A DNA stretch of 64,000 nucleotides from a virus. Its lineage: Duplodnaviria > Caudoviricetes. Shown here piece after piece: positions 1 to 64,000 of this stretch. The translations under genes were made by a program, and so were the position numbers. The first letter of the stretch is position 1, and the number at the start of each line of letters is the position of its first letter. The notes under the pieces are model-generated. The model was not told the origin of the DNA, made no database searches, and saw only the letters and a list, made by a program, of their open reading frames with translations. Where the stretch lies: IMG/VR virus record IMGVR_UViG_3300005656_000005, positions 1 through 64,000 of that record; one strand, 5' to 3'.

Positions 1-220
1 GGTATTGGGTTTTATACTGTTTATGATCTTGGTTTGCTTCCAGGTTGGGCAGGTCTGGCAAAGTTTGGGAGTTATGATATAGGCAAAAATTAATTGTCAG
101 TATAGTTTATAGGGGCAAATATTGGGTTTCTTCCTTTATAGGATATATCCTGCCGTAATAGGGTTTATTTGAAATTTGGGCAAATTATTGGTTTAGGGGT
201 TTTACTTATCCTTAATGTTT

Positions 221-290
221 ACCGTTCATGTAGCTATTTTGCCGTTCATCACAATACGCTTGCAATGGCTTATCCGGTGGCCTATCTTCA
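221..290 (+). promoter_or_regulatory. Early promoter element copy 1
   Basis: CCGTTCA at 222 and 242, CTTGCA at 259, TAtcTTCA at 283. Confidence 0.7.
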
Positions 291-330
291 CAGTGTTATT
301 AATTATTATTTCATCTTAAAATTTACCACA

Positions 331-552
331 ATGCAAAATTCTAAATGGTTTTACTCATTACAGGAAAAAATTGAAGCTAAAATAGCTATTAGTTACGAAA
401 CGGCAGGTTATTGTAATTATCAGGTAATTAACCCAGATGTTTATATTGAATGTTGGCCGGTTATTCGTAAAGCAGATCAAAAAAGCAGCGTTATAATAGT
501 AACAGCACACAGGCAAACAGGTTTTATATTTATTTATGAATATCAGTATTAA
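331..552 (+). CDS. Hypothetical early protein (73 aa; start moved from 169 to 331)
   Basis: ATG at 331 follows the recurrent TTTACCACA motif and lies downstream of the promoter element. Confidence 0.65.
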   Translation: MQNSKWFYSLQEKIEAKIAISYETAGYCNYQVINPDVYIECWPVIRKADQKSSVIIVTAHRQTGFIFIYEYQY

Positions 553-554
553 AT

Positions 555-624
555 ACCGTTTAAACCTGTTTTTTACCGTTCATATAATACACAAGTAAAG
601 AACCAAAAAAGAACTATATTTTTA
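555..624 (+). promoter_or_regulatory. Early promoter element copy 2
   Basis: CCGTTTA at 556, CCGTTCA at 576, TAttTTTA at 617. Confidence 0.72.
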
Positions 625-658
625 ATTTATTATTTTATTCATTCAAAATTTTACCACA

Positions 659-1162
659 ATGACAAACTATTTTCAAAGCTGCAATACATTGCAGGAAGTA
701 AAAGACCTTTACCGCACACTTGCAAAGGAAAACCACCCAGATAAGGGAGGTAGTTTACAGGTAATGCAGGAAATTAACAACCAATATAGCCGGGCAATAT
801 CTACAATTGCCAAAGGTGGAAAGTTTACAGCAGCAGAAGCAGAAGCGGAAATATTACAGGCCGAAGCATATCAGGAAGCAGTTAACAAGGTTGTAAATTT
901 AGAAGGTTGCAAATTGGAGTTAATTGGTAGTTGGCTATGGATTACAGGAGATACAAAGCAGCATTGTAAAATATTAAATTCAGATCCGGCCCGCTTCAAT
1001 TGGGCCAAAAAGAAAACAGATATAACAGCCTGGTTTTTCAGAACCGCCGAATATAAGACAAGCAACAAAGGGCAAAAAATGAGCATTGAAGCAATACGCA
1101 ACAAGTACGGAAGCCAGACAATAAGCAGCACTATAAAACAAAATTATAAATTAACAGCTTAA
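659..1162 (+). CDS. J-domain (DnaJ-like) protein
   Basis: N-terminal YRTLAKENHPDKGG with HPD motif and helical J-domain pattern; C-terminal GSWLWITG...W domain typical of mobile-element J proteins. Confidence 0.8.
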   Translation: MTNYFQSCNTLQEVKDLYRTLAKENHPDKGGSLQVMQEINNQYSRAISTIAKGGKFTAAEAEAEILQAEAYQEAVNKVVNLEGCKLELIGSWLWITGDTKQHCKILNSDPARFNWAKKKTDITAWFFRTAEYKTSNKGQKMSIEAIRNKYGSQTISSTIKQNYKLTA

Positions 1163-1172
1163 AAATACTACA

Positions 1173-1454
1173 ATGATAAGCAGCACAGTAAAAAGCGGAT
1201 ATATGACAATAGAACACGATCCAGAAAATGAAGCCACATTTTACACCATCCTAACAAATGAACTTTGTAAAAACAGGCATGGAGTAATTAACGGAGTAAT
1301 TGAAAAGCAGGACGATATATTTTACTGCTTAATTGTAGATGATTTTTGGCCCAATGACTTAAAAGAAAAGGAATTTAAGACACTGCAACAGGCCCAGGAA
1401 TTTACTTTGTCAGAACTAAACAAAATACAGCAACATTATTTAAATAAAAACTAA
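1173..1454 (+). CDS. Hypothetical protein
   Basis: 93-aa ORF in tightly packed operon. Confidence 0.65.
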   Translation: MISSTVKSGYMTIEHDPENEATFYTILTNELCKNRHGVINGVIEKQDDIFYCLIVDDFWPNDLKEKEFKTLQQAQEFTLSELNKIQQHYLNKN

Positions 1455-1465
1455 ATTTTACCACC

Positions 1466-1756
1466 ATGCAAAAGTTAATTATTTCAATTGGGACACTTGC
1501 AGCCTTACTATTATTAACCGGCCTTTATGCTTTAATTATGCAGCCTTACCAATCAGGAACCAACACAAGGCTATTTGCAGCCGGTTTAATTTCGGGCCTG
1601 ATCGTTACAGTAATATTTTTACTGCTGACTAAATACAGCCCGGTAAAGGCTAAGAAATTAAAATGTAATAACCGGCCCAAACTTTCAAAAATAACCGTTG
1701 AAATATACGGAGATGAAAAAGTATTAATAATTGATAACAAGATCATAAACCTTTAA
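1466..1756 (+). CDS. Small membrane protein (2 TM)
   Basis: Two hydrophobic stretches; TTTACCACC-ATG start context. Confidence 0.65.
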   Translation: MQKLIISIGTLAALLLLTGLYALIMQPYQSGTNTRLFAAGLISGLIVTVIFLLLTKYSPVKAKKLKCNNRPKLSKITVEIYGDEKVLIIDNKIINL

Positions 1757-1766
1757 AAAAACAGAT

Positions 1767-2369
1767 ATGAAAAATTATTCAGTTTATACAGCCAGATTAA
1801 CAGCAGTTAGTTATAATAACTATGTAGCCAGCTTTAAAGCAGAAAGCACAGAACACGCCAAAAATTATGTAAGCGGCCTGCATGAAATAGGCGGGTTAAA
1901 TTTTAACCTTTATTATTATATAATAGTTGAAGATAACACCGGCAAAATAGTTTGGAACCAACACGAACCAAAGTTTAAAATATGGATTAAGACACCAGGA
2001 GCAGACACCGCCGCCGAACTGTTAAAGATATTCAACAAGGCCCACACAATTTTAACAGCTTCAACCCTAAGAGCCGACCACCTAAGAAGGCAAGCCGAAC
2101 AAATAACCGCCAGAAGGTTTGGCCCGCCCAAAAATATTAATAAGTGGATTGAAGCCAGTAACAAAGCCGACAGCCTAAAAAGAGCAGCAGACAGAACCGA
2201 AAGCAGAGGCCGTAAAGTTTGGGCAGCAGTTACAGATTTTCAGGGTAAATATATCAATTGGAGAGAAACAACAAAGGACGAGCAGCCAATTTACAGCTTA
2301 TGGACAGCCGGGATAAGTTACGATAACAACCTAAAAGCAGCGCAAAAAATTGCAGGTATTACCGTTTAA
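1767..2369 (+). CDS. Hypothetical protein
   Basis: 200-aa ORF. Confidence 0.7.
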   Translation: MKNYSVYTARLTAVSYNNYVASFKAESTEHAKNYVSGLHEIGGLNFNLYYYIIVEDNTGKIVWNQHEPKFKIWIKTPGADTAAELLKIFNKAHTILTASTLRADHLRRQAEQITARRFGPPKNINKWIEASNKADSLKRAADRTESRGRKVWAAVTDFQGKYINWRETTKDEQPIYSLWTAGISYDNNLKAAQKIAGITV

Positions 2370-2431
2370 CCCTTAATTATTACCGTCCATCATATAGACA
2401 GGTAAAATGTAAAAACAACAAAGTACTTTTA
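2361..2431 (+). promoter_or_regulatory. Early promoter element copy 3
   Basis: CCGTTTA at 2362, CCGTCCA at 2383, TActTTTA at 2424. Confidence 0.72.
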
Positions 2432-2492
2432 TAATCTAATCAAAAACATTTGCAACCTGAATAAAAGCAAATTAAAATAAGCAGGTGAAAAG

Positions 2493-2999
2493 ATGACTAC
2501 ACTAACAATAAACCACAACAACGGCAACGCCACAAATTACCAACTAATTAATGCAGAAGATAAACCACTTTTGCCAATTGCTTACCACCAGGAAACAGCG
2601 CAGGAAGTTATTAACGCAATGGAAAGATGCAGGAAATCCAGAAGAAGAATAAAAATATATTTAGGAGATACAAAAACCGGCAGATGCTGGAATGAAGAAC
2701 ACGATATTTTTGGCTATATCGGATTAAGCAAAGGACACAAAGCCTACTTTCCTATATTGGTACATAATACCAGAAGTTACGGAGGCGGCAGCATCTTAGA
2801 TCATTGCATAGTTAAAATAAGAGAAGCGAAAGGAACACACACAATTTACAAAGCTGCAAATTTTCAGGAGCCAGTAATTGAAATAAAAGAGGGCAGCACA
2901 TTGCCAGAATATAGCCACGAAGTTTTTATAAATGGTGAATTATACAGCAGACATAAAAGCGAAAGAGCAGCCAAAATATTAAAAAATAAAATGCAGTAA
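2493..2999 (+). CDS. Conserved hypothetical phage protein
   Basis: GDTKTGRCW..EHD..GYIG...GG..ILD.CIVKI segment resembles a recurrent phage hypothetical family. Confidence 0.7.
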   Translation: MTTLTINHNNGNATNYQLINAEDKPLLPIAYHQETAQEVINAMERCRKSRRRIKIYLGDTKTGRCWNEEHDIFGYIGLSKGHKAYFPILVHNTRSYGGGSILDHCIVKIREAKGTHTIYKAANFQEPVIEIKEGSTLPEYSHEVFINGELYSRHKSERAAKILKNKMQ

Positions 3000-3030
3000 C
3001 CAATTAACCAACCTTTAAAATTATACCACA

Positions 3031-3477
3031 ATGCAAACACAATACCCCGTTATAAACTGGAGCAGAGCAGCAACAAGATGCAACTTTAATCTAACTGAAA
3101 GCATTGAATTTTTAAGCCTTGTAAGCACCCCACACGATGAAATTTGCACACAGGCCGGACATGATGAAGATTTACAAATAATGGAATGTACCGCACTAAT
3201 TAACCAACTAATAAGGGGAGCAGGACAGCCAGATCCAGGAGCCGAATTTTTTATAATTGAAAATACCGGGCATGAGTTTGGCCCATATTACGAAGCTGGA
3301 ATTTTTTATGTACCAACCCCGGAAGATCAGGAAGAAGAAAACGGCAGCGAAATTTACGCTATGGTAATTGAGCAGAATATACCGGACAAATGGGATAGTG
3401 AAGCATTGCAGGAACTAAGGAAAGCAGGACACCCGAACTACCAACCGGCTAAAGTTATAAGGTTAAAAACAGCTTAA
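3031..3477 (+). CDS. Acidic hypothetical protein
   Basis: 148-aa ORF with TACCACA-ATG start context. Confidence 0.7.
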   Translation: MQTQYPVINWSRAATRCNFNLTESIEFLSLVSTPHDEICTQAGHDEDLQIMECTALINQLIRGAGQPDPGAEFFIIENTGHEFGPYYEAGIFYVPTPEDQEEENGSEIYAMVIEQNIPDKWDSEALQELRKAGHPNYQPAKVIRLKTA

Positions 3478-3511
3478 AAAATCATTTTACCACAATCTAA
3501 ATAATACAGTT

Positions 3512-3703
3512 ATGACAACGATCAAAGCAAAAAAAGACCTTTACAATAATGGCAAATGCTTTACTAAAGGCAAAGAATATAAAACAGTAGCAGACCGGAC
3601 AATAAAAACAGAAGCCGGACTAATGGAAGCAATGGTAACTAATGACCAGGGAGAAGCGCACGTCATTGGATCATGGTGGAGAGATTTTAAAATAGTCAGT
3701 TAA
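3512..3703 (+). CDS. Hypothetical protein
   Basis: 63-aa ORF. Confidence 0.65.
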   Translation: MTTIKAKKDLYNNGKCFTKGKEYKTVADRTIKTEAGLMEAMVTNDQGEAHVIGSWWRDFKIVS

Positions 3704-3704
3704 T

Positions 3705-3774
3705 ACCGTTCATCATTTAATACAACCGTTCAACACAAACCACTTGCAGCAGTAAAAAACAAAGATTAGTTTTA
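3705..3774 (+). promoter_or_regulatory. Early promoter element copy 4
   Basis: CCGTTCA at 3706 and 3726, CTTGCA at 3743, TAgtTTTA at 3767. Confidence 0.72.
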
Positions 3775-3801
3775 ATATTATTTACCACAAAAACAAAAAT
3801 T

Positions 3802-4284
3802 ATGTTAATCAACAAAGACCACGCCCAGCACTTACTTGAACTTTACACCGTACAGGATGCAGAAAGTTACAAGACTAAAAACATTAAGGGAGCAATTGAA
3901 ACAGCAAAAAAACAGCTATTAAAAGAAGCCAGAGAGCAACTTTTATGGATCATTGAAGAACTGGAACCGGAAGAAGAAAAAAGATTAACGGCTGATTGGT
4001 TTGCTGATGAAATTGAAGAAGCAGAAAGAAAAGAGTTTACATCTTTTTTGGAAAAATGCAAACTTAATTTTAAGGAAGGTAACAACGCTTTAACCCAATG
4101 CAGCGAAAAGAACTATTACTACTTTTTAGAAGTATTGCCCCCAATATACATTAAAAACGGGTTTGCTTGTTCAGAACCTTACAGCCATACTATGACCGGC
4201 CCCGTTCATTTATGTTTTTATAAGAAAAACGAAGGGGTATTTTTTGCCAGATATGAAATTTTAACTAAATCAATAACAGCCTAA
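3802..4284 (+). CDS. Hypothetical protein with possible DUF1419-like C-terminal domain
   Basis: YYYFLEVLPP...FACSEPY motif recalled from DUF1419-like proteins. Confidence 0.5.
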   Translation: MLINKDHAQHLLELYTVQDAESYKTKNIKGAIETAKKQLLKEAREQLLWIIEELEPEEEKRLTADWFADEIEEAERKEFTSFLEKCKLNFKEGNNALTQCSEKNYYYFLEVLPPIYIKNGFACSEPYSHTMTGPVHLCFYKKNEGVFFARYEILTKSITA

Positions 4285-4296
4285 AATATTTTTAAA

Positions 4297-5232
4297 ATGG
4301 AAGCAACCGCACAACAACCAACCGCAACACATTTGCAGCATCTTTTAAGGGCAGCAATAAACGCCCACAGGGGAACAAGTTTTTCACCAGAGAAAAGAGG
4401 GGAGCAGTTAATAAAAGATTATGACGAGCAATTAACAGGCGACCTGGAACAGATCAAAGAAGCAAGCAGCGAAACAAAGGAAACCTACAAAGCCCGGTAT
4501 ATTAAATATCTTAATGCCTACTTGTCAGCCAGGAGCCGGATAATTAGCCCAATGATAAGCGGCCCGTCAAATTTTCCTACCAGAAGGATGCAGAAATATA
4601 ACGGCTGGGAAGATAACGCATACAAAGCATTTAGCGAATTTCGGGAAAAGGCATTAAAAGGAATTAAAAAACAGATCCAAAACGACAAGCCCGAAGAACA
4701 AAAGCAGGATGAAGCCTGGAAAAGTATTGAAAAAAGCATTTTAAGCAGCGCAGCAACTATAATAGCCATTGACAACGGCGAAAGCTGTTATACCAGATCA
4801 TTATTTGTAAACTCAATAACCGGCCTTATTAAACGTATGGCAGCAAACGGACAAACAGGCCACGTTAAAAAGGCAATTGAATTAATACGGTTACTAAATG
4901 GCAAATATGCAAAGCCGATCATTACCGAAAAGAACAGCATTTTTACCTTGTTGGAAGTAGCAGAAGCGGCAGCAGAAACCAAAAGAGATGAAGCCAACAT
5001 GGAAAACCAAATATTTGAATTTGAAGGCGGCGAAGTTGTTTTGAACTATGAAATTGACAGGGTACAAATTACCCACCACCAGAAGCCCACAAAGGAGCAT
5101 TTAAACGAACTAAAAGCAAAAGGCTTAAATACATTCAATTTCAGTTTTCAGAACGTAGCATGGCAGCGCAAAATTACCAGGGATGCAATTGCAGCAGCTT
5201 GCAGGATCACCGGCGCAGAGATACCATATTAA
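4297..5232 (+). CDS. Conserved mobile-element/phage hypothetical protein
   Basis: 311 aa; AHRGTSFSPEKRG and SPMISGPSNFP motifs seen in phage/ICE leading-region proteins. Confidence 0.7.
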   Translation: MEATAQQPTATHLQHLLRAAINAHRGTSFSPEKRGEQLIKDYDEQLTGDLEQIKEASSETKETYKARYIKYLNAYLSARSRIISPMISGPSNFPTRRMQKYNGWEDNAYKAFSEFREKALKGIKKQIQNDKPEEQKQDEAWKSIEKSILSSAATIIAIDNGESCYTRSLFVNSITGLIKRMAANGQTGHVKKAIELIRLLNGKYAKPIITEKNSIFTLLEVAEAAAETKRDEANMENQIFEFEGGEVVLNYEIDRVQITHHQKPTKEHLNELKAKGLNTFNFSFQNVAWQRKITRDAIAAACRITGAEIPY

Positions 5233-5511
5233 ACTTTGTATTGTGGTAAATACAAAAACGGGCATAGTTTATATTGACTGAACAAAGCCCCATATTTAAA
5301 AACATATTAACCATTTATTATAAACCTCAAAACTGAAACCAAAATGAAAACACAATTAGCAAACTTAAAAGCATGGTTTAAAATGTTCTTTGATCTATCC
5401 CATGCTAATTACAGTAACTTCTAAAAGCATGATGAAAAGAAACGGGAAGGGTAAACTAAATAGCATCTTCCCCTTATTAACCATTTAAACACTTTTTAAA
5501 ACTTAAATAAA

Positions 5512-5799
5512 ATGGACACAAAACAATTACCATACTGCACCGATAATGGACATGAGTACGAAGTTCATGTTAACCCTATGGATAATACAGCCCATGTACA
5601 TTGTAAAACGGAGGATAATACTGCTGATCCAATGGAATTAATAACTGAAAAGGATGTATTGGATATTATTGAGACAGCAAAAACATTTGGCATTAAAACC
5701 GTTATCCTGCATACAAATTACGGGGTTGCTATTCACAGCCATACCTTAAAAACTGCAAAGCGTTTCAATGGCTTTTATATTAACAAACTAATTAACTAA
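5512..5799 (+). CDS. Hypothetical protein
   Basis: 95-aa ORF. Confidence 0.6.
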   Translation: MDTKQLPYCTDNGHEYEVHVNPMDNTAHVHCKTEDNTADPMELITEKDVLDIIETAKTFGIKTVILHTNYGVAIHSHTLKTAKRFNGFYINKLIN

Positions 5800-5819
5800 C
5801 AAACTAAACTTAACAAACA

Positions 5820-6158
5820 ATGAAACAGATAACAACATTATTGCCTGAATATATTACTAACCTTATGGATAAGGCAAACGGATTAGGTGAAAACGAAATA
5901 TTGCAAACTGCATTTGGCCCAGAAGATAAGTATAAAATACAGAGGGGAGAAGATGGCTTTTTATTATCATCTAAGGGGAATTATTTTACTTCAAAATGGA
6001 GGGTTGAATTTATCTTTCAAGGTGGGAGCCAACTATTAAACAAACTAAAAGAACACCCGTATTATACATTTTATGCTAAAAATGTATTTAGTGGCAAAGA
6101 AGATGCCCACATGGATAATATAGGCAACTTTTGCAACTCATTTAAGAAACAAAATTAA
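5820..6158 (+). CDS. Hypothetical protein
   Basis: 112-aa ORF. Confidence 0.65.
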   Translation: MKQITTLLPEYITNLMDKANGLGENEILQTAFGPEDKYKIQRGEDGFLLSSKGNYFTSKWRVEFIFQGGSQLLNKLKEHPYYTFYAKNVFSGKEDAHMDNIGNFCNSFKKQN

Positions 6159-6182
6159 TCAAACTTTAAAATAAACAAAGCC

Positions 6183-6383
6183 ATGAAAAAATTCACAGTA
6201 TCAACAGTTACAACTTATGACAGTGATGATATGCTGTATTACACTAAAATAGGTACTAATGGTAAGGATATGCCATTGTACTGTATAGCAGCAGGTAAAA
6301 CAATTACAGAAAGCAGAACCAGGGCAGAGCAATTAGGGGAAATTCTAACAGCACATTTCAAAACCGAAACCATAAGCAAATGA
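6183..6383 (+). CDS. Hypothetical protein
   Basis: 66-aa ORF. Confidence 0.6.
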   Translation: MKKFTVSTVTTYDSDDMLYYTKIGTNGKDMPLYCIAAGKTITESRTRAEQLGEILTAHFKTETISK

Positions 6384-6547
6384 AAGCAATTAACACAGTA
6401 CTATACATGATACGGATATTCTTTGAGATGGCTTACTGTATGCTGGCTGCATTGCTCATTACATTGCCAACTTATTTACTGATATCAGTTATTTCATTCA
6501 TTCTTTACACACCTAAAACAAGACAGCAACAACATGAAAAAAATTAA
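6380..6547 (+). CDS. Small membrane protein, about 55 aa (not in ORF track)
   Basis: ATGA overlap with upstream stop; MKAINTVLYMIRIFFEMAYCMLAALLITLPTYLLISVISFILY; end coordinate approximate. Confidence 0.5.
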   Translation: MKAINTVLYMIRIFFEMAYCMLAALLITLPTYLLISVISFILYTPKTRQQQHEKN

Positions 6548-6800
6548 CACGCAACCAAAGGGAGAAAGGTTTTTCCTGACCGGCTTAACCTTAGTCATTA
6601 TCATTATTATCTTAATGGCTACATCTCAATCCTGTATGACTATTACAGGCACAGTATCAGCAGTAAATAACGATACCGTTACTGTAAATAAATACAGGTT
6701 TAAAGTATTTAACAATGTGCCAGTAGTGGGGCAAACCGTAACCTTTAAAGCTACCAAAAACCGCAAGAAAGTAAACTGTAAACACATTAAAAACAACTAA
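6534..6800 (+). CDS. Putative lipoprotein
   Basis: Basic N-terminus, hydrophobic stretch, then SQS-C lipobox-like site and a small beta-rich domain. Confidence 0.5.
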   Translation: MKKINTQPKGERFFLTGLTLVIIIIILMATSQSCMTITGTVSAVNNDTVTVNKYRFKVFNNVPVVGQTVTFKATKNRKKVNCKHIKNN

Positions 6801-6811
6801 ACCCAAAACTC

Positions 6812-7039
6812 ATGCCAACCAAAAATCGACAACCCAACAACTCCGGTATCCACGCCTACCTTGCAAATAAAAGGTACAGAGCAGAAGCAACGCTACGGAT
6901 TACCTGTGATGGTGAATGTTACTACATTGTAAATGGACATCATTTATCTGAAAATGATTTTAATGCTATGTACCCGCTTGAATTATTAAGACCAAATAAA
7001 AAAGGAAATACGATAGGACACAAACAACAAGTGATTTGA
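6812..7039 (+). CDS. Hypothetical protein
   Basis: 75-aa ORF. Confidence 0.6.
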   Translation: MPTKNRQPNNSGIHAYLANKRYRAEATLRITCDGECYYIVNGHHLSENDFNAMYPLELLRPNKKGNTIGHKQQVI

Positions 7040-7111
7040 TCGGGGATTGTTCAGGCATCCAAACTCAATACCTGTAAAGAACCAATTTTTATTAACTTCA
7101 AATTTAATTTT

Positions 7112-7519
7112 ATGCAAAAGCAACCGCAACATTTCTACATTGATGATTACTACATGACCAAAGCCGGGATAGTAGTAGAAGTAACAAAGTCAGGTATAAT
7201 GATACCCGTTACAATTCCAGAATTAGAGTTTGAATGGTTTTTACAAATGAATGAAAAACTAAATTGGGAGTACAGCCACACAGACGGCATACATGGAACA
7301 GGGAAAATGACTATGGAAGAATACTGGGCCACAGATAAAGCCGAAATCCATGCGGATCTGTACAGTTTCATCACCACCCACCCAATCAAAAATAAAGGCA
7401 CTGTATGGACTGACAGCACAAAGAGCCTTTCCCTGGCATTTGACCTGCACCTTGCAAAGAAACGCAACGTGATTAAATGTCCTGATCTGGAACCCGAAAA
7501 CGGAGCATTTTGCGATTAA
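7112..7519 (+). CDS. Hypothetical protein
   Basis: 135-aa ORF. Confidence 0.65.
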   Translation: MQKQPQHFYIDDYYMTKAGIVVEVTKSGIMIPVTIPELEFEWFLQMNEKLNWEYSHTDGIHGTGKMTMEEYWATDKAEIHADLYSFITTHPIKNKGTVWTDSTKSLSLAFDLHLAKKRNVIKCPDLEPENGAFCD

Positions 7520-7536
7520 CTTTAAAAACATTCAAA

Positions 7537-7713
7537 ATGAAACTTAACGAACCATACAAATCAAAGACCTCCATCCCTACAATACAGGCTGCTATTTATG
7601 GCTATGTAAAGTCAGGAGCAACTATAAAGCAAATAACAAAGGTGATCGGAGTTTCTGCATTAGATGTAGAAGCTGTTATTATCGAAAAAAAATTATCAGT
7701 TAAACCAAATTAA
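7537..7713 (+). CDS. Small hypothetical protein, possibly HTH
   Basis: ATG at 7537; GATIKQITKVIGVSALDV resembles a helix-turn-helix. Confidence 0.45.
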   Translation: MKLNEPYKSKTSIPTIQAAIYGYVKSGATIKQITKVIGVSALDVEAVIIEKKLSVKPN

Positions 7714-7724
7714 ATTTATCAATC

Positions 7725-7964
7725 ATGGACAACTTATTAGATCAAATCGTAAACATTAGTAAAGCCGGTGCATACGATATACTGGTAGAACAGGTAAAAG
7801 AACTGCAAGCCGAAAACAAAGCACTAAGGGAAGATAATAAACGGTTAGCCGATAACCATGCAAGTGTTACAGCATTAGCCCTTGAATTTGGTTATAAGCA
7901 ATGTGAGAAAGGAGATAACCTGGATGCAGCATTTTTAAACTACAGCAAAATTATTAAACCTTAA
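7725..7964 (+). CDS. Coiled-coil hypothetical protein
   Basis: Heptad-rich 79-aa ORF. Confidence 0.6.
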   Translation: MDNLLDQIVNISKAGAYDILVEQVKELQAENKALREDNKRLADNHASVTALALEFGYKQCEKGDNLDAAFLNYSKIIKP

Positions 7965-7977
7965 AACTATTACAATT

Positions 7978-8184
7978 ATGAAATTCAGATACACAATTAA
8001 CGAGCTGCAAAATACAAGCCACGAAAACTACATGAGCGATTTAAAATTGCTTCGCTCATTATGTAACGAAAGGAAGTCCACCTGTACAAATGTATATTCT
8101 CCTTTACATAAAAGATTACAGGCTTTAGAAAACACATTAAGCAATGCTATTGATAATAATAAAACTATTACTTTTAAACCATAA
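7978..8184 (+). CDS. Hypothetical protein
   Basis: 68-aa ORF. Confidence 0.6.
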   Translation: MKFRYTINELQNTSHENYMSDLKLLRSLCNERKSTCTNVYSPLHKRLQALENTLSNAIDNNKTITFKP

Positions 8185-8187
8185 AAC

Positions 8188-8649
8188 ATGAAAACAGCAG
8201 AAGAAGTATTTAATACAATGTTATGGCCTGCCGGTGGATTAGGCCAGTATGATAAAATGGTTAGAAAATTATCAATAGAAGCTATGGAAGTTTACCACAA
8301 TCAATTTGTACCATGCCCAATATGTTCATTAAATAGCGACCACCCTATTTCTTGTAAGTTACATTCTTCAAACATTAATGAAAAAGAAAAACAAGGTGAT
8401 TCCGAAATAAACTTAGACGATAGTACCCCTTCCGATAAAGACAAGATATTGGCTTTAGAAAAGATTGTGGCAATAAAAGAAAAAGAGAGAAAAGAATGGG
8501 CTGATATGTGCATACGGAAACAAGCAAGGATTGAAGAACTTGAAAAAGCAGCTATATTTTATCTTGAAGAAATTGGTAGATTATCAAACAGGGTATGTGA
8601 ACTTTCAATAGTTGATTCTTTTAGAGAAGGTAATGGGGATATAGCATAA
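8188..8649 (+). CDS. Hypothetical protein with CPIC...C..H segment and coiled coil
   Basis: 153-aa ORF. Confidence 0.6.
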   Translation: MKTAEEVFNTMLWPAGGLGQYDKMVRKLSIEAMEVYHNQFVPCPICSLNSDHPISCKLHSSNINEKEKQGDSEINLDDSTPSDKDKILALEKIVAIKEKERKEWADMCIRKQARIEELEKAAIFYLEEIGRLSNRVCELSIVDSFREGNGDIA

Positions 8650-8804
8650 TGAACCACTGTCATAAAATAAAGTACTCCGAAGATGAAGCAAAGCTGCTGG
8701 CAAAGCAATTAAAGAGAGCAGCTAAAAAAGTATTTGGCAATACGGATAGGCAGGAAAAAAGAGCCTACCAATGCCCAAAATGTTCAGCATGGCATCTTAC
8801 CTAA
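8649..8804 (+). CDS. Small Zn-finger-like phage protein, 51 aa (not in ORF track)
   Basis: MNHCHKIKYSEDEAK...RAYQCPKCSAWHLT; C...CxxC..WH pattern common in phage small ORFs. Confidence 0.7.
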   Translation: MNHCHKIKYSEDEAKLLAKQLKRAAKKVFGNTDRQEKRAYQCPKCSAWHLT

Positions 8805-8867
8805 ATAAGTCAAAATGAATGGGAGGTAAGAAATAAATCTTAGTTTTATGCGTTTAGTTTAGGTTTT

Positions 8868-8895
8868 AGCCCGGAGTAGTTACCGGGCTTTTTTT
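8868..8895 (+). terminator. Intrinsic terminator at convergence of early and late transcription
   Basis: AGCCCGG-agtagtta-CCGGGCT followed by a T run. Confidence 0.8.
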
Positions 8896-9349
8896 ATTTA
8901 CTTATTGGGGTAAAATATAATTTCACTTCTCTTTTTCTCCTGCCAATTATTTCTTTGGGCTTATTCCACATCATAAATGCGTTTTCAATGCTTTGATCTG
9001 ATGCCCTTGCATTAATCCTCCTTAGTAAAGTTGATTTTTTAAAAGCCTGTTGCCCTACATTGTATGTAAATGAAACTAAGGCATCAAATTGGTTTTGGTT
9101 TATATCATCCCTTGTGTTGGTATAGACTGTTAATTCAAACTGCCTTAATACCCATTTAAACAACTCCATAGCACGTTTTTCAGTTATTGGATGGTCAGTC
9201 ATTTTAACCCTGCTGCCATCTTCGTAAAATGTATTGCCTACTCCGATAGTGGGAATACCCACAGTATCCAAATAAGGCTTTAACCTTACACCTTCACTTT
9301 GCATTAAATGCTTTATACCATTTTCAGACATTGATTTTATTTCTGTCAT
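8894..9349 (-). CDS. Endolysin, phage lysozyme (GH24)
   Basis: EGVRLKPYLDTVGIPTIGVG with E-x8-D-x5-T triad; QNQFDALVSFTYNVG; GRRKREVKLY. Confidence 0.95.
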   Translation of the reverse strand: MTEIKSMSENGIKHLMQSEGVRLKPYLDTVGIPTIGVGNTFYEDGSRVKMTDHPITEKRAMELFKWVLRQFELTVYTNTRDDINQNQFDALVSFTYNVGQQAFKKSTLLRRINARASDQSIENAFMMWNKPKEIIGRRKREVKLYFTPISK

Positions 9350-9481
9350 ATTACATTTTTTAATTAAACAATAAAATAAGAGGTAAGCAAATGGTTATTC
9401 ATAGGTAATGACTTTATTTCATCATTATACAATATGTATTTAGAAGAACCTGATACCATAAAGTTGTATTTGGTGAATAAA

Positions 9482-9886
9482 TTATTTTAGAAAAATAAAT
9501 ATTGCTGCCGTTACTCCTGCTGCCCCAATGGTTGCAAAAACTGTTTTACGTTTCTGCCTTCTGTACTTTTTGTTTTGAGCCTTCATTTCCTTTACTGCTA
9601 TATCTCTTTGGTTTGTTAGGTTTATTAATTCATCCTGATATGTTTCTATTACTTTTGCTACTGCTGTATCTTTTTCTGTGTGGGCTTTTATAATACCATC
9701 TAATATGGCTATACGCTGATTAAGGATAGTTACTCTTTCAGCATCTATCTTACCTTTTTCAATTAACTTAACTGCATTACGCAACCAATCATTTTCAATA
9801 ATCGTTGTCGGTTTGGTTTGGGAGATTGCGGAAATACTCACGCAACTCATTACTACCATAATTGTTAATAGCTTTAGCCTTTTCAT
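9482..9886 (-). CDS. Putative outer spanin-like exported coiled-coil protein
   Basis: Signal peptide with possible lipobox VMS-C, coiled coil, C-terminal hydrophobic helix; overlaps upstream TM/coiled-coil gene. Confidence 0.55.
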   Translation of the reverse strand: MKRLKLLTIMVVMSCVSISAISQTKPTTIIENDWLRNAVKLIEKGKIDAERVTILNQRIAILDGIIKAHTEKDTAVAKVIETYQDELINLTNQRDIAVKEMKAQNKKYRRQKRKTVFATIGAAGVTAAIFIFLK

Positions 9887-10175
9887 TATATTGATTATTA
9901 AGATTTTTACTTTTCAGATCGTTTAGTAATAAGGAATCTTTTTGAGAACGGATAAATTCATCTTTACTGTTTACTACTTCCTGCCATGCCTTTCTTTCCT
10001 GTTCAATTAATATTCTATTTTCTTCTTTTAATTTTAATTCCTGCTTAACCATATCAAGTGAATGGTCTTTTTTAAGGGATTGGAAAAATACAATAGCTAA
10101 TAGGATTACAACCACACAAAAGGCTGCTATCCATAACTGCGTTTTATTATCCTTTACCCATTTAGATATATTCAT
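9795..10175 (-). CDS. Putative inner spanin
   Basis: N-terminal TM helix plus coiled coil, in lysis cassette. Confidence 0.6.
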   Translation of the reverse strand: MNISKWVKDNKTQLWIAAFCVVVILLAIVFFQSLKKDHSLDMVKQELKLKEENRILIEQERKAWQEVVNSKDEFIRSQKDSLLLNDLKSKNLNNQYNEKAKAINNYGSNELREYFRNLPNQTDNDY

Positions 10176-10264
10176 GATTTGCTTTTTACTATCATGTACA
10201 AGATGATACCTATCAGTATAATGATAAGTGCTGTTTTGGTAAATAATTTTCCTAAATCAATCAT
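10172..10264 (-). CDS. 30-aa single-TM peptide (not in ORF track)
   Basis: MIDLGKLFTKTALIIILIGIILYMIVKSKS; start and stop overlap both neighbours (TAATG, ATGA). Confidence 0.6.
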   Translation of the reverse strand: MIDLGKLFTKTALIIILIGIILYMIVKSKS

Positions 10265-10542
10265 TACTCTGTTTTTGTTTCTTCTTTTTGGGCATCCTGC
10301 GCCTTATCGGGAGTCCCTTTAATTATGGATGCAATTTGTGCAACCGTTGCTACCCCACTCATTATAAGTATAAACACCATAGTAGCGACAATGATATTGT
10401 ACCTGCCACCATCATTATTTGCACTTACTATGGCATAAATTATTGACCATCCTAAGATAGCCGCAATACTTACGCTTATCCATCTTTTATGACTTACTTT
10501 TCCTCCTTCCATAAACATTGATATTAAAAAGTTTTCTTTCAT
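10264..10542 (-). CDS. Putative holin
   Basis: 92 aa, two TM helices, charged C-terminal tail, near endolysin. Confidence 0.65.
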   Translation of the reverse strand: MKENFLISMFMEGGKVSHKRWISVSIAAILGWSIIYAIVSANNDGGRYNIIVATMVFILIMSGVATVAQIASIIKGTPDKAQDAQKEETKTE

Positions 10543-10547
10543 AATTA

Positions 10548-10787
10548 TTATTTTTTAAAATGTTTTAATTGTTCTTCAATTATAGGTATCCTGTCGCACT
10601 TTAATTTCATACTTTTTATTTCCTCTTTCATTTCGTGCATATCCTCTGCCATGTATTTTATGGTAATATTTTGCGTTAAGTCTTCTTTTCGTTCAGCTAA
10701 CAATTTACTAACCCACCACATAATTCCGCCCCCTAAGAACGTCAGCACCCCAATTACAAACATCACCGCTTCAGTGTTTATATTCAT
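10548..10787 (-). CDS. Single-TM coiled-coil protein (holin/antiholin-like)
   Basis: N-terminal TM then coiled coil. Confidence 0.5.
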   Translation of the reverse strand: MNINTEAVMFVIGVLTFLGGGIMWWVSKLLAERKEDLTQNITIKYMAEDMHEMKEEIKSMKLKCDRIPIIEEQLKHFKK

Positions 10788-11268
10788 GAGTTCGGGTTTT
10801 TAAAATATGGTTATCAATCTTGTTTTCAATTTTATTATCCCAATCCTGCAAGGCTTCTTTACAAGTACCGGTAGAAAATAAACTGCTGAAAAAAGAAATT
10901 ATTAAACTCAATCTGCAAAACGGATACTTTTTAACATAATGCCATAAAGTAACAACAATTGCCAGTAAACCCGTTGTTATCTGAAAAACAATATTATAAA
11001 CATCATCCTTTTGGATAACAAGATAGTAAACTGCAAATAATAATTCAGCAAATGCAGCCCACCTACTAACTGAACAAAACTTGAACATCAGTGTAAAGAC
11101 AACTAAAAAAACCGCAAATAATACATTAGTTCCTACGAAAGTATTCAGATAAAACCCGTTTTTAAAGTACCATTCAGGATTGACAAAATACATGATATTT
11201 GCGGCTACCTGTGCTGCCACTAATATAATCGGGAAATATATTACAAATAGTTTTATTTTCTTCTTCAT
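10771..11268 (-). CDS. Multi-pass membrane protein
   Basis: About four hydrophobic segments. Confidence 0.65.
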   Translation of the reverse strand: MKKKIKLFVIYFPIILVAAQVAANIMYFVNPEWYFKNGFYLNTFVGTNVLFAVFLVVFTLMFKFCSVSRWAAFAELLFAVYYLVIQKDDVYNIVFQITTGLLAIVVTLWHYVKKYPFCRLSLIISFFSSLFSTGTCKEALQDWDNKIENKIDNHILKTRTHEYKH

Positions 11269-11459
11269 GAATGGGTTTTTATTGTTCCTACTGTACCACC
11301 TCCGACAATAGATGCAGTTTGTTGAGCAGCTTCCAATGTATCATATTCAATAGCATTATCCAAGTTCCCGAATAACGATTCTGATGGTTGACCAGCATTG
11401 TACCCAATAAGATACATATCTGTTCCTTCAATCTGTACTACATAAGTGTCTTGTCTCAT
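11265..11459 (-). CDS. Hypothetical protein (probable start MRQDTY)
   Basis: Start at 11459 removes overlap with upstream gene. Confidence 0.55.
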   Translation of the reverse strand: MRQDTYVVQIEGTDMYLIGYNAGQPSESLFGNLDNAIEYDTLEAAQQTASIVGGGTVGTIKTHS

Positions 11460-11574
11460 TTTCTTTGATTTTTTAAACTGAATAATTATTTTTTCAACAA
11501 TATCATATTTTTTTATTGGTTTTTCATAAACCTTAAACTCCCTGTTTCTTGCATCGCCAATGGTTAGTCCTTTT

Positions 11575-11949
11575 CTATAAACTGAATCCATTTACGGGTA
11601 TATTATAAGGCCATACAATCATCCACGGTTTGCCCAATGGCTGCTTATTGGATGTTAGAAACTTTACTGTCGCTGACCTGTTACAACAATCTGTTTTCAT
11701 AACTACAAATCCATCCAATGCAACAAAGGTATTTTTTACCAATCCTTTTCTTACTGCATACCCACCAACAGGAATAAGGGTTGAATCATACCCCTTTACA
11801 TTACCCCATGCCAAAGTTCCATTTGCTTTACGGTAATCGTAATAACGGGTTGAATCTAACACCGGAAGTATGCAGGGAATGGTATCATAGGATTGTGCCT
11901 GCATACCACCGAAGAACATAAGAAATAATAATGTTAATAGTACTTTCAT
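11575..11949 (-). CDS. Exported protein with signal peptide
   Basis: MKVLLTLLFLMFFGGMQA|QSYDTI, cleavage before Gln. Confidence 0.7.
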   Translation of the reverse strand: MKVLLTLLFLMFFGGMQAQSYDTIPCILPVLDSTRYYDYRKANGTLAWGNVKGYDSTLIPVGGYAVRKGLVKNTFVALDGFVVMKTDCCNRSATVKFLTSNKQPLGKPWMIVWPYNIPVNGFSL

Positions 11950-11950
11950 A

Positions 11951-14164
11951 TTAATTTATAATTTGATATTCTAAATAGCTTATGCCGCCAATGGCTGTTA
12001 TAGCCGATGCCGATATTTCGCTGGCAAACCTTACCTGCACATCACCGTTAGCCGATGGTAATATTTCGCCTTCAATTACACAACGGTTATTGGTTGTTAC
12101 TGAACTGGCGTTACTGGCGGATGGCAGGTTATAAGCACCCAATGTGTTTATTGTCGCCGCTGCTGCCGTTGTGTTGTATGTACTTCGGTAGCTTATATCT
12201 GTAACTGCCGGGCCGTTCACCGTCCAGCGGCTGCCGGTTGTTGTGGCTGCTGAATTATATACCACCACCACCTTGAAACTGTACCGTGTACCTGCAACCA
12301 CCGGAAATGTTAATCCGGTAACGTCTGCAAGGGTATTGGCTGATGCGTTATTGTTGATGACGTTATCAGGGAGCCAAACTCTTGTTACCCCGGTTACGTT
12401 TGGTATTGCCGACCGTATTGCTGCGGCTGTGTCATCCAATGCCTGCTGTGTTATTCCTCCACCGCCAACTATTCCTGTAAGTGCTGAACCATCCCCGTAA
12501 TATTTTACAGCGTGAACGTCTTTAAACCTGTTGCCTGCACTTCCCAAATCAATAACACCGTTACCACCATAATCTTTAAACACCGTTGAATTAAGAACCA
12601 TCTGAACCCCGTTTACCCCGTAATATAAATTACCTCCCTGCGACCAAAAATAAGCATTGGAATTACCTGCTGCCTGTAAAGAGATAACACCGGCTGTACC
12701 TGATGTTTTAAATTGTGCCAATGTACCGTTCACAGTACTTTCCATTGTAAACGGATGGATAATATTTGCCACGTCTGAAACCCCAATACCGAAATTACCG
12801 CCGTAAACATTTGTCTTGCCGCTGAATGTCATTGTTCCCTGATTGCGGAATATTTGACCGAATGATGAACCCGCACCACGTACACCGGCAAATATTATTG
12901 AACGGGTATTTAATGATGGCATTGGCTGATCTCCTTCCACATAAGGGCTGTACCATTGTGAAGTACCTGATGGATGTGTTGACGCAAATGCCCCGCCTGA
13001 CCAATAATGTTTTGCGTTATCCCACGGCGTTGCTGCCTGTGCTTCAACCACCGTCCAGTATGTAGGAAATAAATCGGGTTGCTTATTAATACCACTGCCA
13101 TCATCATGCAGGAAAGTTGCTGTGTAATACCCACCGTTAAAACTTACTGTGGTGGCTGTCCCTGCTATGGATGCGTTACTATTTGCAGCGAATGAATTTG
13201 AATAAAAGTTATTACCTAAAAATCCGTTATCCAATATTCCCCACCGTTTGTTTTGCATGGCATCGCAGTTATGAAATGTTATGTAGTTGGCATCACATCC
13301 GTTAGTACGAAAGCCATGCAGGGCAAAATTAACTTTGCAGTTGGTTACCAATGAGAAATCAACACTACCGAATATAGGGTTGTTTGTGCTATCCCCCCCT
13401 GCACACCCTTCTAAATTTATCCCTACACCTGATGCCAATGGGATATATATATTATCTAAGATAACCTTGCAGCGAATGTCAATCAAATGCTTGTTGCTGT
13501 CTATTGGTTCAATGCTGTATGTATTTTTTAATTGCAGATTTCTAATTTCAGAAGTAAAATCATATTGGTATTCATGTATGGCAATGCCTGTTGTATTCCA
13601 CGGGAAAGTAAGTATAGCTGATGGCAAAGTATATACTCCACCACCACCTTTAATCTTTATGCTTTCAGTAAAAAATAAAGTATATGTAACTGCATATTCA
13701 CCTGCCGGAAAATAAAGCCATTCAAAACTTTGTCTGTGTGATAACAGATAATTCTTTGCGGCTGTTATTGCGTTCCAGTTCTCAATACCTGTACGGGCTG
13801 CACCTGCACCGTACCAACGTACATCCATATTAACACCCGCCTGCCGCTTCCATTTATTGTTATTGGCATCTGCGAATATCATTCCGTTATCTGCTGCATC
13901 ATTGCCCGAATAAGGAAAGAATGTACCGCCCCGAATTGTGTCGTTTATAAACAATGCTGTTGCTGCGCCGTTGTAACTTCCAATGGCTTCAATGGTTGAT
14001 AGTGTTGCTGATGATGCGCTGCCGGATGCTTGGTTGCTGATCCGGGTAGAATCACCACCTATTTTCAGCCATAATTCTGTTCCGTTAATTACAAGTATTT
14101 TTGGTATTGTGTCCTGCGCTGTTAAGCACAACGGGAACAAAAGAATTATTAAGGCTGCTTTCAT
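11951..14164 (-). CDS. Tailspike/depolymerase-like beta-helix protein with signal peptide
   Basis: Start at 14164 gives MKAALIILLFPLCLTA|QDTI; DVRWYGA...LYFPAGEY is the pectate-lyase-3-like beta-helix entry motif. Confidence 0.75.
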   Translation of the reverse strand: MKAALIILLFPLCLTAQDTIPKILVINGTELWLKIGGDSTRISNQASGSASSATLSTIEAIGSYNGAATALFINDTIRGGTFFPYSGNDAADNGMIFADANNNKWKRQAGVNMDVRWYGAGAARTGIENWNAITAAKNYLLSHRQSFEWLYFPAGEYAVTYTLFFTESIKIKGGGGVYTLPSAILTFPWNTTGIAIHEYQYDFTSEIRNLQLKNTYSIEPIDSNKHLIDIRCKVILDNIYIPLASGVGINLEGCAGGDSTNNPIFGSVDFSLVTNCKVNFALHGFRTNGCDANYITFHNCDAMQNKRWGILDNGFLGNNFYSNSFAANSNASIAGTATTVSFNGGYYTATFLHDDGSGINKQPDLFPTYWTVVEAQAATPWDNAKHYWSGGAFASTHPSGTSQWYSPYVEGDQPMPSLNTRSIIFAGVRGAGSSFGQIFRNQGTMTFSGKTNVYGGNFGIGVSDVANIIHPFTMESTVNGTLAQFKTSGTAGVISLQAAGNSNAYFWSQGGNLYYGVNGVQMVLNSTVFKDYGGNGVIDLGSAGNRFKDVHAVKYYGDGSALTGIVGGGGITQQALDDTAAAIRSAIPNVTGVTRVWLPDNVINNNASANTLADVTGLTFPVVAGTRYSFKVVVVYNSAATTTGSRWTVNGPAVTDISYRSTYNTTAAAATINTLGAYNLPSASNASSVTTNNRCVIEGEILPSANGDVQVRFASEISASAITAIGGISYLEYQIIN

Positions 14165-14172
14165 AAAATGTT

Positions 14173-17031
14173 TTACAATGATGTTATAGTTTCCCATGCG
14201 CTACCTGTATAAACACATAGCTTATGCAATGTGGTATCGTAAACAATCAACCCCTCTGCCGGGCTGCTGATTGCGTTTTTCTGTGTCGTGGTCATTCGTG
14301 GTGGCAGCCATCCTTTTGTTGTAGATGAACTTTCCATAATTGCAGATGCCACCGGCGCAGCCGTACCGCCAACAAATACGCCGCTTGTTGTATTCATGGA
14401 TATTGCTCCGTTTGCCGTTACCCTTAACGTACTGCTACCTTCAATTATTCCCCAGCCAATTTGAATATTTGCAGTTTCATTCAATGCCAATATCTTCAAT
14501 CCATGACTTCCTGTATTAGTAGGACTTTTAATCGTTAAGCCATGATTTGCGTCTATGGTTGTTGGTGCAAGGATACCAACACCGCCAACATCATTTATAC
14601 GCATGGCACGAATAGCCCCGTTATTACCCACAAGGAAATCCATAAACGAACCTGTTGTACCTGCGCCTGTTGTTGTCTGAAAATTTAAATCGGCTGTTGT
14701 GGAAGTACCTCCGATAACCAACGGTACAAAAGCACTTGTACCCAAATAAGCAGTCCTCCACATTAAAGAAGCACTACCCAAATCATCTGTATTATCTGCA
14801 TCACTTATAAGGCTTGTATTTATTTCTGTTGGAACGGCAAGGTTTGAAAGGGCTGTGTTTGCCTTACCGTCAATCTGTGTTTGAATAGCACTCGTAACCC
14901 CCTTAACATAACTTAATTCAGTTAATGATGGATAAGTAGCAACTGCCAATGAACCAATAGAAGATGCCCCTGTACCATATACAAGTTCATTAGTTGTAAG
15001 CGTACCTGTTATAGTTCCTGTACCTGTTGCAGTTAATTCCCCACCTGATAAAGATAAACCACTACCTACTGTTATGTAGCCTACGTGACCCCTATCTACT
15101 CCGGCTGTTTCAACCCATCCCATTAATGTATTTTGGGCTGTGTTGTTGGTGAGTGTGTCAATGTCTAAATGCCCTAACCCCGGATTAATTGATATTGAAT
15201 CTTCATAAATTGCTAAATTACTAAACCTTGTACTGCCCGCTTCAAAATTTATATAGTCTGCCAATGTAATCTCAAAAAGGTTCCCATCCGCATCTACAGT
15301 ATTATCAGTCGTCAACGTACTTCCTGCTGTAAGTGTTTGTTGCCATGTGGGGGTAGAGCCGACAACTGAACCTTCAATAATATTCCCACTTGCATCTACT
15401 TGTAGGGCATAGGTTGGCGTTCCTGTATATGAACCTACTCCATATCCTCTTGCATTTAATGAACCCTTCAACAGTGTTGAGGTTACATTGTCATTACCCA
15501 ATACAACCTGATTGCTTGCAAAGCCTCTCGCATCATAACCAATAACAGTCATATTTTGTAAAGATGTTGTATATGGTATGCTGCTATCACGAGAAGCATT
15601 ACTGCCTAAAAAAGTAACTGCTGTATCATATATGCTTGCAAAATTTGGGTAAGTATCTCCTAAGTGATAGCCTGCCCTGCTTCCAATAGCAGTATTCTTA
15701 TAACCCATGTGCTTAACACCTAAAGCGTATAACCCCCACAATGTAGAATCTCCGATGGCAGTATTATGAGTTCCATCACTCCAGTATAACGCATCTAATC
15801 CTACTCCTACATTATGGTCACCGACAATGTTACCGTACAAAGCATCAAACCCAACTCCTACATTAGCAAACCCTGTTGTATTAGTCCACATAGTTCTCCC
15901 GCCGATTGCTGTATTTCTTGTACCTGTTGTATTGAATTGAAGTGTGCTAAATCCAAGAGCTGTATTTCTCCATCCAGTTGTATTCCAAAACATAGAAAGC
16001 GAACCAACTGATGTGTTATCATAACCAGTTGTGTTTCTTTGAAAACTGTATGCACCAATAGTTGTATTTTCATATCCTGTTGTATTAGTATTGCCGTTCC
16101 ATGCCCCTATTGCTACATTTCGATAACCAGTTGTGTTTGAATACAAAGATGAATCTCCTATACCTAAATTACCAGTACCGTAAGGCCCTGTACTGCCTGT
16201 CAATGTAAAGTTTCCACTTTTTCTACCTATAAATAAATTACGACCAGTTTGCGAAAAATTCGCTCCGGGTAAAGAAAAATCGTGAATAAACCTATCTGAA
16301 CCTTTAAAAATTACACCAACTGTACTATCTACTGTTGCCGGTATATTTATTCCGCCAGTTGAAAATAACCTTAACTGTTCAGCGTTATTAGTTTTTATAA
16401 TTAAATCATTCGCATTGGTTGTACCAAGAAATTTACCACTTGCATTATTATTTCCGTCTAATGACCAGGCAGAATCGGAAACAACAATAGGTGTACCACC
16501 CCCACCGCTATATTGAGTTAACCTATTTCCGTTACTTGGGTCATAGCCCAACCCTACTGTTGTGCCACTTTCTGCCAATATCCCTGTACTATCTAATATA
16601 AGTCTTGTCAAGGCTCTTGTTTTGAATAAAATACTATTGCCACTAAGTGTTCCAAATGTTAGATCATCTACATCATTAGCCCAAGTATTTCCTACAGTCA
16701 ACCATCCTACATCCCCTGTACTGCCTCCTGACGGAAGTAGTTGAACCCATTTTTGTATAGCTAAATACCGATACCAAATTGCTACTATTGGTGTTGTGGT
16801 TTTTATCATAGCCCCGTCATACCATTTAATATACAGATTAGCATTTGCGGCTGTTGTATCAGTATATGTTGGAAGTATAAGTCCGACTGTTGGTTTTACT
16901 CCACCGTTAATTGTATATAAAAAATTATTGGCATTAGGATTACCAATACTCCCATTAACGGGGAATAATACTTGTGCCTTTACAGAAAACATTAAGGCAA
17001 TTAGTATTGATATTAAAAATAATTTTTTCAT
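14173..17031 (-). CDS. Fibre/adhesin protein with NTTG/NTAxG repeats and signal peptide
   Basis: MKKLFLISILIALMFSVKA|Q; 14-aa repeats NTTGxxNTAxG; C-terminal KGWLPPRMTTTQKNAISSPAEGLIVYD motif of Bacteroidota fibre proteins. Confidence 0.8.
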   Translation of the reverse strand: MKKLFLISILIALMFSVKAQVLFPVNGSIGNPNANNFLYTINGGVKPTVGLILPTYTDTTAANANLYIKWYDGAMIKTTTPIVAIWYRYLAIQKWVQLLPSGGSTGDVGWLTVGNTWANDVDDLTFGTLSGNSILFKTRALTRLILDSTGILAESGTTVGLGYDPSNGNRLTQYSGGGGTPIVVSDSAWSLDGNNNASGKFLGTTNANDLIIKTNNAEQLRLFSTGGINIPATVDSTVGVIFKGSDRFIHDFSLPGANFSQTGRNLFIGRKSGNFTLTGSTGPYGTGNLGIGDSSLYSNTTGYRNVAIGAWNGNTNTTGYENTTIGAYSFQRNTTGYDNTSVGSLSMFWNTTGWRNTALGFSTLQFNTTGTRNTAIGGRTMWTNTTGFANVGVGFDALYGNIVGDHNVGVGLDALYWSDGTHNTAIGDSTLWGLYALGVKHMGYKNTAIGSRAGYHLGDTYPNFASIYDTAVTFLGSNASRDSSIPYTTSLQNMTVIGYDARGFASNQVVLGNDNVTSTLLKGSLNARGYGVGSYTGTPTYALQVDASGNIIEGSVVGSTPTWQQTLTAGSTLTTDNTVDADGNLFEITLADYINFEAGSTRFSNLAIYEDSISINPGLGHLDIDTLTNNTAQNTLMGWVETAGVDRGHVGYITVGSGLSLSGGELTATGTGTITGTLTTNELVYGTGASSIGSLAVATYPSLTELSYVKGVTSAIQTQIDGKANTALSNLAVPTEINTSLISDADNTDDLGSASLMWRTAYLGTSAFVPLVIGGTSTTADLNFQTTTGAGTTGSFMDFLVGNNGAIRAMRINDVGGVGILAPTTIDANHGLTIKSPTNTGSHGLKILALNETANIQIGWGIIEGSSTLRVTANGAISMNTTSGVFVGGTAAPVASAIMESSSTTKGWLPPRMTTTQKNAISSPAEGLIVYDTTLHKLCVYTGSAWETITSL

Positions 17032-17052
17032 AGTTAAATATGTTTTATAGTC

Positions 17053-17412
17053 TTATGCTAAGACTATTGGTTCGATGTCTGTTTGGTTAATGTCCCCAAC
17101 TAAATCTACTGATAAAGAAATCACATTTGGCACTTCCGCCCAGGCTCTTATAGATTCATCTGTGCTTATTATTCTATCAGTAACCTCAATTGTTATGGTA
17201 TCATTTGCAGGAACGGTGGCAAAACTTAAAACTGCTCCGGCAATAAATAATCCACTTGGTACAACAAACCCTAAATGCACTTTTACATCCGTATTCGATG
17301 TATTACAAAGGGTAATATTTACAGCTTTGACCTCTGAACCATACAGATCATTCCAGTTATAGAATATCTCTGTTTCGGTATTCGGTAATAATGTTTTTAC
17401 GGTTGCTGCCAT
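17053..17412 (-). CDS. Small beta-sandwich structural protein (possible fibre adaptor)
   Basis: 119 aa, beta-rich, immediately upstream of fibres, no signal peptide. Confidence 0.5.
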   Translation of the reverse strand: MAATVKTLLPNTETEIFYNWNDLYGSEVKAVNITLCNTSNTDVKVHLGFVVPSGLFIAGAVLSFATVPANDTITIEVTDRIISTDESIRAWAEVPNVISLSVDLVGDINQTDIEPIVLA

Positions 17413-17443
17413 TGACTTTTAATAAATTACATAAATATAAGAA

Positions 17444-19444
17444 TTATCCACACAAAAACGATAAAACGCCTCCTAATTCTGGGTTCTTTTTTCTCACCTT
17501 CCTGTTCATTATCTTCATTGCCCCGATTAAGGCTTGTCCCCATGCCATTGTAAGGTCATTTTTATGCGTATCTTTTTTATTGAATTTCAGCATATCTTCT
17601 AACAATGGCAAGAACCAATTTTGTTCTAAATGGTACTTATCTCCTTCGTGCAATGGAGTATTTGTAATGCTATTTAATAGCATTATCATTTCATCCATAA
17701 AAGCATTTTTACCTCCACTTGGAGCATCACCTTTTACCAATGAGTTTTGTGGCAACCCTATTTTGGATAACATCCAATCAATGTAACCCCTGTCTTGAAA
17801 GTAATCTACAATGTTTGAGTTCTTATTTTCTACCTGAACCATAGCCCTGTTAAATACTGCGGCTTTTATTGCATCTTCATAAAATATTTCAGGGTGGCTT
17901 GGCCGGTTACTGTAAATCATTGTTGGGCATTTATAAATACCCGTTTCAAAAAAGTCTAAGAACTTATGATTTACCATTGCTCCATTTGAAAGCCTGTTAC
18001 CTGATGTGTGTCTTTTATCATAGGGGTCAATGCCCAATGAATTACCAACTATTATTGGCGGCATTGGGATTCCATCACTATCTCTTTTTAACGGGTCTTT
18101 TTCATGCTCTAAAGGGATATAGCTGTAACATACTCTTGCGTTATCAACATTAAATTCTGTGGCATCTGACATCCTCCAAACCACTTCTGAATCAACTACT
18201 CCATCCTTCCATTCGTGAATACCGTAAACCGTAATTGGTTCATTTGTTTTTGTGTCTTTTACTTTACTTCCTAAAAGAAGGATATTTCTTTCAGCTATAC
18301 CTTCTGTATTATCCCAAATTCTTACCTGATCTGTACTGCCAAACATCTCATGCTCATTAAGCGGCAAAGCCCTTATTTCACTCATTAAAAACTCTTTTGG
18401 AATAGATTTCCTGTCCTGCATTATTTTTGCATAAATATCCTCTGCATCTGCATCACCCCATTTATCATACATACCTTCAATTCCTTCCAATGGATTTGAA
18501 TAATATCTGAATACTCTTGTTTTAGTTGAACCGGCCTCTGTTAATTCATCCGGGTTACTACCCTTCCAAAATTCAAAGGCTTCATCATTATGCTTTCCTG
18601 ATGTATCTGCGGGAGAAGAAAATATATCAAATATTCCTTTTCGTTCTGTTCCAGGTGCAATGAATTTCTGATAGTTTAAGAACGTAGCGTAAAAACTACA
18701 TTCCTCCCATTTATTCACTTCATCCAATACGCACCTTCGCATATTATTCATGGAATCAAATACATTGTGTCCTGATGCTCCATAAGTAAGTAAAATATCC
18801 CTGCCCTGATGGGTGTCGGTAGCCGTACTTACAAATTTCATTTTTTCAGCGATCTTATCCCCACTGGCAAAATCGGCAAACAGAATATCCTTTACCCATT
18901 TATCCATACTGTTCCATCCCATTGTTAAAACTCTCCAGCATGAGTTCATAACAGTATCCCTTGTCTTTGATTGAATACCTACTGATGCAAAGTCCATATT
19001 ACCTATGGCTGATTCCCAAAGCACATCACTCATGCTTATGGTTGTTTCACCGTCCTGCCGGTTTTTGATTGTATAACTTCCTATGGCTCTTGGATTATTT
19101 CTTACCCTTAGTTTATGGTAAACCTGCTTTAATCTTTTCAATCTAAATTCAGGATAACCAGATCCCATTCTGAAATTCTGTAAAAAAAAGTAATAGGATG
19201 GTGGCAACCAAACAGGCATCTCTTTTATGAAAATCCAAACTCCTGTCTTTAATATTCTGGTTACTTCCTGCTGCTTGTATCTTTCTGTAACTACATCCGG
19301 CACTACCCTTTTCCAAACACATTCTTCCGGTGGTTTATCCCAATTAATTATTTCCTCCAATCTTGTAGGCGCAGTTTTCCAAACATCCTTGTAGTCAAGG
19401 ATATTGAATTTAACTTTAAAGCCTGTTATTGGGTCTGCTTTCAT
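17444..19444 (-). CDS. terL: Terminase large subunit
   Basis: KNRQDGETT Walker-A-like, RCVLDEVNKW Walker B, IFSSP coupling motif, GIDPYD and DLTMAWG nuclease motifs. Confidence 0.9.
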   Translation of the reverse strand: MKADPITGFKVKFNILDYKDVWKTAPTRLEEIINWDKPPEECVWKRVVPDVVTERYKQQEVTRILKTGVWIFIKEMPVWLPPSYYFFLQNFRMGSGYPEFRLKRLKQVYHKLRVRNNPRAIGSYTIKNRQDGETTISMSDVLWESAIGNMDFASVGIQSKTRDTVMNSCWRVLTMGWNSMDKWVKDILFADFASGDKIAEKMKFVSTATDTHQGRDILLTYGASGHNVFDSMNNMRRCVLDEVNKWEECSFYATFLNYQKFIAPGTERKGIFDIFSSPADTSGKHNDEAFEFWKGSNPDELTEAGSTKTRVFRYYSNPLEGIEGMYDKWGDADAEDIYAKIMQDRKSIPKEFLMSEIRALPLNEHEMFGSTDQVRIWDNTEGIAERNILLLGSKVKDTKTNEPITVYGIHEWKDGVVDSEVVWRMSDATEFNVDNARVCYSYIPLEHEKDPLKRDSDGIPMPPIIVGNSLGIDPYDKRHTSGNRLSNGAMVNHKFLDFFETGIYKCPTMIYSNRPSHPEIFYEDAIKAAVFNRAMVQVENKNSNIVDYFQDRGYIDWMLSKIGLPQNSLVKGDAPSGGKNAFMDEMIMLLNSITNTPLHEGDKYHLEQNWFLPLLEDMLKFNKKDTHKNDLTMAWGQALIGAMKIMNRKVRKKNPELGGVLSFLCG

Positions 19445-19782
19445 TAATCGGAACCTGTTTTTGGAATTGATGTAACTATTTTACCAACGCTACTTTGCAT
19501 CTCAATTATCTTTGCCCATATTTCCTGGTTGCTGTGTACCTTTTCATTACCTGTTTTGCCTGTCAACTGGTTATTCAAATCCTCTACATATTTTAAACGT
19601 GCTTTCAGGTTTTTTAAAAACTTCATTTCATCCCTGTTTAATTCTTCCTGTAAAGCAATTTCTTCCGGGCTTTTATCACTGGTGTCCTGAATAAGTAATT
19701 TTTCCAGATACTTTAATTCCCTTTCAACAAAAAGTTCTTTAAACTCCTGTATCAATTCTTCTGCTGTTTTTTTTCTTGCCAT
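19444..19782 (-). CDS. Helical protein, possible terminase small subunit
   Basis: 112 aa between portal and terL, translationally coupled. Confidence 0.4.
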   Translation of the reverse strand: MARKKTAEELIQEFKELFVERELKYLEKLLIQDTSDKSPEEIALQEELNRDEMKFLKNLKARLKYVEDLNNQLTGKTGNEKVHSNQEIWAKIIEMQSSVGKIVTSIPKTGSD

Positions 19783-19784
19783 TG

Positions 19785-22115
19785 TTATTGAGCCTGTAAA
19801 GCATTTTGTTGTTGAAGATTATTTTTAACAGTAAGGGTTTCAATGTTCTTATCTGTCTGCGCTTTATTCCTGTCTTTCTGTAATTGATTTTTTATCAGCC
19901 CTTCCATTTGAATTTCGCTCATACCTAACTGTCCTGCTAACTGTGTTATCTGTGCCTGTACAGTTCCTTTGGCATAGGTGTTTTTAATATTTCCTTCTGC
20001 TTCTGCCGCTTTAGATGCGACTTGGTTTTCTCCCTGCTGCTTAATCAATTCCTGTGATTGCTCAAATTGCTGCTGCCTTATTTCATCGGCACGTTTTTTA
20101 AATTGCTGCTCTTTAACTGCAATAAATGCCCATTGGTCTTTCGGATTAGCAATGTTATTAACCATAAATGAATCGGATGCTGATAATACACCGGCCTGTT
20201 CTAATTGTGTCAGTTTATTTTTGAATAACTGCCTTTCTTCTTCACGCTGTTTTATTTTTACAAATACTCCTATTTCATGCAGTGGTGCATCCTTTAACCC
20301 GTCAATAACACTTACTTTTTTTGCGCCAATTACATTTTCAATAGCTTTTTTGGGTTTTCCTCCTTTTCTGATCGCATCCTGAACAATACTTGCCCATGTT
20401 GAAAATAATGCTTGCATCTGAAACTCTACGCCTTCGTTACAATAATGAAGTGCGTTTATACTTGCATTGATAAGTAGTTTCTGCAATCCTATTAAACCTT
20501 CTTCATTTGCACTTTGTCCAGTAAGTTGTTGGTTAACTCCTGTGATACGGGAAATATTTATATTGGCTGCTGCAATGATATTCATGTACCCGATTATTTC
20601 TGATTTTAAACCTCCGGGTATATCAATAAACGGTTTAAACTGACCATCATTTTTACCATCAAACCCTTCGGTATCTCCAAGCATAATATTCTGTTCCCAT
20701 GCAAGGGTTAAAAGCCTTTCCATTGTCCAGTCATTTGCATCATCTTTAAGGCTTTCTAAAGCACTACGCATATACCTTAAATCAAAATAACCTCCACCTG
20801 GTTTTGACATGATAACTGCGTGTTGCAATTTAATATCTGCTATCTGTGCTTTTTTATTTTCACCTATTGATAATTCAACAGCACTTTTTTCCTGACTTTT
20901 ATAAATGTTGGTAGAAAAGTTTTGATAGCTTTCTTTACCCTTTGTTCTTTGTGAATATGGCAGTTTGTGCATACCAAATACTTTTTCTGTATTTTGCAGC
21001 CACCAGAAACCGTATGTATTTTGCGCCCATATTTTTTCTGTTGCTTTATCCGGGTCTGTTGTGAATGTAGAAAACCTGCTATTCTTTCTTTTGCTTATGC
21101 CAATCCAATCAATTGTTTTTACTTCCACATACAGCAAATTCATTTTCCATGTATCCCAATTATTTCTTGGCTGCTTTTCAATTTTATTACAAAAGCAATA
21201 TCCCCATTGAGCATTATTTATTAGTTCTTCCAATTCTTTTTCACTCCCGATTTCACTTCCGAAATAATCAAATAACTGCATTGGCGTAACTGCCTTTGGA
21301 ATTATCCTGTGGGTATTATCTGAATAGTCCGGCAACTCACTGTATGGTGTAAGTACCGAACCTGGATATTCGTATTCGGCATCCGGCAATCCTGTCAAAT
21401 CATTTTCATAAGCACTATGGCATGAAACCCCGTATTTCATGTGGTCTTTAATCTCCATCAACTTTAACTGGTTTATCTTTTTAAGTTCTTTAAAATATTC
21501 CAGTATTGTTTCAAATGCGGTTTCAATTTTTAATGAATAAATCAGGTTGATAAATATATCAAGTTCGTCATTATTGGTTAAGTCCAAACCGAATGGGCTA
21601 TCTGAAAATTCTACCGAAGCGTTTTCGGTAGTGCCTAAATCTACCTTACCTAAATTCAACCTGTCCTGTACATCCTGTAATTCCAATTCAACTGCTGCCT
21701 TATTCTTTAAAAAGTTTACATCACTTTGTTTCTTTTCAATAGCCAACGGATCTACAGCAACGCATGATATTTCAATGGGTATTTTTTGAATGATAGAAAT
21801 TGCGCTATTTAATTTCTCTGGTATAAGCGGGTAACAATAATAATCAATGCCTATGGCTGTTCTTTTATTCTCCAATGTATTTGCATTGGAGTTTTGCAAT
21901 AGCCGCTTTTGTTCTGACTTGAAAATCTTTTTAAATGGAAGCAGGTCAAATTCCCCTGCTGCATATTGCTCAATTTCACGTACATTTTTCCCTTCCAGTA
22001 AAGAAAATGTAGCAGTATTATGCCAGTAGTAATTAATTACAGAAAGTGCAAAATCTTTACCAGAAACCTTATCAAGCGGGTTTAAAAAGTGAAATGACGG
22101 AATGAAATTTGCCAT
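19785..22115 (-). CDS. Portal protein (crAss-like type)
   Basis: 776 aa next to terL; KLQHAVIMSKPGG, QLTGQS and Gln-rich C-terminal coiled-coil barrel. Confidence 0.8.
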   Translation of the reverse strand: MANFIPSFHFLNPLDKVSGKDFALSVINYYWHNTATFSLLEGKNVREIEQYAAGEFDLLPFKKIFKSEQKRLLQNSNANTLENKRTAIGIDYYCYPLIPEKLNSAISIIQKIPIEISCVAVDPLAIEKKQSDVNFLKNKAAVELELQDVQDRLNLGKVDLGTTENASVEFSDSPFGLDLTNNDELDIFINLIYSLKIETAFETILEYFKELKKINQLKLMEIKDHMKYGVSCHSAYENDLTGLPDAEYEYPGSVLTPYSELPDYSDNTHRIIPKAVTPMQLFDYFGSEIGSEKELEELINNAQWGYCFCNKIEKQPRNNWDTWKMNLLYVEVKTIDWIGISKRKNSRFSTFTTDPDKATEKIWAQNTYGFWWLQNTEKVFGMHKLPYSQRTKGKESYQNFSTNIYKSQEKSAVELSIGENKKAQIADIKLQHAVIMSKPGGGYFDLRYMRSALESLKDDANDWTMERLLTLAWEQNIMLGDTEGFDGKNDGQFKPFIDIPGGLKSEIIGYMNIIAAANINISRITGVNQQLTGQSANEEGLIGLQKLLINASINALHYCNEGVEFQMQALFSTWASIVQDAIRKGGKPKKAIENVIGAKKVSVIDGLKDAPLHEIGVFVKIKQREEERQLFKNKLTQLEQAGVLSASDSFMVNNIANPKDQWAFIAVKEQQFKKRADEIRQQQFEQSQELIKQQGENQVASKAAEAEGNIKNTYAKGTVQAQITQLAGQLGMSEIQMEGLIKNQLQKDRNKAQTDKNIETLTVKNNLQQQNALQAQ

Positions 22116-22127
22116 GATTTTTATAGT

Positions 22128-22820
22128 TTAACTTGCTTTTTGTTTAATTATATTTTTTGTCCTAATTGGTTTTTCAAATATATCTTTTACATTCCACCCT
22201 TGCTTATACCTATCACGTATAACATTAACGTCAATATTTAATATTTCAGCCCATTTAGATGTATTGTTCTTTTGACCTTTATATGATATAAGTATAGCAT
22301 TTTTTCTATACTGCATATTTTCTTTTCTCGTTAAAAAGCAACAATACTTTGGAGAGTATATTTTGCCTGTTTTATTTGGGGATAACTTATCTTTATCAAG
22401 CTGTAATCCAGGTTTCCACCCATTTGCTACCGCCCAATTATAAAATGCCATGCAAGATTCTCTCCATTCTTTACAAACTGTAACCCCATTACCTCCATAA
22501 TTTTTATACCCAATACTTTTTTCCCTATAGCATCTGCTAATCATATTATTCCATACCGAAAACAAAGGGTGTTTATTAAGGCCATGCTGAAAATTGGCGG
22601 GGTTCTTTTCGTTTTTAGCCAATACCATTTCTATTCTTTTGCACCCACAAGACTTAGTACTACCGCTTGTTAAATGACCTAATTGGTAATTCTTTATTAC
22701 CCCACAATCACAAACTGCAATTACATAAACTCTACCGTTTATCTTTTCAGTTAACCCAGTTATTGTAAGCCGATTAAACCGATTACCTATTAATTCTTGT
22801 TCTTTTAATACTTTGGGCAT
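22128..22820 (-). CDS. HNH-type homing endonuclease-like protein
   Basis: GNRFNRLT..CDCG..TKSCGC..WNNMISRC..NYGGNGVTVC..W..YSP..CC. Confidence 0.8.
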   Translation of the reverse strand: MPKVLKEQELIGNRFNRLTITGLTEKINGRVYVIAVCDCGVIKNYQLGHLTSGSTKSCGCKRIEMVLAKNEKNPANFQHGLNKHPLFSVWNNMISRCYREKSIGYKNYGGNGVTVCKEWRESCMAFYNWAVANGWKPGLQLDKDKLSPNKTGKIYSPKYCCFLTRKENMQYRKNAILISYKGQKNNTSKWAEILNIDVNVIRDRYKQGWNVKDIFEKPIRTKNIIKQKAS

Positions 22821-22830
22821 ACCTTATATT

Positions 22831-23262
22831 TTACGCTGTAAATAACTTGTTTGGTTGTTTATTATTCTCTACCCCGCTTAACTTTAATAACCGTTGTCTT
22901 TTTTCTTCCATTACTTCATTAAGATTTTTTACCATTAAGTTGTAACTCATTTTTATGGTTTCGATCTTAGCTGTTTTTGCAAGTGCCTCAAACAAATCTT
23001 TATACAGATCAGATAACGGTACTGCTGATATTTGATTAAGCACAAGTGCTACTTCCATGTTGGTTAAATCTTCCACTTTGGTCTTAGCCAGTTTCTTTAT
23101 TACATCTGCCGGTATTCTGTGTGATGCCGGGGCAAGTCTGAATATTGCCTTTTTAAATATTTCCATTATGTCATTGGGTAGTTTATCCCCTTCGTAAACT
23201 GCATCATTCCATTTTTTAAATTCCAAATCAATTTGCTGATTAATTTCTGTTTCTGTTGTCAT
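22831..23262 (-). CDS. Hypothetical protein
   Basis: 143-aa helical ORF. Confidence 0.7.
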   Translation of the reverse strand: MTTETEINQQIDLEFKKWNDAVYEGDKLPNDIMEIFKKAIFRLAPASHRIPADVIKKLAKTKVEDLTNMEVALVLNQISAVPLSDLYKDLFEALAKTAKIETIKMSYNLMVKNLNEVMEEKRQRLLKLSGVENNKQPNKLFTA

Positions 23263-23291
23263 GTCGTTTCGTTTTTATTTTAAATTTGAAA

Positions 23292-23432
23292 TTACTTCTT
23301 TTTAGCCGATACTTTTTTAGGTAGCTTCCCTTTGGTTACTGACTGCCATTTATTGCAATCCCAACTTCCATTCTTCCCTTTGGCTTTAAGGGAGAAACAA
23401 AGTCGTTGCTGTGATTTTGAAACAAAAGGCAT
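23292..23432 (-). CDS. 46-aa basic phage protein (not in ORF track)
   Basis: MPFVSKSQQRLCF...W...TKGKLPKKV resembles the MPFxSxAQ small phage family. Confidence 0.7.
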   Translation of the reverse strand: MPFVSKSQQRLCFSLKAKGKNGSWDCNKWQSVTKGKLPKKVSAKKK

Positions 23433-23479
23433 TTCGTTTAATTTTAAAAGTTACCAATTATCTTTCTTTGAAAACCTGT

Positions 23480-26400
23480 TTACTTTTTATTCAAATCATA
23501 CGTTTGCGTACCAACGCCAAAAATAGAAGTAACGCCAACTGTAAATATTGCTTTAACCCCCTGATCTTTTATTGCTTCCATTAGTCCGGTAAATACCAAT
23601 GGAGTTAAATGTTCTTTTAAGTATCTATCTACGCTTACCTCTTTATCATCTTCCTTTGCTCCCCAATTCATTACTACTTTATCGCCAATTGTTGTTCTAC
23701 CTGAAAACATATCAATTGCCATTGCCGGTACAGGTGCTAACTTGCCTCTGGCAAAACTTAAGATAATATCAGCCCTTGTTTTTCCAAATGGCCCTTCTCC
23801 TGTTAGGTCAAATATTTTTCCGCTATTTGCTGATTTTCGTTGTCCACTTATTGCTTGGGCTGCTACTCTTACATATTGCTGAAATCCACCCCAAATATCC
23901 CATCTTGTATTGCCTTGTTTTATCTTTCCAAAATCGGAACTTCTTGGGTCTGTTTCTACCGTTATTTTATCTTCATCATCATCTTCACCACCGGCAAAAG
24001 AAAATAATCCTAAAACTAACATCCCTAATCCTATAAACTTACCCATATCTTTAAAATACGCCTCACGAACTTCTTTAGGAACTGTTTTATAAAATCTTGG
24101 TTGTGCCAAATAAGTAAGCATATTTAATCTTGATGCAATTAATCTGGGTGAGAAGAATAATGAATTAAGAAGCGGTGCAATTTTATTTAATTTTTCACCT
24201 ACATTACCCCTGCCTGTGGAATTGTTTACGTAGTCAGCCATTTGCTTATATTGTTCTGGACTGTTTTCAAATGTCAAACCTCTTTCCTGCATTGCATCTG
24301 CAAATCTATTAAACACATCAACTCTCATTTTATTTAAGAACATAGAATAGGAGCGTTCACTACCTTTTACAAGATTAGTTCCAGGAATTTTAACTTTCCC
24401 GATATTCAACGTCTTGCCGATTATAGGTATTTTTTCTGCAAGGCTACTCATAAATCCTTCCTCCCTTGCACTAAGTAATGGATTAGTACTGTCTGTTATT
24501 CCTAAACCTGATTCTTCCATTAATGCAAAACGTGGAGTTTCTTTTAAATCAAAAAACCACCTGTCATACATTTTTTGCGATACCCCTGCTTTTATCATAT
24601 CGGCTGCTGCACCACCTAATTTTATTTTACCGTCTTGCATCCCTACATTAAATACTAATGATGGATGTGAAATAGTTTGCACTATACCTTGTCTTAGCAT
24701 TGCTGAATAATCAACTATGGTCATTAATGTACGTGGTATATTGAATATTTCTGCTACCCCTTTTTGCGCCTTTTCCCAATTTGATAAATTTTGTTGTTGT
24801 TGTTTTATTATTCTTAACTGCCTATCCATTTTTAACTTTACCATTTTATCCTTTAAGTCCAATGCTTCTTTATCAAGTTTAATTGGGTCTTTTTTAATTG
24901 GTATGTCAAAGTTTCCAGTAGCTAAATCATTTTCAAGTTCCTTTATCTTATTAGCAGTTCTTGTTTTAAATGTTTGCAAAGCAATTTCTTCTGGTGTTTT
25001 CTTCCCTAATTCACGAATACGTTCTTTTTGCTCTTGTGTTGCTTTTTTTAATCGTTCTTTTTCAATTTTACTTTGCTCTTTTTCAAATTCTCTAATAAGC
25101 CGTTCTTCCTCTTTTTGTGCTTCCTTTATTTTATTTGCAGCCTCCCGTTTTTCATTTCCGAACTCTTTTATTTTATTACGTAGGCTTTCTATTTCTTGAT
25201 TTCTTTTTATTTTCTGTCTTTCATTAGTTGGTTCTATCCCATTAATTAAATTTGAAAGTCTTGTAATTAATTTTGCTTCCTCCCTTAAATCAAAAATAGC
25301 GGCTGAAATTTCATTCCTTGTTTTTCTTTTCCCATTATAATTACCGGCAATAATATCATGTACATCTTGTTCTGTTATTTGCGGGATATACGCCTGTAAT
25401 TCTTGCTGAATATTTGTTATAATATCCCCTAATTTTGAAATACCTTCTTCTACATAACTTTTCATTAATCTGGTTACGTCTGGAGCAATAGCAAATAATT
25501 CTTTAGCGTATGGAATTGGGGTAACATTAAATTCACCTCTTGCTTTTTTAAGTTTTTCGCTAATACTTTCTTCAATCTTTTTTCTTTCAGCTACATAATC
25601 ATCATGTGTCTTTTTTGTTTTCTTTGAAGATATTTTTGTCTTTTTTACTACTTCTATAGATTCCTTTTTTGTATCATCTGATTCTAATTTAGAAATCTTT
25701 TCATTATATGCTGCTTCTGCTGCTTTAATTTCCTCATACTCTTTTATTACCTGTTCTTTTTGTTTTTCGGTAAGTGGTGCATTTTGGTTAAGTTCAATTT
25801 CCTGCACAAGCATCCCTGCCATACTATCATCAACTGGAATTAACCCTTTTCTTGCAACTAAACTCTTAGCTACTTCCCTACCACCCATTATATCACTAAG
25901 GTCTTTGGCTTCTTTGTATTCATTAAGTAATTCATTGGTAGGAGAAACATTAATCCTGGCTTTAAGGGAGGCTAAATAACGCATCATCATCCTTTGGTCA
26001 TACTTATCTGCCTCTACGCCACTTTTTAACTTATTAAGCATCTTAGAAATAGCCTGTGTATCTTCTTTTATCCGCTTGTCAACCTCGGCATCCCATTCCG
26101 CCATAGTTTCTGGTTTTGTATCATAGGTAGGCAATCCTAATTCTGCGGCAACCGCATCCGTTTCGGCATGAGTAATTCCGGTTAATTCTCCCTCACCTTC
26201 TACTGGTTCTCTTTTGGGTTTAGCCTCCTTTGGTTTTGGCTGCTCCTGTTCTTCATCTCTTAAAATATCTGCTGCTGCACGTTTAGTAAATTCATCAAAG
26301 GTTAGGTTCTGTAATTCTGCTGCTGTAATATCCTTAAACCCTGCGGCTGCTTTTATTTTATTCCAAAGGTTATTTAACCACTCTTTGAAATCTTTTTTTC

Positions 26401-29400
26401 TTGTTTCTCCTACAAACTGCGCTCCCTTATCTCCTATTGCCATTGCAAGGGCTTCATGCTTCATGTAATCACTGTATTCTTTGCTTCCTTCGCTACCAAG
26501 TTTTGATGCCTCTGCTTTATAAAATTCATTGTTTCTTACTTCTTTAAGGTACTTTGAATTTTCGGTTAGTTGCATACCCCTGTTATATACTTCGGTATTA
26601 TTCAGTTTTGCCCATTCAGTCCATATATGGCTTGCTTCGTGTATCGGTGTGTTAGTGTTAATTTCTGCCCCGTTCAAATAAATTTTCCCATCATGCGAAA
26701 AACCCAAAATTTTCCCATCAGGCGACTTCATAAACATCGGCAACCCCGTTTCAACCTGTTCTTTCATTTCTGGTGTTATATCTACTGAATGTTGAGTGGA
26801 TTCATTTATTTCACCAGTTTTAGTTTGTGTATCTATGGCAGCACTTTTAAACTCTGCAATAGCTTCGGAAGCGGAATTACCACCAACAGCCATCATAAAT
26901 CCACTTGGGTCTTTTACAATCCAATCTCCTTTTTCTACAACATCTTCTCCAGGCATACCAGAAATATCCTGTGTCCCATCATATTGAAATGCAGTTAAAT
27001 TTTCATTCTTCCCTTTATTTATTGTTACTGTTTTCGGTTCCTGCTTAAACAAACTCTTTGCTACGTTACCTACTATGCCTAATTTATTTTTTGCAGGATT
27101 ACCGTAAAAGCCTGTCATGCCTTCACCACCTACTTTTAAATCATTGCCTTGAAATTTAGCCGCATATTTTGCTGACATAACCTTCTCTGCCATATCCTTG
27201 CCTATAACTTCTGACAAAGGTTTTCCATAATATACCTCTGGGCTTACTCCCGGACTTTTTTGTTGTGCTACTTTACCTGTCGCTTTATCAACAGTTAATG
27301 CGTGTATTCCACCTGCTTTTAAGCTGATAGTTATATCAATGGTATTATCTTCCTCATTTACTCTATTTTCTGCATGACGTTGAATGTAGTCAACCTGTTT
27401 TGAAAGGTCGTAGCGTTCTGCCTGTTGTTCTCCAGTAGTCCATGCTATTTTATCAGCACCTTGTTTTACTGCTTCTTTCAATGCTACTTTAAAGGCAAGT
27501 TTAGTCCATGCGTTTGTATCGGTTACGAATGGAGCAGATGGAATTAATGTAGTTTTTGAATTATTACTCATGTAGTCATTAACCATCCCTTGTGCTTCTT
27601 CTTTAGTCTTAGCTAACAATCCCCACGTATCGCCCTGTGCATCATATATCTGAAATCCACCCCTCTCTGGTACAATTTTAAAATTACCACCTTTGTCAAA
27701 CCCCTTCTTTCTGCCAACCTCACCCCAATCACTTTGCAGTTCTTCGATGAACAAAACTTTTTTACCTTCTGCATCTAACCGGGTATTCATTCTTACATGG
27801 GCAAGTATGTTGGGTTCTGACCAGTGATTAGATTTGAATACACGATCTCCAATTTGCTGCGGAATCCCTTTATATCGTTCTTTATCTTTTTCAAATGACT
27901 TCTTAACTAATGTAAGAGCAGCATCCGAAAGATCTTCAAGTTCTGTTAAGTAATTACCACGCCTCTTTTCATCGGCATACCATCTTTCAAATGACATTGA
28001 ACTTACTTCAATAGCTTTTTCCGGCATTGTAATCAATACCTCTTTGTAGTTTGTTTTTTCACCTGGTAGTTGATAGCCTGAATACTTTGGATCGCTTTCA
28101 TCATTTGATCTCCCCCCGTCTGATATTTCAGATATTTCATAATGCTGTTCAGCTAATTCTTTAACCCTGGCTGGCAATGCTTCATATTCGGCATCATCAT
28201 AAATATCTTCACCTTTTTTATTTTGAACGAACCAATCACCAGACATATCCGCACTCATTCCATAACCAAGAGAACGCAGTTCGTTTCTAATATCTTCAAG
28301 TTTTTCAGCATTTGATTTTTCATCACCAATCTTTCCCCCTTTTACTACTTCAACTACTTCAATACGGTTTTCTTTCAAAAACTTTTGAATATCAGATTTT
28401 GATACAGAACCTGTTTGTGAATTTAGCCAATCGGTTAACCCAGTCCACTTAGCTTCTTCTCCTTTGAATTTATCTGCCCATTGTTTTGCAGGTAGTTTAT
28501 CACCTTTAAATTCGTTAATAGTTTTTTCCAGTGGTGAGTAAAATCCGTTCACCACATCTACATCAACACGCTTAACTGTTGCTTTTTTACCATTGGGCAT
28601 TGTCATTTGAAAACTTGCACTATCTCCATCCTTAACCACACTATCATACTTCTGCATTAATGCTTTTTCATCTTTAGCAATAAATACTTTACTTGCTGCT
28701 GTACCTCCAAATAAACGGGATAGGAATTTACCTACTCTACCAATTACACCACCTGTTACTTCAATGGGTGTGCTTTCTTTTGTTTTGTAAAATTCATTGT
28801 AAGCCTTTTCTACAAGGTCTTTCATTTCTTGGGAGTTATCACCCAGTTCTTTTGCTACATCGTTCTGTATGTCCTGTAATGATGCTGTACCTTCATCCAC
28901 ATAGTCTTTTACAATATCCTTCATGTCGGATATTTCCTGTGTGGTTGGTGATTGAATTGAAAATAGGGATTGTTGGGCTTTGTCGCCTTGTATTAAATCT
29001 TTTTCACGTAAAAGGTGCTTGGCTAATTTATCATTTACAGATGCCAGTTCACCACGTTTTGTTTCAAGTTGTTTTTGGTAAGCATCTTTAACTCCATTTA
29101 CATTATTTTCAAAATCTAATGCAGCTTTATCAACAGCTTCTTTGGTGTTCTCTCCTTTTATAAGTGACCGAATGGCTTTGTCTTTAAGTCCTGTCCATCC
29201 AGTTTTTTTACTTGGGTTAACTGCCAGTTTTAATTCTGTCTGTTGTTCTTCAATTTCCCTTAATTCTTTTTCCCACTGAATACGGTTTGCACTTTTATTT
29301 ACTACCCTATCAAGATTTAATGGTTCTTCCGGGGTGAACTTTGCATTGTTGATACTACGGTTTAAAGTGTTTGAGGCATTGGCTAAATCTTTATCTGTTG

Positions 29401-30487
29401 GGATATTCTTTTTATCCGCAGCCATAAACTCAAACAATTCATTTTCGTGAGCATTGGTTAGGTGGTCATTCTTTGCTCTTATATCCCCGATCTTGGTGGC
29501 AATGTTTAAAATGTTATTCTTGGTATCTCCTTCGCCTTTATCTAAGGCTTCAAGGGCTTGCATGGCTTTACCATTTGGATTAAGGTGTGCAATACTTACA
29601 ATCCTTTTTGCACTGCCTTCCTGTTCGTTTTCTTTGGCTTCTTTTAGTACTGCATTATAGCTTTCTCCAGCCAGTAATTTTTTACGGTAATAGGCTGCAT
29701 TTTCAATATCGGTTTGCAGTGTACCTAACTTATTTGATTTAAGTGAAAAATCAATAGCTTCCTGTGGTGTGCCTTCAAAATAAGTTGCAGGAATTGTAGT
29801 TGCCTTTCTACGCTTCATCCCTTCCAAACGGCTATGTCCACTTAAAACATAGGTGTTCCCATCTGGATGCTTATAAACTACTATCGGCTGTAATTTATTT
29901 TTGTCAAAATTCTCTGCAACATTGTTGGCACTACGTTCTGAAAACTTATTTTTCCTTCCCTGGTATTCCTGTTCATTAGTTTTTATTTCTGAAATAGGCA
30001 CATTAACTACTTCAATGGCAGCATTTATTAATTCGTTGGCTTGGTCTATTGCACCTTCGATTTCCTTGCTGCCAATTCCTGCTGCAACTTCTGATTGCTG
30101 TTCAATAGCCTTGACATTTGGCTCTTGCTCAATGTTATCTTCTTTGGTGAGTTTGGCGACTGCGATTTTATTTTCGGCAGGATCTTCCGCAATAATGAGT
30201 TCATCTTCCGATATTTTAGTGTTTTTAATAATGTTATTATACCTATCTGTTATCTCTTTTACTTTTTCGGAAGTGTCGGGAGAAACGTATTCAGTTGGTT
30301 TAAATTTTTTAGGGTCTGGGCTTATGCTTTTTTTAAAATCCTGTAACTCTTTAAACAATACTTCATGTGCTTTTATTGCAGCCTGAATAGCTTTTTCTTT
30401 ACCGCCTTCTTTCGATAAATCTATCCCCTCAAAATATTTTTCAAGTTGTGAATCACCCTTTATATGAAGTTCTATACAGTCTGCCAT
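23480..30487 (-). CDS. Large polyvalent/virion-ejected protein, 2335 aa
   Basis: ParB-like domain (VLSGHSR), H-x-R...IEELQSDW domain, zincin-like HEASH, C-terminal ETDPRSSDFGKI..GNTRWDIWGG domain. Confidence 0.8.
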   Translation of the reverse strand: MADCIELHIKGDSQLEKYFEGIDLSKEGGKEKAIQAAIKAHEVLFKELQDFKKSISPDPKKFKPTEYVSPDTSEKVKEITDRYNNIIKNTKISEDELIIAEDPAENKIAVAKLTKEDNIEQEPNVKAIEQQSEVAAGIGSKEIEGAIDQANELINAAIEVVNVPISEIKTNEQEYQGRKNKFSERSANNVAENFDKNKLQPIVVYKHPDGNTYVLSGHSRLEGMKRRKATTIPATYFEGTPQEAIDFSLKSNKLGTLQTDIENAAYYRKKLLAGESYNAVLKEAKENEQEGSAKRIVSIAHLNPNGKAMQALEALDKGEGDTKNNILNIATKIGDIRAKNDHLTNAHENELFEFMAADKKNIPTDKDLANASNTLNRSINNAKFTPEEPLNLDRVVNKSANRIQWEKELREIEEQQTELKLAVNPSKKTGWTGLKDKAIRSLIKGENTKEAVDKAALDFENNVNGVKDAYQKQLETKRGELASVNDKLAKHLLREKDLIQGDKAQQSLFSIQSPTTQEISDMKDIVKDYVDEGTASLQDIQNDVAKELGDNSQEMKDLVEKAYNEFYKTKESTPIEVTGGVIGRVGKFLSRLFGGTAASKVFIAKDEKALMQKYDSVVKDGDSASFQMTMPNGKKATVKRVDVDVVNGFYSPLEKTINEFKGDKLPAKQWADKFKGEEAKWTGLTDWLNSQTGSVSKSDIQKFLKENRIEVVEVVKGGKIGDEKSNAEKLEDIRNELRSLGYGMSADMSGDWFVQNKKGEDIYDDAEYEALPARVKELAEQHYEISEISDGGRSNDESDPKYSGYQLPGEKTNYKEVLITMPEKAIEVSSMSFERWYADEKRRGNYLTELEDLSDAALTLVKKSFEKDKERYKGIPQQIGDRVFKSNHWSEPNILAHVRMNTRLDAEGKKVLFIEELQSDWGEVGRKKGFDKGGNFKIVPERGGFQIYDAQGDTWGLLAKTKEEAQGMVNDYMSNNSKTTLIPSAPFVTDTNAWTKLAFKVALKEAVKQGADKIAWTTGEQQAERYDLSKQVDYIQRHAENRVNEEDNTIDITISLKAGGIHALTVDKATGKVAQQKSPGVSPEVYYGKPLSEVIGKDMAEKVMSAKYAAKFQGNDLKVGGEGMTGFYGNPAKNKLGIVGNVAKSLFKQEPKTVTINKGKNENLTAFQYDGTQDISGMPGEDVVEKGDWIVKDPSGFMMAVGGNSASEAIAEFKSAAIDTQTKTGEINESTQHSVDITPEMKEQVETGLPMFMKSPDGKILGFSHDGKIYLNGAEINTNTPIHEASHIWTEWAKLNNTEVYNRGMQLTENSKYLKEVRNNEFYKAEASKLGSEGSKEYSDYMKHEALAMAIGDKGAQFVGETRKKDFKEWLNNLWNKIKAAAGFKDITAAELQNLTFDEFTKRAAADILRDEEQEQPKPKEAKPKREPVEGEGELTGITHAETDAVAAELGLPTYDTKPETMAEWDAEVDKRIKEDTQAISKMLNKLKSGVEADKYDQRMMMRYLASLKARINVSPTNELLNEYKEAKDLSDIMGGREVAKSLVARKGLIPVDDSMAGMLVQEIELNQNAPLTEKQKEQVIKEYEEIKAAEAAYNEKISKLESDDTKKESIEVVKKTKISSKKTKKTHDDYVAERKKIEESISEKLKKARGEFNVTPIPYAKELFAIAPDVTRLMKSYVEEGISKLGDIITNIQQELQAYIPQITEQDVHDIIAGNYNGKRKTRNEISAAIFDLREEAKLITRLSNLINGIEPTNERQKIKRNQEIESLRNKIKEFGNEKREAANKIKEAQKEEERLIREFEKEQSKIEKERLKKATQEQKERIRELGKKTPEEIALQTFKTRTANKIKELENDLATGNFDIPIKKDPIKLDKEALDLKDKMVKLKMDRQLRIIKQQQQNLSNWEKAQKGVAEIFNIPRTLMTIVDYSAMLRQGIVQTISHPSLVFNVGMQDGKIKLGGAAADMIKAGVSQKMYDRWFFDLKETPRFALMEESGLGITDSTNPLLSAREEGFMSSLAEKIPIIGKTLNIGKVKIPGTNLVKGSERSYSMFLNKMRVDVFNRFADAMQERGLTFENSPEQYKQMADYVNNSTGRGNVGEKLNKIAPLLNSLFFSPRLIASRLNMLTYLAQPRFYKTVPKEVREAYFKDMGKFIGLGMLVLGLFSFAGGEDDDEDKITVETDPRSSDFGKIKQGNTRWDIWGGFQQYVRVAAQAISGQRKSANSGKIFDLTGEGPFGKTRADIILSFARGKLAPVPAMAIDMFSGRTTIGDKVVMNWGAKEDDKEVSVDRYLKEHLTPLVFTGLMEAIKDQGVKAIFTVGVTSIFGVGTQTYDLNKK

Positions 30488-30489
30488 TT

Positions 30490-31350
30490 CTAAATTATAA
30501 AGTGTTTTAAAGTTAGTTCTACTATCGCCACTATATCACTATCTTCTGCTAATATACGCTCTCTTTGTTGACGTTGCTTTTTTTCTGCATCATATTGACT
30601 TTGATTTACTCCTAACCCACCACTTCCACTTGTTGAACCTCCAGGTGGTGTTGGTGTAACTATTATATCATCAATAAGGGTTAGGTTATCTTCTATTTCC
30701 AACCCAATCTCCTTAACCAACAAATCAGTTAATATCAAAGAATCTGTTTTACTCAACCCGATCTGATTACTTATTTCATCAGAAAGGGTAATGGCATCGG
30801 ATAATGATATAGCAAACTGTCTTGCTACATTTATCACATCCATTAATACTATCGTATCATCAATGTTAAGTTCAAAACGCTTAACGATAGCATCTGTCAA
30901 TGAAACTGTATCACTCTGGCTTAGTGTAACAGTTTTTGCAATGGCATCTGAAAGCGTTACGGTATCTGTCTTGGATAACCCGATATTTTTAATAACTGAA
31001 TCAGCAAGCGTAACTGAATCCGATTTACTTAACCCGGTTTCCTTTGCAATAGCATCACTTAATGTTACTATGTCCGATTTTGAAAGAACTATTTGTTTTG
31101 CTATATCATCTGATAGCGTAACAGCATCACCTAAACTTATATTGTATGTCGTTCCACCCCCCCCTGCAAGTTCAAAGTTTATATCAGGGAAAACAGGCTG
31201 TGTATAAACCGATAACGCAAAATCAACAGAACTTAAAACAGGTTGAGTATATACCGTTAAAGCAGATTCATAAGGGGATATATCCGGTTGCGTATAAGCG
31301 GATAAATCAAAATCTACTGCGTTTAACGCTGGTGGTATATATTCTGCCAC
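30490..31350 (-). CDS. Repeat-containing structural protein
   Basis: About 9 repeats of about 18 aa (DxVTLSDxIxKxxxLSKx) plus N-terminal YTQP repeats. Confidence 0.65.
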   Translation of the reverse strand: MAEYIPPALNAVDFDLSAYTQPDISPYESALTVYTQPVLSSVDFALSVYTQPVFPDINFELAGGGGTTYNISLGDAVTLSDDIAKQIVLSKSDIVTLSDAIAKETGLSKSDSVTLADSVIKNIGLSKTDTVTLSDAIAKTVTLSQSDTVSLTDAIVKRFELNIDDTIVLMDVINVARQFAISLSDAITLSDEISNQIGLSKTDSLILTDLLVKEIGLEIEDNLTLIDDIIVTPTPPGGSTSGSGGLGVNQSQYDAEKKQRQQRERILAEDSDIVAIVELTLKHFII

Positions 31351-31351
31351 A

Positions 31352-32128
31352 TTATTCTAAATAAGGACTTCCCGGTGCTGTATAATAGGTTGCCCCTGAT
31401 TTATACTGCACAAAAGCCGCCCCGACTTTACCTGTTTTAATTGTTGATGCCCATGTTCCACCTGCTCCTGTTACTATTTTTTCAACTAATACTTGATTAG
31501 TCATTAATTCATCATCTGCCTCAACCACTGTTACTATTGCACCGGCAACTGGAACGGCACTTAATGTTACTGTACCACTTATTGCAAAAGTAGCAATTTC
31601 ATCTTCTTCCCACATAAACTCTGTGAACCAATTAGAACTTAGTGCTGCGTTACTTGCCACCGATGCTCCAACAACTTGCACAAGAATTGATTCTCCCGGT
31701 CTGATAATAAAGTCGTGATTTTCAACAAGCAATGGGAGGATATTATTATCGGAAGCAATGACTTGCTCTACTATGGTGTGCATCCGACTGCAATACTGTT
31801 GCCATATAATATCACCTGCCGTTGCGGTTATTGGCTGTCCATCAATTATCGCTGTCCTTATTTCTACTGAATCACTTGATGATTGTGTTGTTTGCCATGC
31901 CGTTTTACTTAAAATCGCACCACCACTAATTGATGTTGCACGGCTAAGTTTCACCTGTGGCATAACCGAAGTTAAAGCAGCCAAAGTATCTATTTGGGCT
32001 GTTGCTCTCCTGATAATAATATTCACTCTTGAACCTATCTTATTGGTGATAGTACATAGGTTTTGTGTAGTGCTATTATTACCAATCGTGGTAGCTGACG
32101 GTATGCTTCCTTTAAATGATATTGCCAT
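31352..32128 (-). CDS. Structural protein, paralog of 32138-32671, with C-terminal Ig-like domain
   Basis: Shares VMPQVKLSRAT and WQQYC.RMHT.V.QV motifs; ends in an ISGTVT...PVAGAIV domain. Confidence 0.65.
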   Translation of the reverse strand: MAISFKGSIPSATTIGNNSTTQNLCTITNKIGSRVNIIIRRATAQIDTLAALTSVMPQVKLSRATSISGGAILSKTAWQTTQSSSDSVEIRTAIIDGQPITATAGDIIWQQYCSRMHTIVEQVIASDNNILPLLVENHDFIIRPGESILVQVVGASVASNAALSSNWFTEFMWEEDEIATFAISGTVTLSAVPVAGAIVTVVEADDELMTNQVLVEKIVTGAGGTWASTIKTGKVGAAFVQYKSGATYYTAPGSPYLE

Positions 32129-32137
32129 GTCTTATTT

Positions 32138-32671
32138 TTAATCTTCTTCCCATACTATATTACAAAACCAATGATTCGTAGCAGGGTTAGAAGCACCTGC
32201 TGAAGCAACTATTTGTATAAGTAATGCCTGATTCTGTCGAAGAATAAGGTTTTGTGTTTCTACGATAAGCGGGGCTACATTGTTATCAGGAGCAAGCACC
32301 TGACCTACTACTGTGTGCATCCGCATACAATATTGCTGCCATAGCGTTGTACCTGCTGTTGATGTAATTGCTGTTGCAACGCCACCGTCAGAAGCAGTAC
32401 CTCCCCGAATAATTGTATTTGCATTTGAAGCATTTGTGGTATCAAATTGCCCTTTTGAAATTACTGTGCCTCCTGTTGGAACGGCTGTTGCTCGTGAAAG
32501 TTTTACCTGTGGCATTACTGAAACGAGAACTGCGGTTGCATCCACCTGTACGGTAATTCGCCTGATTGTAACCAACTTTGTTGCATCAATGTTTTCAATA
32601 GTAAAAAGGTTCTGCGGTGTTGCCGCCGTACCTAATGTCCTGAATGATGCTGCTGTAAAATAACCTGCCAT
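32138..32671 (-). CDS. Structural/decoration-like protein
   Basis: 177 aa, beta-rich, paralog of downstream gene. Confidence 0.6.
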   Translation of the reverse strand: MAGYFTAASFRTLGTAATPQNLFTIENIDATKLVTIRRITVQVDATAVLVSVMPQVKLSRATAVPTGGTVISKGQFDTTNASNANTIIRGGTASDGGVATAITSTAGTTLWQQYCMRMHTVVGQVLAPDNNVAPLIVETQNLILRQNQALLIQIVASAGASNPATNHWFCNIVWEED

Positions 32672-32690
32672 AAATTTGTTTTTTTAAAAG

Positions 32691-33182
32691 TTAAGATACT
32701 GTTAAAGTCCAAGTAATTACGATACTGTCCACTGCTGTTTTATTCACCACTGCAAACGAAGCACTCATCCACATATTTACGGTATTGGCTGTTACAACAT
32801 CAAATGTTCCGGCTTCGGTTATTGCACCTGTACCAACACCTGCGCCAAATGTAGCCACCACTGTTACCACTGCCGCAGGTGCAGTTTTTGAATCAAAAGC
32901 TACTCTGGCAACCTCTGCCCCCAGTAAAGTAGCAGCGGGAGAGCCTGTGCCAATAGCCATCCATCCCATTTTTGGAAGGGTAGGTGCTGCCAATATCTGA
33001 TTAGCAACGCCATTCTTTCCGGCTGTTGTTACTGTGTTTTTTATAAACCTTTCATCTTTAAGTTTCCAGTTTTCATCAAATAGCTGAACGTGCATATTCG
33101 CATAAATACCTAAAGCAGATGCCATTCCTTTGGTAACACCCATTGAAATTTCATCTGTTAGTTTTGCATTTGACTTTATCAT
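32691..33182 (-). CDS. Tail-collar/fibre-like structural protein
   Basis: VTTAGK...MAIGTG...E..R...GTGAITEAG...VNKT..D...ITWTLT pattern of collar-fibre-type domains. Confidence 0.6.
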   Translation of the reverse strand: MIKSNAKLTDEISMGVTKGMASALGIYANMHVQLFDENWKLKDERFIKNTVTTAGKNGVANQILAAPTLPKMGWMAIGTGSPAATLLGAEVARVAFDSKTAPAAVVTVVATFGAGVGTGAITEAGTFDVVTANTVNMWMSASFAVVNKTAVDSIVITWTLTVS

Positions 33183-33185
33183 AAC

Positions 33186-33605
33186 TTATTTTTTAATTGC
33201 TATTTGATTTGCTGGTTTATAATTAACCTTTACTGATTCAGTTGCCCCGTTCCACCCTTTTACCAATACAAAACTTTCAGGTAATAATCTGTTTTCCAAT
33301 GCCTCAATTACCTTATTATTTGATGCTACTATATCCTCACATATTTTCTGTACCGAAGTTACAAATTCTTTTGGGTTTAAATCTACTTTTACCTCTGGTT
33401 TTGGAATATCCTGGATTGCTGATACTAACTTCTCCATTTTATCAGCCTGATTATTAAATGCGACCACTACTGCTTTATCATCTTTATTATTTAAAGCAGT
33501 GGCTAACCCGTTAAAAGCCTTAATCAGTGCTTTGTTACGTTTGTCAGCCTGAATATCATCAAACTCCCGTTCATCTATTTCTTCTATATCGTCAATCATA
33601 AACAT
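33186..33605 (-). CDS. Hypothetical protein
   Basis: 139-aa ORF. Confidence 0.65.
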   Translation of the reverse strand: MFMIDDIEEIDEREFDDIQADKRNKALIKAFNGLATALNNKDDKAVVVAFNNQADKMEKLVSAIQDIPKPEVKVDLNPKEFVTSVQKICEDIVASNNKVIEALENRLLPESFVLVKGWNGATESVKVNYKPANQIAIKK

Positions 33606-36600
33606 TTTATTAATGCTTCAAGTCGCTTACTTCTTTTAATTAAATCATTCTGAATATCCCGTTTGGTTTCATCCTTTTCTGTTATTCTGCTCTTTGATTT
33701 AACTTGCCTTTTTTTACCTGTCAATTCATTTAATTTTGGATCGCTCTGTTCAATAAACTTCAAACTCAAATCAGGCTTTATTACCTTCTCTATCTCTGCA
33801 TCCCTTTCTTTTTCAAGTTTGGTTATGGCTTCGGTCTTTGGTTCGGCTACCTCTCCCCCTTTACCACTACCTTCTACTACATTAGATGTTAGTGGTTCTG
33901 CTTTGGGAGTGGATAGGGATTGTTCTTTGGTTGCAAGTTCAAGTATTTCTTTTGGCACTTCTAATTCAGCACTCTCAATAATTTTTTTGGCATCATTCGC
34001 TGTCATTGCCCCTTCTTTTACAGCTTTTTCATATTTGCCATCTGCCAATGCTATGCTTATAGATAATTTACTACTTGGTAAAAACTTCCCTTCACTATGT
34101 AACTTTTCATACTCTTTTACTGTATCGTAATCTTTTTGACTGAAAAAATCTGCTTTGTTTTTAAGCAAAAATTTCATATAAGCATCTAAATCTTTTATTT
34201 CTGTATTTTCATAAACGCCGTCTTTAGCTTTTATGCCAATAGAATTAAGATACTTTTCATACAAACCGTCAGTACCGCTCCACCCCATTATCTTATTGGA
34301 TATATACCTTGCTTCGTTAAATATACCTTCCCATTTATCCCTATTTTTAACATCGTATTCAGCAATATCATACATCCATGCAGGCTTGCTATTACCCTTT
34401 AAGTCCACATCATTCCCAATGATAGATTTAGTTCCATTTTGGGTATTGCCGATACGTTTATCCATATCCTTTTCCCCATCAATATTGACAATTTCTTCAT
34501 TCTTAATACCATTTTTTTCTGTTTCATTTTTGTTTATTTTAATGTTATCTACTACTCCATCCTTACCTGATTGCTGTTCGGTAGGGGGTGGTACAACTTC
34601 TGTTGTAGCTACTTCTGGTTGCTGATTAAGTTTAGCCAGTAGCATTTTAGCGTTTTGATCTGCTACTTTAATTGCTTCTACATTTGACAGGTTATCAACT
34701 TCGGGTAAGTTTTCTTTTGCAAGAGCAAGTTTTTCCTGCATTGATAATTCACCCCACTGTTTTTTTACTTCCGCTTCTGTCTGTACTGGTTCTACATAAT
34801 TTTTCTTAAAGGCTGCTAACCTTTCTTTTTTATTGGTGGGTTGTTTTACTTCTTCCGGTTTTACTTCCGGCTGTGTGGTTTCAACTGGTTTGGCAGGGTA
34901 TAATTCAATAGCTGCGTTTGTCAATCCTTCCCCAAACTGATTTACAGTGCTATTTAAAGCCATTGTTGCCATTTCGGCTGCATCTTCACCTTCGTATGGA
35001 TTTCCTTTATCATCAAGGTTCTGTGCTTGCTGTGCTATCATTTTTAAGGCTGCTTCATCTTCCATGTTCTGAAACACTCCTAACTTACCTGTTTCTCTTG
35101 CTGCATTTAATAAATCAATGGCTTCTGCTGTAGCATCGGTTGTTATTTTTTCATCAGTTGTTTCTTCTGTGGTAGTTTCGGGTGCGACTTCTGCTACAGG
35201 TTCTACCACATTTCCAAATTCATCAATCTGAACTTTATTATCTAAAAGCTGTGTTTGTTGGCTATTAAGATTTTTTAATTTTTCATCAATCTTTTTAATT
35301 ACCGCTTCATCTTCAACTCCTTTTTTCTGTTCAATTAATAATTTCTGTGCTGTTGAATTTGCTACAAATAATTCTTTTTGTGGACGGGTTAATTCCCTGC
35401 CAATAACCTGCTCTGCTTTTTTCAGTTCCGATAATCCAACTTCTGCTGTATTAAGTAATGATATTTTACTGTTCAATTCCTGTTGATCGTAATTACCTTG
35501 CTTAAAGCCTATCATTAAAGCGTCCATTGCTTCGTCCTTGTAAACTGCTGCATTATAAATAACAGATGAAGGTGCAATATTCCTTTCTTGCTGAACATCT
35601 TTATGAACTCCCATCCCTCCAATAAGCACAGTACCAATAGCTGTTTGAATAGCAGTGTTTTTTGCATCTTCAATTGCCTTACCCACATTCATATTCGGAT
35701 CTCCAAATAACATTCTTGAACCGCTTTCAAAAAGGCTTGTGGCAGTTTCTTCCAATGTTTCTTTTCCTATGTTGGTTGCATATTTTTTACCATAATCCAG
35801 AAATTCATTTTTTGCTTTGGTTAAAAGTTGGGTAGCTAATTTATCAGTAAAACCTTCTGTTCCCATTTTAGATGCCAATTCAGAATAAGCACCTTTAACG
35901 CCTTGGATATTAAATAATTTGCTTTCAGGGAATATTTTTTCACTTGCTCCATTGGCTAAAGCAATTAAGCCTGCATAAGTTGTTCTACCTAACCCGCTTT
36001 CAATAGGTAAATCAAAAGCATCTTTATACGCCTGATCGTAACTGGTTAATGTACCACTACTCCAAAATCCTGCACCTGATGCAGCCACTTTTGAAAGACC
36101 TGCTAATCTTCCCAATCCTGCGGTTGCTGTCTGCATTAAACCTTGTCCAATAACCTGACCTGTTGTGTTAGCAATATTTTGTGCTGTGCTGGCTGCTGTA
36201 GTTAATTGTAATTCGTCATTTGCACCTACCGTTGTTGGAAATAATTCTGCTGCTTTTTTTTCTGAAAGTGCAGTAACATCATCCCTTACACCTACTATAT
36301 CTCCCAATGATTTTACAGAACTTGTAAAGACTTCTTTGATGGCTTTTATAGGTTCACCAAAGAAACTGTAATCTTTAACACCTACGCCGCTTTCTGCATC
36401 ATCAATGGCATCTTTTACCACTTGGCTATTCATATCATAGCCCTGTGCTTTTAAATGTTCTTTTAGCGTTATTCCTTTATACCCACTTTCTTCATATCCT
36501 TTTACATTCCCACTTTGTATGGCATTGAAATTATTTATATCTGCAATAACAGATTGCTTTAAAAGTATCGGATATTCTTTTTGTAAAACCTGTGGTGATT

Positions 36601-37807
36601 TGTAATCTTTTTGCTTTGATGCTATATCATCTTTTAATTGAGTAACCATTTGCTGATAAGTAACCTTTTCTTCTTCGGTAAGCGTTCCTGCATTTGCTTT
36701 TTCAGTAGCCAATTGAACTATATCGGATAAGGCAGCTTGTTTGTAAATTATGTTTTGTCTTATGGAATTATTAAGCCTGCTTTCTACTGCTGCATTTACA
36801 GAATTTAAGTTTTTGTTTTCTTCATCTTCATCCCTAAATAGTTTTCCTAACTCATTACGTCCTGATGCGTCTTTTATTCTTCTTTGTTCTTTTGCTTCTG
36901 TAATATTTTTTAGTTCGTTCTTAAAAACTAAATCCCCAATTTTTTTAACCCCGGCATCATAAGTAAGATTCCCATTAGCTACTTCTGTTTCTACTTTCTG
37001 TATAATATCTTCCCCTATTGTTGCTTTTAAAGTATTTAGAACTTTATCATTCCTGTTTTTAATAGGGTTGTAATATTGTTGCTGTGTAGCTATTAATGAT
37101 TTATCAACGTAACCTTCATCATCTTGTTCCAGCGTTCTTTTTTTGCCATTAATTACTACTTCATTAAGGGAATTAAATTCACGTTCTGTTTTTTGGTTGT
37201 AAGCGTTCTGTATTTTATCAATGTAAAGACTTGCTGTTTCCGGTGTGGCAAATACCCCATCAAAAGTATCAGATAGCCCTAAATCTGAATTGGCTTTCTT
37301 AACTAAATTATCAAGTTCTGTGGCTTTTGTTTTTTTAACGGTATCAAACTCAATCATAATACCTTTCCCGTCCCTGCCTTGTGCATACGCTTCTACTGCT
37401 TCAACTGGTTTATTTGTTGTGGTAGCAATAACCTGTAAATCTATTTGCTCTGGAGTTTTTGAATTAAGCCTTTGCTGTAATGAAGTACGGTATCCTTTTT
37501 TATCAATTATATTGGCAGGTATGGCATCATCCGGTATTTCTACTTTGCCTAAAACCTGGCTGTTGGTAATAATAGAATTATCCTTCTTTTTTTTATTTAT
37601 TTCAAAAGCGGGGTCAAGAAAATTTTCAGTAAAGTTTTCAGTTGATTTTAATTGGGGATTGGAAGTGCCAACTGTTCCACCATCGCTTCCATCTACTGAA
37701 ACGGTATCTCCAACTTTTTTTTTTACTGGGATACCAAATTCATCCACAAGTTCTGTGGATCTTTTCTTTTTAATCGGTATTCCAAATTCGTCTGCGTTAG
37801 GAAACAT
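33596..37807 (-). CDS. Internal virion/ejection protein, 1403 aa
   Basis: Large, helical, E/K-rich with central G/A-rich hydrophobic segment; follows two smaller ejection-like genes. Confidence 0.6.
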   Translation of the reverse strand: MFPNADEFGIPIKKKRSTELVDEFGIPVKKKVGDTVSVDGSDGGTVGTSNPQLKSTENFTENFLDPAFEINKKKKDNSIITNSQVLGKVEIPDDAIPANIIDKKGYRTSLQQRLNSKTPEQIDLQVIATTTNKPVEAVEAYAQGRDGKGIMIEFDTVKKTKATELDNLVKKANSDLGLSDTFDGVFATPETASLYIDKIQNAYNQKTEREFNSLNEVVINGKKRTLEQDDEGYVDKSLIATQQQYYNPIKNRNDKVLNTLKATIGEDIIQKVETEVANGNLTYDAGVKKIGDLVFKNELKNITEAKEQRRIKDASGRNELGKLFRDEDEENKNLNSVNAAVESRLNNSIRQNIIYKQAALSDIVQLATEKANAGTLTEEEKVTYQQMVTQLKDDIASKQKDYKSPQVLQKEYPILLKQSVIADINNFNAIQSGNVKGYEESGYKGITLKEHLKAQGYDMNSQVVKDAIDDAESGVGVKDYSFFGEPIKAIKEVFTSSVKSLGDIVGVRDDVTALSEKKAAELFPTTVGANDELQLTTAASTAQNIANTTGQVIGQGLMQTATAGLGRLAGLSKVAASGAGFWSSGTLTSYDQAYKDAFDLPIESGLGRTTYAGLIALANGASEKIFPESKLFNIQGVKGAYSELASKMGTEGFTDKLATQLLTKAKNEFLDYGKKYATNIGKETLEETATSLFESGSRMLFGDPNMNVGKAIEDAKNTAIQTAIGTVLIGGMGVHKDVQQERNIAPSSVIYNAAVYKDEAMDALMIGFKQGNYDQQELNSKISLLNTAEVGLSELKKAEQVIGRELTRPQKELFVANSTAQKLLIEQKKGVEDEAVIKKIDEKLKNLNSQQTQLLDNKVQIDEFGNVVEPVAEVAPETTTEETTDEKITTDATAEAIDLLNAARETGKLGVFQNMEDEAALKMIAQQAQNLDDKGNPYEGEDAAEMATMALNSTVNQFGEGLTNAAIELYPAKPVETTQPEVKPEEVKQPTNKKERLAAFKKNYVEPVQTEAEVKKQWGELSMQEKLALAKENLPEVDNLSNVEAIKVADQNAKMLLAKLNQQPEVATTEVVPPPTEQQSGKDGVVDNIKINKNETEKNGIKNEEIVNIDGEKDMDKRIGNTQNGTKSIIGNDVDLKGNSKPAWMYDIAEYDVKNRDKWEGIFNEARYISNKIMGWSGTDGLYEKYLNSIGIKAKDGVYENTEIKDLDAYMKFLLKNKADFFSQKDYDTVKEYEKLHSEGKFLPSSKLSISIALADGKYEKAVKEGAMTANDAKKIIESAELEVPKEILELATKEQSLSTPKAEPLTSNVVEGSGKGGEVAEPKTEAITKLEKERDAEIEKVIKPDLSLKFIEQSDPKLNELTGKKRQVKSKSRITEKDETKRDIQNDLIKRSKRLEALIKCL

Positions 37808-37810
37808 CTG

Positions 37811-39730
37811 TTAATCTTTAATTGTTACTCCATTTGCCTTTAGTAATACTTCGTACTCTTTTGCACTATACCCTGCTGCTGCTGCTTTCGATGGTATATC
37901 TGACCTGTTAATTTCTGTTTTTGTTTTTGTACTTCCGCTTGTTGTTGTACCACCTCCATCAGTATTAGTGGTAATACCTCCTGTTACATCAATTCCCATG
38001 TAAGAGTTTAATTCTTTTGCACCTGAATTTTTAAGTTCTTCATTCAGTATATTTGTTCCGATATTATACAGGTTTGTTGATTTAGTATTGTCTAAATTAC
38101 CCACAAGCATACCATCTTTTAAGACTTCTATTTCCACTTCTTTGCCATTTACTTTCCTGGGGCCAAAGACATTAATTTTGCCATCTACTAATTGTATTCC
38201 ATATTTTTTACCGGATAAATCCAATGGCTTAAATCCTCCTGCTGTAATTATTTTTCCATCCTTATCTCTTTCCTCTGGAATTTCAATACCCAAATATTTA
38301 AGTTGCTCTACATTAAGCTGCCTTAATTTATCAGGTGTTATTACTCCATTAGAATCTGCAATTTTTAGCATATCAGCATAGATACGTTTAGCCCTTTCCA
38401 TTGCACCGTTAATCTGTGTGCTACCACCTGATTGGGCTGCTTTCCACTTATCTTCTTCCAGTTTAAGTTGTTTCCCTTTTAAATACTGATCGGCTTTATT
38501 ATTTCTTATGGTTTCTGCTAATGTTTGCTTTTGAATCGCATTATCATTTGAGGTTAATGTTTTATCTATTTTATCGGGTGCAGCTTTTGCAAACATATCA
38601 AGGAAAGATAAATCCTCTGGTTTTAATGGCTTGGTAACGTCTATAAATTTTACATCGCTTTCCTTATCTCCACCAACAAGTAAAACTTTTTCACCTGTTA
38701 CATCATCAATGTAAGATTTGTTTTTTATATCCTCCAGTCTTTTTTTAGCGTAATCGTTATATCTTTCTGCAACAGCTAATATACCACCAATAATAGGATT
38801 GTCTGATTTTACTTTTTCTACATCAACTTCTGTTGTTAGCGATGTTGTAGGCAATTCCCCGACTACATTAATTCCAGATGTGGTAGCTATTTTTTTATAA
38901 TTAGGATCGTTTAATGCGCTATTAAAAAAGTTTGCAGACGTTGCCCATACGCCAATATCGCTTTCTTCAAAAACTAATTTCTGTTGTTCATATTCTGCCT
39001 GTTGTTGCGGTGTTGCATTTGGTGGTAAAATAGGTGCAGCAAAACCATTCCCATTCAGGTACGCAATTTTCCATGTATTGCCTATTGAAAACTGTTTTAT
39101 TGTTTCTTTAATTGTAGCATTACCATCAAGCCCTGTTTTAATAACGTCTACTTCATCTATAACTGCATCTCCATTTTTAGGAACTACTACTTTATGGTCA
39201 GGGATTTCCGGTAATATTAAAATATCGGTGCTATTAAATAAATCTTCTGCCTGTTTAATCATTAACTCTTTTCTATTTGCAGGTATGGTGTTATCTCCCT
39301 GTACTTTTGCTTTATAGGCATCAAGTTTTATTTTACGGGCATTGGCAGCGTCTATTTTTTTAAGCATCCCTTGTATGTCAGTCTGAAAAGATACTTCTCT
39401 TGCCATTTTTTCTTTTGGACTTGATGGTGTTCCTAATCTTGCTTCTTTAGCCCTGCGTTCAATTAGCTGCGCCTGGGCTTCCATAAGTTCACCTTTGTCC
39501 TTTTCAAGTCCATTAACTAAGTCATAAGCTGTTAACTTTGCAAGTTGTTTTATTTTTTCATCTGCATCTATTTGTGCTTGGTCATACTGATCTTTTTTAT
39601 ACCTTAAAGTATAGGCATTTAATAACTCAAATGGTCTTGTGCTTATTTCAAATGCACCTGTGCTACCGCCACCTAATGAACTTTCACCACGATATTGGGC
39701 GGCATTTGATATTTCGTTTATTGTAGCCAT
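37811..39730 (-). CDS. Internal virion/ejection protein, 639 aa
   Basis: Position and helical composition. Confidence 0.55.
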   Translation of the reverse strand: MATINEISNAAQYRGESSLGGGSTGAFEISTRPFELLNAYTLRYKKDQYDQAQIDADEKIKQLAKLTAYDLVNGLEKDKGELMEAQAQLIERRAKEARLGTPSSPKEKMAREVSFQTDIQGMLKKIDAANARKIKLDAYKAKVQGDNTIPANRKELMIKQAEDLFNSTDILILPEIPDHKVVVPKNGDAVIDEVDVIKTGLDGNATIKETIKQFSIGNTWKIAYLNGNGFAAPILPPNATPQQQAEYEQQKLVFEESDIGVWATSANFFNSALNDPNYKKIATTSGINVVGELPTTSLTTEVDVEKVKSDNPIIGGILAVAERYNDYAKKRLEDIKNKSYIDDVTGEKVLLVGGDKESDVKFIDVTKPLKPEDLSFLDMFAKAAPDKIDKTLTSNDNAIQKQTLAETIRNNKADQYLKGKQLKLEEDKWKAAQSGGSTQINGAMERAKRIYADMLKIADSNGVITPDKLRQLNVEQLKYLGIEIPEERDKDGKIITAGGFKPLDLSGKKYGIQLVDGKINVFGPRKVNGKEVEIEVLKDGMLVGNLDNTKSTNLYNIGTNILNEELKNSGAKELNSYMGIDVTGGITTNTDGGGTTTSGSTKTKTEINRSDIPSKAAAAGYSAKEYEVLLKANGVTIKD

Positions 39731-39742
39731 TGTTATTTTAAA

Positions 39743-40396
39743 TTATCTTGTCACTATTGTTCCCGGTGCTGTTCCTGTTGTTCTTACTGGTGCTGGTGTT
39801 GTTGTTACTACCTGACCGCTATTGTTTAAAATTGTTGGTGGCGGTAAAGTATAATTGTCGTTATACAAATTATTTGATGCCAAATTCGTTACGCCTTGCA
39901 TTGTTAAGTTCAACCCGCTATTTATTGTTTTATTGGCATCTTCTTTTTGTTGGTTCAATGCAGCAATCAAATCTTTTGTTTGATTATCCTGCCATCCCCA
40001 TTCTGCATCTCGGCTTTTTGCTACCATGTCCAATCCTCCAATATATTTCCCAAACCCTTCCAAATTAGTTGCATGAAACTTATCACCTACCGTTATTATG
40101 CCTTGCATATGCCTGTCAAATGCTGCTGCTGCATCATTCGGATCACCTCCTAATAATTGAACTACATCCAATTGATTTGCAAATGAACGGTTTATTAGAT
40201 TGGTTTCATAATCTCTTGTTTGGGTATCCCCTTGTGCTTTATTTTGTAAAGCATTTAAGATGGTAAAAACTTCTTCCGGCGTTTCGTATGCCTTACGATT
40301 TTTTATCGCATCCTTTTGTTTTTTATTTGCTCTGGATGATTGGTAAGCACCTACTCCGATGCTGACTACGCCCACAGCTATAGCTGCCCATGACAT
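39743..40396 (-). CDS. Small ejection/pilot protein
   Basis: N-terminal glycine-zipper MSWAAIAVGVVSIGVGAY followed by coiled coil, typical of podovirus pilot proteins. Confidence 0.65.
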   Translation of the reverse strand: MSWAAIAVGVVSIGVGAYQSSRANKKQKDAIKNRKAYETPEEVFTILNALQNKAQGDTQTRDYETNLINRSFANQLDVVQLLGGDPNDAAAAFDRHMQGIITVGDKFHATNLEGFGKYIGGLDMVAKSRDAEWGWQDNQTKDLIAALNQQKEDANKTINSGLNLTMQGVTNLASNNLYNDNYTLPPPTILNNSGQVVTTTPAPVRTTGTAPGTIVTR

Positions 40397-40407
40397 TAGT
40401 TTTTAAT

Positions 40408-40905
40408 TTAATGTGTTACTAATTGTTGATTAGGAATAAAGGAATTATTTACATAATGTCCTCCTAACAACGGATTTTCATACTTAGCTAAAATTTGTTC
40501 CCCTACAAGTTCTGCTGCCGCTTCCTTTGCTTCATTGCTGTCATTTTCAGGCACTATATCTGTTGGGTGACAGGTTATCCATACACAATCATCCAATATC
40601 AATAAAACCCGCCTTGTATTAGGTCTGGTTATCCCCTTGTCACCGGCCTGTAAAAACTGTACGCCGTCATTTTCACTATAAACCGCAACCCTTCCTTTCA
40701 TTATAAAATATGGGTGTTCTGTGTTATGAACTCTTGATGTTACCCAGTTGTCTTTACCATCCTTTCCTTTTGGCATAAATATTTCTCTTATGTACATTCC
40801 AGGAACAAACGTATGGGTAACAGGACAAACAATAGGCTCATGGTTTAACATGGCTACCTCCAGTTTATCAATTAACCCGTTTGCTTTATTTTGTACTTCG
40901 TTCAT
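40408..40905 (-). CDS. Cupin-fold protein
   Basis: HTFVPGMYIREIFMPKG...RVHNTEHPYFIMKG..V; 2-His cupin motif. Confidence 0.7.
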   Translation of the reverse strand: MNEVQNKANGLIDKLEVAMLNHEPIVCPVTHTFVPGMYIREIFMPKGKDGKDNWVTSRVHNTEHPYFIMKGRVAVYSENDGVQFLQAGDKGITRPNTRRVLLILDDCVWITCHPTDIVPENDSNEAKEAAAELVGEQILAKYENPLLGGHYVNNSFIPNQQLVTH

Positions 40906-40937
40906 TTATATATAAAATTACTCTTTTTTTCGTTATA

Positions 40938-43900
40938 TTAAAGATTTCCTGTAAACCCGGTTTGCTCCGAAACAGAACTCTTTGAGATAATCAAATCCAA
41001 TTCATCAAAGGCCACCCTTTTTACATCATTTGTGCTGCCATAAATCAATGCGTTTGTGTTATCCCTAACCAATGTAACGGCACAGAAATATCCTCTTGGT
41101 TTCTTACCTGCTACGTTTGGATCTGAACCATATAAACCACCCCTGCTATTCTTATCGCATAGAAATTCTGCGTTCCATTTGTCCATTTTCTTTGTCCATC
41201 GTACAGGTGGAATTTCGCTTTCAAATGTGGTATCATCTACTGTTACTTTTGATGCAAACCACATGGTTTCATCCTGAATTTCCATTGCCATTGGATTCTT
41301 TGCCTTGTCTGGGTTTTCATTTATGGCTATCCCTATCACACAATCCACAGCTTGCCCAAAGAACTTATTGTATTCAATTGGAATAATGCTATGAATATAT
41401 GGAACTCCTAAATAGAAACTTACAAATGCCGCCCCGGTACTATTGTTAAATACTATGTTTGAATAGCCTTCCGGCGTATAAGATGCAAATGTTAAAAGTT
41501 CTTCTGTTCTGGGTTCAATTAAAATTGTGCTGCGGTAATTTATAAACGGTTCCTGTTCATTATTTATTCCAGATTGGTTCAAGGCTTTAACTGTTAATTG
41601 TAATGCGTTAGTGTGGTAGTTCATACCTGTTACCCATCTCATTTTAGATACATCGTTAACGGCTGTGCTATTCACATTTTCCATGTACTGAATTGTTTTC
41701 TTTACCCACAAATTAAATTTGCCTTCTGAAATGTCTTTGGCAATATTAAAATCGTGTTTAACCAAGCAACCTTTCCCCTTGTCAATCCATGTAGCCCATC
41801 CATCATTAAAGTTTATAGAACCTATGCTATCATACCGGCATCCAAATATTCCGCTTATCTTAGGCTGTGTATCGCTTATTAAGGCATCTGCCGGTGCAGC
41901 TTGTACCATGCCGTTAGAATTTACCCTTAAAAATTCATCTGAAATCTGGAATAAGAAACTGTCAAACTCTCCAATGCCCAAACCTATTTTACCATCATAA
42001 ATTGCCATTGCAATTACATCGCCTTGCTCTGGGGCATCCAATGTTTTTTCCAGATCACCGAAACGATTAAACTGGCCTATTGAATTTATGGTTATGTTCC
42101 GGCCATGCCTTCTTTCGTTTTCAAATTTATTTACAAAGTGAACTTTACCCACATCGCTTAACCCCGTAAATATTCCTTCCGCATTTGCCTGTCCCCAAAA
42201 GTCTGATGGAAATTTATGTTCAAACTGTTGTGGCGGGTTACTCTCTAATGGGTTGCTTCCCTCAATTTGCCTTATTACAATAAATGTATCAAAAGTTGTA
42301 AATGTTCCTGATGGTATCGCTAACAGTTTTTGACCACTAATATCAATCAATGGCAATGATGCTATTTCAAAGTATGTTGGCTCTACTGTACATTCTCTTG
42401 GCCTTTGTAATTCTATTTTTGCACCAACGACTAAATCATCCAGGTTGCCATCGTCACTAATCAATATCTGGTTAAAAAATTCTGCCGGGGCTTCGGCTTC
42501 GCCGCTTATTACCTTATCGTGGAATGGGCTAAGTATCTGATAATTTAATAAGCCAAATGTGGCTACATCAAATATGCTTCCATCTCCGTTGCTTATAAAT
42601 TCAACCCTGTCATTTTTTTGGTATTGGTAAAGTGTATTGGTTTCAAAATTATAAGTAGCATTGTAGTCATTTAGGCTTTGAATAGTAAGTTTTATTTTAC
42701 GATCTGCCGTCCTTTCAATTTTATCAATTACCCATTGGAGTTCATAATTATTTACATTCGTTCCCCTTACTATTTTTAAGCACGTACCCCAATCTGGCAA
42801 TACCATTCCAATAGCACTATATGTAAAACTACAAAAACTCAATACTCCTTTGTCCTGTGTTTTAGGTATGTCCAAATAATTATCTCCTGTTGGTAAACTA
42901 CCGCTAAGTACCGTTGCCGGATATACAGCACTTAATCTTCCGCAATCTCCCTGCACAACAAAACCAAATGGATACCTGCCACCTGATTTAAGACCTCTGC
43001 CACTTACTAAAGCAGGTATCTTATTAAGACTTGCTGTTGGTAATATTTCAGTTGTATGTTGTGGAGAAAAACAGGCTGGTAATAAAGTATTTGCGGTTGA
43101 AGGTAAACATGGATTACAACCATCTGCACAGTCAGCCGTAAAGCAATTATTTACATCCATTATTACTGCTCTCACACTTCTTGCCCTTGTGCTGTAATTC
43201 CTTACTTCAAATGTAGCAATACCAGTAACGGCATCTGTTACCTGATATTTAGAACCGCTTAAAGCCACCCTTATGCCGCCTACTGGTAAATTATCACAAT
43301 CTACTACAGGGATATTTACTGTTTCATAAAAGTCAGTAATGTAGGTTGGGAAATCAACATTTGTTATTTGTGCATTTACCTGTACCATGTTATTGTACCT
43401 GCCATCCATTACTACTGTTTTCACAGTATTAAATCCTGCACCACAATTTGTTTCAACCCTTACCTGTACTGTTATTGTTTGTGTGTTATTACTTCCGTAA
43501 TTATAGAAATTAAAAAAACCGTTATGATCTGTATAAGCCTTTATTACTCCGTTACTCCATAATTCAGCCCCCTCAACAGGGACATTATTTGCATCGGTTA
43601 CATATCCGGTATAAGCAGATGAACTATGAGTACCTGTTTGAAATTTAAGATAGTTATCACTAATTATTAAGGCTTCATCTAATTCTACATCACCGGAACA
43701 GGTATCAAAATACAATTCTCTTGCCCTTTGATTTACTATCCCACTTATATCTAAATACCCGGTATAACTGTGTATGTCAGGTATTGTACCTACAACAAAT
43801 GTAGATGTTAATTGACCTTCTGACGGTATGCCATTGATTTCATTTTGAGATGCTAATCTTATAAAACCTTTTGTACCTTTTGGAACTTTTAATGTGTATT

Positions 43901-45458
43901 TCTGATAATAAAAATTACCATTTAAAACATCAATTGTTAGCCCAAATGCTATTTCTTCTTTTGCAAGTCCAGGGATAATCCCAATTTCTTCTGTATTTGT
44001 AAAATAAGGCTCTGCCCTATACTGTGTCATTTGCGACCAATAGTTAGTTCCTTCTACATAAGCTATAAAGTTTCTTACTTTTTTATCTTTGAAATATTGC
44101 CCCATAGCAGTAGGTATAAGCCATGCTGAACCGCCTAATGTAAAAGGTATTCCAAATCTTGCACTATCTGTTAAGTCATCGGTATCTCCTGCATTTCCTC
44201 CTTCACGATAAACAAAACCATTCATATTTCTACTTGGTTCGTAATTATGTATTATCGCATAGGCTGTTACTGTTGCATATTCGCCTACACAATTATCGGC
44301 TGCACAGTTAATTCCTATTTCAAATTTAGCTGCTTCGCTTCCATCAACGGGGCAATTACCTTTTAAGTAATTATAAAAACCTAATGCTGTATTGCCATTA
44401 TTAGCCAAAGGTATAATCCCCTGTGGTTGTCTTGGCATTGGATTAAATACTCTTGCTGTTTCAACCGGGCTTATTGGATTACACTCTTTATCGTTACAAA
44501 AAATATAATCAAATGTACAGTTTACCAAATCAATATTTAATAGGTCTGCAAGTTCTCTTTCATACCAATACTGCGAACTGCTATTGTATGGTTGGTACTT
44601 TTCAACTACTTCAACTGATTTCCAGTTTATACCATTATCTGTGCTTACTGCAAATTCAATTTTATCAACCAATGGATTACCCAAAGGAATAGTAAATTTT
44701 ATACATCTTGGATAGCCTTCACTGGCATCAAAGCATCCTTTACTATCCTGATAATAAAGTGTACTTATATCACTCCATTCGTTTGCTCTTTGATCGTAAT
44801 AAATATGCCTGAACCGTACTTTAAAACCTACATCTATTAAATGATTTGTAAGGTCAACCTGGCTTGCTGCCAACGTAACCCATTCACCTTCCAATGCTCC
44901 ACAGGTTTCAGGTACACACATTTGAGTATAAGCACATAAATCAGGGCAGTTATCAAAAAAGGCTGTGGCAAAACTTCCTGTAGCAATGCTTGCTTCAACA
45001 TCAATCATCCCTATTTCATTTTCACCGTCTGTCCATATCAGTTGTTTCCCATGTTGGTGAGCGCAAAACCTATCGTATTTTAAAAAGCATCTCCATTCTT
45101 CAATAGCATGTTCCGGTGCTGCACTTAATGTAAGGCAATCACCATCATAAACAATTTGGCAAGTGCCATCACCATTTAAACGGGCAATGTAGTGTACCGC
45201 ATTTGTATTGTACACCCACCAGTAAAGTTCGTTTGTAAGTTCGCTGAAATAATGTCCTATGGAATAATTATCACCTACTGGTTGGTCAATAAGACAGGCT
45301 AAATAATTTGCAACAAGTGGAGTTGTTTTTCCAAGTGTTCCTGTACCATTAATATTACGTTCCCTGTTAAGCATATAATATGCCTCTGTAGGGGTCAAAT
45401 ATTTTTTTGACTTGTCAAGGTTTACAGCAATAGGTTTATTTATTTGTCTTTGCTGCAT
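40938..45458 (-). CDS. Tail muzzle/stabilisation protein (gp10-like), 1506 aa
   Basis: Beta-propeller-like N and C regions (WTDGENE, LIWTD, WIDKGKG), size and position after ring proteins. Confidence 0.7.
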   Translation of the reverse strand: MQQRQINKPIAVNLDKSKKYLTPTEAYYMLNRERNINGTGTLGKTTPLVANYLACLIDQPVGDNYSIGHYFSELTNELYWWVYNTNAVHYIARLNGDGTCQIVYDGDCLTLSAAPEHAIEEWRCFLKYDRFCAHQHGKQLIWTDGENEIGMIDVEASIATGSFATAFFDNCPDLCAYTQMCVPETCGALEGEWVTLAASQVDLTNHLIDVGFKVRFRHIYYDQRANEWSDISTLYYQDSKGCFDASEGYPRCIKFTIPLGNPLVDKIEFAVSTDNGINWKSVEVVEKYQPYNSSSQYWYERELADLLNIDLVNCTFDYIFCNDKECNPISPVETARVFNPMPRQPQGIIPLANNGNTALGFYNYLKGNCPVDGSEAAKFEIGINCAADNCVGEYATVTAYAIIHNYEPSRNMNGFVYREGGNAGDTDDLTDSARFGIPFTLGGSAWLIPTAMGQYFKDKKVRNFIAYVEGTNYWSQMTQYRAEPYFTNTEEIGIIPGLAKEEIAFGLTIDVLNGNFYYQKYTLKVPKGTKGFIRLASQNEINGIPSEGQLTSTFVVGTIPDIHSYTGYLDISGIVNQRARELYFDTCSGDVELDEALIISDNYLKFQTGTHSSSAYTGYVTDANNVPVEGAELWSNGVIKAYTDHNGFFNFYNYGSNNTQTITVQVRVETNCGAGFNTVKTVVMDGRYNNMVQVNAQITNVDFPTYITDFYETVNIPVVDCDNLPVGGIRVALSGSKYQVTDAVTGIATFEVRNYSTRARSVRAVIMDVNNCFTADCADGCNPCLPSTANTLLPACFSPQHTTEILPTASLNKIPALVSGRGLKSGGRYPFGFVVQGDCGRLSAVYPATVLSGSLPTGDNYLDIPKTQDKGVLSFCSFTYSAIGMVLPDWGTCLKIVRGTNVNNYELQWVIDKIERTADRKIKLTIQSLNDYNATYNFETNTLYQYQKNDRVEFISNGDGSIFDVATFGLLNYQILSPFHDKVISGEAEAPAEFFNQILISDDGNLDDLVVGAKIELQRPRECTVEPTYFEIASLPLIDISGQKLLAIPSGTFTTFDTFIVIRQIEGSNPLESNPPQQFEHKFPSDFWGQANAEGIFTGLSDVGKVHFVNKFENERRHGRNITINSIGQFNRFGDLEKTLDAPEQGDVIAMAIYDGKIGLGIGEFDSFLFQISDEFLRVNSNGMVQAAPADALISDTQPKISGIFGCRYDSIGSINFNDGWATWIDKGKGCLVKHDFNIAKDISEGKFNLWVKKTIQYMENVNSTAVNDVSKMRWVTGMNYHTNALQLTVKALNQSGINNEQEPFINYRSTILIEPRTEELLTFASYTPEGYSNIVFNNSTGAAFVSFYLGVPYIHSIIPIEYNKFFGQAVDCVIGIAINENPDKAKNPMAMEIQDETMWFASKVTVDDTTFESEIPPVRWTKKMDKWNAEFLCDKNSRGGLYGSDPNVAGKKPRGYFCAVTLVRDNTNALIYGSTNDVKRVAFDELDLIISKSSVSEQTGFTGNL

Positions 45459-46856
45459 CTACACCATTTTATTGAAGTTAACAATCAGCACATCTCCTTC
45501 AAACCATGTATTAGGGCTACGTTCAATATTTCCTGTTGTACTATTGAATGTAAACTGACTTAGCTTTTTTGTTTCAATAGCATTGTTCACAATTATATAT
45601 TCCAAATCAAATGCACCGATAAGGTCATCGTTTTGGTATGCCGTATCTCCTGGAACTGGTAAACCTGCTGTAGATGCTGCCGGAACTTTAACAGCAATTT
45701 GAAATGGAGTTATTTTAGGTGTGACGTTACATACTGCTGCTGTACTATCACATCCTGTTACAGAAGCGTTTGTAATGGTTACTGTGTCTGTTGCAACCGG
45801 GCAATAATTATTCCATGCAGGTTCTAACCAGTTAAATTTAGGTGTCAGTCCGATAATATGAATAATATCATCAAGGCTTACCCTTGACATTACTTTTATC
45901 ATGGCTCTCCTTTCAATGCCATACCTTGTCCACCTGTATGCTTTGTCAGGGTTTGAAACATTCTTTTTGCCATCAATAGCCATTGCCTTAATATATTCAA
46001 CTAAGGTTTCAAAAGCTACTTCTGGTACTGCTAATTGTCCGTTTAGTTTTGGGATAAAACCACGATATTCCAAATAAACCTGTGTCTTTCTGAAATTGTA
46101 ATCAAACTGTATTTGGCCTGTTTCTTCAAATATTTTATAGCTACCTACATTTGTATCACAAACATCACTACATGGTGCGTAATGGCAGCAATAAGCATCA
46201 TAGCAACAATTTCTAATCGTTTCAATATTTTCTGCTGTGGGATTAATGCACCCACATACTGACAGGTCAATTGTTGCTATGTATTCTTTTGTTGTTGCGT
46301 AATCTAATGCACCACTTGTTAAATTCCAATAAGGTATAGTGGTTTCCAGATAATATCCACCATCGGGATAAAGTTTTTTAATGACTGTTTTTTCTGCTGT
46401 TGTGGTACTTGGAACCCCTTCTGCATCAATGGTGTTTACCGTTACTATTTCTGTTGTTTCTGTTACGGTAAGATCATTGCATATTGTACTATCCTGTCCA
46501 CAAACAGCACAGGTATCTTCACATTCAATTGTGGTTATTGAATTATCATTTGTCAGTTTTGTATTTAATGGTATGGCTATTTTTTCGCCGTAGTCATTAA
46601 TGTACCCTACAAATGTTTCAATGTCAAAATCCGGTGGTAAAGATGCAGTACGGGTATTTTGATTAACGGTTATAAGGCAATTCCTTCTACCGCTTTTTAA
46701 TGTTTCACGTTGTAGTTTTTTTAATCCCCTTGCTGCCCAATGAAAATGTAATTGCTGTGTCTTACCAATATCTTCATAAAAATCTATGATGCTGGCGTTA
46801 ACCACCTTTGAAAGTGGCACTAACTTTTTTAATATGTCTGGGCAATTTGGATTCAT
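45459..46856 (-). CDS. Tail ring/tube protein, Cys-rich
   Basis: SLPPDF..E..VGY, VYLEY, VPEVAFETL pattern of crAss-like ring proteins. Confidence 0.6.
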   Translation of the reverse strand: MNPNCPDILKKLVPLSKVVNASIIDFYEDIGKTQQLHFHWAARGLKKLQRETLKSGRRNCLITVNQNTRTASLPPDFDIETFVGYINDYGEKIAIPLNTKLTNDNSITTIECEDTCAVCGQDSTICNDLTVTETTEIVTVNTIDAEGVPSTTTAEKTVIKKLYPDGGYYLETTIPYWNLTSGALDYATTKEYIATIDLSVCGCINPTAENIETIRNCCYDAYCCHYAPCSDVCDTNVGSYKIFEETGQIQFDYNFRKTQVYLEYRGFIPKLNGQLAVPEVAFETLVEYIKAMAIDGKKNVSNPDKAYRWTRYGIERRAMIKVMSRVSLDDIIHIIGLTPKFNWLEPAWNNYCPVATDTVTITNASVTGCDSTAAVCNVTPKITPFQIAVKVPAASTAGLPVPGDTAYQNDDLIGAFDLEYIIVNNAIETKKLSQFTFNSTTGNIERSPNTWFEGDVLIVNFNKMV

Positions 46857-47449
46857 TAATTTTGCGGATTACTGTTGTTTGTTTTATCTACAAACCCTAT
46901 TTTTTGAAAATATATTTCGTCCAACCGATTTCGTACCTGTGCGCCAATGGCATCATCAACTTCAATATCTTCATCAATGTCTTTCCCACTCCCTGCGTAG
47001 ATAATGGTTATTGGATTTGAGTGTGTTCCTTTCGGGAATATTATTTTTTTACCTAAAACTACATAGGGGTAATACAGATCAGGTAGGCTATCATCATCCT
47101 TTAAAAGTTGGGTTTGATTTATGTTGCTTTTTACATAAACACAATCATCTGTCAGCTTTCCTATTTTTCCTAACCACCTGTCATTTGGCAATCGGCTCAT
47201 AATATCCAAACTGGAAATATCAACTTCGTTATCTACCACTTTTAATGGTTCTGATTCTTTTGATAGATTTCCTGGCATATTAAAAACCCCTTCTGTCGCA
47301 TTTTCTCTCCAGTACCATAACAGAAAAGCATAGGCATATTCCAGTTTAGCGGTAGCAATAAAAGATTCACGGCTAATAGCCACTTCATCGGTGGCTAATG
47401 GAAATTGTTTTTCCCATGACAGGTTAGCTATTTCAAGTAGGTTTGCCAT
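46856..47449 (-). CDS. Tail ring protein
   Basis: 197 aa; YYPYVVLGKKIIF and DIEVDD motifs; position. Confidence 0.5.
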   Translation of the reverse strand: MANLLEIANLSWEKQFPLATDEVAISRESFIATAKLEYAYAFLLWYWRENATEGVFNMPGNLSKESEPLKVVDNEVDISSLDIMSRLPNDRWLGKIGKLTDDCVYVKSNINQTQLLKDDDSLPDLYYPYVVLGKKIIFPKGTHSNPITIIYAGSGKDIDEDIEVDDAIGAQVRNRLDEIYFQKIGFVDKTNNSNPQN

Positions 47450-47709
47450 TATTTTTTACCTGAAAATTTTATAGGGTTCGTTTGACTGAAATACTCTTTG
47501 TTAAACCATGTTTGATTTCTTCCTTTCCCCTTAGTTCCGCTTTCAGAAACTATAAAGCCGTTCTCAATTTGCCGAACACTTAAATTTTCATTCTTATCCA
47601 ATTTAATGTTAGGTATTGCAGATTCGGTTGTACTCTTTGTTGTACTTTTTTTAGCTGCCGGTTTAGCAGGTGTACTTGCCATCATTTTTTTGGGTGTGTA
47701 CTGTGCCAT
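47449..47709 (-). CDS. Small basic protein
   Basis: K/S/T-rich N-terminus, VRQIENGFIV, ends FSGKK. Confidence 0.65.
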   Translation of the reverse strand: MAQYTPKKMMASTPAKPAAKKSTTKSTTESAIPNIKLDKNENLSVRQIENGFIVSESGTKGKGRNQTWFNKEYFSQTNPIKFSGKK

Positions 47710-48110
47710 TATTTTTTATTTTTTGTGTAATTAATTTTACGTTCCCTAAGATTAAAATATTCTTGCTGCTCTATGTGCTGATAATATTTTGCTTTAATTT
47801 CAATATACTTGTAAGCACTCCAAACAATACCGCTAACTGCACTTGTTCCACAAACCACAAATGGATATAAAATTAAATTGTTCCATTGTAGTAATTCAAT
47901 CCATCCTAACCCTGCTGCTGCTAAAAAAGATATTGAACTATGTATTGAAGGTCTGCACCAAATACAGGTTATTAAAGGTTCAAAAATCTTACTGCTTTTG
48001 CTCTCTGCCCACAATCTTACTTTATGTAGCCCCATACCTTCACTTAGCAAAATTTCAATACCTATATTCCATATACTTGTAAGAACTATTATGCTTAATA
48101 ATGTTATCAT
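47709..48110 (-). CDS. Membrane protein with CxxC (DUF1360-like)
   Basis: Three hydrophobic segments; LITCIWC motif; additional Cys in last TM. Confidence 0.6.
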   Translation of the reverse strand: MITLLSIIVLTSIWNIGIEILLSEGMGLHKVRLWAESKSSKIFEPLITCIWCRPSIHSSISFLAAAGLGWIELLQWNNLILYPFVVCGTSAVSGIVWSAYKYIEIKAKYYQHIEQQEYFNLRERKINYTKNKK

Positions 48111-48829
48111 CTTTTCCCTGCTGCTTCATTCATTTGAAATAAAGATGCCTCTGAAATATGAGTACTGAAACCCTGCACCAGATAATATAAAATTAACTCC
48201 CTTGCCCACTCTCCAAATTCGTTATCAATTGAAGTTGCGGGATCAGCTACTTCATTATAATAAACGGGGTCTTGTATTGTATTTATTGTTCCGTATATTG
48301 GATAACGTATGTATTCCAAAGTGCAACTTCCTAATTCTCTTGGTAAAAATTCAATCGTATTCCCTATCATTTTACAGATAGGTTTTTTGGGTGACGGCTT
48401 TAACCCAGAAATATATGTTTGCGCCCTAACGTAAAACTGTTGCCCATCCAACATTTCGGCTGGCGTTTTAATTATTTCTGCCACAGGACTATCTTCATCG
48501 CAGTTAGTATTATCTACTTCGCATCCAGTTTGAGATAACGATAAAATGTAAAGATTGTCATAGTGGTAATAATCGGAAGGTCTTGTAATAACACCATTAG
48601 TAATAGGTGCTGAATAAGCAGTAATTAAGGTTGCAATAAAATCCTTTGCTTTTTGGGTAGAATAAGAAATTGGTAAATTCTGATTTGAAGCATCCCCTGT
48701 TATATAGTCAAGAACCCTGTTAGAAGCTATCCTTATACCTTGATTGAACATTGAATAACTCCAATATCCGTTTTCGTCCTTATTCGCCAATAATCTTGCG
48801 GCATCTTCGTATAAACTTATAGAATCCAA
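48107..48829 (-). CDS. Head-tail connector/ring protein
   Basis: FNQGI..AS..., ITRPSDY, LEYIRYP motifs typical of crAss-like ring 1. Confidence 0.6.
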   Translation of the reverse strand: MDSISLYEDAARLLANKDENGYWSYSMFNQGIRIASNRVLDYITGDASNQNLPISYSTQKAKDFIATLITAYSAPITNGVITRPSDYYHYDNLYILSLSQTGCEVDNTNCDEDSPVAEIIKTPAEMLDGQQFYVRAQTYISGLKPSPKKPICKMIGNTIEFLPRELGSCTLEYIRYPIYGTINTIQDPVYYNEVADPATSIDNEFGEWARELILYYLVQGFSTHISEASLFQMNEAAGKR

Positions 48830-48845
48830 TGGCTTTCATTTTTTA

Positions 48846-50117
48846 TTATGCTAAAATACTTAATACAATTGGTATGTTCTTTATTAACGCATCTGCTGCT
48901 GTACCTGTTAAATCATTTGAACGTACATAAATGCTATCGGCTGCGTTATATCCTGCTTTAATGAATGACTGTGCTGTTGGGCTTGACTGAATAAAGCTGC
49001 TTGAATTTATCTGTACAAAAGTATTCGCCTCTGTTAATGCTGTATAAGTACCAGATAAAGTACCAATGTATAAACCCGCTGATGTTCTTGTCCATGTAAT
49101 TGTAACCTGATTTAAAGAACTTTCAACTGCGGTAGGGGCATCTGTACTTGATTGATTTAATATTGCTTTATACAGGAATAAATTTGATGAATAATTACCT
49201 ATTACCGGCGTTCCTTCGTTACAATTGCAGGTGCATTGGCAACCCAATAGTTTTTCCAGGTCAGCGATATAATCACTTGGATCTTCACCGCATTGTGCAG
49301 TTAATTTTGCAAGCTGGAATAACCACAAAGCATTTAAGGCTATTGAAGCGGTTTCATCTTTTTGCGCCTGTGAACAATCTGAATTTACTTTTAATTGAAG
49401 TTCTGCAAGTTTGGCCTGTACGCAACATTCATCAATGATGCAGTAGATTATTTTTTCGCATTTTACCTTGTAGTTCACTTTAAAGTAAACGCTGTCACCG
49501 TATGAATAAAGAACACAGGCTGTACCTGTTAATTTGTATTGCCCCTCGTATAATTGAACGCTGAATGAACCCATTACGGTTTCAAGTGGCGATAATCCGC
49601 TTGCTGTTGGGTATTCAAGTGTGAGATCATTAACCTGTGATGAAAATGCTGTTCCTTTATAATTTGGAGGATTATTTAAAAGTACTACCAACTCCCCGGT
49701 GTTACAATCTCCTTTCAATGTAGCATCTAAACAACCGTATTTCCTTGTAGCATTATCGGGGTCTGGAGGACAAATATTTACTGTTTTTGAAATTACCCAT
49801 GTGTCACCGTTTGCATCTGTAAGCCTTACTGCAATGGTATAAGTTCCATATTGATAATTACCTGCGATAAGAGGTATGGCAAAAGAAAAAATAGAAGTCA
49901 TGGGTGGATAAATATCAAACCCTGACGTTATATAATCATTAATGACAACACCAACTGGATTTGTGATCTTTACGCTTGCACCCTGTACATTATCATATCC
50001 CGTTCCGATCCAAACGCTTGGGGTTACATCTACTAAAAAGTTGCCACCGCAAAGGTCAGCTACTATTTTTGAATCAAGCGATGTTACATTAGGACTTCCG
50101 GTTGTTGGAGTTGCCAT
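48846..50117 (-). CDS. Cys-rich structural protein
   Basis: 423 aa, beta-rich, CQCTCNC motif. Confidence 0.6.
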   Translation of the reverse strand: MATPTTGSPNVTSLDSKIVADLCGGNFLVDVTPSVWIGTGYDNVQGASVKITNPVGVVINDYITSGFDIYPPMTSIFSFAIPLIAGNYQYGTYTIAVRLTDANGDTWVISKTVNICPPDPDNATRKYGCLDATLKGDCNTGELVVLLNNPPNYKGTAFSSQVNDLTLEYPTASGLSPLETVMGSFSVQLYEGQYKLTGTACVLYSYGDSVYFKVNYKVKCEKIIYCIIDECCVQAKLAELQLKVNSDCSQAQKDETASIALNALWLFQLAKLTAQCGEDPSDYIADLEKLLGCQCTCNCNEGTPVIGNYSSNLFLYKAILNQSSTDAPTAVESSLNQVTITWTRTSAGLYIGTLSGTYTALTEANTFVQINSSSFIQSSPTAQSFIKAGYNAADSIYVRSNDLTGTAADALIKNIPIVLSILA

Positions 50118-50142
50118 TTTGTTTTATTTTAAATGTAAAAAA

Positions 50143-50196
50143 TGGGCTGCATTACTATTGTCGTTCTACTTGAATTTGCCAATAATAATGCGCCCA
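50143..50196 (-). terminator. Long hairpin with U-tract (terminator or processing site)
   Basis: 17-bp stem with one bulge and one G-U pair on the minus strand, followed by TTTTTT. Confidence 0.6.
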
Positions 50197-50204
50197 CCTG
50201 AAAA

Positions 50205-50381
50205 CTATTTTTTCCCACTAAAACTCATGCGAACTGACGGCTTACCAAAGGAACTCATAGTGGCTGCTCTACCTGATGGAGTATAGCTTCCTTTAGATGC
50301 TTTAGCACTTGATTTCTTTGGAGAATAAGTGTTTCCTGATTTTTTGTTGCTGCCCATGCAGCCGGGGCCTCCCATACACAT
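50205..50381 (-). CDS. 58-aa basic K/S/G-rich protein (not in ORF track)
   Basis: MCMGGPGCMGSNKKSGNTYSPKK...VRMSFSGKK. Confidence 0.7.
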   Translation of the reverse strand: MCMGGPGCMGSNKKSGNTYSPKKSSAKASKGSYTPSGRAATMSSFGKPSVRMSFSGKK

Positions 50382-50399
50382 AATTGTAAATTTTAGTGG

Positions 50400-51341
50400 T
50401 TATGAAACTAATTCTTTTTCTTTAACTTTTTTTGTTGCATCTTTTCTTAAATCATCAAGCAGTAATTTCCCTGCCGGTGATGTTAAAAATTCAATGAAAT
50501 ACCTTTGTCTTTCCATCGGCGTATATTCACTTCCGATTGCTTTTAATTCAATCCAGTTTTCACCTTTTTTCTTTGCTACCTGGCCTTCAACTGCATCAAA
50601 AGACAATACTCCCCGTGAAACCAATGTGCCTACCAATACCTGCACTTCTTCATCAATGGTTGTATCTTCTTTTAAAATATCAGTCATGGCATCATCGGAT
50701 TCATCCATGTAATTCACCAATGCGTTCTGTGCTGCTTCTAAGCTGTCCGGTAATTCATAGAATGTACCGAAAATACGAATAAGCATATCCTGTGCCTGTT
50801 GCAGATTTAAGCCATCAATTTTGTTGGCGGCTTTCAGCCTGTCTTTAAACGCTTTGTTTTCACTTACCACTTCCACATTTTTATCGTACAATTTGAAACA
50901 TGGTCTTGGCACTTCCAAACAGGTTCCTTCAAAACCTTCCATCCACGGGCTTACTTCCAGGTATCTTTGTACGGCAGGGTTATCGGTGGTTAATGTATTG
51001 TGCCGGAATTTCCTGGCATCATATTCCATCTGTGTAAACTTTTCATTTGCCGGAATTTTTTCTTTTTCGATCTGTTCATCCTGATAAGGGGTATTGCTGT
51101 TCAGCTTTAACCTTATGGTTCGGTTCTGTCCTTTTTTCTCATTGGGTATTTTCTGCCCAAATGTTTTGCTTTTCGGATCGTAGTCAATAACCTTTTCTGC
51201 GTTATCCAGAAAGGTCATTTGTAGGTTTGGCTCCCATTGTGGAAGTGTGTTTAACCTTACCCTTTGGTGTTGATTTATCTGTTGATAAATTTGTGCTGTT
51301 GGATGCAGATGCTCCAATAGAACGTAAGTCTTTAATGCCAT
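50400..51341 (-). CDS. Conserved capsid-linked protein (crAss-like gene downstream of MCP)
   Basis: RTIRLKLNSNTPYQDEQ..., NPAVQRYLEVSPW pattern; position after MCP. Confidence 0.55.
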   Translation of the reverse strand: MALKTYVLLEHLHPTAQIYQQINQHQRVRLNTLPQWEPNLQMTFLDNAEKVIDYDPKSKTFGQKIPNEKKGQNRTIRLKLNSNTPYQDEQIEKEKIPANEKFTQMEYDARKFRHNTLTTDNPAVQRYLEVSPWMEGFEGTCLEVPRPCFKLYDKNVEVVSENKAFKDRLKAANKIDGLNLQQAQDMLIRIFGTFYELPDSLEAAQNALVNYMDESDDAMTDILKEDTTIDEEVQVLVGTLVSRGVLSFDAVEGQVAKKKGENWIELKAIGSEYTPMERQRYFIEFLTSPAGKLLLDDLRKDATKKVKEKELVS

Positions 51342-51413
51342 TTTGTTTTTGTTTTAAAAATTATGAACCAACTTTAAATTACGGGCTGATTCGATAACCG
51401 TTTTTATGTTTTT

Positions 51414-51466
51414 AAAAAGAGAGGGGGAAAGCCTTTTTTTCATACGCCAGCCCCCTTTTTCTCTTT
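51414..51466 (-). terminator. Terminator-like hairpin after major capsid gene
   Basis: GGGGG...CCCCC stem with flanking AGAG/CTCT and T run on minus strand. Confidence 0.55.
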
Positions 51467-51481
51467 TATTATTTACTTATT

Positions 51482-52903
51482 TTACAGGCCCATATAACCC
51501 CAAGTGTTCGGGCAATGTACCTCCTGCAAAAATCGACTTTTTATGCTCCACTCTTGCGTTTCGCAACCAGTGCCAAATGTATTCCTTACACCAAGTACAC
51601 CATTGCTATCTGTCATGTTATCCCAAACCCTTCCGTCCATTGATTTGAAATAAACAGTGGTCAGCATTTTGTTGCTGTAGCCATTGCAGGATGTAGTGAT
51701 TGAAGTACGGTTTACGGCTTCTGAATTGTTGCACATTGGAACGAAGATGGCTGAATTTTTAAATACCATGTTCGGGCCACCCAGTAACTTACCATTACTG
51801 AAAGTACATTCTTCATAGATATGAAGTGTCATACCTTCAACTTTGATACCGCAGTATTCCAGGTTAATCCATGCACAATCGTTCAATGGCCTTTCAGAAT
51901 ATTGCAGATTAGCAATACCTACTGAATTTGCCATGCGCTGCCATTGTGAGAATAAAACACCACCCGCAAAGATTGCGTATTCACGGCAAGCAATACCGGC
52001 TGCATCCAGATCCCTTTTCCATGCACGTATATCATCTGTTGTAATTTCAGATGTAGATGCAGGTTGGAATTTGATACCCCTTGCTTTGATGGCAGGAATG
52101 ATACCGAAATTAGGATTCAATAACCTTTCGTAATGCTTACGCATTTCAAAGTCCTTGTACATATCGGCAAGGGCTTTTGTCCACCACTTTTCGATTGTGT
52201 TACCGCAATCATCGGTGAATGGAATTTTAAGGTACTGGCATTTGTTTAAAGCATCACCGCAAAGTGTTCCTTTGTCACCAATGGTAATCATATTCAGATC
52301 ATATACGATTGGTAAATCATCGAAACGGAATTGCCCGGTAGGACAGGCACAATCGGCAATTTCAGAACCGGAAAGAACCAATAACTGATCTCCGGCTGTT
52401 ACTACCTGTGCTGCTCCTGATGTGTTGCGTAAACGCACTGTAATGGTTGTGTCATACCCTGTTGCATGGGTTACGGCAGTTACTACGGCAAGTTCACCGG
52501 ATGGGCTTAAAACGATTGTATTACCTACCTGTGGTAAGTAATAAACGCCACCTACAAACTGGTTTGCATTTGCAAGGGCTATGATGCCGGTTGCTGGATA
52601 TGCACCAATGGTTACGTTTGTTTTTACTGTGATCTGATGAAGCTGTGCATTGTTTTCGATCAAACTGTAAGCGGGGTAGCAATCGGTTTCAAAGTTCATA
52701 AAATCTTCTAACCAGGTACTCATGGTACATTGCTCGATAATATTACAGTTGTATGTTTCCTTGTAAATTTTGTCGGTGTGGATGCGGCCAGCGAAGGCGG
52801 CATCAAAAAAATCTTGTGCTACTGGGGTTCCGACTGTACCCGAAAAGTAGCCTTGCTGATAACCAAGTCCGTTAGGATTGTTGGTGGTTACGATAGCGGC
52901 CAT
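51482..52903 (-). CDS. Major capsid protein
   Basis: 473 aa directly after scaffold-like gene, high-expression codon style, followed by terminator; size matches crAss-like MCP. Confidence 0.8.
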   Translation of the reverse strand: MAAIVTTNNPNGLGYQQGYFSGTVGTPVAQDFFDAAFAGRIHTDKIYKETYNCNIIEQCTMSTWLEDFMNFETDCYPAYSLIENNAQLHQITVKTNVTIGAYPATGIIALANANQFVGGVYYLPQVGNTIVLSPSGELAVVTAVTHATGYDTTITVRLRNTSGAAQVVTAGDQLLVLSGSEIADCACPTGQFRFDDLPIVYDLNMITIGDKGTLCGDALNKCQYLKIPFTDDCGNTIEKWWTKALADMYKDFEMRKHYERLLNPNFGIIPAIKARGIKFQPASTSEITTDDIRAWKRDLDAAGIACREYAIFAGGVLFSQWQRMANSVGIANLQYSERPLNDCAWINLEYCGIKVEGMTLHIYEECTFSNGKLLGGPNMVFKNSAIFVPMCNNSEAVNRTSITTSCNGYSNKMLTTVYFKSMDGRVWDNMTDSNGVLGVRNTFGTGCETQEWSIKSRFLQEVHCPNTWGYMGL

Positions 52904-52947
52904 AATATTTTTAATTTAAAATGTTAGTAAATATTTTAAATTACTAC

Positions 52948-54114
52948 TTATCGCCCCGGATTAAATCTTTGTGGTTGCCCTGCTTTTACAATCTTTCCCG
53001 TACCCTTTGCTTTCTCGGCCTGTGAACTACCGCCCACACCAATAGACTTAGGGTCAACAAATGGAAACACCTTTTTAAATTCTTCAACCTGGCGTGTACC
53101 TCCTTCAAGGTATGCGGTTTTGGCTACTGAATCAAAGGCTTTTGATTTCAAAACAAGTTCGGCAATGTTCTGTAGATTTAATGAGCCGTCTGTTGCGTTA
53201 AATAATAATTCCTTCCTTTTAGCAATGTCCTTTAGGATGTCTTTTGCTTCGGCAACTACTGTTTCAGGGAACTCGTATGCAACCGGGGCTATTTCGGTGT
53301 CGTCCACCTTCCCCAATTCCAAGTTGATTTTACGTTCCAGTTTATTGAAGTGTTCCTCAACATTAGAGGTAAATTCACTTTCTTTCTTGGTGTAAAACTC
53401 CTTCGCTGTAAGTGCTTTTTTAAGATTATCTAAGGTGTCTTTTGCTTCTTCTTGTTTTTCTGCACCTATGGCTTCAAATTTCTTTTTGCCATAGTCAAAC
53501 TTTTTCTGTGCCAATTCCTTTTCCGTTTCATCTTCAATTGCATCAATCTCGGCTTGCTCCAGTTGATAATACCTTTCTTTCTGGATGGCTTTTATTTGTT
53601 CCGGGTCTGTTATACCGGCTTCTTTCAATTGTTGTGTGAGTGCTGCTACTGACAGTTCTGTAAGGTCTGATTCTGCAACTTGCTTTAACAGGGAAAATTG
53701 GGCAATGCTGCCACCGTTTTCAACATAGAGGTCAAGCATCCTTTTTTCAACTTCCTGTTGCTGCTTTACTTTTTGTTCATCGGTAAGTTCTGTTTTCTGT
53801 GGAAACCGTTTTTCGTATTCAGCCTTAATTTCATCATCGGTTAAAGGCTTTGTGGTGTCGGCAATTTGATTTCCTGTGGTGGCTGCTGCCTGTGTGCCTG
53901 TATCTGCTGCGGCAGCTTGTGTATTGGTGTCTGTGGCTTGTGCTGCTGTACCTGTATCGGCTGCTGCTGCTGGCTGCTGTTGGTTTGCTGCCCCTTCTAA
54001 ATTCGGTAAAGGATTGGCTTTAAAACTTGATACGGTTCCTGCTGAAACTATCTTTCCAGTTCCTTTATTTTCTGCATTTTCTGCTGTGGCTGCTGCCTGA
54101 TTTTCACCTTCCAT
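52948..54114 (-). CDS. Capsid scaffolding-like protein
   Basis: Acidic, low-complexity AAADTG N-terminus, long helical body, immediately upstream of MCP. Confidence 0.65.
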   Translation of the reverse strand: MEGENQAAATAENAENKGTGKIVSAGTVSSFKANPLPNLEGAANQQQPAAAADTGTAAQATDTNTQAAAADTGTQAAATTGNQIADTTKPLTDDEIKAEYEKRFPQKTELTDEQKVKQQQEVEKRMLDLYVENGGSIAQFSLLKQVAESDLTELSVAALTQQLKEAGITDPEQIKAIQKERYYQLEQAEIDAIEDETEKELAQKKFDYGKKKFEAIGAEKQEEAKDTLDNLKKALTAKEFYTKKESEFTSNVEEHFNKLERKINLELGKVDDTEIAPVAYEFPETVVAEAKDILKDIAKRKELLFNATDGSLNLQNIAELVLKSKAFDSVAKTAYLEGGTRQVEEFKKVFPFVDPKSIGVGGSSQAEKAKGTGKIVKAGQPQRFNPGR

Positions 54115-54214
54115 AAAATTAATTATTTCGTTATCGGTTAAATTTCCATATAAAATTATATATAAAATAGCCTAAAACTTTGTAGTGTAATATTTTTTAG
54201 GTATTTTTACTACC

Positions 54215-54397
54215 ATGACAGATTGCGAATTACTCCAAATGTTAGCAGACGGTTATACCGTAAAAGAAATCTTCAATGAAAAAGGTATCAATAAAAGAAC
54301 CTTAGAAAAGAGAATACTTATTCTAAGAAAAAGGTGTGATGCCGATACGGTTACAGAATTAGTAGTTAAATATTTCAGATTAAAATTAATAGAATAA
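54215..54397 (+). CDS. LuxR/GerE-type stand-alone HTH regulator
   Basis: LLQMLADGYTVKEI...INKRTLEKRILILRKR...TVTELV; only + strand gene in the late region. Confidence 0.8.
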   Translation: MTDCELLQMLADGYTVKEIFNEKGINKRTLEKRILILRKRCDADTVTELVVKYFRLKLIE

Positions 54398-54423
54398 CTA
54401 ACGCTAATAATAGCATTTAAAGA

Positions 54424-54765
54424 TTAATTCTGCAACTTAGTCAACCACCCTTTTTTATTCTCTTTTATTTCTTCTTTAAGGTTAGATTCTTTTTCAGGTG
54501 GTGCAAATCCCATTTCAATTAATACTTCCTCTGTCTGAATTTCTACGTCCTGTTTTTCTGCTATCTTTTTTTTAAGATATTTCATTAATGGCAATTCCCA
54601 TCTTGGAGGTAAAGGCCGTTTTGTATTTTCCTGCAACCCTCTTAATAAAACACTTCTACCTATGCCCACTTCTTTTTCAATTCTAAAAACAGGGATTCCG
54701 CTTTCAGAAACTAATTGTGAAATCAATGGAATGTTTGCAGGTTTCTTTTTTTTAGTCTTTTCCAT
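54424..54765 (-). CDS. Putative XRE-like HTH protein
   Basis: LVSESGIPVFRIEKEVGIGRSVL resembles an HTH. Confidence 0.5.
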   Translation of the reverse strand: MEKTKKKKPANIPLISQLVSESGIPVFRIEKEVGIGRSVLLRGLQENTKRPLPPRWELPLMKYLKKKIAEKQDVEIQTEEVLIEMGFAPPEKESNLKEEIKENKKGWLTKLQN

Positions 54766-55336
54766 AAATCGGTCTGCCTATAAGATGTGAACTATAATCA
54801 CAGGTCATAAAATTATTGTCGCTTTTACTTCCATCCTGGTAACAAACAAACTTGTCGCAGATCATGTATTTATGAATATTAGCGGTAAGCCCTAAATGCC
54901 TATCAAGATGAATTGATTCAGGTAAAGATAAATAGAAATCGTAAAATGATTCATGTACTATGTAAAGGGTTAAGCTACTGAATAAACTTGTTATCCTATT
55001 ATTTAAAATTGTTCCGGCATAAATCATAGCATGGTAGGTATGAAATTCATCTGGCATTTTTTCTAAAAAATAATCCCATGCAAGTTTGCCATCTGGTGAT
55101 TTAAAGAACAAAATATCATCCTCCGCAATACACACCATTTTGTACCCATTATCTTTTGCATCCTGTACGATTTGCCGGTGGGCTAAATGCACTCCACGTT
55201 TTCTATCGTGCCTATCAATTATACCCTCCCAAAATTTTATGTAAAACCCTTGTTCTTTTGCCTGTTGCTCTGCCTGTGATTTTCTTTCCTCCCGGTGCAT
55301 TAAATTAATCACATTTACTGGCAATTCTTCTGTCAT
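54752..55336 (-). CDS. Glycosyltransferase, GT25-like
   Basis: VINLMHREERK, GVHLAHRQI, IAEDDILF, HIDRH-like LDRHL. Confidence 0.8.
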   Translation of the reverse strand: MTEELPVNVINLMHREERKSQAEQQAKEQGFYIKFWEGIIDRHDRKRGVHLAHRQIVQDAKDNGYKMVCIAEDDILFFKSPDGKLAWDYFLEKMPDEFHTYHAMIYAGTILNNRITSLFSSLTLYIVHESFYDFYLSLPESIHLDRHLGLTANIHKYMICDKFVCYQDGSKSDNNFMTCDYSSHLIGRPIYGKD

Positions 55337-55406
55337 TTTTATATGTTTTACGTCACATTTTGTATTTGTGACAGCATCCTATTGTTTCCACACCTTACCA
55401 CACATC

Positions 55407-55461
55407 AAAGTACTATGTAGTTCAAAGCTAAACTAAGTATAAAGCACTATGTAGTTCAAAG
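55407..55461. repeat. 21-bp direct repeat x2
   Basis: AAAG(T/C)ACTATGTAGTTCAAAG at 55407 and 55441. Confidence 0.85.
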
Positions 55462-55465
55462 TACT

Positions 55466-55732
55466 TTACGATACATTGTTCTTTGGCTTTAAACTGTCTA
55501 TTTTACGGTTTATTTTTTCTATTATTTCATCGTACTCAACATCTGTAAAATCTTTTTCAAAGTACACTTGTAGTTTTGGGAATTTAATGTTATGGTTTGG
55601 GAAGCATAGCCAGTAATAATCAGGCATCATTTTATTGAACGCTTGTATTATTTCAGAAACTCCTTTTCGTTCACCGTTTGATTCATCAAACATGAAGTCA
55701 GGATAGTAGAATAGTGCTATTGGTTTTGCCAT
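55466..55732 (-). CDS. Hypothetical protein
   Basis: 88-aa ORF coupled to GT25. Confidence 0.65.
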   Translation of the reverse strand: MAKPIALFYYPDFMFDESNGERKGVSEIIQAFNKMMPDYYWLCFPNHNIKFPKLQVYFEKDFTDVEYDEIIEKINRKIDSLKPKNNVS

Positions 55733-56364
55733 TATCTGTCTTGTTTTAATTTTTTAACTTCCGATTCATACCTTGTTTCCAAAAACCTACTCCAATCTGT
55801 GAACGCTTTCCCTATGTCTGAATAATCAGGTTTTTGAGTGAACAGCATTGGGTATGAAATGAACACTTTTTTATTGGGTTGAAAATCCCTTACAAGGCAA
55901 TTATCTACCGGCTCATTTATTGTTTTACTACAAACAAATTCCATTGCTTTTTTTGAATATGCAGTAGCATGGGTAGCATACATAATTCTTACTGGCAATA
56001 GATTTTCAGAATGGAATTTTTGTAACCCTGATGCACAGTTACCACCCAAATAAAATAAAGCCCAATCTTCGGGTAGCTGATCTATGCACTTATCCATTGT
56101 TTCATTAAATGTTTGTGCATCTACAAGTGGTAAAATATCATCTTCAAAAACCAGGCATCTTTCACCACCGGCTGCAAGTACTTTTCTAAAATACCTTTGC
56201 ATACTATCTACTAATCCCTGGCATGGGAAATCAGGGTTATCGGTTGCCTTCCATAGTTGATAATTAACCCCAAATAGTTCCATAACTCCTTTTGCTGATT
56301 CTAACCTGTCAGTTCTTTTTTCAAGATTTATAAGGGCTATATGTTTAAAGTAATCATGCCACAT
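55732..56364 (-). CDS. Glycosyltransferase, GT25-like
   Basis: INLEKRTDR, CLVFEDD, WALFYLGG, YATHATAYS, TQKPDYSDI. Confidence 0.85.
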   Translation of the reverse strand: MWHDYFKHIALINLEKRTDRLESAKGVMELFGVNYQLWKATDNPDFPCQGLVDSMQRYFRKVLAAGGERCLVFEDDILPLVDAQTFNETMDKCIDQLPEDWALFYLGGNCASGLQKFHSENLLPVRIMYATHATAYSKKAMEFVCSKTINEPVDNCLVRDFQPNKKVFISYPMLFTQKPDYSDIGKAFTDWSRFLETRYESEVKKLKQDR

Positions 56365-57004
56365 TGCTTTTCTTATTTCGTTTTAGTAATTGATCTCCCC
56401 AACCCCAATGCTCATAAATAAATTCTTCTACAGGTTCATAATCGTACTTGGAAAGATATTCTTCGATCTCTGGTTTTAAAGCACACCCTTCATAAACTTC
56501 TTTTGTATTTGTTTCTAAATATATGGCATCGAAATTATTCAATAAGTCACCAGCACCTTTTAGAACAAATATCTCTGCCCCCTGCGTATCAATAGCAAGC
56601 AACCACCCATCTCCTATTTCTACACCAAGTTCTTTTAATACCGTTTGCAATGTTTTTGTTTTTGTTTCAAAGTGCCTAACATAAGAAACTTCTGGGTGCG
56701 CTGTTTTATGAAAACCAAGTTGCAAGTAAGATGAACTTTGACCTTCATTGTTTGAAACATTAAATACTACATCCTTCCCATCTACTTCTCCTAAACAGGC
56801 ATTAACACCTATCTGAAATGGATACGGTTTAAGGTTTTCTATAAGTTCATTATAAATTTCCTTTACCGCTTCAATCCATATTACTTTTTCAATTCCCAAA
56901 TCTGCATAGGCTTGTCTTTCTTGTCCACTGCTTGAACCGCAATGAACTATGCCTTTAATATTCAGGTTATGGCGTGGCAGTAAATCTTTAAATTCTATTA
57001 GCAT
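56354..57004 (-). CDS. FkbM-family methyltransferase
   Basis: IVHCG, WIEA, FNVSNNEGQSSS, IDTQGAE, YLETN. Confidence 0.85.
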   Translation of the reverse strand: MLIEFKDLLPRHNLNIKGIVHCGSSSGQERQAYADLGIEKVIWIEAVKEIYNELIENLKPYPFQIGVNACLGEVDGKDVVFNVSNNEGQSSSYLQLGFHKTAHPEVSYVRHFETKTKTLQTVLKELGVEIGDGWLLAIDTQGAEIFVLKGAGDLLNNFDAIYLETNTKEVYEGCALKPEIEEYLSKYDYEPVEEFIYEHWGWGDQLLKRNKKSNVA

Positions 57005-57005
57005 C

Positions 57006-57386
57006 TTATTTTATTTTTTTATAGATTTCAACAGTTAAGTAATCAATTAGGTAAGAATAGGCTTCATCACTTTCCTCTACTACCAATTTCATTCCTATTC
57101 TATCCATGACAAATGTTACTGCATGGAATATTTCGTGTTGTAAATTACCATAATCTTTAGGTGTGCCGGTAAATTTAACCAAACGTATTAATGTCTGATT
57201 TGTAGAAAACATTACCGTTCTCCCTTGCACCGTCTTGCTCGTTATTGTTGCCATAGATATATCATCGGCAGATAAATTGTACTTTTTAAAATGCTTATCT
57301 ATTTCTTCGTTAGTTTCCCCAAAAGAAACCATTACATCAAATGGATAAATAACTAATGGTATTATAAAATTTAATTTCTTTTTCAT
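57006..57386 (-). CDS. Phage protein with HExxH motif
   Basis: LQHEIFHAV...DEAYSYL. Confidence 0.6.
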   Translation of the reverse strand: MKKKLNFIIPLVIYPFDVMVSFGETNEEIDKHFKKYNLSADDISMATITSKTVQGRTVMFSTNQTLIRLVKFTGTPKDYGNLQHEIFHAVTFVMDRIGMKLVVEESDEAYSYLIDYLTVEIYKKIK

Positions 57387-57922
57387 TTTTTTATTATTAA
57401 AGCCCCGGCATCTTCCAATTTATTTTCAGGTATCAAATGTATTTCAAGGCCATTGGCTTCTGCAAATTCTTTTACTGCTTGCTTAACCCCGTATGCAGGA
57501 TTTTCATAATCGTGAAACGCCATTACTCCACCCGGAACTAATTTACTCCAATAGGCGGGTATATCCCCACTCACGCCTTCGTATGAATGATTACAGTCAA
57601 CGTATGCCAATCCCAATGTACCATCTTCAATGTAATCAGCCATTTCTACTGATAGTCCACGAAGTACTGTTACATTTTCTTTAAACGGTTCAATTCGTTT
57701 CATGGCATCGTCATAATTTTTATCATGCCAATCCTGGTGGTTGTTTCCATCTCCGGTTATTCCTAATATTTTACCCCAGTTATCAACCATGTATAATTTT
57801 TCTATGCCATTGGTTAAAAGTTCATGGGAGTTATACCCTTCTGCACATCCGATTTCTGCGGCTGTCTTTGGCAATCCTAACTGCTTTAAAAGACTTGGTA
57901 ATTCTCTCCTATAAGTTATCAT
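57383..57922 (-). CDS. Class I SAM methyltransferase (Methyltransf_24-like)
   Basis: AAEIGCAEG, YVDCNHSYEGV..D...W..LVPGG.MAFHDY; start set at MITYRR. Confidence 0.85.
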   Translation of the reverse strand: MITYRRELPSLLKQLGLPKTAAEIGCAEGYNSHELLTNGIEKLYMVDNWGKILGITGDGNNHQDWHDKNYDDAMKRIEPFKENVTVLRGLSVEMADYIEDGTLGLAYVDCNHSYEGVSGDIPAYWSKLVPGGVMAFHDYENPAYGVKQAVKEFAEANGLEIHLIPENKLEDAGALIIKK

Positions 57923-58562
57923 TTTCGTTTTTTTTATACTTGTTATAGATATAATCAAAAGTCTTTCCCCTTACTAAAGCGTTTTTTATATTCATAAATT
58001 TGGTATTTAATAAAATAGCCCAATCTTGAATACATAAATTAAGCCCATTATATTCAATATATACATTACTCCTTCTGTTTCTATTTTGATTGGGGCGTGT
58101 ATCCCATTTACAATTTTCAGGGCTATATTCTTTATCATTATCTACTCTCTCTAAAGTATGTTTTTCGCTTGGCTTATCGCCCATATCTAAAATAAAATTT
58201 TCAAAACTTGAAATCCATCTATCACATACAAATATTCCTCTCGCTCCGTAATCAGGATATTGTGGATGATTAGGTCGTCCACATCTTGCTTTCATATTAC
58301 ACCAAGCATTATATTCAGATGTTGTGAATGTTAATGTATGGTTGCCATGATGCGTATGAATCAATTTTGCCATTTCTCCTATTCCACAACCGCATGATTT
58401 AGTTAATCCCCTTTTTATATTTCTTGCAAATATATCTTTAACTTTTCCACAGTCACATAGGCATTTAAACTTTACTTCTTCCCCTTTTTGAAATGGCAAC
58501 AATTCTAATATAATTAATTTGCTAAATCTTTGTCCTACAAAATTAAAATAGTCTGGTTTCAT
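57909..58562 (-). CDS. HNH-type homing endonuclease-like protein
   Basis: GQRFSKL..CLCDCG..TKSCGC..WCNMKARC..YGARGIFVC..LERVDNDKEYSPENCKW. Confidence 0.85.
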   Translation of the reverse strand: MKPDYFNFVGQRFSKLIILELLPFQKGEEVKFKCLCDCGKVKDIFARNIKRGLTKSCGCGIGEMAKLIHTHHGNHTLTFTTSEYNAWCNMKARCGRPNHPQYPDYGARGIFVCDRWISSFENFILDMGDKPSEKHTLERVDNDKEYSPENCKWDTRPNQNRNRRSNVYIEYNGLNLCIQDWAILLNTKFMNIKNALVRGKTFDYIYNKYKKNENDNL

Positions 58563-58684
58563 AAAAACAAAATCCTGCAAACAGAAGGTAAATCACAATC
58601 AGTTTTAAGTGAAGGTGCATCTGCTTACAGGAATTTATCGTGAATAATTTCATAACTGAACTGTGATTTACAACACTAATATAG

Positions 58685-59476
58685 TTATTTTTTTAACTCG
58701 TGCCAATTAAAATTTAAAGGGTCAAAATCATCTATCTTATCGGTAAACCAATATATTGAATTTTCTTCGTTTCCATTAAGCCTTGCGAAGTTTGAGTATA
58801 TGGTCATTCCGGTTCCAATATTTGACATATTATCAATCTGCTTTGCCGAACCGCCAACAAAAGTAAAGCAGTTTAATTCAGGCTCTATAATGATACAGGC
58901 GTGATCTATACCTATGGAACGGTGCATAACACTATCCAACATATCCATTACCTTTTGAACCGATTCTCTTTTTATTATCCAGCAATGCGTACTGAAACAA
59001 CCCAGAACTCTTATCACTCTTGGGTCGTCTGTTAATTCTGCGTCCCTTCCAATATTGCTACCATTTAGCATATACCCATTCCCATTGTGCCAATGCGGGG
59101 GATTGCAGTGGAATAAAGCACCTCCAAAAAATATATCCCAATCGTGTGTTTCAAAAAACTTTTCCATGTAATCAATGCGTTCTTTGAAGTCAGTAGCCAT
59201 CACAACATCGTCCTCTAAAACGAAACAGTGCTTATTTTGTTTAATTGCTTCTACCATCATTTCCCGCATCCCCATCCAACATCCGACAGCACCAGGAGTT
59301 CGCCCAGCCATTACCTTAAACCTATGCTCGGTCATATCGTATTCTTCTGGCAACTTACCCCTTGTTCTTCCGGCAACTAAACCGACACGATATAATTCTT
59401 TTTCAATATGCTCCCTGCGGTCTAATCTTTGGTCAAGGTTTAAATAAGAAATGTAGCAATCATCAAGTAAACTCAT
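58685..59476 (-). CDS. Glycosyltransferase, GT25-like
   Basis: LNLDQRLDRR, GAVGCW, FVLEDD, WDIFFGG, FSTHCW, QIDNMSNI. Confidence 0.85.
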   Translation of the reverse strand: MSLLDDCYISYLNLDQRLDRREHIEKELYRVGLVAGRTRGKLPEEYDMTEHRFKVMAGRTPGAVGCWMGMREMMVEAIKQNKHCFVLEDDVVMATDFKERIDYMEKFFETHDWDIFFGGALFHCNPPHWHNGNGYMLNGSNIGRDAELTDDPRVIRVLGCFSTHCWIIKRESVQKVMDMLDSVMHRSIGIDHACIIIEPELNCFTFVGGSAKQIDNMSNIGTGMTIYSNFARLNGNEENSIYWFTDKIDDFDPLNFNWHELKK

Positions 59477-60195
59477 TGGATATAATTTTTAAATGCTGAA
59501 TAAACATTTTTAACTTCCGACTTTAATTTATCGGCTGCATTTGGATACCTGATATTAAACCTCCCCCTCCATTCTGCATCAATTGGTTCACGTAATCTTT
59601 CAGGTAATGAAATTATGTAATCATCCGTTATGGTAGAATAATTATGTGGGTAAAGGGTTTTTAATTTAATAAATATTTCATGAATAGAAGGCCATTCTGT
59701 AGGGTTAAGCGGTGCAGGTGGTTGTCCTAAAAATAAACGGGCATCATCAATGATTATTATTGCATCTGCCTGATACCTTGCTATTGCATCCAGTTCTTCC
59801 ATTAATGGACATTCTGAAAATTGACTTTGGTTTGGTTCGGGATCGCTGTAATGCGAATCAATAAAAAACATGGCATAGTTATAAACCGGAACATCCTTAT
59901 CCGGCTGTGGTATCTTATTTTTTTCTGCAATTAAACCATCAATTATTTTTGGTAACAGATCAACGGTGTGTCCGGTAAGCCATGTTACGTTTTCAATGGT
60001 TTCATCTATTACTGCACGATTTTCTATTAACTCAATTGTTATTACTTTTTCAAAATGCTTTGCAGCTATTCTTGTACTATCTCCACCGGCTGTACCACAC
60101 TCCACTAATGTTGGTATCTCTACATAGTGTATAAGATGATTAATCAAATACATCGGTATGCCGCCAGTATTAACCCCATTTAACTCGTATCCCAT
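59473..60195 (-). CDS. SAM methyltransferase-like protein
   Basis: LVECGTAGG, TIEL, FFIDSH, IIIDDARLF. Confidence 0.7.
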   Translation of the reverse strand: MGYELNGVNTGGIPMYLINHLIHYVEIPTLVECGTAGGDSTRIAAKHFEKVITIELIENRAVIDETIENVTWLTGHTVDLLPKIIDGLIAEKNKIPQPDKDVPVYNYAMFFIDSHYSDPEPNQSQFSECPLMEELDAIARYQADAIIIIDDARLFLGQPPAPLNPTEWPSIHEIFIKLKTLYPHNYSTITDDYIISLPERLREPIDAEWRGRFNIRYPNAADKLKSEVKNVYSAFKNYIQ

Positions 60196-60206
60196 AATTT
60201 ATGTTT

Positions 60207-60890
60207 TTATATTTTTACCCATTTTTTATTGCTGACTATTGTATGTGCAATAATTGGTTCAGGAAAAAGAATTTCAATTGGTGTTGGTACATAATCTTCA
60301 TGCAACAAATCATTTCTTATAAAAACAGCGTCAAGTTCAGCTACGGTATAAACTAATGTATATCCTTTCCTACTCATAATTCTGTTTAATGCTAACAGGC
60401 TTGCCCCATAATAGTCGTCCCCCGCCCACTTATGTTGAGAATCGTATTCAATAGCGTAGCTTTCATCGTTTGAGAACTTAGAATTAAATTCAGTTATTAC
60501 CACCTTTGGCTTAATCTTAATAGCATTAAGTATGTACGCTTCATTCCCATCAATATCCACAGACAGCAAGTCCAATTCAAACACTTTGTACATTGAAAAT
60601 ATCCGGTTGATGTTATGGGCTGTTATAAACTCTTTTTCAACTATAGGAGATAAGGGTTCTGTATCCATAAGCAGCCCTCTCCACCCTTTATTTAAACGCA
60701 GATGTGCGGTGTTAGATAGTTCAACCCCATCCCTTGCTCCGAACTCCACAAATGTTCCTTTCTTAATTCCAAACTGACTAAATATTAATTCCAAAATACC
60801 GTCCTGCCCTTTTTGGGAATACACACTTCTTTCGGCTATGCTTAATTGGTATGGGCTTAAATTAAATTTCATTTTTACAGTTTTATCCAT
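60207..60890 (-). CDS. FkbM-like methyltransferase
   Basis: YSQKGQDG, FVEFGARDG..SNT, LLSVDIDGNE. Confidence 0.8.
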   Translation of the reverse strand: MDKTVKMKFNLSPYQLSIAERSVYSQKGQDGILELIFSQFGIKKGTFVEFGARDGVELSNTAHLRLNKGWRGLLMDTEPLSPIVEKEFITAHNINRIFSMYKVFELDLLSVDIDGNEAYILNAIKIKPKVVITEFNSKFSNDESYAIEYDSQHKWAGDDYYGASLLALNRIMSRKGYTLVYTVAELDAVFIRNDLLHEDYVPTPIEILFPEPIIAHTIVSNKKWVKI

Positions 60891-61630
60891 GTGTCAGGAA
60901 TAATGTCTTTGGTATCAGCACCTCCCCATCCCGCTTGGAACCATAGTTCTTGTGTAATAATTACTTTATCATGGTTACGATTAATATAGGACGACCACCA
61001 TGAAAAAGTACTACTGCTGTTTATATTTGAGTGGCAGCAACTAATCTCTATAAAGTCCTGCATAATATCGCTGTTGGTGCTGTACTCAAAATTATACAGA
61101 TGCCCGAATTTATTTTGAAAATAATTTAGATCATCTGAAAATACTTTAAACCTTGTAATGCCTGTTTTTTCTGTTATCAATGCCATTGCTTTTGTAAGGT
61201 ATGGTTCATCTACTAAGATGTGCTTACCTGCTATGGTGAGATAATCCCCAAATCTTGCCTGTATAGAACAAACATCTGGTATCAATTCCCAACGCAAATT
61301 AAAAGATTCAATCATTTCATCTTTATAGTCTTTGAAATAAAGTTCTGATTGAAAATATCCTTGTAAGGTAATGTTATTGTTTCTCCAGGATTCATCAAAA
61401 GGGATTTCATCATAATGGAAGTTTTTTTCTTTTACTACTATTGCCGGTATCCCTGCGTTATAGGTTGGGTCTTGAAGGTGTTTTAAATAAATTGGCGACC
61501 AGAACTCATTGCTTGTTCTTGTCGGTACGCTGAACTTTAACCCGTGTTTTTTTGCATACGCAAATGCTGCTGCACAAGTGAAAAAGAAATTACCTGCTCT
61601 ACCTGCCGGGATAAAAGATACATGGCTCAT
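60875..61630 (-). CDS. Alpha-1,2-fucosyltransferase-like (GT11)
   Basis: GRAGN, LQGYFQSELYF, QARFGDY, FSDD, SSTFSWW. Confidence 0.9.
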   Translation of the reverse strand: MSHVSFIPAGRAGNFFFTCAAAFAYAKKHGLKFSVPTRTSNEFWSPIYLKHLQDPTYNAGIPAIVVKEKNFHYDEIPFDESWRNNNITLQGYFQSELYFKDYKDEMIESFNLRWELIPDVCSIQARFGDYLTIAGKHILVDEPYLTKAMALITEKTGITRFKVFSDDLNYFQNKFGHLYNFEYSTNSDIMQDFIEISCCHSNINSSSTFSWWSSYINRNHDKVIITQELWFQAGWGGADTKDIIPDTWIKL

Positions 61631-61640
61631 AGTTATTCGT

Positions 61641-62627
61641 TTATTTGTTTGTTTTTTGTACCTCTGAATTAACCCAATTATACAGGCGTGTAATTCCCTG
61701 AATTAAAGGTTTTGATGGCGACCAATTTAAAACTGTTTCACAAAGTTCATTATTACTATTTCTGCCTCTTACACCCTGCACACCTTCGACATTTTTTATT
61801 GTAAGGTTTTTGCCCGAAATATCAATTATCATTTGTGCAAGATTATTAATTGAAATGAGTTCTGAACTTCCAATATTTATCGGGTTTGTATAGTCGCTAT
61901 CTAACAGCCTTAATACGCCTTCAATTGCTTCGTCAATGTATAAGAAACTTCGTACAGCCTGACCATCTCCCCATACGTCTATTTCGTCACCATCTTTAGC
62001 CATTGCAACTTTACGGGATAATGAGGCCGGGGCTTTGGCTCTTATTCCGTCATAGGTGGTAAATTCACCAAATACATTATGAAAACGGGCAACCCTGATA
62101 TTTAATCCTTTATTCCTGTAAAAGGAATCATATAGACATTCGCTAAAAAGTTTTTCTATTCCGTATGCACTTTCCGGTCTGCTATGCCAAACCATATCTT
62201 CGGACAAAGAAACATTATCAGTACCCATTTGGAATTTTTCAGAATAAGCACAAGCTGATGAACTCCAAAATATTTTTTTAATTTTAAATAGTGAAGCATA
62301 GTGTGCCACATTCAAATTTAATAATGCTGAATCATACATTATTTCTGAATCATTTTCACCTGTGGCTAAAAATCCCATTCCTCCCATAGAAGCACTATAC
62401 TGAAAGCAAACATCGAATGAATCATTGCTTGTATAAAACATCACTTTTGAAGCCTCTAAGGAATCCCTTAAATCACAAAATATATTTTCATCTGCCGGTG
62501 ATTCGGTAAACTCATTTTTTTTAATGTCAACACATCTTACCCAATACCCTAATTCTTTTAACTTGATAACTGTGTTAATTCCAAGAAATCCTTGTCCTCC
62601 AAAAACTATTGCCGTTTTTTGTTTCAT
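61641..62627 (-). CDS. NAD-dependent epimerase, GDP-mannose 3,5-epimerase-like
   Basis: GGQGFLG, ASMGGMGF, SSSACAY, YGIEK, RFHNVFG, KAPASLSRKV. Confidence 0.85.
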   Translation of the reverse strand: MKQKTAIVFGGQGFLGINTVIKLKELGYWVRCVDIKKNEFTESPADENIFCDLRDSLEASKVMFYTSNDSFDVCFQYSASMGGMGFLATGENDSEIMYDSALLNLNVAHYASLFKIKKIFWSSSACAYSEKFQMGTDNVSLSEDMVWHSRPESAYGIEKLFSECLYDSFYRNKGLNIRVARFHNVFGEFTTYDGIRAKAPASLSRKVAMAKDGDEIDVWGDGQAVRSFLYIDEAIEGVLRLLDSDYTNPINIGSSELISINNLAQMIIDISGKNLTIKNVEGVQGVRGRNSNNELCETVLNWSPSKPLIQGITRLYNWVNSEVQKTNK

Positions 62628-63040
62628 ATTATTTTATTTATTATTAAAAATCTTCTGTGAACTGGATGTGTTTTTGTGGGTATTGATTCATAAAATTTCC
62701 CGTTCTTAGGAACTTGGTTTACCGATACCGAAAACACAAGTGAAACAGTATGCCTTTTATTCCCTTTTTGTACCTCTCTTGGGAACTCCATAAATCCTAA
62801 CAATTTTGGAACGTAAACCCGTATCCCCATTTCTTCTTTTGCTATTCTGTTTATTGCTGAACCTATGCTTTCTCTGAATCTTATCCTACCTCCGGGCAAA
62901 TGCCACTTTCCTTTATATGGCTCAATATCCCTTTTTATCAAAAATACTTCACCTGCTTCAACCAATAAAATATCCACACATACCCTTGTTGACTTTGAGT
63001 AAATAAAGTTATAGTCTTTATCGGATAAATAGCCACTCAT
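62624..63040 (-). CDS. Nudix hydrolase (GDP-mannose hydrolase-like)
   Basis: EPYKGKWHLPGGRIRFRESI...AKEEMG. Confidence 0.85.
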   Translation of the reverse strand: MSGYLSDKDYNFIYSKSTRVCVDILLVEAGEVFLIKRDIEPYKGKWHLPGGRIRFRESIGSAINRIAKEEMGIRVYVPKLLGFMEFPREVQKGNKRHTVSLVFSVSVNQVPKNGKFYESIPTKTHPVHRRFLIINKII

Positions 63041-63759
63041 TTTAGTTGTTTTATTTTATCTAATATTGATTGATGAAATCCTGGTGGTGTTCGGCTGACA
63101 TTGTTTTGATAATGGCTACCTGAATGAACACGGTGAAAGTACTGTAATCCCTGTACTATTTTTATTTTTTTACCAGACCGGAGCCAGTTGTAACAAACAT
63201 AGATTGAATCGGAAGTAACCGGGTTTACTGTACCATCCCAATTGTGTAGGTAGTTTTCCCTGTTGACAAAGTAGTTTGCCGCATTTAAACAGGTTTCAAA
63301 CATGGGTTTATCAATCCACTCATTTACATTTTCTTTTGAAATTAACAGGGCTGAATACCCTCTGAAATCAAAGTTTGGCATTGCATATTCGGGAGTGTAA
63401 ATTGTGTCTGCATCCCATTCAGTTATTTCAAATATTCTATCCAGATAATCGGTATCAATGACATTATCTGAATCCAGCAAAATACAAAATGGTTGCTTGG
63501 CCCCAAATACTGCTGTTCTTTTGTTGAAGTAACAATCTTGATTGGAAAGGTTACGGCTTAAAGTTATCTTATTGCCATAAGACTGATTTAAAACATCAAT
63601 AATTGTTTTTACCTGTTTAAATATTTCAAGATCGCTGGCATCATCTGAAATATAAATATCCGATATTCTTTCATCGGCAATAACCTTGCTGAAACTTTCT
63701 ACTAAAACATCAACCCGGTTATATGTCGGGATTACAAGTGAAATTTTTCTATCTTCCAT
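63037..63759 (-). CDS. Glycosyltransferase family 2
   Basis: SLVIPTYNR, SDDAS, LLDSDN DxD motif. Confidence 0.85.
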   Translation of the reverse strand: MEDRKISLVIPTYNRVDVLVESFSKVIADERISDIYISDDASDLEIFKQVKTIIDVLNQSYGNKITLSRNLSNQDCYFNKRTAVFGAKQPFCILLDSDNVIDTDYLDRIFEITEWDADTIYTPEYAMPNFDFRGYSALLISKENVNEWIDKPMFETCLNAANYFVNRENYLHNWDGTVNPVTSDSIYVCYNWLRSGKKIKIVQGLQYFHRVHSGSHYQNNVSRTPPGFHQSILDKIKQLK

Positions 63760-64000
63760 TTAGCTGTTTTACTCGTTTATTAAATTTTTTTATTGCGTTC
63801 TTTTTATTTAGTGCTGATACATAAACACAACCTGTTTTAATCAATACCTTTTTTACTATACCGGCATCAGCTTTATTTATTCTTGTGGGTAATAAGGCAT
63901 CTACCTTTTCATATTCTGCAAGTTCTATATCTCCTGTTTGCGTATTTATTTGAAATAAGACATGGCCTCTTTGTGGTGTAATGGTTCCCAGCTTCTTTAA
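63749..64000 (-). CDS. Partial hypothetical phage protein (5' end outside window)
   Basis: Open frame ...GHVLFQINTQTGDIELAEY...ALNKKNAIKKF..., stop at 63749. Confidence 0.55.
   Translation of the reverse strand, partial: LKKLGTITPQRGHVLFQINTQTGDIELAEYEKVDALLPTRINKADAGIVKKVLIKTGCVYVSALNKKNAIKKFNKRVKQLNGR

Follow-up and report, generated by a model that had tools for sequence, protein, structure and literature searches.

Four intergenic regions beside the left terminal repeat of the phage genome each carry a pair of CCGTYYA boxes followed by a TAnnTT(T/C)A octamer at a fixed distance. The same motif, with the same rigid geometry, recurs in unrelated phages, and in bacteria the boxes are linked to LytTR genes. 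The four sites, P1-P4, probably function as sigma-A promoters of the host, with one of its LytTR response regulators as activator at about -49/-70. The primary-sigma RNA polymerase of the host would read P1-P4 through TAnnTTYA, the -7 element of Bacteroidota. Both boxes would be bound, on one face of the DNA, by a response regulator of the LytTR family that the host, rather than the phage, supplies. The bound regulator would bend the DNA and recruit or position the polymerase, and in this way would compensate where the -33 element is weak or absent. All of the 8.5-kb block of small rightward genes, probably the early programme, is predicted to be transcribed from P1-P4, and early expression would follow the state of a two-component pathway in the host. 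This uncultured phage is known from activated-sludge metagenomes, and the window analysed is a 64,000-nt stretch of its 77,238-bp genome.

Direct reading of the sequence places the starts of the CCGTYYA pairs (CCGTTCA, CCGTTTA or CCGTCCA) at 222/242, 556/576, 2362/2383 and 3706/3726. The octamers are TATCTTCA at 283, TATTTTTA at 617, TACTTTTA at 2424 and TAGTTTTA at 3767, i.e., exactly 41 bp past the second box in 4/4 copies. Every coordinate of the box pairs in the initial annotation, and the 41-bp distance it gave, is confirmed by this reading. The expression CCGTYYA-N12-16-CCGTYYA matches the window four times, each time on the + strand, compared with 0.00 in 100 dinucleotide-preserving shuffles of the window. 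A search of the full genome found just these four pairs and none beyond them in 77,238 bp, and a looser scan with mismatches allowed returned the same four and no others. With the copies anchored on box 2 and aligned without gaps, 11 columns within +7..+74 are identical in 4/4 copies, while copies randomly shifted against each other give a mean of 2.9 (P about 0.0002). Boxes and downstream element are significantly phased.

The conserved box is longer than seven bases. It comprises 9-11 nt, ACCGTTCAT(CA), with the motif ACCGTTCATCA, and each of the four sites displays two imperfect direct repeats of it. The box period is 20, 20, 21 and 20 bp in P1 to P4, which leaves 11-12 nt between the 9-mers. 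Boxes two helical turns apart fit the earlier proposal of a tandem activator on one face of the DNA. Contigs from four other activated-sludge runs are identical to the window wherever they cover bases 1-4300, and thus offer no variation by which selection on the boxes could be judged. No RNA data set is listed as carrying bases 1-4300.

All elements of the four sites are on the + strand. P1 has its distal box (ACCGTTCAT) at 221..229 and its proximal box (GCCGTTCATCA) at 241..251, with centres about -70 and about -49 from the predicted start. A -33-like TTGCA at 260..264 stands 20 nt before the -7-like element (283..290); the predicted start is near 295 and the ATG of the first gene is at 331. 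The distal box of P2 (ACCGTTTAA, 555..563) lies 3 bp past the stop of gene 331-552; its proximal box (ACCGTTCATAT) is at 575..585 and its -7-like element at 617..624, with a predicted start near 629 and an ATG at 659. In P3 the final three bases of the distal box (ACCGTTTAA, 2361..2369) form the stop codon of gene 1767-2369. The proximal box (ACCGTCCATCA, 2382..2392) follows with the 21-bp period, and the -7-like element at 2424..2431 has a predicted start near 2436 and an ATG at 2493. The P4 distal box (ACCGTTCAT, 3705..3713) is 2 bp past the stop of gene 3512-3703, and is followed by the proximal box (ACCGTTCAACA, 3725..3735), a -33-like TTGCA (3744..3748) and the -7-like element (3767..3774), with a predicted start near 3779 and an ATG at 3802. 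Each start was predicted by counting 12 nt on from the TA of the octamer. The -49/-70 box positions follow from this and would fall in the range usual for LytTR repeats (about -40 to -80), and leaders from these predicted starts would be 23-57 nt.

Within the rightward gene block, the only long intergenic spaces (about 100-120 bp) are those taken up by P1-P4, and each site starts 3-6 bp past the stop codon of the preceding gene or overlaps it. The block that the four promoters would serve contains about 25 small genes (331..8804, + strand), almost none with a family match, and is closed by a G+C-rich hairpin with a T-run (8868..8899, + strand) where it meets leftward genes. No terminator-like sites were found between P1 and P4. 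The record displays 120-bp repeats at both ends and is therefore probably full length. The first pair is located just 100 bp inside the 120-bp terminal repeat of the linear genome, a position that would suit boxes serving replication or packaging, as iterons or end-recognition sites, rather than transcription. Such a role is very improbable: the right end has no copy, all pairs have the same orientation as the genes downstream of them, the distance to the promoter element is fixed, and the same composite precedes chromosomal genes.

The core elements resemble those of Bacteroidota sigma-A promoters, in which the -7 element TAnnTTTG spans -12 to -5 and the -33 element is TTTG (PMC9723704). The octamers keep 7/8 positions of TAnnTTTG at the expected place, with C at position 7 in one copy. 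As the initial annotation had noted, TTG is found in P1 (260-262) and P4 (3744-3746). A 20-nt gap separates it from the TA of the octamer, where about 19-21 nt is expected for a -33 TTTG. GTAAA takes its place in P2 and P3, which have no -33-like TTG. The phage sites differ from the known sigma-A promoters (PMC9723704) in that the octamer ends in A, not G, in 4/4 copies, two copies are without the -33 element, and an upstream activator module is added.

Other readings of the core were discarded. By eye, TTGCA lacks the GG 10-11 nt before it that a sigma-54 promoter (GG-N10-GC at -24/-12) would have, and an ECF-sigma arrangement (AAC-N16-17-CGT) was rejected, also by eye, on spacing. The box-to-box distance is too long for box 1 to be a -35 and box 2 a -10 element. 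In a scan with the sigma-70 consensus the number of sites was not above that of shuffles, and a regular-expression search of the genome for TTTG-N17-21-TAnnTTTG found matches mostly inside genes and gave no useful map of other promoters. The sites might also be promoters for a virion-packaged RNA polymerase of the crAss-like phages. Early genes of crAss-like phi14:2 are transcribed by the virion polymerase gp66, but its early transcripts have no common upstream motif (bioRxiv 10.1101/2020.03.07.982082). The crAss-type reading was rejected as highly improbable for P1-P4, as the catalytic motif of such polymerases (DFDxD), looked for as DxDxD, is found in 0/6 of the largest proteins (639-2335 aa, large virion and ejected proteins included). 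In addition, the -7 element of the sites is of the host type, and such sites are also found in front of host genes.

The -7 element is also found downstream of box pairs in other Bacteroidota phages and genomes. Of 39 AT-rich pairs collected regardless of any -7 element, 15 have TAnnTTY(G/A) at +39..+42 after box 2, where about 0.7 are expected. Sites of the relatives carry two or three boxes, and many of their elements are the canonical TAnnTTTG at the same place, which supports the earlier comparison with Bacteroidota promoters. The terminal A of the octamer is not supported as a special feature, as relatives show both G and A there. Sites in Clostridia and Spirochaetia have a -35-like TTGAAA or TTGCAG at +18, the offset of TTGCA in P1.

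Important is the leader of the gene 2493 homologue in phage L011, which is almost identical and has a complete TTTG/TAnnTTTA promoter, with no boxes. The boxes are thus a regulatory module that can be swapped in or out of an otherwise ordinary promoter. Among the relatives identified through the early proteins 659-1162 and 2493-2999 (L005-L015), neither box pairs nor recurrent tandem 6-mers of another kind were found.

The boxes may be thought of as shut-off operators, where LytTR or another protein represses or time-limits early transcription from core promoters that work unaided. P1 and P4, having the -33-like TTG, might fire alone, and the LytTR protein PlnD is a repressor. AgrA also represses, at bsaA (PMC4227749). 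However, the box centres near -49/-70 lie upstream of the core promoter in the activator geometry of AgrA, ComE and PlnC, P2 and P3 are without a -33 element, and the box-free homologue in L011 has the full TTTG -33 instead. Shut-off is accordingly rated quite unlikely, and activation rather than repression is the role we infer for the boxes.

Judged by sequence, the boxes with their 20-21 bp period have the layout of the LytTR family (AgrA, ComE, AlgR, BtsR). The BtsR motif is presumably ACC[G/A]CT[C/T]A with a 13-bp spacer. LytTR regulators bind direct repeats of 8-13 bp about 12 bp apart, with the exact spacing being of consequence (PMC4064291); repeats of 9-11 nt and spacers of 11-13 nt are also given (PMC4847170). 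AlgR sites are CCGTTCGTC and CCGTTTGTC (PMC4064291), and the phage box matches the first of these in 8/9 bases, the core differing by one base, a likeness that could overstate the specificity of the match because LytTR regulators are said to have no common consensus (PMC4847170). The box also matches 7/8 bases of the BtsR-type ACCGCTYA, as read from an oligonucleotide in PMC4847170. The YehT/BtsR site of the yjiY promoter consists of GCCGCTCA, ACCGCTTA and ACCACTCA with a 20-21 bp period (PMC4847170). The AgrA repeats are directly upstream of the AgrA promoters P2 and P3, whose -35/-10 spacing is suboptimal (PMC4227749).

One genome of each prokaryote species was scanned for the box pair, which gave 102 loci (761 kb). 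A LytTR gene is present in 15 of the 102, with at most 3 expected, and is within 300 bp (<=300 bp) of the box pair in 8/102 versus about 0.5 expected. Five Bacteroidota genomes of 2.7-4.9 Mb contain 5-21 LytTR genes each, a background of about 1 per 256 kb. Pfam searches confirm the LytTR domains at box loci and show the gene order His_kinase, response regulator with LytTR, then boxes at loci L130 and L118; at L119 and L104 the boxes precede an operon containing kinase and regulator. The bare pair occurs 22 times in 301 genomes, which represent the class of one motif-carrying Bacteroidota genome, versus 16 for the reversed control (6 of those 16 in one genome), and a LytTR gene is found in 1/22 of the three-kb loci around these bare pairs. 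The excess is modest, and therefore the case rests on context, not counts.

To assay for a regulator in the phage itself, the genome was searched in six frames with PF04397 (LytTR), and no match was detected at E up to 1. A local LytTR profile, also in six frames, found no match in any of the box-carrying phage loci that were fetched, among which G001 and G002 are complete genomes. The initial annotation had left the activator as either phage-encoded, possibly virion-delivered, or a hijacked host factor; the latter is favoured. The HTH proteins it named as candidates are not supported: Pfam gave nothing for ORFs 7510-7713 and 54424-54765, and for 54215-54397 just a GerE match below the curated cut-off. 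A phage protein of non-LytTR fold, perhaps small and divergent and possibly carried in the virion, could still bind the boxes and activate the promoters: many small phage proteins are without a family match, the phage has large ejected proteins, and its very first promoters cannot wait for a phage gene product. However, the same box and geometry are found in phages without a shared protein family, the boxes are also directly beside LytTR regulator genes in bacterial chromosomes, and the HTH candidates display no significant match to a DNA-binding domain. A phage-encoded activator is thus considered unlikely. With two LytTR-type sites at each promoter and a regulator that is not phage-encoded, the probable early genes are likely switched on via a host sensing pathway.

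The box-carrying phages have almost no proteins in common; their large terminases are 20-23% identical, and no family is present in all. A blastn search with bases 1-8000 against 50,697 phage records gave no match. The large terminase matches only relatives at about 23% identity, from phages of Flavobacterium, Cellulophaga and Tenacibaculum, and no tRNA genes that could hint at the host were found in the phage. The host is presumably a member of the Bacteroidota.

LytTR-dependent promoters are textbook in Firmicutes and Proteobacteria. In the literature searched, none were found in phages without the regulator gene, or in Bacteroidota at all. A tentative extension is that the early programme of this virulent-looking phage may be conditional on a host LytS/LytTR-type signal (such as nutrient or envelope state), with the cassette circulating among unrelated Bacteroidota phages. 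If true, the phage would "read" host physiology, or the membrane disturbance from its own DNA entry, before committing, and the LytTR-box promoter cassette would be a portable regulatory module. If P1-P4 work as proposed, infection by this phage, and likewise by several unrelated sludge and aquatic phages, would depend on the host signalling state, with a bearing on when such phages can kill their hosts. The defined motif, two copies of ACCGTTCATCA with TAnnTTTG 41 bp after the start of the second, could be used to find regulons of the many uncharacterised Bacteroidota LytTR regulators (5-21 per genome checked) and could help link uncultured phages to hosts.

Among known systems, the AlgR sites of P. 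aeruginosa (algD RB1-RB3, algC ABS1) have a 9-bp core, CCGTTCGTC/CCGTTTGTC, almost identical to the phage CCGTTCATC/CCGTTTA, and AlgR is a LytTR-domain binder that needs several sites for full activation (PMC4064291). However, AlgR sites are often far upstream and irregular, whereas the phage sites are strictly periodic (20-21 bp) and stand at a constant distance from the promoter, and phylum and sigma factor are different. BtsR (YehT) at E. coli yjiY/btsT and YpdB at yhjX also have ACCGCTYA-type direct repeats with a 20-21 bp period, and the bound regulator belongs to a LytS/LytTR two-component system and activates a sigma-70-type promoter (PMC4847170, PMC5552118). The BtsR core differs from the phage core at position 5, where it has C and the phage has T, and the E. 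coli target is a chromosomal transporter gene with pyruvate as the signal, whereas the phage target is a gene block.

The box sequence of AgrA, ComE, PlnC/PlnD and VirR is of the ACAGTTAAG type and differs from that of the phage. These Firmicutes systems (AgrA at P2/P3) have a pair of imperfect direct repeats of 9 bp, 12-13 bp apart, just upstream of a weak -35; their spacing is critical and the DNA is bent (PMC4227749, PMC4064291). The phage sites resemble them in their paired repeats, and a like placement and bending are predicted there. They are quorum-sensing circuits that regulate their own genes, whereas no regulator gene was found in the phage element with the sites. CtrA boxes in phages of Alphaproteobacteria are a further parallel, as these phage promoters have sites for a response regulator whose gene is in the host and not in the phage. 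The regulator family and host phylum are different there, and in the phage described here no promoter of the presumed early block is without the sites.

Four regions near the left end of the window, P1 to P4, carry pairs of CCGTYYA boxes at 222/242, 556/576, 2362/2383 and 3706/3726, followed by TAnnTT(T/C)A octamers that start at 283, 617, 2424 and 3767. The coordinates in the initial annotation were all found correct on re-reading of the sequence. The box-pair pattern has four matches, all on the + strand, and none in shuffled sequences, and no further pairs are found elsewhere in the 77,238-bp genome. When the four sites are aligned at box 2, 11 columns downstream of it are invariant, with 2.9 expected from random shifts of the copies (P ~0.0002). 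These columns include TA-n-T-TT-n-A at +41 (counted from the start of box 2), and all four octamers end in A. Five lone CCGTYYA boxes, none paired at 20-21 bp, are also present on the + strand at 12213-13051 within a leftward 748-aa fibre gene; this cluster is probably a by-product of coding sequence.

IMG/VR was searched with a composite pattern (box, spacer, box, N33-35, octamer), which gave six AT-rich intergenic matches in other phage contigs, plus chance matches within genes. The records behind five of the six contigs were then searched with the box pair alone, and further pairs were recovered. In phage pairs obtained without octamer selection, the canonical form, TAGATTTG or TAAATTTG, lies at +40 to +42. 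Among AT-rich pairs from phages and bacteria, likewise unselected for the octamer, TAnnTTY(G/A) is found at +39 to +42 in 15 of 39 (~0.7 expected), a count that leaves out five sites pre-selected for the octamer. The offset distribution peaks sharply at +40 and +41. Because of this recurrence in unselected pairs, the octamer is read as a probable Bacteroidota -7 element, in keeping with the likeness proposed earlier. The Flavobacterium -7 element spans -12 to -5 (PMC9723704), so that transcription starts are predicted near 295, 629, 2436 and 3779, and box centres near -49 and -70. It is very improbable that P1 to P4 are instead promoters of a virion RNA polymerase, since the six largest proteins (639-2335 aa) have no DxDxD motif and the early transcripts of phi14:2 have no common motif.

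When more sites are compared, ACCGTTCAT(CA) emerges as the conserved unit, with box 2 often running on as TCACAAT. AlgR sites are CCGTTCGTC and CCGTTTGTC, and regulators with the LytTR DNA-binding domain bind direct repeats of 8-13 bp separated by ~12 bp, a distance that is critical (PMC4064291). LytTR-site repeats are also described as 9-11 nt with spacers of 11-13 nt, the YehT/BtsR site of the yjiY promoter (GCCGCTCA, ACCGCTTA, ACCACTCA) has a period of 20-21 bp, and LytTR proteins are said to have no single common consensus (PMC4847170). For AgrA, the repeats are located immediately upstream of promoters that are weak (PMC4227749).

A box-pair search of one genome per prokaryote species yielded 102 loci (761 kb), many of them chance matches in genes or heptad-repeat genes. 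AT-rich matches are found in Bacteroidota and also in Clostridia, Spirochaetia and Gammaproteobacteria, among others. The Clostridia and Spirochaetia sites have a -35-like TTGAAA or TTGCAG at +18, exactly the offset of TTGCA in P1 and P4. With a LytTR profile built for this analysis, a LytTR gene was detected in 15 of the 102 loci, and within 300 bp of the box pair in 8. Five Bacteroidota genomes have 5-21 LytTR genes each (~1 per 256 kb), thus chance gives at most 3 loci and ~0.5 adjacent cases. Pfam confirms the LytTR domains and gene orders: in loci L130 and L118 a histidine kinase (PF06580) is followed by a response regulator with LytTR, the boxes and a target gene, and in L119 and L104 the boxes are ahead of an operon containing kinase and regulator. 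It should be noted that in 301 genomes from the class of one motif-carrying Bacteroidota genome the bare pair is barely above its reversed control (22 vs 16), with a LytTR gene in only 1 of the 22 loci. Some single genomes carry three to five box pairs that have flanks in common, namely Maribellus bins (L104, L120, L137, L146, L151) and G055 from the 301-genome sample (L192, L197, L198). They precede a LytTR response regulator, an ECF sigma factor and genes without known function, and are candidate LytTR regulons in Bacteroidota.

The activator had been proposed to be either phage-encoded or a hijacked host factor. A six-frame search of the phage genome with PF04397, the Pfam LytTR profile, gave no match even with E values of up to 1 allowed, and the local profile had none in the retrieved phage loci, the complete genomes G001 (62.9 kb) and G002 (61.1 kb) among them. 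The first possibility thus found no LytTR gene behind it, and a host regulator would be the simplest source of the box-binding protein. Helix-turn-helix proteins previously named as candidates have no significant DNA-binding match. Box-carrying phages have almost no proteins in common and no family in all; binding by a phage protein of another fold is unlikely.

The protein of gene 2493 (168 aa) has a homologue, 60% identical, in contig L011, where a near-identical 47-nt leader is accompanied by a complete TTTG-N20-TAnnTTTA promoter in the place where boxes would be. This box-free promoter fits with boxes that would substitute for a missing -33 contact; a repressive action of the boxes is unlikely. 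P1 to P4 are best read, with moderate confidence, as host sigma-A promoters that each carry two putative sites for a host LytTR regulator.

The gene 2493 leader (2443-2489) is identical to L011 1770-1815 at 46 of 47 bases, while the protein is only 60% identical and the promoter different. It contains ATTTGC-N13-GCAAAT, and an AACCUG stretch can pair with CAGGUG, a Shine-Dalgarno-like sequence immediately ahead of the ATG. With a fold of only modest stability (z = -2.0 and -1.1), the leader may act in translational control. A near-fixed TTTACCAC(A/C)ATG is found directly at start codons of several genes of the rightward block (322-333, 650-661, 1457-1468 and 3022-3033, with variants at 1162-1175, 3486 and 3781). 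It puts A at -3 and -6, Kozak-like positive determinants in Flavobacterium (PMC6847099). In L011, too, the gaps between genes are filled by leaders rich in AACCAC.

Spacers between boxes are partly kept (AGCTATTTT) between 221-260 and loci L018, L031 and genome G003 (7657), as is GGTAAAA..ATGTAAA after box 2 between 2383-2431 and L017 (5269). Cassettes with partly conserved spacers come from phages that share almost no genes, which suggests that promoter cassettes move by recombination. At three sites of other phages, in L019 (~1098-1130), L023 (- strand, 2929) and L044 (1850), an inverted box 2 copy (TGAACGG/TGGACGG) lies 15-17 nt after box 2; in two of the three a T-run comes next, which places a hairpin resembling a terminator downstream of box 2 and ahead of the -7 element. 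The inverted copy could act as an attenuator or, as at algD RB3, be a third LytTR site in reverse orientation.

The record (77,238 bp, of which the window covers 1-64000) is probably a full-length linear genome, because exact inverted terminal repeats of 120 bp are present at both ends. The phage is found in many activated-sludge metagenomes. Between its large terminase and those of podophages of Flavobacterium, Cellulophaga and Tenacibaculum, identity is only ~23%. At the extreme left of the genome, a rightward block of ~25 small genes (331-8804, + strand) starts a short way in from the terminal repeat and is closed by a hairpin and T-run at 8868-8899. Its genes have almost no family matches, and judging from position and gene content it is probably early. 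The four box sites occupy the only long intergenic gaps within it, each starting right at the preceding gene's stop codon, and no terminator-like sites were found between the four promoters. A role of the boxes in replication or packaging is hardly credible. The product of the first gene after P2 (659-1162, 167 aa) weakly matches the J-domain (DnaJ) at residues 10-39 (E 5e-4, below the curated cut-off) and may be a phage co-chaperone.

Inward of the terminal repeats, comparison of 1-220 with 77019-77238 of the whole record shows GGCAAATTATTGG at base 179/180 from each end, and GGGTTT repeats lie at similar distances from both ends. These sequences resemble signals for end recognition or replication in a linear genome, perhaps one with protein-primed replication. 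Further inward from the right end (~76920-76960), three TTAGCGTA repeats spaced by 10-12 bp precede a leftward RecA-like gene; thus right-end genes would use a repeat module other than the left-end LytTR-type boxes.

In the literature searched, no case was found in which sites for a LytTR regulator of the host drive the early block of a phage, and for Bacteroidota nothing comparable was found for LytTR-driven phage blocks or LytTR promoters. LytTR promoters as such are already well known, and phages that encode agr genes and LytTR proteins have been reported (PMC11945551).

Follow-up and report, generated by a model that had tools for sequence, protein, structure and literature searches.

Textbook accounts place the assembly of tailed phages wholly in the cytoplasm. 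We know of no Sec leader on a phage tailspike, of no tailed phage in which appendages are attached after cell compartments merge, and of neither two-compartment assembly nor glycosylated virion proteins in Caudoviricetes.

In Bacteroidota, substrates of Sec and signal peptidase I (SPase I) obey the Q-rule, with Gln at +1 directly after the leader (Bochtler et al., 2018, PMC5837995; PMC10653852), and a general O-glycosylation system acts on D-(S/T)-(A/I/L/V/M/T) sequons of periplasm-exposed proteins (PMC8550257, PMC8729774, PMC12871550). Phage-encoded Q-rule proteins are already known: P. gingivalis prophages encode five, of unknown function and read as envelope modifiers (PMC10367356), which, unlike the proteins described here, are not fibres or tailspikes of a virion module. 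For tail fibres we found no published description, and our literature search on leader-bearing tail fibres in tailed phages returned nothing on topic.

The closest counterpart is in the Cellulophaga podovirus phi18:3 (KC821620.1, Pachyviridae), in which gp085–gp087 are three consecutive large proteins with Sec-type leaders and +1 Gln, as here, encoded at a similar location directly upstream of the lysis genes. No sequence similarity could be detected between them and the three proteins of our phage, and they are encoded upstream of the terminase gene (whose product is 22.5% identical to ours), whereas the three genes here lie downstream of it. The phi18:3 record annotates gp085–gp087 as structural proteins by MS/MS and is silent on their leaders; we counted this towards a link with the virion, and a protein that MS detects in a purified lysate is not thereby proven to be attached to the virion. 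The crAss001 genes gp19–gp30 (NC_049977.1) follow the same order as here (terminase/packaging, small protein, fibres, lysis): a small head-fibre-sized gene comes after the packaging genes, then the large genes for tail fibres (gp22–gp26) and spikes, one of them for a tailspike-type enzyme, and then the lysis genes. Unlike the fibres here, those of crAss001 are leaderless, as are those of phi38:1; thus, export is not needed for the fibres of Bacteroidota podoviruses. Outside phages, the MAT fibres of Bdellovibrio bacteriovorus combine a signal peptide, a conserved beta-rich N-terminal domain of about 130 aa, a trimeric phage-fibre-like shaft, and interchangeable, variable tips (Caulton et al., 2024, PMC10769870). 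The likeness to our fibre is one of build; MATs, for their part, are chromosomally encoded by a predatory bacterium and displayed on its own surface.

The window analysed here is the whole 64,000-nt stretch of viral DNA under study. Its terminase is related to those of Flavobacterium elemo phages and of Cellulophaga phages phi18:3, phi13:2, and phi38:1, and on this basis the phage, an uncultured Bacteroidota podovirus, is taken to be distantly related to the phi18:3/phi13:2 group. The genes for the 952-, 737-, and 124-aa proteins are tightly packed late genes between the terminase and lysis genes (Table 1). Each abuts or overlaps the genes beside it (gaps of −17 to 21 nt), and an independent moron was therefore ruled out. 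The position of the adjoining 119-aa gene is conserved (116–117-aa counterparts in relatives L007, L014, and L015), and its product has no similarity by BLASTP to the crAss001 head fibre gp21, although the gene position is the same. Eight relatives (L003–L007, L014, L015, L017) encode leader-bearing large proteins in the same slot, with leaderless tail genes upstream, and all informative related phage contigs have this arrangement. No ORF of the phage glycan cluster has a leader.

Table 1. Positions of the late-locus genes, predicted leaders, and glycan cluster in the window.
Feature	Positions	Strand	Remarks
Large terminase subunit	17444–19444	(-)	Anchors synteny and phage relationships
Leaderless protein, 119 aa	17053–17412	(-)	Between terminase and fibre genes
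Fibre, 952 aa	14173–17031	(-)	ORF re-read, coordinates confirmed
Predicted leader of fibre (residues 1–19)	16975–17031		Cut VKA↓Q
Tailspike-like protein, 737 aa from second Met	11951–14164	(-)	Frame opens 11 codons earlier, at 14197
Predicted leader of 737-aa protein (residues 1–16)	14117–14164		Cut LTA↓Q
Small exported-type protein, 124 aa	11575–11949	(-)	ORF re-read, coordinates confirmed
Predicted leader of 124-aa protein (residues 1–18)	11896–11949		Cut MQA↓Q
Lysis cassette	8894–11591	(-)	Immediately downstream of 124-aa gene; small membrane proteins are holin candidates
Unimolecular-spanin-like protein	9482–9886		In lysis cassette
Phage lysozyme	8894–9349		In lysis cassette
Phage glycan cluster	54752–63759	(-)	FkbM-type and other methyltransferases, GT25, GT11, GT2, NAD-dependent sugar epimerase

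Predicted leaders and their conservation

The original prediction that three consecutive genes begin with signal peptides cut before Gln is confirmed. All three leaders have Lys at position 2 (position 2–3 in the fibre) and a hydrophobic core with a best 10-residue Kyte–Doolittle mean of 3.0–3.25; the 124-aa protein has Met at −3, which is atypical for an SPase I site. Leaders were called by a crude rule of our own together with conservation. By this rule, a leader with +1 Gln is kept in 18/18 homologues of the fibre N-terminal domain, 17/20 tailspike homologues (20/20 listed homologues by eye), and 38/44 homologues of the 124-aa protein, in line with the signal-peptide conservation by which the prediction could be checked. 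Leader sequences drift among homologues while the mature part stays conserved; for example, a tailspike homologue that is 83% identical (P0122) has a different leader and an identical mature start. Because charge, hydrophobic core, a small residue at −1, and +1 Gln are kept while the sequence drifts, we infer selection on a cleaved signal, and the leaders appear to be true Sec/SPase I signals of the Bacteroidota type.

The same retention in nearly all homologues of the three families makes it improbable that the hydrophobic N-termini fail to work as export signals and are instead relics of captured host genes or uncleaved segments by which the fibre would dock in the tail or be tethered to the inner membrane. 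Docking has a parallel in crAss001 gp22, residues 1–26 of which dock in the tail hub (Bayfield et al., 2023, PMC10172136), although the gp22 N-terminus is not hydrophobic. Acquisition would fit the G+C content of the region (41–43%, above its surroundings), and bacterial homologues exist in very large number, but contigs of ≤74 kb are the only ones on which homologues of the tailspike and of the fibre N-terminal domain were found. This restriction and the retention of leaders despite drift speak against the simpler alternative first raised, namely capture of a host adhesin whose leader is a relic.

No Pfam or NCBIfam match to a type IX secretion (T9SS) C-terminal sorting domain (Por_Secre_tail/TIGR04183 or type B) was obtained for any of the three proteins; type IX cargo was thus ruled out, and the periplasm is the default end-point. 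Since the fibre, the tailspike-like protein, and their small partner bear host-type secretion signals, these host-recognition proteins probably mature in the periplasm rather than in the cytoplasm.

The fibre, the tailspike-like protein, and the small protein

The 952-aa protein is, to judge from its sequence matches, a trimeric fibre. It matches PHROG tail spike and virion families, has YadA-head-like repeats at about residues 286–457 (phrog_4636, 6002, and 23837 over 286–457), contains one Cys, and has at its C-terminus a foldon-like PTL_trimer motif that matches cyanophage tail-fibre-like proteins. This motif (PF26696) is on record for the identical fragment P0001, and the local Pfam copy gave no match to it in the fibre. 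Many homologues have a Peptidase_S74 chaperone, for which Pfam gave no match in this fibre, ending as it does in PTL_trimer. The N-terminal domain (about residues 20–190) is common to 18 proteins on small contigs, where it is joined to varied C-terminal parts (sialidase-type BNR, pectate-lyase-type, S74; contigs ≤73 kb); such interchangeable parts amount to the usual modular build of tail fibres. In language-model features, the domain is similar to the PTL_trimer region found after the leader in bacterial surface fibres, and it need not be a virion anchor. No fibre relative was found by sequence among solved structures (PDB), tblastn with the N-terminal 290 residues gave no match in cultured phages, and IMG/VR single-protein queries returned one fibre relative and no tailspike or terminase relative.

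For the 737-aa protein, AlphaFold on the single sequence reached a pLDDT of 32.5, and an alignment-based model was used instead. This model comprises a short N-terminal segment, a right-handed parallel beta-helix (about residues 50–430, pLDDT about 90), and a beta-rich part at the C-terminus, by which the protein is predicted to fold as a tailspike-type parallel beta-helix. Foldseek matched the model to Klebsiella, Acinetobacter, and CBA120 tailspikes at E 2e-10 and below (8IQ5, E 2.4e-10), with many tailspikes at probability 1.0, and placed Pantoea WceF, presumably an exported protein itself, among the best structural matches. The beta-helix fold is common to K2-2 TSP (8IQ5), AM24 (5W5P), CBA120 TSP4 (5W6H), and WceF (6TGF), whereas sequence identity to these proteins is 8–14% and the N-terminal segment is very short in the 737-aa protein. 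By the title of entry 6TGF, WceF of Pantoea stewartii is a bacterial enzyme that modifies glycans and has a tailspike fold. In the model, only about 35 low-confidence residues separate the leader from the beta-helix, a span that is short for a particle-binding domain and that we counted against attachment to the virion. The family alignment has invariant Asp, Glu, and His columns. By sequence, no relative of the family was found among solved structures (PDB), tblastn gave no match in cultured phages, and scans with Pfam, PHROGs, and NCBIfam returned no match for either the 737-aa or the 124-aa protein.

Of the three proteins proposed as receptor-binding virion appendages, the fibre and the 737-aa protein are of the fibre/tailspike class and occupy the tail-fibre slot, in line with the proposal, which probably does not fit the 124-aa protein. 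Members of the 124-aa family (110–175 aa) carry a leader or a lipobox and are encoded after phage fibre genes. In another phage contig, L013, a homologue comes after leaderless fibres, and some homologues carry a lipobox; for these reasons, the 124-aa protein, which itself lacks a lipobox, is unlikely to form a virion appendage of its own. Of three contigs consulted for gene context, two were only about 1.2 kb long and uninformative, and an ESM Atlas search gave sub-threshold leads only. Proteins of the Llp/Cor type are small exported or lipidated receptor blockers encoded next to the receptor-binding gene. The 124-aa protein fits them in size and in its position beside receptor-binding genes, with no family match, and by this analogy it may be a receptor blocker instead.

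Sequons in the leader-bearing proteins

The predicted counts of D-(S/T)-(A/I/L/V/M/T) sequons were reproduced: nine in the fibre (4.5 expected from composition-matched shuffles, p 0.03), five in the 737-aa protein (2.2 expected, p 0.07), of which three or four are conserved in the family, and three within the about 106 mature residues of the 124-aa protein (0.30 expected, p 0.002), where they take up 3/6 Asp. The enrichment over shuffles is also borne out for the pooled mature chains, which contain 17 sequons against 7.0 ± 2.4, an approximately 2.4-fold excess reached in 0/2000 shuffles. Periplasmic exposure of the three proteins, as their leaders would imply, would place these sites within reach of the host O-glycosylation system.

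It is quite possible, although somewhat short of an even chance, that the excess reflects not O-glycosylation but conserved structural motifs together with the Thr/Ser/Asp-rich composition of beta-rich fibres. The best-conserved sequons adjoin invariant residues, as at tailspike position 75 (D75 beside R78, G79, and G80), and counts across a family are not independent; yet position 75 retains a permitted sequon, in the variants DTI, DSI, DTV, or DTL, in 20/20 aligned sequences. N[ST][AILVMT] is likewise enriched in the three proteins (23 vs. 12.3 expected), so that shuffles are an imperfect null for a repetitive fibre. By contrast, neither the reversed motif (5 vs. 7.0 expected) nor the Glu variant shows significant enrichment, D[ST] before a non-permitted residue is under-represented (4 vs. 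9.7 expected), and, among 27 late proteins, the excess is limited to the three with leaders, the other 24 having 30 sequons against 32.7 expected. Unlike the three proteins here, phi18:3 gp085–gp087 are depleted in sequons (3 vs. 9.7 expected); glycosylation is thus no general companion of leaders. The leaderless fibres of crAss001 likewise differ from those here in having no sequon excess (16 vs. 13.5 expected).

Proposed export and virion attachment, and their biological meaning

We give a probability of about 0.5 to the reading that the fibre, the beta-helix enzyme, and their small partner form a receptor-recognition module exported as Sec precursors and matured in the periplasm, with the fibre and the spike joining virions at lysis. 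The module genes would be co-expressed late with the terminase and lysis genes, and each protein would be made as a Sec precursor and threaded into the periplasm. There, signal peptidase I would cut before Gln, a host glutaminyl cyclase would then cyclise this residue, the proteins would fold and trimerise, and part of the sequons would probably be O-glycosylated. Particles would meanwhile be assembled without fibres in the cytoplasm. In the timing that we prefer, fibre and spike would join these particles once holin and endolysin have merged the compartments, and no later than the opening of the outer membrane by the spanin; before lysis, the periplasmic spike may trim the cell's own polysaccharide.

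Export without any part in the virion is a reading that we regard as rather unlikely. The three proteins would then act on the envelope of the infected cell: within the periplasm, the beta-helix enzyme would trim newly made capsule, EPS, or O-antigen and so destroy the receptor, progeny would not be trapped and superinfection would be blocked, the fibre would act like bacterial surface fibres, and the small protein would mask the receptor like T5 Llp or Cor. Several of the likenesses described above are in keeping with such a role, namely the WceF match, the build shared with MAT fibres, the context and lipoboxes of 124-aa homologues, and the envelope-modifier reading of P. gingivalis prophage proteins, as are the thousands of leader-bearing fibre homologues that Bacteroidota genomes contain, some of them ending in a T9SS or S74 domain. 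The proteins here, however, have no T9SS C-terminal domain or lipid anchor for reaching the cell surface, the genes stand in the tail-fibre position across several lineages of phages and abut or overlap upstream tail genes, and the leader-bearing proteins of phi18:3 are on record as virion structural. Furthermore, the 77-kb genome yielded no further ORF recognisable as fibre- or spike-like, although most of its virion proteins match nothing; ten other large virion proteins had no match in a PHROG scan, so that annotation leaves room for further fibres.

Extending attachment at lysis, we suggest only tentatively that widespread Bacteroidota tailed phages build appendages outside the cytoplasm by Sec export, pyroglutamate formation, host O-glycosylation, and fitting at lysis, with phage fucosyltransferase-family and methyltransferase genes perhaps retuning the glycan.

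If the leaders are functional, the folding, disulfide and glycan status, and N-terminal capping of the fibre would depend on the host envelope machinery, that is, Sec, signal peptidase I, glutaminyl cyclase, and the O-glycosylation system. This would add a new step open to host resistance, and virions could bear host-type glycans, which is relevant to the ecology of gut and environmental phages. It would also bear on host-range prediction, on heterologous production of Bacteroidota phage depolymerases, and on phage engineering. The question is directly testable in the cultivable Cellulophaga phage phi18:3. The export signals are conserved and host-specific, and the proteins that bear them are precisely those that determine host range.

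Genomic setting of the module

The viral record is 77,238 bp long, with inverted terminal repeats, and the window covers its first 64 kb. The large terminase subunit is 20–24% identical to those of Flavobacterium elemo podoviruses, Cellulophaga phages phi38:1, phi40:1, phi18:3, phi13:2, and phi46:3, and Maribacter and Tenacibaculum phages; the terminase of a gut crAss-like phage matches more weakly. Genes for a 952-aa fibre, a 737-aa tailspike-like protein, and a 124-aa protein are tightly spaced within the operon (gaps or overlaps of 21, 8, 1, and −17 nt). On one side they are flanked by the terminase and a conserved 119-aa gene, on the other by a lysis cassette, the last gene of which encodes a phage lysozyme. 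This is the slot of the five fibre/spike proteins in Bacteroides phage crAss001, in which the order is terminase, portal, 97-aa head fibre, fibre/spike proteins, and lysis genes; such a gene order is consistent with a crAss-like phage.

Features of the phage genome, in window coordinates
Feature	Coordinates	Strand	Basis
134-aa protein beside lysozyme gene	9482–9886	minus	leader/lipobox-like N-terminus (VMSC, then AIS before Q); C-terminal transmembrane helix
Three small membrane proteins (165, 79, 92 aa)	10264–11268	minus	between exported module and spanin/lysozyme genes; no family match
124-aa small protein	11575–11949	minus	ORF; leader + Ala-Gln
737-aa tailspike-like protein	11951–14164	minus	ORF; leader + Ala-Gln; frame opens 11 codons further up
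952-aa fibre	14173–17031	minus	ORF; leader + Ala-Gln
Large terminase subunit	17444–19444	minus	matches PHROG 6681
GT11 (fucosyltransferase-family) gene of glycan cluster	60875–61630	minus	domain match

In the lysis region, the 134-aa protein looks from its sequence like a unimolecular spanin, and similar lipobox proteins precede the endolysin in the related phage contigs L003–L006 and L014; the three small membrane proteins are candidate holins or antiholins. G+C content is 41–43% over the fibre and tailspike genes (12001–16000) vs. 33–38% across most of the genome, with a similar value only in the capsid region (52–54 kb), and may reflect Gly/Ala/Thr-rich composition or acquisition. Past the window end, four small early-region ORFs (72–129 aa; 68559–69554 and 74122–74391 of the whole record) have leader- or lipoprotein-like N-termini and are candidate envelope-directed accessory proteins.

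Probable export signals and protein identity

The original prediction that three consecutive genes begin with putative leaders that end before Gln holds: all three N-termini combine a Lys-bearing start, a hydrophobic core, and Ala-Gln, and leaders are kept in homologues of each protein. We judged leaders by this conservation and by a crude rule (leader plus Gln at +1). Inspected by eye, each of the 20 homologues found for the 737-aa protein (30–83% identity) begins in this way, including an 83% identical protein (P0122) with a quite different leader and the same mature start. The rule is satisfied by 18/18 proteins sharing the fibre N-terminal domain (residues 20–190), by 88 of the best 119 homologues spanning the full-length fibre, and by 38/44 representatives of the 124-aa family, several others of which have a lipoprotein box instead. 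Retention of leader character and of Gln at +1, while the leader sequence drifts, is the pattern of selection on a cleaved signal. The leaders are very probably genuine export signals, and it is improbable that the N-termini are non-functional or uncleaved. Gln at +1 follows the Q-rule, which is specific to Bacteroidota (PMC5837995; PMC10653852) and therefore places the host in that phylum. Pfam and NCBIfam scans detected no T9SS sorting domain in any of the three proteins, making the periplasm the default destination.

The 952- and 737-aa proteins are very likely a fibre and a tailspike, respectively. YadA-head-like repeats of the former match tail spike and virion structural PHROGs, and its C-terminus is the PF26696 motif ('phage tail like trimerisation'), annotated in a database entry for an identical fragment; the motif also matches cyanophage tail-fibre-like proteins. 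Homologues of the fibre number thousands, many of them encoded on Bacteroidota chromosomes and ending in an S74 chaperone or T9SS domain. The fibre N-terminal domain was seen only on contigs of ≤73 kb, joined to varying C-terminal parts (BNR sialidase-type, pectate-lyase-type, and S74); tail fibres are typically modular in just this manner. Language-model features place this domain close to PTL_trimer regions (a score of 0.91, to be taken only as a lead), so it may be a trimerisation module rather than a virion anchor. For the 737-aa protein, Pfam, PHROGs, and NCBIfam gave no family match. Structure prediction with a 20-sequence alignment gives a confident parallel beta-helix (residues 50–430), for which Foldseek neighbours are phage tailspike depolymerases (Klebsiella K2-2 TSP, E 2.4e-10; Acinetobacter AM24 and Fri1, Depo32, and CBA120 TSPs); WceF, a bacterial tailspike-like glycan-modifying enzyme, is likewise among the matches.

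Sequons and the glycan cluster

The motif D-(S/T)-(A/I/L/V/M/T) and its limitation to periplasm-exposed proteins are established for Bacteroidota (PMC8550257; PMC8729774; PMC12871550). Counts of 9, 5, and 3 sequons in the 952-, 737-, and 124-aa proteins were reproduced exactly. The three proteins are enriched over shuffled sequences; N[ST][AILVMT] is enriched too, owing to the fibre repeats.

Sequon and control-motif counts, with expectations from shuffled sequences (2000 shuffles for the pooled mature chains)
Sequences	Motif	Observed	Expected
Three mature chains, pooled	sequon	17	7.0 ± 2.4 (17 reached in 0/2000)
Other 24 late proteins	sequon	30	32.7
Leaderless crAss001 fibres gp22–26	sequon	16	13.5
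phi18:3 gp085–087	sequon	3	9.7
Three proteins	reversed motif	5	7.0
Three proteins	E[ST][AILVMT]	5	2.9
Three proteins	D[ST] + non-permitted residue	4	9.7
Three proteins	N[ST][AILVMT]	23	12.3

Across each family the observed count exceeds the expected one, with 109 vs. 54 for the tailspike, 75 vs. 12.8 for the small protein, and 117 vs. 66 for the fibre N-domain, although such counts are not independent. Conserved sequons in the 737-aa family alignment fall within conserved motifs: tailspike position 75 is a sequon in 20/20 sequences (DTI, DSI, DTV, or DTL) and adjoins invariant R78, G79, and G80. The leader-bearing structural proteins of phi18:3 are sequon-depleted, the opposite of the three proteins here. 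This depletion, the N[ST] enrichment, and the location of conserved sequons within conserved motifs all call for caution. O-glycosylation of the three proteins has about even odds.

The glycan cluster at 54.7–63.8 kb, proposed earlier to tailor the fibre glycan, does contain ORFs with GT25, GT11, GT2, FkbM-type and other methyltransferase, and sugar epimerase domains, and no leaders were found in them. Loci for protein O-glycosylation in Bacteroidota commonly include GT11-type fucosyltransferases (PMC8698959). A functional link between cluster and fibres is possible.

Related phages and the possible fate of the leader-bearing proteins

The crAss001 fibres lack leaders, unlike the fibre and tailspike here, and residues 1–26 of crAss001 gp22 dock in the tail hub (PMC10172136); phi38:1 fibres are likewise leaderless. 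Leader-bearing large proteins occupy the fibre slot in every informative relative examined: directly behind the terminase or a 116–117-aa gene in L007 (terminase 58% identical), L014 (77%), L015, and L017; between a giant virion protein and the endolysin in L003 and L004; and at the very end of the tail module, overlapping a leaderless upstream tail gene by 4 nt, in the 44-kb siphovirus-like contigs L005 and L006. One or two more small leader-bearing genes follow the fibre in 6/6 contigs with downstream sequence. A second leader-bearing set in the terminase-downstream slot (L014, L015, L017, and proteins P0136 and P0141) has the mature N-terminus Q-FPNN...QGS in common, which suggests another conserved post-cleavage module.

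Gene order links the 124-aa family to the ends at which fibre modules terminate. In L006, the leader-bearing fibre is followed by a protein that is similar in size and N-terminus and has a lipobox; the leader of this protein resembles (by eye, unaligned) those of lipobox-bearing family members. In L013 (1–3035), a leader-bearing homologue follows leaderless fibre-like proteins of 279 aa, 269 aa (with a phiTE_241_C domain), and 195 aa (SPRY), so the 124-aa protein is not tied to exported fibres. It may be a fibre partner or, alternatively, a receptor blocker resembling Llp/Cor. Mature 124- and 737-aa N-termini have in common a DTIP-x-IL motif immediately behind the predicted cleavage site (11896–11949 and 14060–14116, minus strand), itself a sequon and widely conserved within the 124-aa family, that could be a common docking strand.

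In Cellulophaga phage phi18:3 (KC821620.1), gp085, gp086, and gp087 (547, 785, and 559 aa; L009 4144–9836), directly upstream of the lysis genes, all have a leader followed by Gln and are labeled in that record 'structural protein, annotation based on experimental MS/MS proteomics analysis'. They have no detectable sequence similarity to the three proteins here; by analogy, they support, without being conclusive, the view that leader-bearing proteins can be virion-borne. Export for non-virion roles (receptor destruction, exclusion, or surface fibres like Bdellovibrio MATs) is a less likely alternative. Phage-encoded Q-rule proteins have been reported for P. gingivalis prophages, as uncharacterised proteins with a possible effect on the envelope (PMC10367356). 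Literature searches turned up no account of tailed phages whose fibres or tailspikes carry export signals. To incorporation of the fibre/tailspike module into virions after periplasmic maturation we assign a probability of roughly 0.5; with a timing that is purely conjectural, the proteins would attach to particles once holin and endolysin merge the compartments.

Follow-up and report, generated by a model that had tools for sequence, protein, structure and literature searches.

The window, the whole stretch of 64,000 nucleotides analysed here, represents most of a 77-kb phage contig (74% complete by CheckV estimate) and contains the operon for head-to-tail morphogenesis of an uncultured podophage of the crAss-like type. 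The features considered are the following:

8894..11268, minus strand: lysis cassette, with a Phage_lysozyme endolysin and five small membrane proteins
23480..40396, minus strand: nine-gene block of presumed ejected cargo proteins (217, 639, 1403, 139, 163, 177, 258, 286 and 2335 aa)
40938..45458, minus strand: muzzle-size tail-tip protein, 1506 aa, 34 Cys (assigned by position and size)
45459..46856, minus strand: predicted head-to-tail adaptor or ring-1 homolog with insertions, 465 aa, 17 Cys (AF2 fold match)
46856..47709, minus strand: two small conserved ORFs, 86 aa (0 Cys, phrog_16394) and 197 aa (1 Cys)
47709..48110, minus strand: 133-aa CxxC membrane protein, with three hydrophobic segments and an invariant C49-x-x-C52 opening helix 2
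48107..48829, minus strand: ring-protein-size ORF, 240 aa, 4 Cys (assigned by size and position only)
48846..50117, minus strand: variable-length cysteine-rich virion-module protein, 423 aa, 15 Cys
50400..51341, minus strand: ORF after the major capsid protein (MCP) gene, 313 aa, 2 Cys (about 300 aa in relatives)
51482..52903, minus strand: MCP, 473 aa, 16 Cys (AF2 fold match, homologs, parity and covariation)
52948..54114, minus strand: ORF before the MCP gene, scaffold-like by position, 388 aa, 0 Cys

The Operon and Its Relatives

The AF2 model of the MCP (pLDDT 67) retrieved in Foldseek the phage VP1 structure 9in6 (E 4e-15) and the crAss001 structures 7qof and 7qoi (E ~3e-13), and these matches to VP1 and the crAss001 capsid proteins, in the range of E 1e-13 to 1e-15, point to an HK97 fold nearest to the crassvirus MCP. 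For the 465-aa protein, the best matches of the AF2 model (pLDDT 74) were the portal-proximal ring chains 7qoi_FS and 7qog_B of crAss001 (E 8e-4, probability 1.0), followed by podophage adaptors; the model suggests a portal-proximal ring or adaptor of the crassvirus ring fold. The 1506-aa gene directly follows the adaptor gene, as does crAss001 gp44 (1371 aa), and its product has 198 homologs of similar length, with weak Ig-like or CarboxypepD_reg matches. Relatives of the 240-aa ORF measure 223–244 aa, and the ring proteins of crAss001 225–238 aa. The cargo role of the nine-gene block is presumed from position and size only, and the endolysin of the lysis cassette was recognized by PF00959 (E 3e-33) and its small membrane proteins by their hydrophobic segments. 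It should be noted that the MCP model is of moderate quality only, several cysteines sitting in low-confidence loops.

The locus shares with crAss001 the gene order of a scaffold-like gene, MCP, ring-size genes, adaptor or ring 1, a giant muzzle-size protein and giant cargo proteins, and the crAss001 MCP and adaptor are the best or near-best structural matches of their counterparts in the window. However, this resemblance of the MCP and adaptor is one of fold only: comparing 25 window proteins with 32 virion-module proteins of crAss001 by phmmer gave nothing at E ≤ 1, and the adaptor of the window is twice as long. The window proteins are also far richer in cysteine (MCP 16 in 473 aa against 2 in 504 aa, muzzle 34 in 1506 aa against 10 in 1371 aa), and crAss001 lacks the CxxC membrane gene. 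The sole match of the TerL was phrog_6681; a tblastn search of 50,697 phage records matched neither the MCP nor the CxxC protein, and scanning IMG/VR twice with the MCP returned no match. All relatives come from metagenome and read-archive collections, so far the only assemblies from which this large clade is known, and the contig names suggest environmental metagenomes.

Partition of Cysteine Across the Virion Genes

A preliminary description of this DNA had counted 16 cysteines in the 473-aa MCP, 15 in the 423-aa, 17 in the 465-aa and about 34 in the 1506-aa protein, next to none in the 217- and 639-aa proteins and one each in those of 1403 and 2335 aa. All of these counts were exact when the window ORFs were recounted, and the stretch quoted for the 465-aa ORF (NCCYDAYCCHYAPCSDVC) was found in it, with its cysteines among the 17. 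The near absence of cysteine from the internal proteins therefore stands, and so does the cysteine richness of the four outer proteins named, although it does not extend to the 952-aa spike (1 Cys) or to the portal-size ORF of 776 aa (6 Cys).

The four cysteine-rich virion proteins together hold 82 cysteines in 2867 aa (2.86%; P ~6e-24), and the cargo block from 23480 to 40396 holds 7 in 5617 aa (0.12%; binomial P ~2e-28 vs the rest), with a mean of 1.12% in the remaining window ORFs. This partition is far above chance level, and 15 related loci from metagenomes keep it, down to 43–45% MCP identity; the first cargo genes of the relatives encode no cysteine, nor does the 388-aa ORF in the window or in any relative. 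Depletion of the cargo is common to crAss001, where gp45–gp50 contain 7 cysteines in 7478 aa. The 423-aa ORF had no match in a family search, and its syntenic counterparts range from 409 to 1023 aa with 11–34 cysteines.

Cysteines That Come and Go in Pairs

The MCP has at least 260 homologs, and 12 of its 16 cysteines are conserved at ≥90%. Cysteine number was even in 105 and odd in 6 of 111 homologs, and across 112 sequences six pairs (C306–C391, C187–C447, C185–C215, C75–C222, C59–C366 and the C233–C406 loop) were both present or both absent with one exception. Placed on the tree, these pairs account for about 19 events in total, with 1–6 changes per partner, and the sole discordant pair, C59–C366, differs by one event. 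C53, C343, C351 and C464 are invariant, and the sequence patterns would correspond to eight disulfide pairs per subunit. The muzzle shows the same behavior over long distances, with six co-varying pairs (C672–C796, C385–C876, C188–C1032, C186–C893, C181–C839 and C326–C1023) at phi 0.94–1.0 in 116 sequences.

The adaptor differs from the MCP in that its homologs are unbiased in parity (56 even, 60 odd). Its cysteines form two clusters, C112-x3-C116-x2-C119-x6-C126 and C201-x-C203...CC..CC..C..C, of which C116, C119, C126, C201 and C203 are invariant, and the protein may bind metal instead of forming disulfides. Relatives of the 423-aa protein likewise show no even-number bias, so not all cysteines of these two families can lie in simple intrachain pairs.

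It might be argued from the adaptor, with its metal-site-like CxxxCxxC-type and CC-rich clusters, that the abundant cysteines are unbonded throughout, serving as metal (Zn, Fe–S) ligands or as free thiols packed in hydrophobic cores. A preprint on gut-phage capsids points the same way, finding mostly isolated thiols in predicted capsomers and proposing that enriched cysteines may stand alone and contribute to hydrophobic packing. We consider this very improbable for the particle as a whole: the MCP shows a strong even-number bias, and cysteines of the MCP and muzzle appear and disappear strictly in twos, each pair independently, which is unexpected for metal binding or packing and is better fitted by disulfides than by four-cysteine metal sites. 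Of the disulfide-stapled or metal-bridged shell that the preliminary description had proposed, it is the disulfide pairing that covariation supports, in the MCP and muzzle, whereas the adaptor lacks the parity bias.

A CxxC Membrane Protein Within the Virion Operon

The 133-aa membrane protein with the motif LITCIWC that had been reported from the middle of this block was confirmed in the ORF 47709–48110, with its three hydrophobic segments. An exhaustive search yielded 99 homologs, with a mean identity of 24%, and the CxxC (C49, C52), their only invariant feature, is present in 97 of the 97 full-length members. It opens a helix where this meets the membrane interface and often reads C-P-aromatic-C, a motif that occurs at glutaredoxin or DsbA sites; by the positive-inside count the protein is predicted to be N-out, with the CxxC probably facing the cytoplasm. 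Every one of the 15 related loci that extend this far carries the gene at the corresponding place, and synteny is identical on three longer contigs carrying distant homologs. Within the virion operon the gene is coupled translationally to its neighbors: a 4-nt overlap joins its start to the upstream stop, and a 1-nt overlap joins its stop to the downstream start.

Conservation of nothing but the CxxC, its placement at the membrane interface, a predicted orientation that is the one needed for the job, coupling to the virion genes, and presence in every clade member examined would fit a phage thiol oxidase: located in the inner membrane, it would pass electrons from virion cysteines to quinones, as an inverted DsbB or VKOR in the role of the poxvirus Erv-type oxidases. 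DsbB and VKOR have four helices, two cysteine pairs and a periplasmic CxxC, and in the poxvirus E10R–A2.5L–G4L and mimivirus R596 Erv pathways the virus supplies its own oxidase for cytoplasmic assembly. Like all of them, the window protein bears a CxxC where a membrane helix ends at the interface with the lipid. However, it has three helices, no conserved second cysteine pair, no flavin domain and no recognizable quinone or flavin site, and it shows no similarity to DsbB (PF02600) or VKOR (PF07884) at E ≤ 1; its structure neighbors in the Atlas include no DsbB, VKOR or Erv, and no Erv/ALR, thioredoxin, glutaredoxin, VKOR or DsbB was matched at E ≤ 1 in the contig, which by estimate covers 74% of the genome. 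Beyond the placement of the CxxC, the likeness to VKOR and DsbB oxidases suggested earlier finds no support, and the predicted cytoplasmic CxxC differs from their periplasmic one; the oxidase reading itself appears distinctly unlikely.

Two other identities were rejected. Twelve family members matched PAP2, with a best E of 3e-4, below threshold and without PAP2 motifs, and a holin reading was set aside given the full lysis cassette at 8894..11268.

Remote Resemblance to the Actinophage DUF1360 Proteins

The protein had also been called DUF1360-like. Pfam DUF1360 (PF07098; curated cut-off 21 bits) does not match it even at E 10, nor does it match anything in a six-frame translation of the contig, and the designation fails for the protein itself; it stands as a remote, family-level resemblance. 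Nine of 91 family members gave weak DUF1360 matches (best E 0.003), hhalign of the two families gave E 2e-4 with a probability of 47%, the A2 profile matches PG1 gp7 at E 2e-4, and DUF1360 is found in 14–42% of the members of the protein's Atlas neighbors. Comparison with PG1 gp7, prophiT36-1 gp53, Tres gp11 and Evaa gp8 shows a common architecture of helix 1, a charged loop, a C-x-aromatic-C opening helix 2, and helix 3.

In phages of the Jabs, PG1 and Rosebush type, as in the window, a small three-helix membrane protein is encoded inside the structural module, there with a CPWC and a Pfam DUF1360 match over the cut-off. These are, however, siphophages that infect Actinobacteria and have two capsid proteins, their membrane gene lies beside the portal gene, and in the Jabs/PG1 type the C-tail of DUF1360 is acidic whereas that of the window protein is basic, the similarity being only remote. 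PG1, Tres, Evaa, harman and prophiT36-1 each have a bona fide DUF1360 CPWC gene adjoining the portal gene. The PG1/Jabs-type lineage also carries exactly those cysteines from which the disulfide network of Jabs has been shown to be built; prophiT36-1, which stood in for the Jabs genome, has cysteine positions identical to those of Jabs. PG1, tried as a counter-example because it encodes a DUF1360 protein and an MCP with 1% cysteine, was rejected as such, the six cysteines of its MCP including four Jabs disulfide positions.

A link between DUF1360-like genes and cysteine-rich virions, as the preliminary description had envisaged, thus holds for this clade and for the Jabs-type actinophages, but not for Milano and crAss001, two phages with solved disulfide networks: no DUF1360-like or CxxC gene was found in the whole genome of Milano or in crAss001. 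A weak A2 match in crAss001 (8005–8160, minus strand; E 0.017) falls in a frame of 65 aa that runs antisense to gp16 and was treated as spurious. The co-occurrence comes from two lineages only, in each of which the gene is universal, so that they offer no informative contrast. For the oxidase reading, the placement of remotely related CPWC genes next to the portal gene in a disulfide lineage is a point in favor; the restriction to two such lineages and the disulfide-linked virions of Milano and crAss001, made without the gene, count against it.

The same genomic position invites an explanation unrelated to disulfides. In the actinophage genomes examined, the DUF1360 gene always lies immediately upstream of the portal gene, and the window gene lies among ring and adaptor genes whose products dock on the portal; T4 starts its heads with a membrane chaperone. 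The CxxC protein could be a membrane assembly factor for portal or neck, a metal-bridged dimer, or a protein of entry, exclusion or lysis timing, with the CxxC serving metal binding or oligomerization. Its three helices, predicted N-out topology and charged C-tail are also the architecture of class I holins, and disulfide-rich phages do exist without the gene. On the other hand, an endolysin and five small membrane proteins encoded elsewhere make a holin role superfluous, and the invariance of the two cysteines alone argues for site chemistry rather than a docking surface. We regard such a role as possible, though rather unlikely.

Disulfide-Linked Virions and a Proposed Explanation

Disulfide cross-linking had been thought unknown in tailed phages. 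This is not so: disulfide-stapled particles are already known in other phages, namely crAss001, Milano, Pam3, PD491P1 and Jabs. In crAss001, disulfides occur in the tail barrel, the fibre hubs and gp57 (Bayfield et al. 2023, PMC10172136; PDB 7QOF–7QOJ). In the Agrobacterium phage Milano, networks of intra- and interchain disulfides tie capsid, neck and tail, conferring an extra robustness that is abolished by DTT (PMC10491603). Pam3 likewise has a disulfide-linked virion (PMC9942802), disulfide networks of capsid, neck and tail are attributed to the Bacteroides phage PD491P1 (Cai et al. 2026, as cited in PMC13576161), and the virion of the Mycobacterium abscessus phage Jabs contains about 1,700 disulfides (bioRxiv 10.64898/2026.07.24.740622). 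Milano and PD491P1 resemble the window phage as tailed phages with covalently tied particles, but Milano is a myophage of unrelated sequence whose genome has no DUF1360-like gene. Whether such bonds form spontaneously or by catalysis is an open question to the authors of Jabs (10.64898/2026.07.24.740622), and two papers of 2026 leave it undecided and know of no phage machinery; this leaves room for an oxidase.

We favor, with a probability of roughly 0.6, a disulfide-stapled particle with cysteine-purged cargo, whose bonds form at or after lysis and whose CxxC protein is associated with morphogenesis. The capsid and muzzle proteins of the mature particle would be held by many specific disulfides, with six or more in each muzzle subunit. 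The injected proteins, purged of cysteine, would not be cross-linked in the oxidized particle and could unfold and pass through the tail. Because particles are built in the reducing cytoplasm, the most likely time for the bonds to close would be at lysis or later, through environmental oxidation, which is also the assumption made for Milano, crAss001 and Jabs; we infer both the disulfide identity of the cysteine pairs and the timing of the bonds. The 133-aa protein would be a late, operon-coupled morphogenesis factor whose working part is the CxxC at the cytoplasmic end of helix 2, a putative redox or metal site and a candidate for bond formation. One objection to this view is that the eight pairs of each MCP subunit, were they buried, might not close easily in an assembled particle unless catalyzed.

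Since 2023, covalent stapling has emerged time and again in work on phage particles. New here is a large uncultured crAss-like clade whose sequence evolution alone predicts disulfide pairs in capsid and tail tip, with removal of cysteine from the injected proteins common to this clade and crAss001, and a specific gene family as candidate, encoded within virion operons in two disulfide-rich lineages that are unrelated to each other. If the improbable case held true, DUF1360-like three-helix CxxC proteins would be the first bacteriophage thiol oxidases, recruited independently by two unrelated lineages or retained from a distant source. One of these lineages, that of the B-cluster mycobacteriophages, is genetically tractable, so the question of catalysis is directly testable; should the candidate fail, the clade would still be useful for engineering robust particles.

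Cysteine Partition between the Shell and the Presumed Cargo

Cysteine is distributed very unevenly among the proteins of the window. All Cys counts of the preliminary description were reproduced exactly, as were the two motifs it quoted, the Cys stretch of the adaptor and the LITCIWC of a 133-aa membrane protein. The features concerned are as follows.

51482-52903 (-), major capsid protein (MCP), 473 aa, Cys-rich
48846-50117 (-), 423-aa protein, Cys-rich
47709-48110 (-), 133-aa membrane protein with C49-x-x-C52 (CxxC protein)
45459-46856 (-), adaptor (first ring protein), 465 aa, Cys-rich
40938-45458 (-), muzzle-size protein, 1506 aa, Cys-rich
23480-40396 (-), nine genes, presumed from position and size to encode ejected cargo

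Cysteine content of the window proteins
Group; Cys; length; share
Four Cys-rich proteins; 82; 2867 aa; 2.86%
Nine-gene block 23480-40396; 7; 5617 aa; 0.12%
Remaining ORFs; 103; 9216 aa; 1.12%

Both the excess in the four proteins (binomial P ~6e-24) and the deficit in the nine-gene block (P ~2e-28) are extreme. The earlier equation of outer position with Cys richness is too broad: only one Cys occurs in the 952-aa spike, and the Cys content of the portal-size ORF and of TerL is unremarkable.

The 423-aa gene and its syntenic counterparts in related metagenomic loci (L001, L002, L012, L015, L019, and L046) are placed after a gene of ~300 aa and differ in length (409-1023 aa) and in Cys number (11-34); this variation between relatives suggests a modular surface protein, for example a decoration or fibre protein.

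A New Clade of crAss-like Phages

Sequence libraries gave almost no match for the window proteins, and structure prediction was informative instead. In fold comparison, the MCP model (pLDDT 67) resembles the capsid proteins of phages VP1 and crAss001 (E 1e-13 to 1e-15), and the first matches of the 465-aa model (pLDDT 74) are chains of the portal-proximal ring protein of crAss001, followed by adaptors of other podophages, which supports the label of ring given to it before. For the 1506-aa protein, the label of muzzle fits in position and size, the two features on which it is based. A phmmer comparison of 25 window proteins with 32 proteins of the crAss001 virion module returned no match at E <= 1; judged from the modelled MCP and adaptor folds together with the gene order, the phage is crAss-like in architecture, at a distance beyond phmmer-level sequence matching.

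At least 260 homologs were found for the MCP, 186 for the adaptor, and 198 for the muzzle, all in assemblies of metagenomes and read archives with contigs reaching ~96 kb; INPHARED and the IMG/VR scans yielded no MCP homolog. Gene order and Cys partition are as in the window in 15 related loci, even at 43-45% MCP identity, with no Cys in the scaffold-like gene, 10-17 in the MCP, 26-36 in the muzzle, and none in the first cargo genes. These phages form a large crAss-like clade that is new and uncultured.

Genome Layout

The window covers the first 64 kb of one virus contig of 77,238 bp, classed in IMG/VR as having inverted terminal repeats and estimated by CheckV to be 74% complete. Nearly all genes beyond 8.9 kb lie on the minus strand.

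Order of the genes on the minus strand
1st (-), glycosyltransferase and methyltransferase operon
2nd (-), 388-aa ORF with 0 Cys
3rd (-), MCP
4th (-), eight more genes, tightly packed, the last encoding the 1506-aa protein
5th (-), run of very large, nearly Cys-free proteins
6th (-), portal-size ORF and TerL (TerL match phrog_6681)
7th (-), spike and fibre genes
8th (-), lysis cassette, 8894-11268, with a Phage_lysozyme endolysin and, upstream of it, five small membrane proteins (134, 126, 92, 79, and 165 aa)

The five small membrane proteins of the cassette are candidate holin/spanin genes. As a complete lysis cassette is thus present elsewhere, a holin role of the CxxC protein is unlikely. 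The sugar operon directly upstream of the head genes (54752-63759, -) encodes a glycosyltransferase, a methyltransferase, and a sugar epimerase; since similar genes occupy the same place in distant relatives (L001 1-8700, L002 1500-4800, L045 1-420, and L046 15-2019), glycan synthesis seems to be a trait of the clade. The 748-aa (11951-14197, -) and 952-aa (14173-17031, -) fibre/spike proteins have an N-terminal hydrophobic segment (residues 6-24 and 1-19, respectively). The other Cys-rich ORFs include two HNH endonuclease genes in the late region (22128-22820 and 57909-58580, both -; phrog_374, E 1e-53 and 1e-60), which have 9 and 10 Cys.

Covarying Cysteine Pairs in the Capsid Protein and the Muzzle

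The number of Cys is even in 105 of 111 full-length MCP homologs, being 16 in 63 of them, 12 in 27, 14 in 12, 10 in two, and 18 in one. No sequence has just one partner of C306/C391, C187/C447, C185/C215, or C75/C222, and for C59/C366 there is a single exception; C233, whose predicted partner here is C406, is found in 78 sequences, and these coincide with the sequences that have a Cys in one of three neighboring loop columns. On a maximum-likelihood MCP tree each pair partner changes 1-6 times, ~19 events in total, and the only discordance is one event at C59/C366, so that the pairing signal is not one inherited accident. With four further Cys invariant in the MCP, the six covarying pairs would amount to eight Cys pairs per subunit. 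Six long-range pairs of the muzzle (672/796, 385/876, 188/1032, 186/893, 181/839, and 326/1023) behave likewise. Loss two at a time, each pair independently of the others, is expected of disulfides, but neither of metal sites with four ligands nor of Cys that pack in isolation.

The adaptor is different in kind: parity is unbiased among its homologs (56 even vs. 60 odd), and its Cys are clustered, at residues 112-126 (C-x3-C-x2-C-x6-C) and 201-233 (C-x-C...CC..CC..C..C), with C116, C119, C126, C201, and C203 invariant in 116 homologs. Such features would suit a metal or Fe-S site, or a knot or bonds between subunits, better than simple intrachain disulfides. Longer homologs of the adaptor (~560 aa) have an extra domain, PF26209.

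On sequence evidence, the capsid and tail-tip proteins of the clade very probably carry many specific disulfides, and the presumed injected proteins are kept free of Cys. The initial observation of Cys-rich outer virion proteins and almost Cys-free internal ones is confirmed, and strengthened by the conserved partition and by the covariation of pairs.

Disulfides in Other Tailed Phages

The preliminary description knew of no disulfide-stapled shell in tailed phages, but disulfide-linked virions are published for crAss001, Milano, Pam3, PD491P1, and Jabs. The crAss001 structure paper places the disulfides in gp57, the tail barrel, and the fibre hubs (PMC10172136). Milano has a disulfide network across capsid, neck, collar, and tail, and its robustness is lost in DTT (PMC10491603); in Pam3, disulfides tie the fibres to the baseplate (PMC9942802); the Bacteroides phage PD491P1 is described, in a paper citing it (PMC13576161), as disulfide-stabilized almost throughout; and Jabs has ~1,700 disulfides (10.64898/2026.07.24.740622). 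According to a 2026 preprint, the capsids of gut phages are convergently enriched in Cys, for which it favors free-thiol packing.

In crAss001 (MH675552), the proteins of the cargo and of the virion RNA polymerase (gp45-gp50) have 7 Cys in 7478 aa and are as Cys-poor as the cargo of the window, whereas its MCP (2 Cys in 504 aa) and muzzle (10 in 1371 aa) are unlike the Cys-rich ones found here. Cargo Cys depletion is therefore a trait shared among crassviruses, and the richness of the capsid and muzzle in Cys is particular to the clade of the window. A remark on cargo depletion was not found in the available text of the crAss001 structure paper. The tail hub protein gp38 of crAss001 has 11 Cys in 215 aa.

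The CxxC Membrane Protein

Among 1.84 billion representatives searched exhaustively, 99 relatives of the CxxC protein were recovered, 97 of them full-length. Each of these 97 contains C-x-[WFY]-C, in most cases with M-P-S after it; mean identity is 24%, and no column other than the two Cys is invariant. The operon and the position of the gene in it are unchanged even in the most distant members. The gene overlaps both its neighbors, as in translational coupling. Across the family, Lys and Arg number 4.4 in the loop before the CxxC and 5.1 in the C-tail, as against 0.65 in the short loop that joins helices 2 and 3, which by the positive-inside rule would put the CxxC at the cytoplasmic face.

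The protein had been called DUF1360-like. It has itself no match in Pfam, but a remote likeness exists at the level of the family: 9 of 91 members give weak DUF1360 matches, the family profile finds mycobacteriophage PG1 gp7 (E 2e-4), hhalign aligns the two over the CxxC and two helices (E 2e-4, 47% probability), and the nearest ESM Atlas clusters are viral, with DUF1360 in 14-42% of members. The resemblance is real, though distant.

Bona fide DUF1360 genes, above the cut-off, are found in 468 actinophage records, and in PG1, Tres, Evaa, harman, and prophiT36-1 the gene is immediately upstream of the portal gene; the gene before it is usually a RuvC-like resolvase or DNA-binding protein in these phages. 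The capsid proteins of prophiT36-1 (594 and 257 aa) have Cys at 271, 281, 347, and 563 and at 97, exactly the residues of the Jabs capsid disulfides, and the four of the hexamer protein are conserved in PG1, Tres, and Evaa. Thus two unrelated disulfide-rich lineages, one of them the tractable mycobacteriophage lineage, carry a similar CxxC membrane gene within the structural module.

This co-occurrence bears on the proposal that the CxxC protein is a phage thiol oxidase making the virion disulfides, a candidate role that we consider improbable. The contig has no DsbB, VKOR, Erv, thioredoxin, or glutaredoxin match anywhere; the protein is made up of three helices, with only one Cys pair; and in Milano and crAss001, two phages with disulfides visible in solved structures, the whole genome lacks a DUF1360-like gene. 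Furthermore, the gene is universal within each lineage that carries it, and the co-occurrence therefore has no internal contrast. According to a 2026 Protein Science paper no disulfide-forming machinery is known in phages, and the authors of the Jabs study regard the catalysis of bond formation as an open question (10.64898/2026.07.24.740622). The constant position of the CxxC or DUF1360 gene beside portal or adaptor genes fits a membrane-bound role in assembly equally well.

Follow-up and report, generated by a model that had tools for sequence, protein, structure and literature searches.

What would a tailed phage build with a large set of glycan genes kept beside its head genes, and onto which acceptor would the product be placed? 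The window, that is the whole stretch of DNA analysed (64,000 nt), comes from an uncultured phage of activated-sludge Bacteroidota in a podovirus-like clade of ~77-96 kb; the record measures 77 kb and is about 74% complete. We found that positions 54424-63759 hold 16 tightly packed, co-directional genes on the minus strand, covering about 9 kb beside the head genes: three GT25-like, one GT11 and one GT2 glycosyltransferase, four SAM methyltransferase-like proteins, a GDP-mannose 3,5-epimerase (GME), a Nudix hydrolase, an HNH homing endonuclease, a small HExxH protein and two small unknown genes (Table 1). The answer that we tentatively prefer is a phage-encoded glycan-tailoring module, working in the host cytoplasm, that most likely decorates the phage's own particle.

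Table 1. Features of the glycan module, in the order of transcription.
Feature	Position	Strand	Evidence and remarks
GT2-family (GT-A) glycosyltransferase, 240 aa	63037..63759	-	Pfam Glycos_transf_2 E 3e-8, 34.2 bits (cut-off 23.3)
Nudix hydrolase, 138 aa	62624..63040	-	Pfam NUDIX E 2.3e-11
GDP-mannose 3,5-epimerase (GME)	61641..62627	-	Pfam Epimerase E 7e-29
GT11-family (alpha-1,2-fucosyltransferase-like) glycosyltransferase, 251 aa	60875..61630	-	Pfam Glyco_transf_11 E 3.7e-16; phrog_2644 E 4e-29
FkbM-like methyltransferase, 227 aa (weak assignment)	60207..60890	-	Pfam Methyltransf_21 E 0.001, 19.7 bits (under the 22.7 cut-off)
Class I SAM methyltransferase-like protein, 240 aa	59473..60195	-	Lead from Atlas structural neighbours; GxGxG-type motif
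GT25-family glycosyltransferase, 263 aa	58685..59476	-	Pfam Glyco_transf_25 E 1.9e-8, 34.8 bits (cut-off 24; above gathering threshold); phrog_2835 glucosyltransferase E 3.7e-7; EDD motif
HNH homing endonuclease, 223 aa	57909..58580	-	phrog_374 E 5e-60
Methyltransf_24/TylF-like O-methyltransferase, 191 aa	57383..57958	-	Pfam Methyltransf_24 E 1.6e-15, TylF E 0.004
HExxH protein, 126 aa	57006..57386	-	phrog_1365 (unknown function) E 4e-13
FkbM-family methyltransferase, 216 aa	56354..57004	-	Pfam Methyltransf_21 E 1e-12; TIGR01444 E 1.9e-13
GT25-like glycosyltransferase, 210 aa	55732..56364	-	Pfam Glyco_transf_25 E 0.003 (below cut-off); FEDD motif
88-aa protein	55466..55732	-	Orthologue in relative L030 (56% identical), placed between its two GT25-like genes
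Intergenic region	55337..55465	-	Upstream of 194-aa gene; two 21-nt direct repeats, 34 nt apart (55407-55427 and 55441-55461; 95% identical; repeat search, family D4)
Clade-specific GT25-like GT-A glycosyltransferase, 194 aa	54752..55336	-	Pfam GT25 E 0.006 (below cut-off); fold search
113-aa basic protein	54424..54765	-	Last gene of the unit; helix-turn-helix-like by eye

All the glycan genes named by a first-pass annotation were recovered on the minus strand where it had placed them, by Pfam, PHROG and fold evidence, as were the phage-type HNH and HExxH genes interleaved with them. Its limits of the unit required adjustment: the start given as 54752 moves to 54424, through the 113-aa gene that overlaps the last glycosyltransferase gene by 14 nt, and at the other end, where more genes had been thought possible beyond 64000, the ORFs past 63759, to about 65380 of the record, gave no family match. 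The genes are co-directional and overlap as in a translationally coupled operon, but the series described as one operon is interrupted at 55337-55465 and 58581-58684 by intergenic gaps that each exceed 100 nt. Between the module and the scaffold gene lies a 309-nt gap with a 60-aa ORF on the opposite strand.

Upon examining the enzymes, we observed the usual acidic motif in four of the five GT-A/GT11-type transferases. The GT2 gene, the first recognisable gene of the module, had no tblastn match among deposited phages. The GT11 donor motif is non-canonical, reading QARFGD against HVRRGD/HVRRTD in the L030 orthologue and the gene of cyanophage S-SCSM1. The two GT25 calls below cut-off are strengthened by the GT-A fold of the 194-aa protein and by matches to its family profile, which finds the orthologues of both other GT25-like proteins, the L030 orthologue of the 210-aa protein at E 4e-13. 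Judged from sequence, the four methyltransferase-like proteins are predicted to belong to the FkbM/TylF type that O-methylates sugars. Most modules of the relatives also contain FkbM genes (L005, L008, L020 and L024; Pfam), the 227-aa protein has a motif-I-like GxxDG stretch in its translation, and the TylF-like protein has distant homologues in cyanophages and mycobacteriophages. The 240-aa methyltransferase-like protein matched nothing in Pfam, PHROG or NCBIfam, and its Atlas neighbours (TM 0.66-0.73) comprise a class I SAM methyltransferase cluster, FkbM proteins and a GT2-containing long protein. Furthermore, the GDP-sugar branch proposed earlier is real, and its epimerase is a GME, as the protein aligns with Arabidopsis GME 2c59 (phmmer E 6e-74, residues 8-326; next family 1e-18) with conserved equivalents of the catalytic Cys145, Tyr174, Lys178 and Lys217. 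The Nudix protein is possibly a GDP-sugar hydrolase, a substrate read from context only; its phmmer match in the PDB to GDP-mannose mannosyl hydrolase 1rya (E 6e-7) is level with those to MutT-type entries.

The 194-aa GT25-like enzyme is the conserved anchor of the module. Its gene lies upstream of the scaffold and major capsid protein (MCP) genes in 9-10 related loci, and its 39 homologues are all metagenome-only, several apparently sharing contigs with MCP homologues (matched by size). Across 34 sequences E72-D73-D74 and H143/D145/R146 are invariant, and the divergence of the family (32-52% identity) is about that of the scaffold protein (30-51%). The AF2 model has a GT-A fold (pLDDT 94), for which Foldseek returned from the PDB a GT25 beta-1,4-GalT (8xlz), Mimivirus R655 (9crz), human COLGALT1 (9evj) and PBCV-1 A64R (2p72). 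The last three are protein- or capsid-glycosylating enzymes, R655 being a collagen glucosyltransferase (PMC9546862). Numerous GT25 proteins of phages and giant viruses lie close to it in structure as well, and one relative is fused to PLOD collagen-GT domains.

When comparing related phages, we find a glycosyltransferase/methyltransferase module at the same position in all six relatives with enough upstream sequence (L005, L008, L011, L020, L024 and L030), each with GT2, FkbM, TylF, Methyltransf_24 or epimerase genes upstream of scaffold and MCP, and each with a different gene content. The L030 module is syntenic with that of the window, with orthologues of the GT2 (53% identical, same position), 263-aa GT25 (50%), TylF-like (50%), FkbM (64%, tblastn) and 210-aa GT25-like (73%) proteins; this synteny and the recurrence in many independent metagenomes indicate an arrangement beyond chance. 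Half or more of the sampled words were present in at least 13 activated-sludge runs, and the module was present at 99% identity or more in all four runs compared in detail. Within single samples its contig depth is four- to tenfold below that of identical head genes, so the module looks like a strain-variable island.

Which acceptor could such a module serve? Flippase, polymerase, ABC permease and initiating transferase were not found in the 77-kb record, which likewise contains no Bac_transf match, no multi-pass membrane ORF above 200 aa and no integrase, and the module enzymes (about a dozen) are all predicted to be soluble. The first-pass annotation had noted the absence of export and initiating genes and had concluded that this is not a standard capsule locus; both statements hold across the record, and the second applies to O-antigen loci as well. 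The acceptor that the module extends or caps must therefore come from another source, and without an integrase in the record the stable seroconversion of a lysogen is unlikely. The first-pass annotation had named four acceptors (capsid protein, host O-glycan precursor, host LPS and modified DNA) with no preference among them. Here, virion proteins are tentatively favoured over host envelope glycans, a somewhat weaker candidate, and over DNA, a far weaker one.

[quoted passage not shown] Extension would then fall to the variable GT25, GT11 and GT2 enzymes and capping of the hydroxyls to the methyltransferases; the product would be a short, methylated oligosaccharide, different from strain to strain. 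The modification of virion proteins could be direct and cytoplasmic, as it is in chloroviruses, Megavirinae and some actinophages; in an indirect route, the enzymes would edit a host lipid-linked O-glycan that is then transferred to the phage's signal-peptide-bearing fibre proteins. Three signal-peptide-like proteins (11575-17031) hold 17 D-[ST]-[AILVMT] sites against 7.0 expected, which speaks for the indirect route, while in MCP and portal-size proteins such sites are at or under expectation. Virus-encoded sets of soluble glycosyltransferases and methyltransferases decorate the virions of chloroviruses (PMC5408694, PMC7826918) and, from clade-specific clusters, of Megavirinae (PMC10117803); cytoplasmic GT-A enzymes (PBCV-1 A64R and A111/114R among them) and sugar methyltransferases make methylated virion glycans there (see also PMC9614988). 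Those are eukaryotic giant viruses, with which the similarity is at the level of fold only (11-15% identity). Soluble glycosyltransferases and an O-methyltransferase are likewise described as decorating virion proteins of actinobacteriophages (Che8, Corndog, Myrna), shown there and proposed here (Freeman et al. 2023, Cell Host Microbe, as cited in PMC13313380 and PMC12801897); the present module, far larger, makes a nucleotide sugar of its own. No homology to mycobacteriophage glycosylation genes was found, except one weak methyltransferase match in an unrelated context, whose neighbours are not glycosyltransferases. Several observations count against a virion acceptor: MCP is conserved through its last C-terminal residue and ends in no variable Ser/Thr-rich tail; the structural proteins have no collagen-like or mucin-like stretch; and HxRRxD, the canonical motif, is missing from the GT11 copy. 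Additionally, in relatives small opposite-strand genes separate the module from the head genes, so the module is a separate transcription unit and its adjacency to the head genes is weak evidence for a virion acceptor.

Classically, GT2, GT11 and GT25 enzymes serve LPS/LOS and O-antigen synthesis on lipid-linked acceptors, as the Pfam descriptions also have it, which speaks against the virion and for remodelling of the host envelope, a possible reading if not the one we prefer. Here the soluble enzymes, working on the cytoplasmic side of the membrane, would modify undecaprenyl-linked O-antigen, capsule or general O-glycan precursors or lipid A-core, adding L-galactose or fucose-type residues and methyl caps; host flippase and ligase would export the product, and the altered surface would block superinfection and stop progeny from sticking to debris. 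Missing export genes are expected if the host supplies them, and a strain-variable module beside identical head genes would suit a phage whose strains meet hosts of different glycotypes. For GME, GT11 and FkbM, the nearest homologues in deposited phages lie in clusters of T4-like cyanomyoviruses (Synechococcus phage S-SCSM1 ORF113-135, P-SSM2, S-SM2), the closest deposited analogues, which the literature reads as putative modifiers of the host cell wall (PMC9602691, PMC12801897). Those phages are already published with the gene families seen here, GME (47% identical to the annotated S-SCSM1 protein), GT11, GT25 and other glycosyltransferases, FkbM and other methyltransferases (PMC9602691); there too the enzymes are all soluble, the annotation of the 19-kb S-SCSM1 stretch examined lists no export genes, and function is putative in both. 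The cyanophage clusters, however, include GMD and fucose synthase genes and occupy hyperplastic regions in myovirus genomes of 170-250 kb, and S-SCSM1 has its GDP-mannose Nudix hydrolase elsewhere in the genome, whereas here the module is fixed beside the head operon with a clade-specific anchor gene, GME is the sole sugar-nucleotide enzyme and the Nudix gene lies inside. Classic seroconverting systems (GtrABC, O-acetyltransferases such as Oac, Wzy-type polymerases) are alike in that phage genes alter a glycan, but they are membrane proteins of temperate phages acting after export, and neither membrane protein nor integrase is seen here. The metagenome-only distribution of the anchor homologues, several apparently on MCP-bearing contigs, also argues against the host envelope, as does the age of the anchor, which equals that of the head module and is not what a host gene of recent capture would show; moreover, 9 kb kept in a seemingly virulent clade is a large investment for a transient surface change.

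We consider it unlikely that the module makes another product, such as a free or lipid-bound methylated oligosaccharide serving as decoy, signalling glycolipid or defence inhibitor, or is a largely dispensable hyperplastic region kept by homing endonucleases. Mobile elements do occur throughout (HNH in the window, GIY-YIG in L011 and L024, an IS1595 transposase in L005), gene content changes with every relative and the GT11 motif is degenerate; against this, all six relatives retain such a module, the catalytic motif of the anchor is invariant and the genes overlap. DNA hypermodification, in which GT-A enzymes would glycosylate modified bases against restriction as in T-even or TET-associated glycosyltransferase systems, is highly improbable. 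Three of the 34 anchor-family members weakly match the TET-associated glycosyltransferase PF20691 (best E 2e-4), but 11 match GT25 and GT25 enzymes top the fold search. The DNA option of the earlier annotation is further weakened by the absence of thymidylate-synthase-like hydroxymethylase, TET/JBP dioxygenase and C5 DNA methylase from the 77-kb record, although precursor genes could be in its missing part. No role in DNA modification is known for GDP-sugar epimerase, GT11 or FkbM/TylF-type sugar O-methyltransferases, and five transferases with four methyltransferases far exceed the needs of any known DNA glycosylation. Finally, bacterial glycan genes mis-assembled onto a phage contig, or host contamination, suggested by nothing more than the bacterial character of these enzymes' families, can be ruled out with near certainty, since contigs from independent studies cross the head-gene/module junction without differences (in run X5 a single 22.6-kb contig covers 48000-55888 with none), G+C (0.33-0.36) and strand skew match those of the flanks, phage homing endonucleases are interleaved, and L030 is syntenic, while five further relatives have analogous modules in the same location.

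Regarding the smaller genes, the HNH endonuclease is a mobile insertion and not a pathway enzyme, with homologues at different positions in relatives and none within the L030 module. The Nudix gene has no counterpart in that module either, and the HExxH protein, which has no Pfam match, has no L030 homologue, i.e. it is inserted relative to L030. The 88-aa protein gave no family match in Pfam or PHROG and the 113-aa protein none; homologues of the latter lie on the opposite strand in L005, L006, L024 and L030. The N-terminus of the HExxH protein is borderline hydrophobic.

The gene inventory proposed in the first-pass annotation is borne out by Pfam, which recovers GT2, Nudix, epimerase, GT11, FkbM, GT25 and Methyltransf_24/TylF genes together with two sub-threshold GT25-like glycosyltransferases (GTs), and the phage-type genes described as interleaved with them are indeed an HNH homing endonuclease and an HExxH protein. 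An NCBIfam search of the module returned nothing beyond FkbM, and the Atlas neighbours of the 240-aa methyltransferase-like protein are class I SAM/FkbM-type domains. Adjacent genes touch or overlap nearly everywhere, and just two gaps are above 100 nt; because a scan for promoter and terminator consensus sequences was at chance level (53 vs 51.9 expected; 12 vs 10.0), operon boundaries are drawn from gene spacing only. Four ORFs upstream of GT2 (to ~65380) have no family match and the 5' limit therefore stands, while the 3' end gains a 113-aa gene. The cluster as first described is confirmed and extended; its interpretation, in which the enzymes extend or cap an existing acceptor on capsid, exported fibres, host envelope or DNA, holds in part. 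All module enzymes are predicted to be soluble (maximum 19-residue hydropathy < 1.5). Across the whole 77-kb record, we find no match to the initiating transferase PF02397 (Bac_transf), no ORF above 165 aa with at least three TM-like segments, and no multi-pass membrane protein fit for a flippase, polymerase, permease or Gtr-type enzyme, in agreement with the initial statement that flippase, polymerase, exporter and initiating transferase are absent. A Wzx/Wzy- or ABC-dependent polysaccharide locus was rejected, there being neither PF02397 nor a multi-TM ORF in the 77 kb.

Genes of the glycan module and neighbouring or reference genes, with positions in the window and basis of assignment
Feature	Position	Strand	Basis
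GT2	63037-63759	-	Pfam
Nudix	62624-63040	-	Pfam
NAD epimerase (GME)	61641-62627	-	Pfam
GT11	60875-61630	-	Pfam
FkbM, weak	60207-60890	-	Pfam
240-aa methyltransferase-like	59473-60195	-	no family match; SAM-binding-type glycine motif
GT25	58685-59476	-	Pfam
HNH homing endonuclease	57909-58580	-	phrog_374, E 5e-60
Methyltransf_24/TylF	57383-57958	-	Pfam
HExxH protein, 126 aa			phrog_1365, uncharacterised phage family
FkbM	56354-57004	-	Pfam
GT25-like, sub-threshold	55732-56364	-	Pfam
GT25-like 194-aa, sub-threshold	54752-55336	-	Pfam
113-aa gene, 3' end of unit	54424-54765	-	no family match; helix-turn-helix-like by eye
60-aa ORF between 113-aa gene and scaffold gene	54215-54397	+	no family match; helix-turn-helix-like by eye
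Scaffold candidate, 388 aa	52948-54114		upstream of capsid candidate; charged coiled-coil composition
Major capsid protein candidate, 473 aa	51482-52903		size, position, conservation
Large terminase	17444-19444		distant relatives, ~23% identical, in podophages of Flavobacterium, Cellulophaga and Tenacibaculum

Next, we examined the GDP-sugar branch. The epimerase matches Arabidopsis GDP-mannose 3,5-epimerase (GME) over its full length (2c59, E 6e-74; 8sg0, E 4e-71), the next family following at 1.6e-18. In the HMMER alignment to 2c59 the equivalents of the Cys145/Lys217 acid-base pair and of Tyr174/Lys178, which we take to be the catalytic residues of the Arabidopsis enzyme, are all conserved. 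We assign the protein on these grounds as a GME, whose product should be GDP-L-galactose, with GDP-L-gulose as the predicted second product. The Nudix protein resembles MutT-type proteins at least as closely as it does GDP-mannose mannosyl hydrolase, and its putative role in GDP-sugar metabolism comes from gene context. GT11 scores 59.7 bits against a PF01531 threshold of 23.9 and by this score is assigned as a true member of its family. The conserved HxRRxD donor-binding motif is missing from it, the window reading QARFGD where the related locus L030 has HVRRGD and cyanophage S-SCSM1 HVRRTD, and its activity or donor specificity may be altered: it may use another donor, for example GDP-L-galactose, or be impaired. 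Both the intact GME and a GT11 whose donor motif departs from the usual one could be of use in glyco-engineering.

Near the head-proximal end of the module lies the 194-aa GT25-like protein. The GT25 gene passes the PF01755 gathering threshold (34.8 against 24 bits), whereas the 194-aa protein (17 bits) and the second GT25-like protein (17.8 bits) fall below it; 11 of 34 members of the 194-aa family match PF01755, at best with E 2.5e-5. An AF2 model built from the 34 homologues (pLDDT 94) has as its top Foldseek matches the GT25 beta-1,4-GalT 8xlz/8xkd, COLGALT1 (9evj) and Mimivirus R655, with PBCV-1 A64R also among the best solved structural neighbours, and its neighbours among viral models are GT25 proteins from phages and giant viruses. 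Together with an EDD and an HxDR motif invariant in all 34 sequences, the predicted fold identifies the protein as a GT-A enzyme. Homologues of the family are metagenomic only, several of them on contigs equal in size to those bearing the capsid gene; one contig of 96,076 bp encodes a protein identical to the 194-aa one. The protein has diverged about as much as the scaffold protein, and correlating the pairwise identities of capsid, scaffold and GT25-like proteins gave no useful signal (r 0.27 and 0.57 over 21 non-independent pairs). An exhaustive profile search places 197 clusters in the wider family at E ≤ 1e-30 and 1044 at E ≤ 1e-10, nearly all of them stand-alone proteins of ~190 aa. A word-index search for longer fused forms found none; the exhaustive search returned a single one, the 1646-aa metagenomic multi-GT protein P0228. 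In it, three PLOD-type collagen GT domains occur alongside multiple copies of the GT25-like domain, and it could originate from a giant virus or a eukaryote.

We then compared the module across relatives, comprising 34 loci obtained from a metagenome scan with an alignment of the major capsid protein (MCP) and searched by tblastn and with the family profile. The 194-aa gene lies just upstream of the scaffold and MCP genes in L005, L006, L011, L015, L019, L020, L022, L024 and L030, and L018 has a fragment of it. Synteny between L030 and the window extends over ten genes (GT2, GME, GT11, methyltransferase (MT), GT25, Methyltransf_24, FkbM, GT25-like, an 88-aa gene and the 194-aa gene). L030 lacks Nudix, HNH and HExxH and carries one MT in place of the window's two, so that HNH and HExxH are insertions and not parts of the pathway. 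Among the loci with enough upstream DNA to be compared, L011 carries a short epimerase, TylF-like, Methyltransf_24 and Methyltransf_23 MTs and a GT2-DUF5672 fusion; L020 two GT2 and one FkbM; L008 GT2 and FkbM without the 194-aa gene; L005 GT2, TylF, FkbM and an IS1595 transposase; and L024 FkbM and a GIY-YIG endonuclease. Such differing GT and MT sets at one position indicate that a predicted soluble GT and MT module beside the head genes is a property of the clade, that its content is fluid and that mobile endonucleases are frequent there. The mobile genes within these modules, an IS1595-family transposase (E 2.5e-41) and GIY-YIG endonucleases, lie at L005:3388-4308, L011:7948-8505 and L024:348-1250, and HNH homologues occur at varied positions around the MCP gene in 11 or more loci; it may be mobile nucleases that shuffle the modules. 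Additionally, homologues of the 113-aa gene are on the opposite strand in L005, L006, L024 and L030, and the gene has therefore been inverted in the window's lineage. Together with the 60-aa ORF it is a possible regulator at the boundary between module and head operon. Two 21-nt direct repeats, AAAG[T/C]ACTATGTAGTTCAAAG, 34 nt apart at 55407-55461, lie within the 129 nt that separate the conserved 194-aa gene from its upstream neighbour and may be an operator or promoter element.

Contigs from four activated-sludge runs of different studies were compared with the window over 48000-64000, contig depth being a coarse figure. In run X5, a single 22.6-kb contig with a word depth of 37.8 spans 48000-55888 with zero differences, bridging the head genes, the 194-aa and 88-aa genes and part of the next GT, and the subsequent contigs, still matching the window, have a depth of 8.8 and then 3-6. 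In run X6, a contig of depth 35.7 stops at 54812 and the module contigs have a depth of 12 and then ~5, while run X4 is flat at ~5-6. Furthermore, several loose contig ends inside the module continue into dissimilar sequence. The pattern of X5 and X6 would be expected if, in most genomes, the same head genes stood next to a different version of the module and the breakpoints varied from sample to sample. Depth and bridging thus mark the module as a strain-variable island and refute the assembly chimera with host DNA that had been raised at the outset, the probability of which is now negligible. Module swapping beside identical head genes is a sign of diversifying selection, as for tail fibres or bacterial O-antigen loci, so that an effect of the module on host range, defence or particle survival is probable.

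The IMG/VR record is 77,238 bp long and an estimated 74% complete, the window being its first 64 kb, and nearly all genes from ~72.4 kb down to 8.9 kb are on the minus strand. The terminase relatives, a Ferruginibacter MAG bin that includes a contig with one MCP relative, and the presence of the window sequence in many activated-sludge metagenomes together make a wastewater Bacteroidota host likely. The 473-aa protein, with more than 260 metagenomic homologues, is the probable MCP, and the 388-aa protein looks like a scaffold. A tblastn search of deposited phages found no match to either, and at sequence level the PDB holds none to the MCP profile. Three scans of viral contigs, one each with the scaffold protein, the MCP and an MCP alignment as query, yielded no confirmed relative, and a PHROGs search of the head-region proteins gave no match.

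Among deposited phages, the best homologues of GME (47% identity), GT11 and FkbM are found in T4-like cyanomyoviruses of Synechococcus and Prochlorococcus. In the annotation of S-SCSM1, GME clusters with GMD, fucose synthase, an alpha-1,2-fucosyltransferase, several other GTs and MTs; the published account also lists a GDP-mannose Nudix hydrolase and interprets the set as cell-wall modification genes, without experiments (PMC9602691), a reading likewise made without experiments for cyanophages elsewhere (PMC12801897). Experiments have tied soluble GT and MT sets to virion glycans in chloroviruses (PMC5408694, PMC7826918), in Megavirinae, where the clusters are clade-specific (PMC10117803), and, according to Freeman 2023 as cited in PMC13313380 and PMC12801897, in actinophages. 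A tblastn search of 50,697 phage records with GT25, GT25-like, GT2 and FkbM gave no mycobacteriophage match; the Methyltransf_24 gene alone matches mycobacteriophage O-methyltransferases (E ~1e-6). A mycobacteriophage link was rejected, the sole match being an MT beside hypothetical genes in phage Mitti, in a non-GT context. The toolkit is that of cyanophage glycan clusters, the placement that of phage virion-glycosylation cassettes, and the phage clade is new, abundant and uncultured. What is notable in the module is a predicted self-supplied GDP-L-galactose branch, a clade-specific anchor GT and probable module swapping between strains.

Our leading reading, held tentatively, is that the module decorates the virion, directly or through a host pathway. 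Indirect points in its favour are the position beside the head operon, which is the same throughout the clade; an anchor enzyme that is old and clade-specific and whose modelled fold has protein- and capsid-glycosylating enzymes among its neighbours; by analogy, the experimental precedent in other viruses; and the lack of an integrase (PF00589) in the ~74% complete record. To our knowledge, phage virion glycosylation has so far been shown experimentally only in a few actinophages. If the module coats the particle, an uncultured, abundant clade of Bacteroidota phages from wastewater and freshwater would join the phages with glycosylated virions, and the tenth of the genome spent on sugar chemistry would be explained. 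The MCP C-terminus is invariant, which counts against a Che8-like capsid tail; neither collagen-like repeats nor a mucin-like Ser/Thr tract occur in the structural proteins, and the N-termini of scaffold homologues are of low complexity and not consistently Ser/Thr-rich. Three consecutive proteins of 124, 748 and 952 aa (11575-17031) have signal-peptide-like N-termini and hold 17 D-[ST]-[AILVMT] sites, the Bacteroidota-type O-glycosylation sequon, where shuffled sequences predict 7.0; in the MCP, the portal-size protein and the giant proteins the count equals the prediction or falls below it. This excess keeps open an indirect route by which host lipid-linked O-glycan is edited and then placed on exported fibres. 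We give little credence to this hijacking of the general O-glycosylation of a Bacteroidota host to coat the phage's own fibres or tailspikes. Cytoplasmic phage enzymes would rewrite the lipid-linked glycan into a phage-specific, methylated, L-galactose-containing form, and host machinery would flip it and attach it to the sequon-rich, Sec-exported fibre or tailspike proteins; module swapping would in that case change, from strain to strain, the glycans that coat the receptor-binding apparatus. We know of no description of a virus that uses a bacterial periplasmic pathway to glycosylate components of its virion.

Remodelling of the host envelope, a possible if somewhat doubtful alternative to virion decoration, is favoured by the LPS-type GT families, by the literature reading of the cyanophage clusters, and by the module being a separate transcription unit in relatives, set off by opposite-strand genes. 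Seroconverting temperate phages of the Gtr/Oac type differ in using membrane-embedded enzymes and lysogeny, whereas the module here has no membrane enzymes. That the genes serve some other product or form a dispensable region is unlikely. Glycosylation of DNA is very improbable: the TAGT family PF20691 is weakly matched by 3 of the 34 members of the 194-aa family (best E 2e-4) and about a quarter of the genome lies outside the record, but GT25 is matched by 11 of the same 34, PF00303 (ThyA), PF12851 (TET/JBP) and PF00145 (C5-methylase) are all absent from the 77-kb record, and a GDP-sugar epimerase, GT11 and sugar-type O-methyltransferases misfit DNA chemistry.

Finally, we observe several minor features around the head genes. 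A G+C-rich strong hairpin with a T run directly follows the MCP gene (51342-51481) and resembles a terminator or attenuator behind what is presumably the late gene with the highest expression, and an A-rich leader, TTTAAAAyAAAAC, just 5' of the start codon is common to several late genes. Small unannotated Lys/Ser/Thr-rich ORFs lie on the minus strand in the structural-gene gaps 47450-47708 and 50118-50399, for example one of ~78 aa at ~47455-47690. An exact 18-nt repeat, TTCCGCTTTCAGAAACTA, occurs at 47535-47552 and 54697-54714, and in two runs from different studies contig sequence identical to 47505-47534 is joined onto 54696 onward, a junction that would remove the whole head-gene block (~7.2 kb) and may represent a defective variant or a mapping effect.
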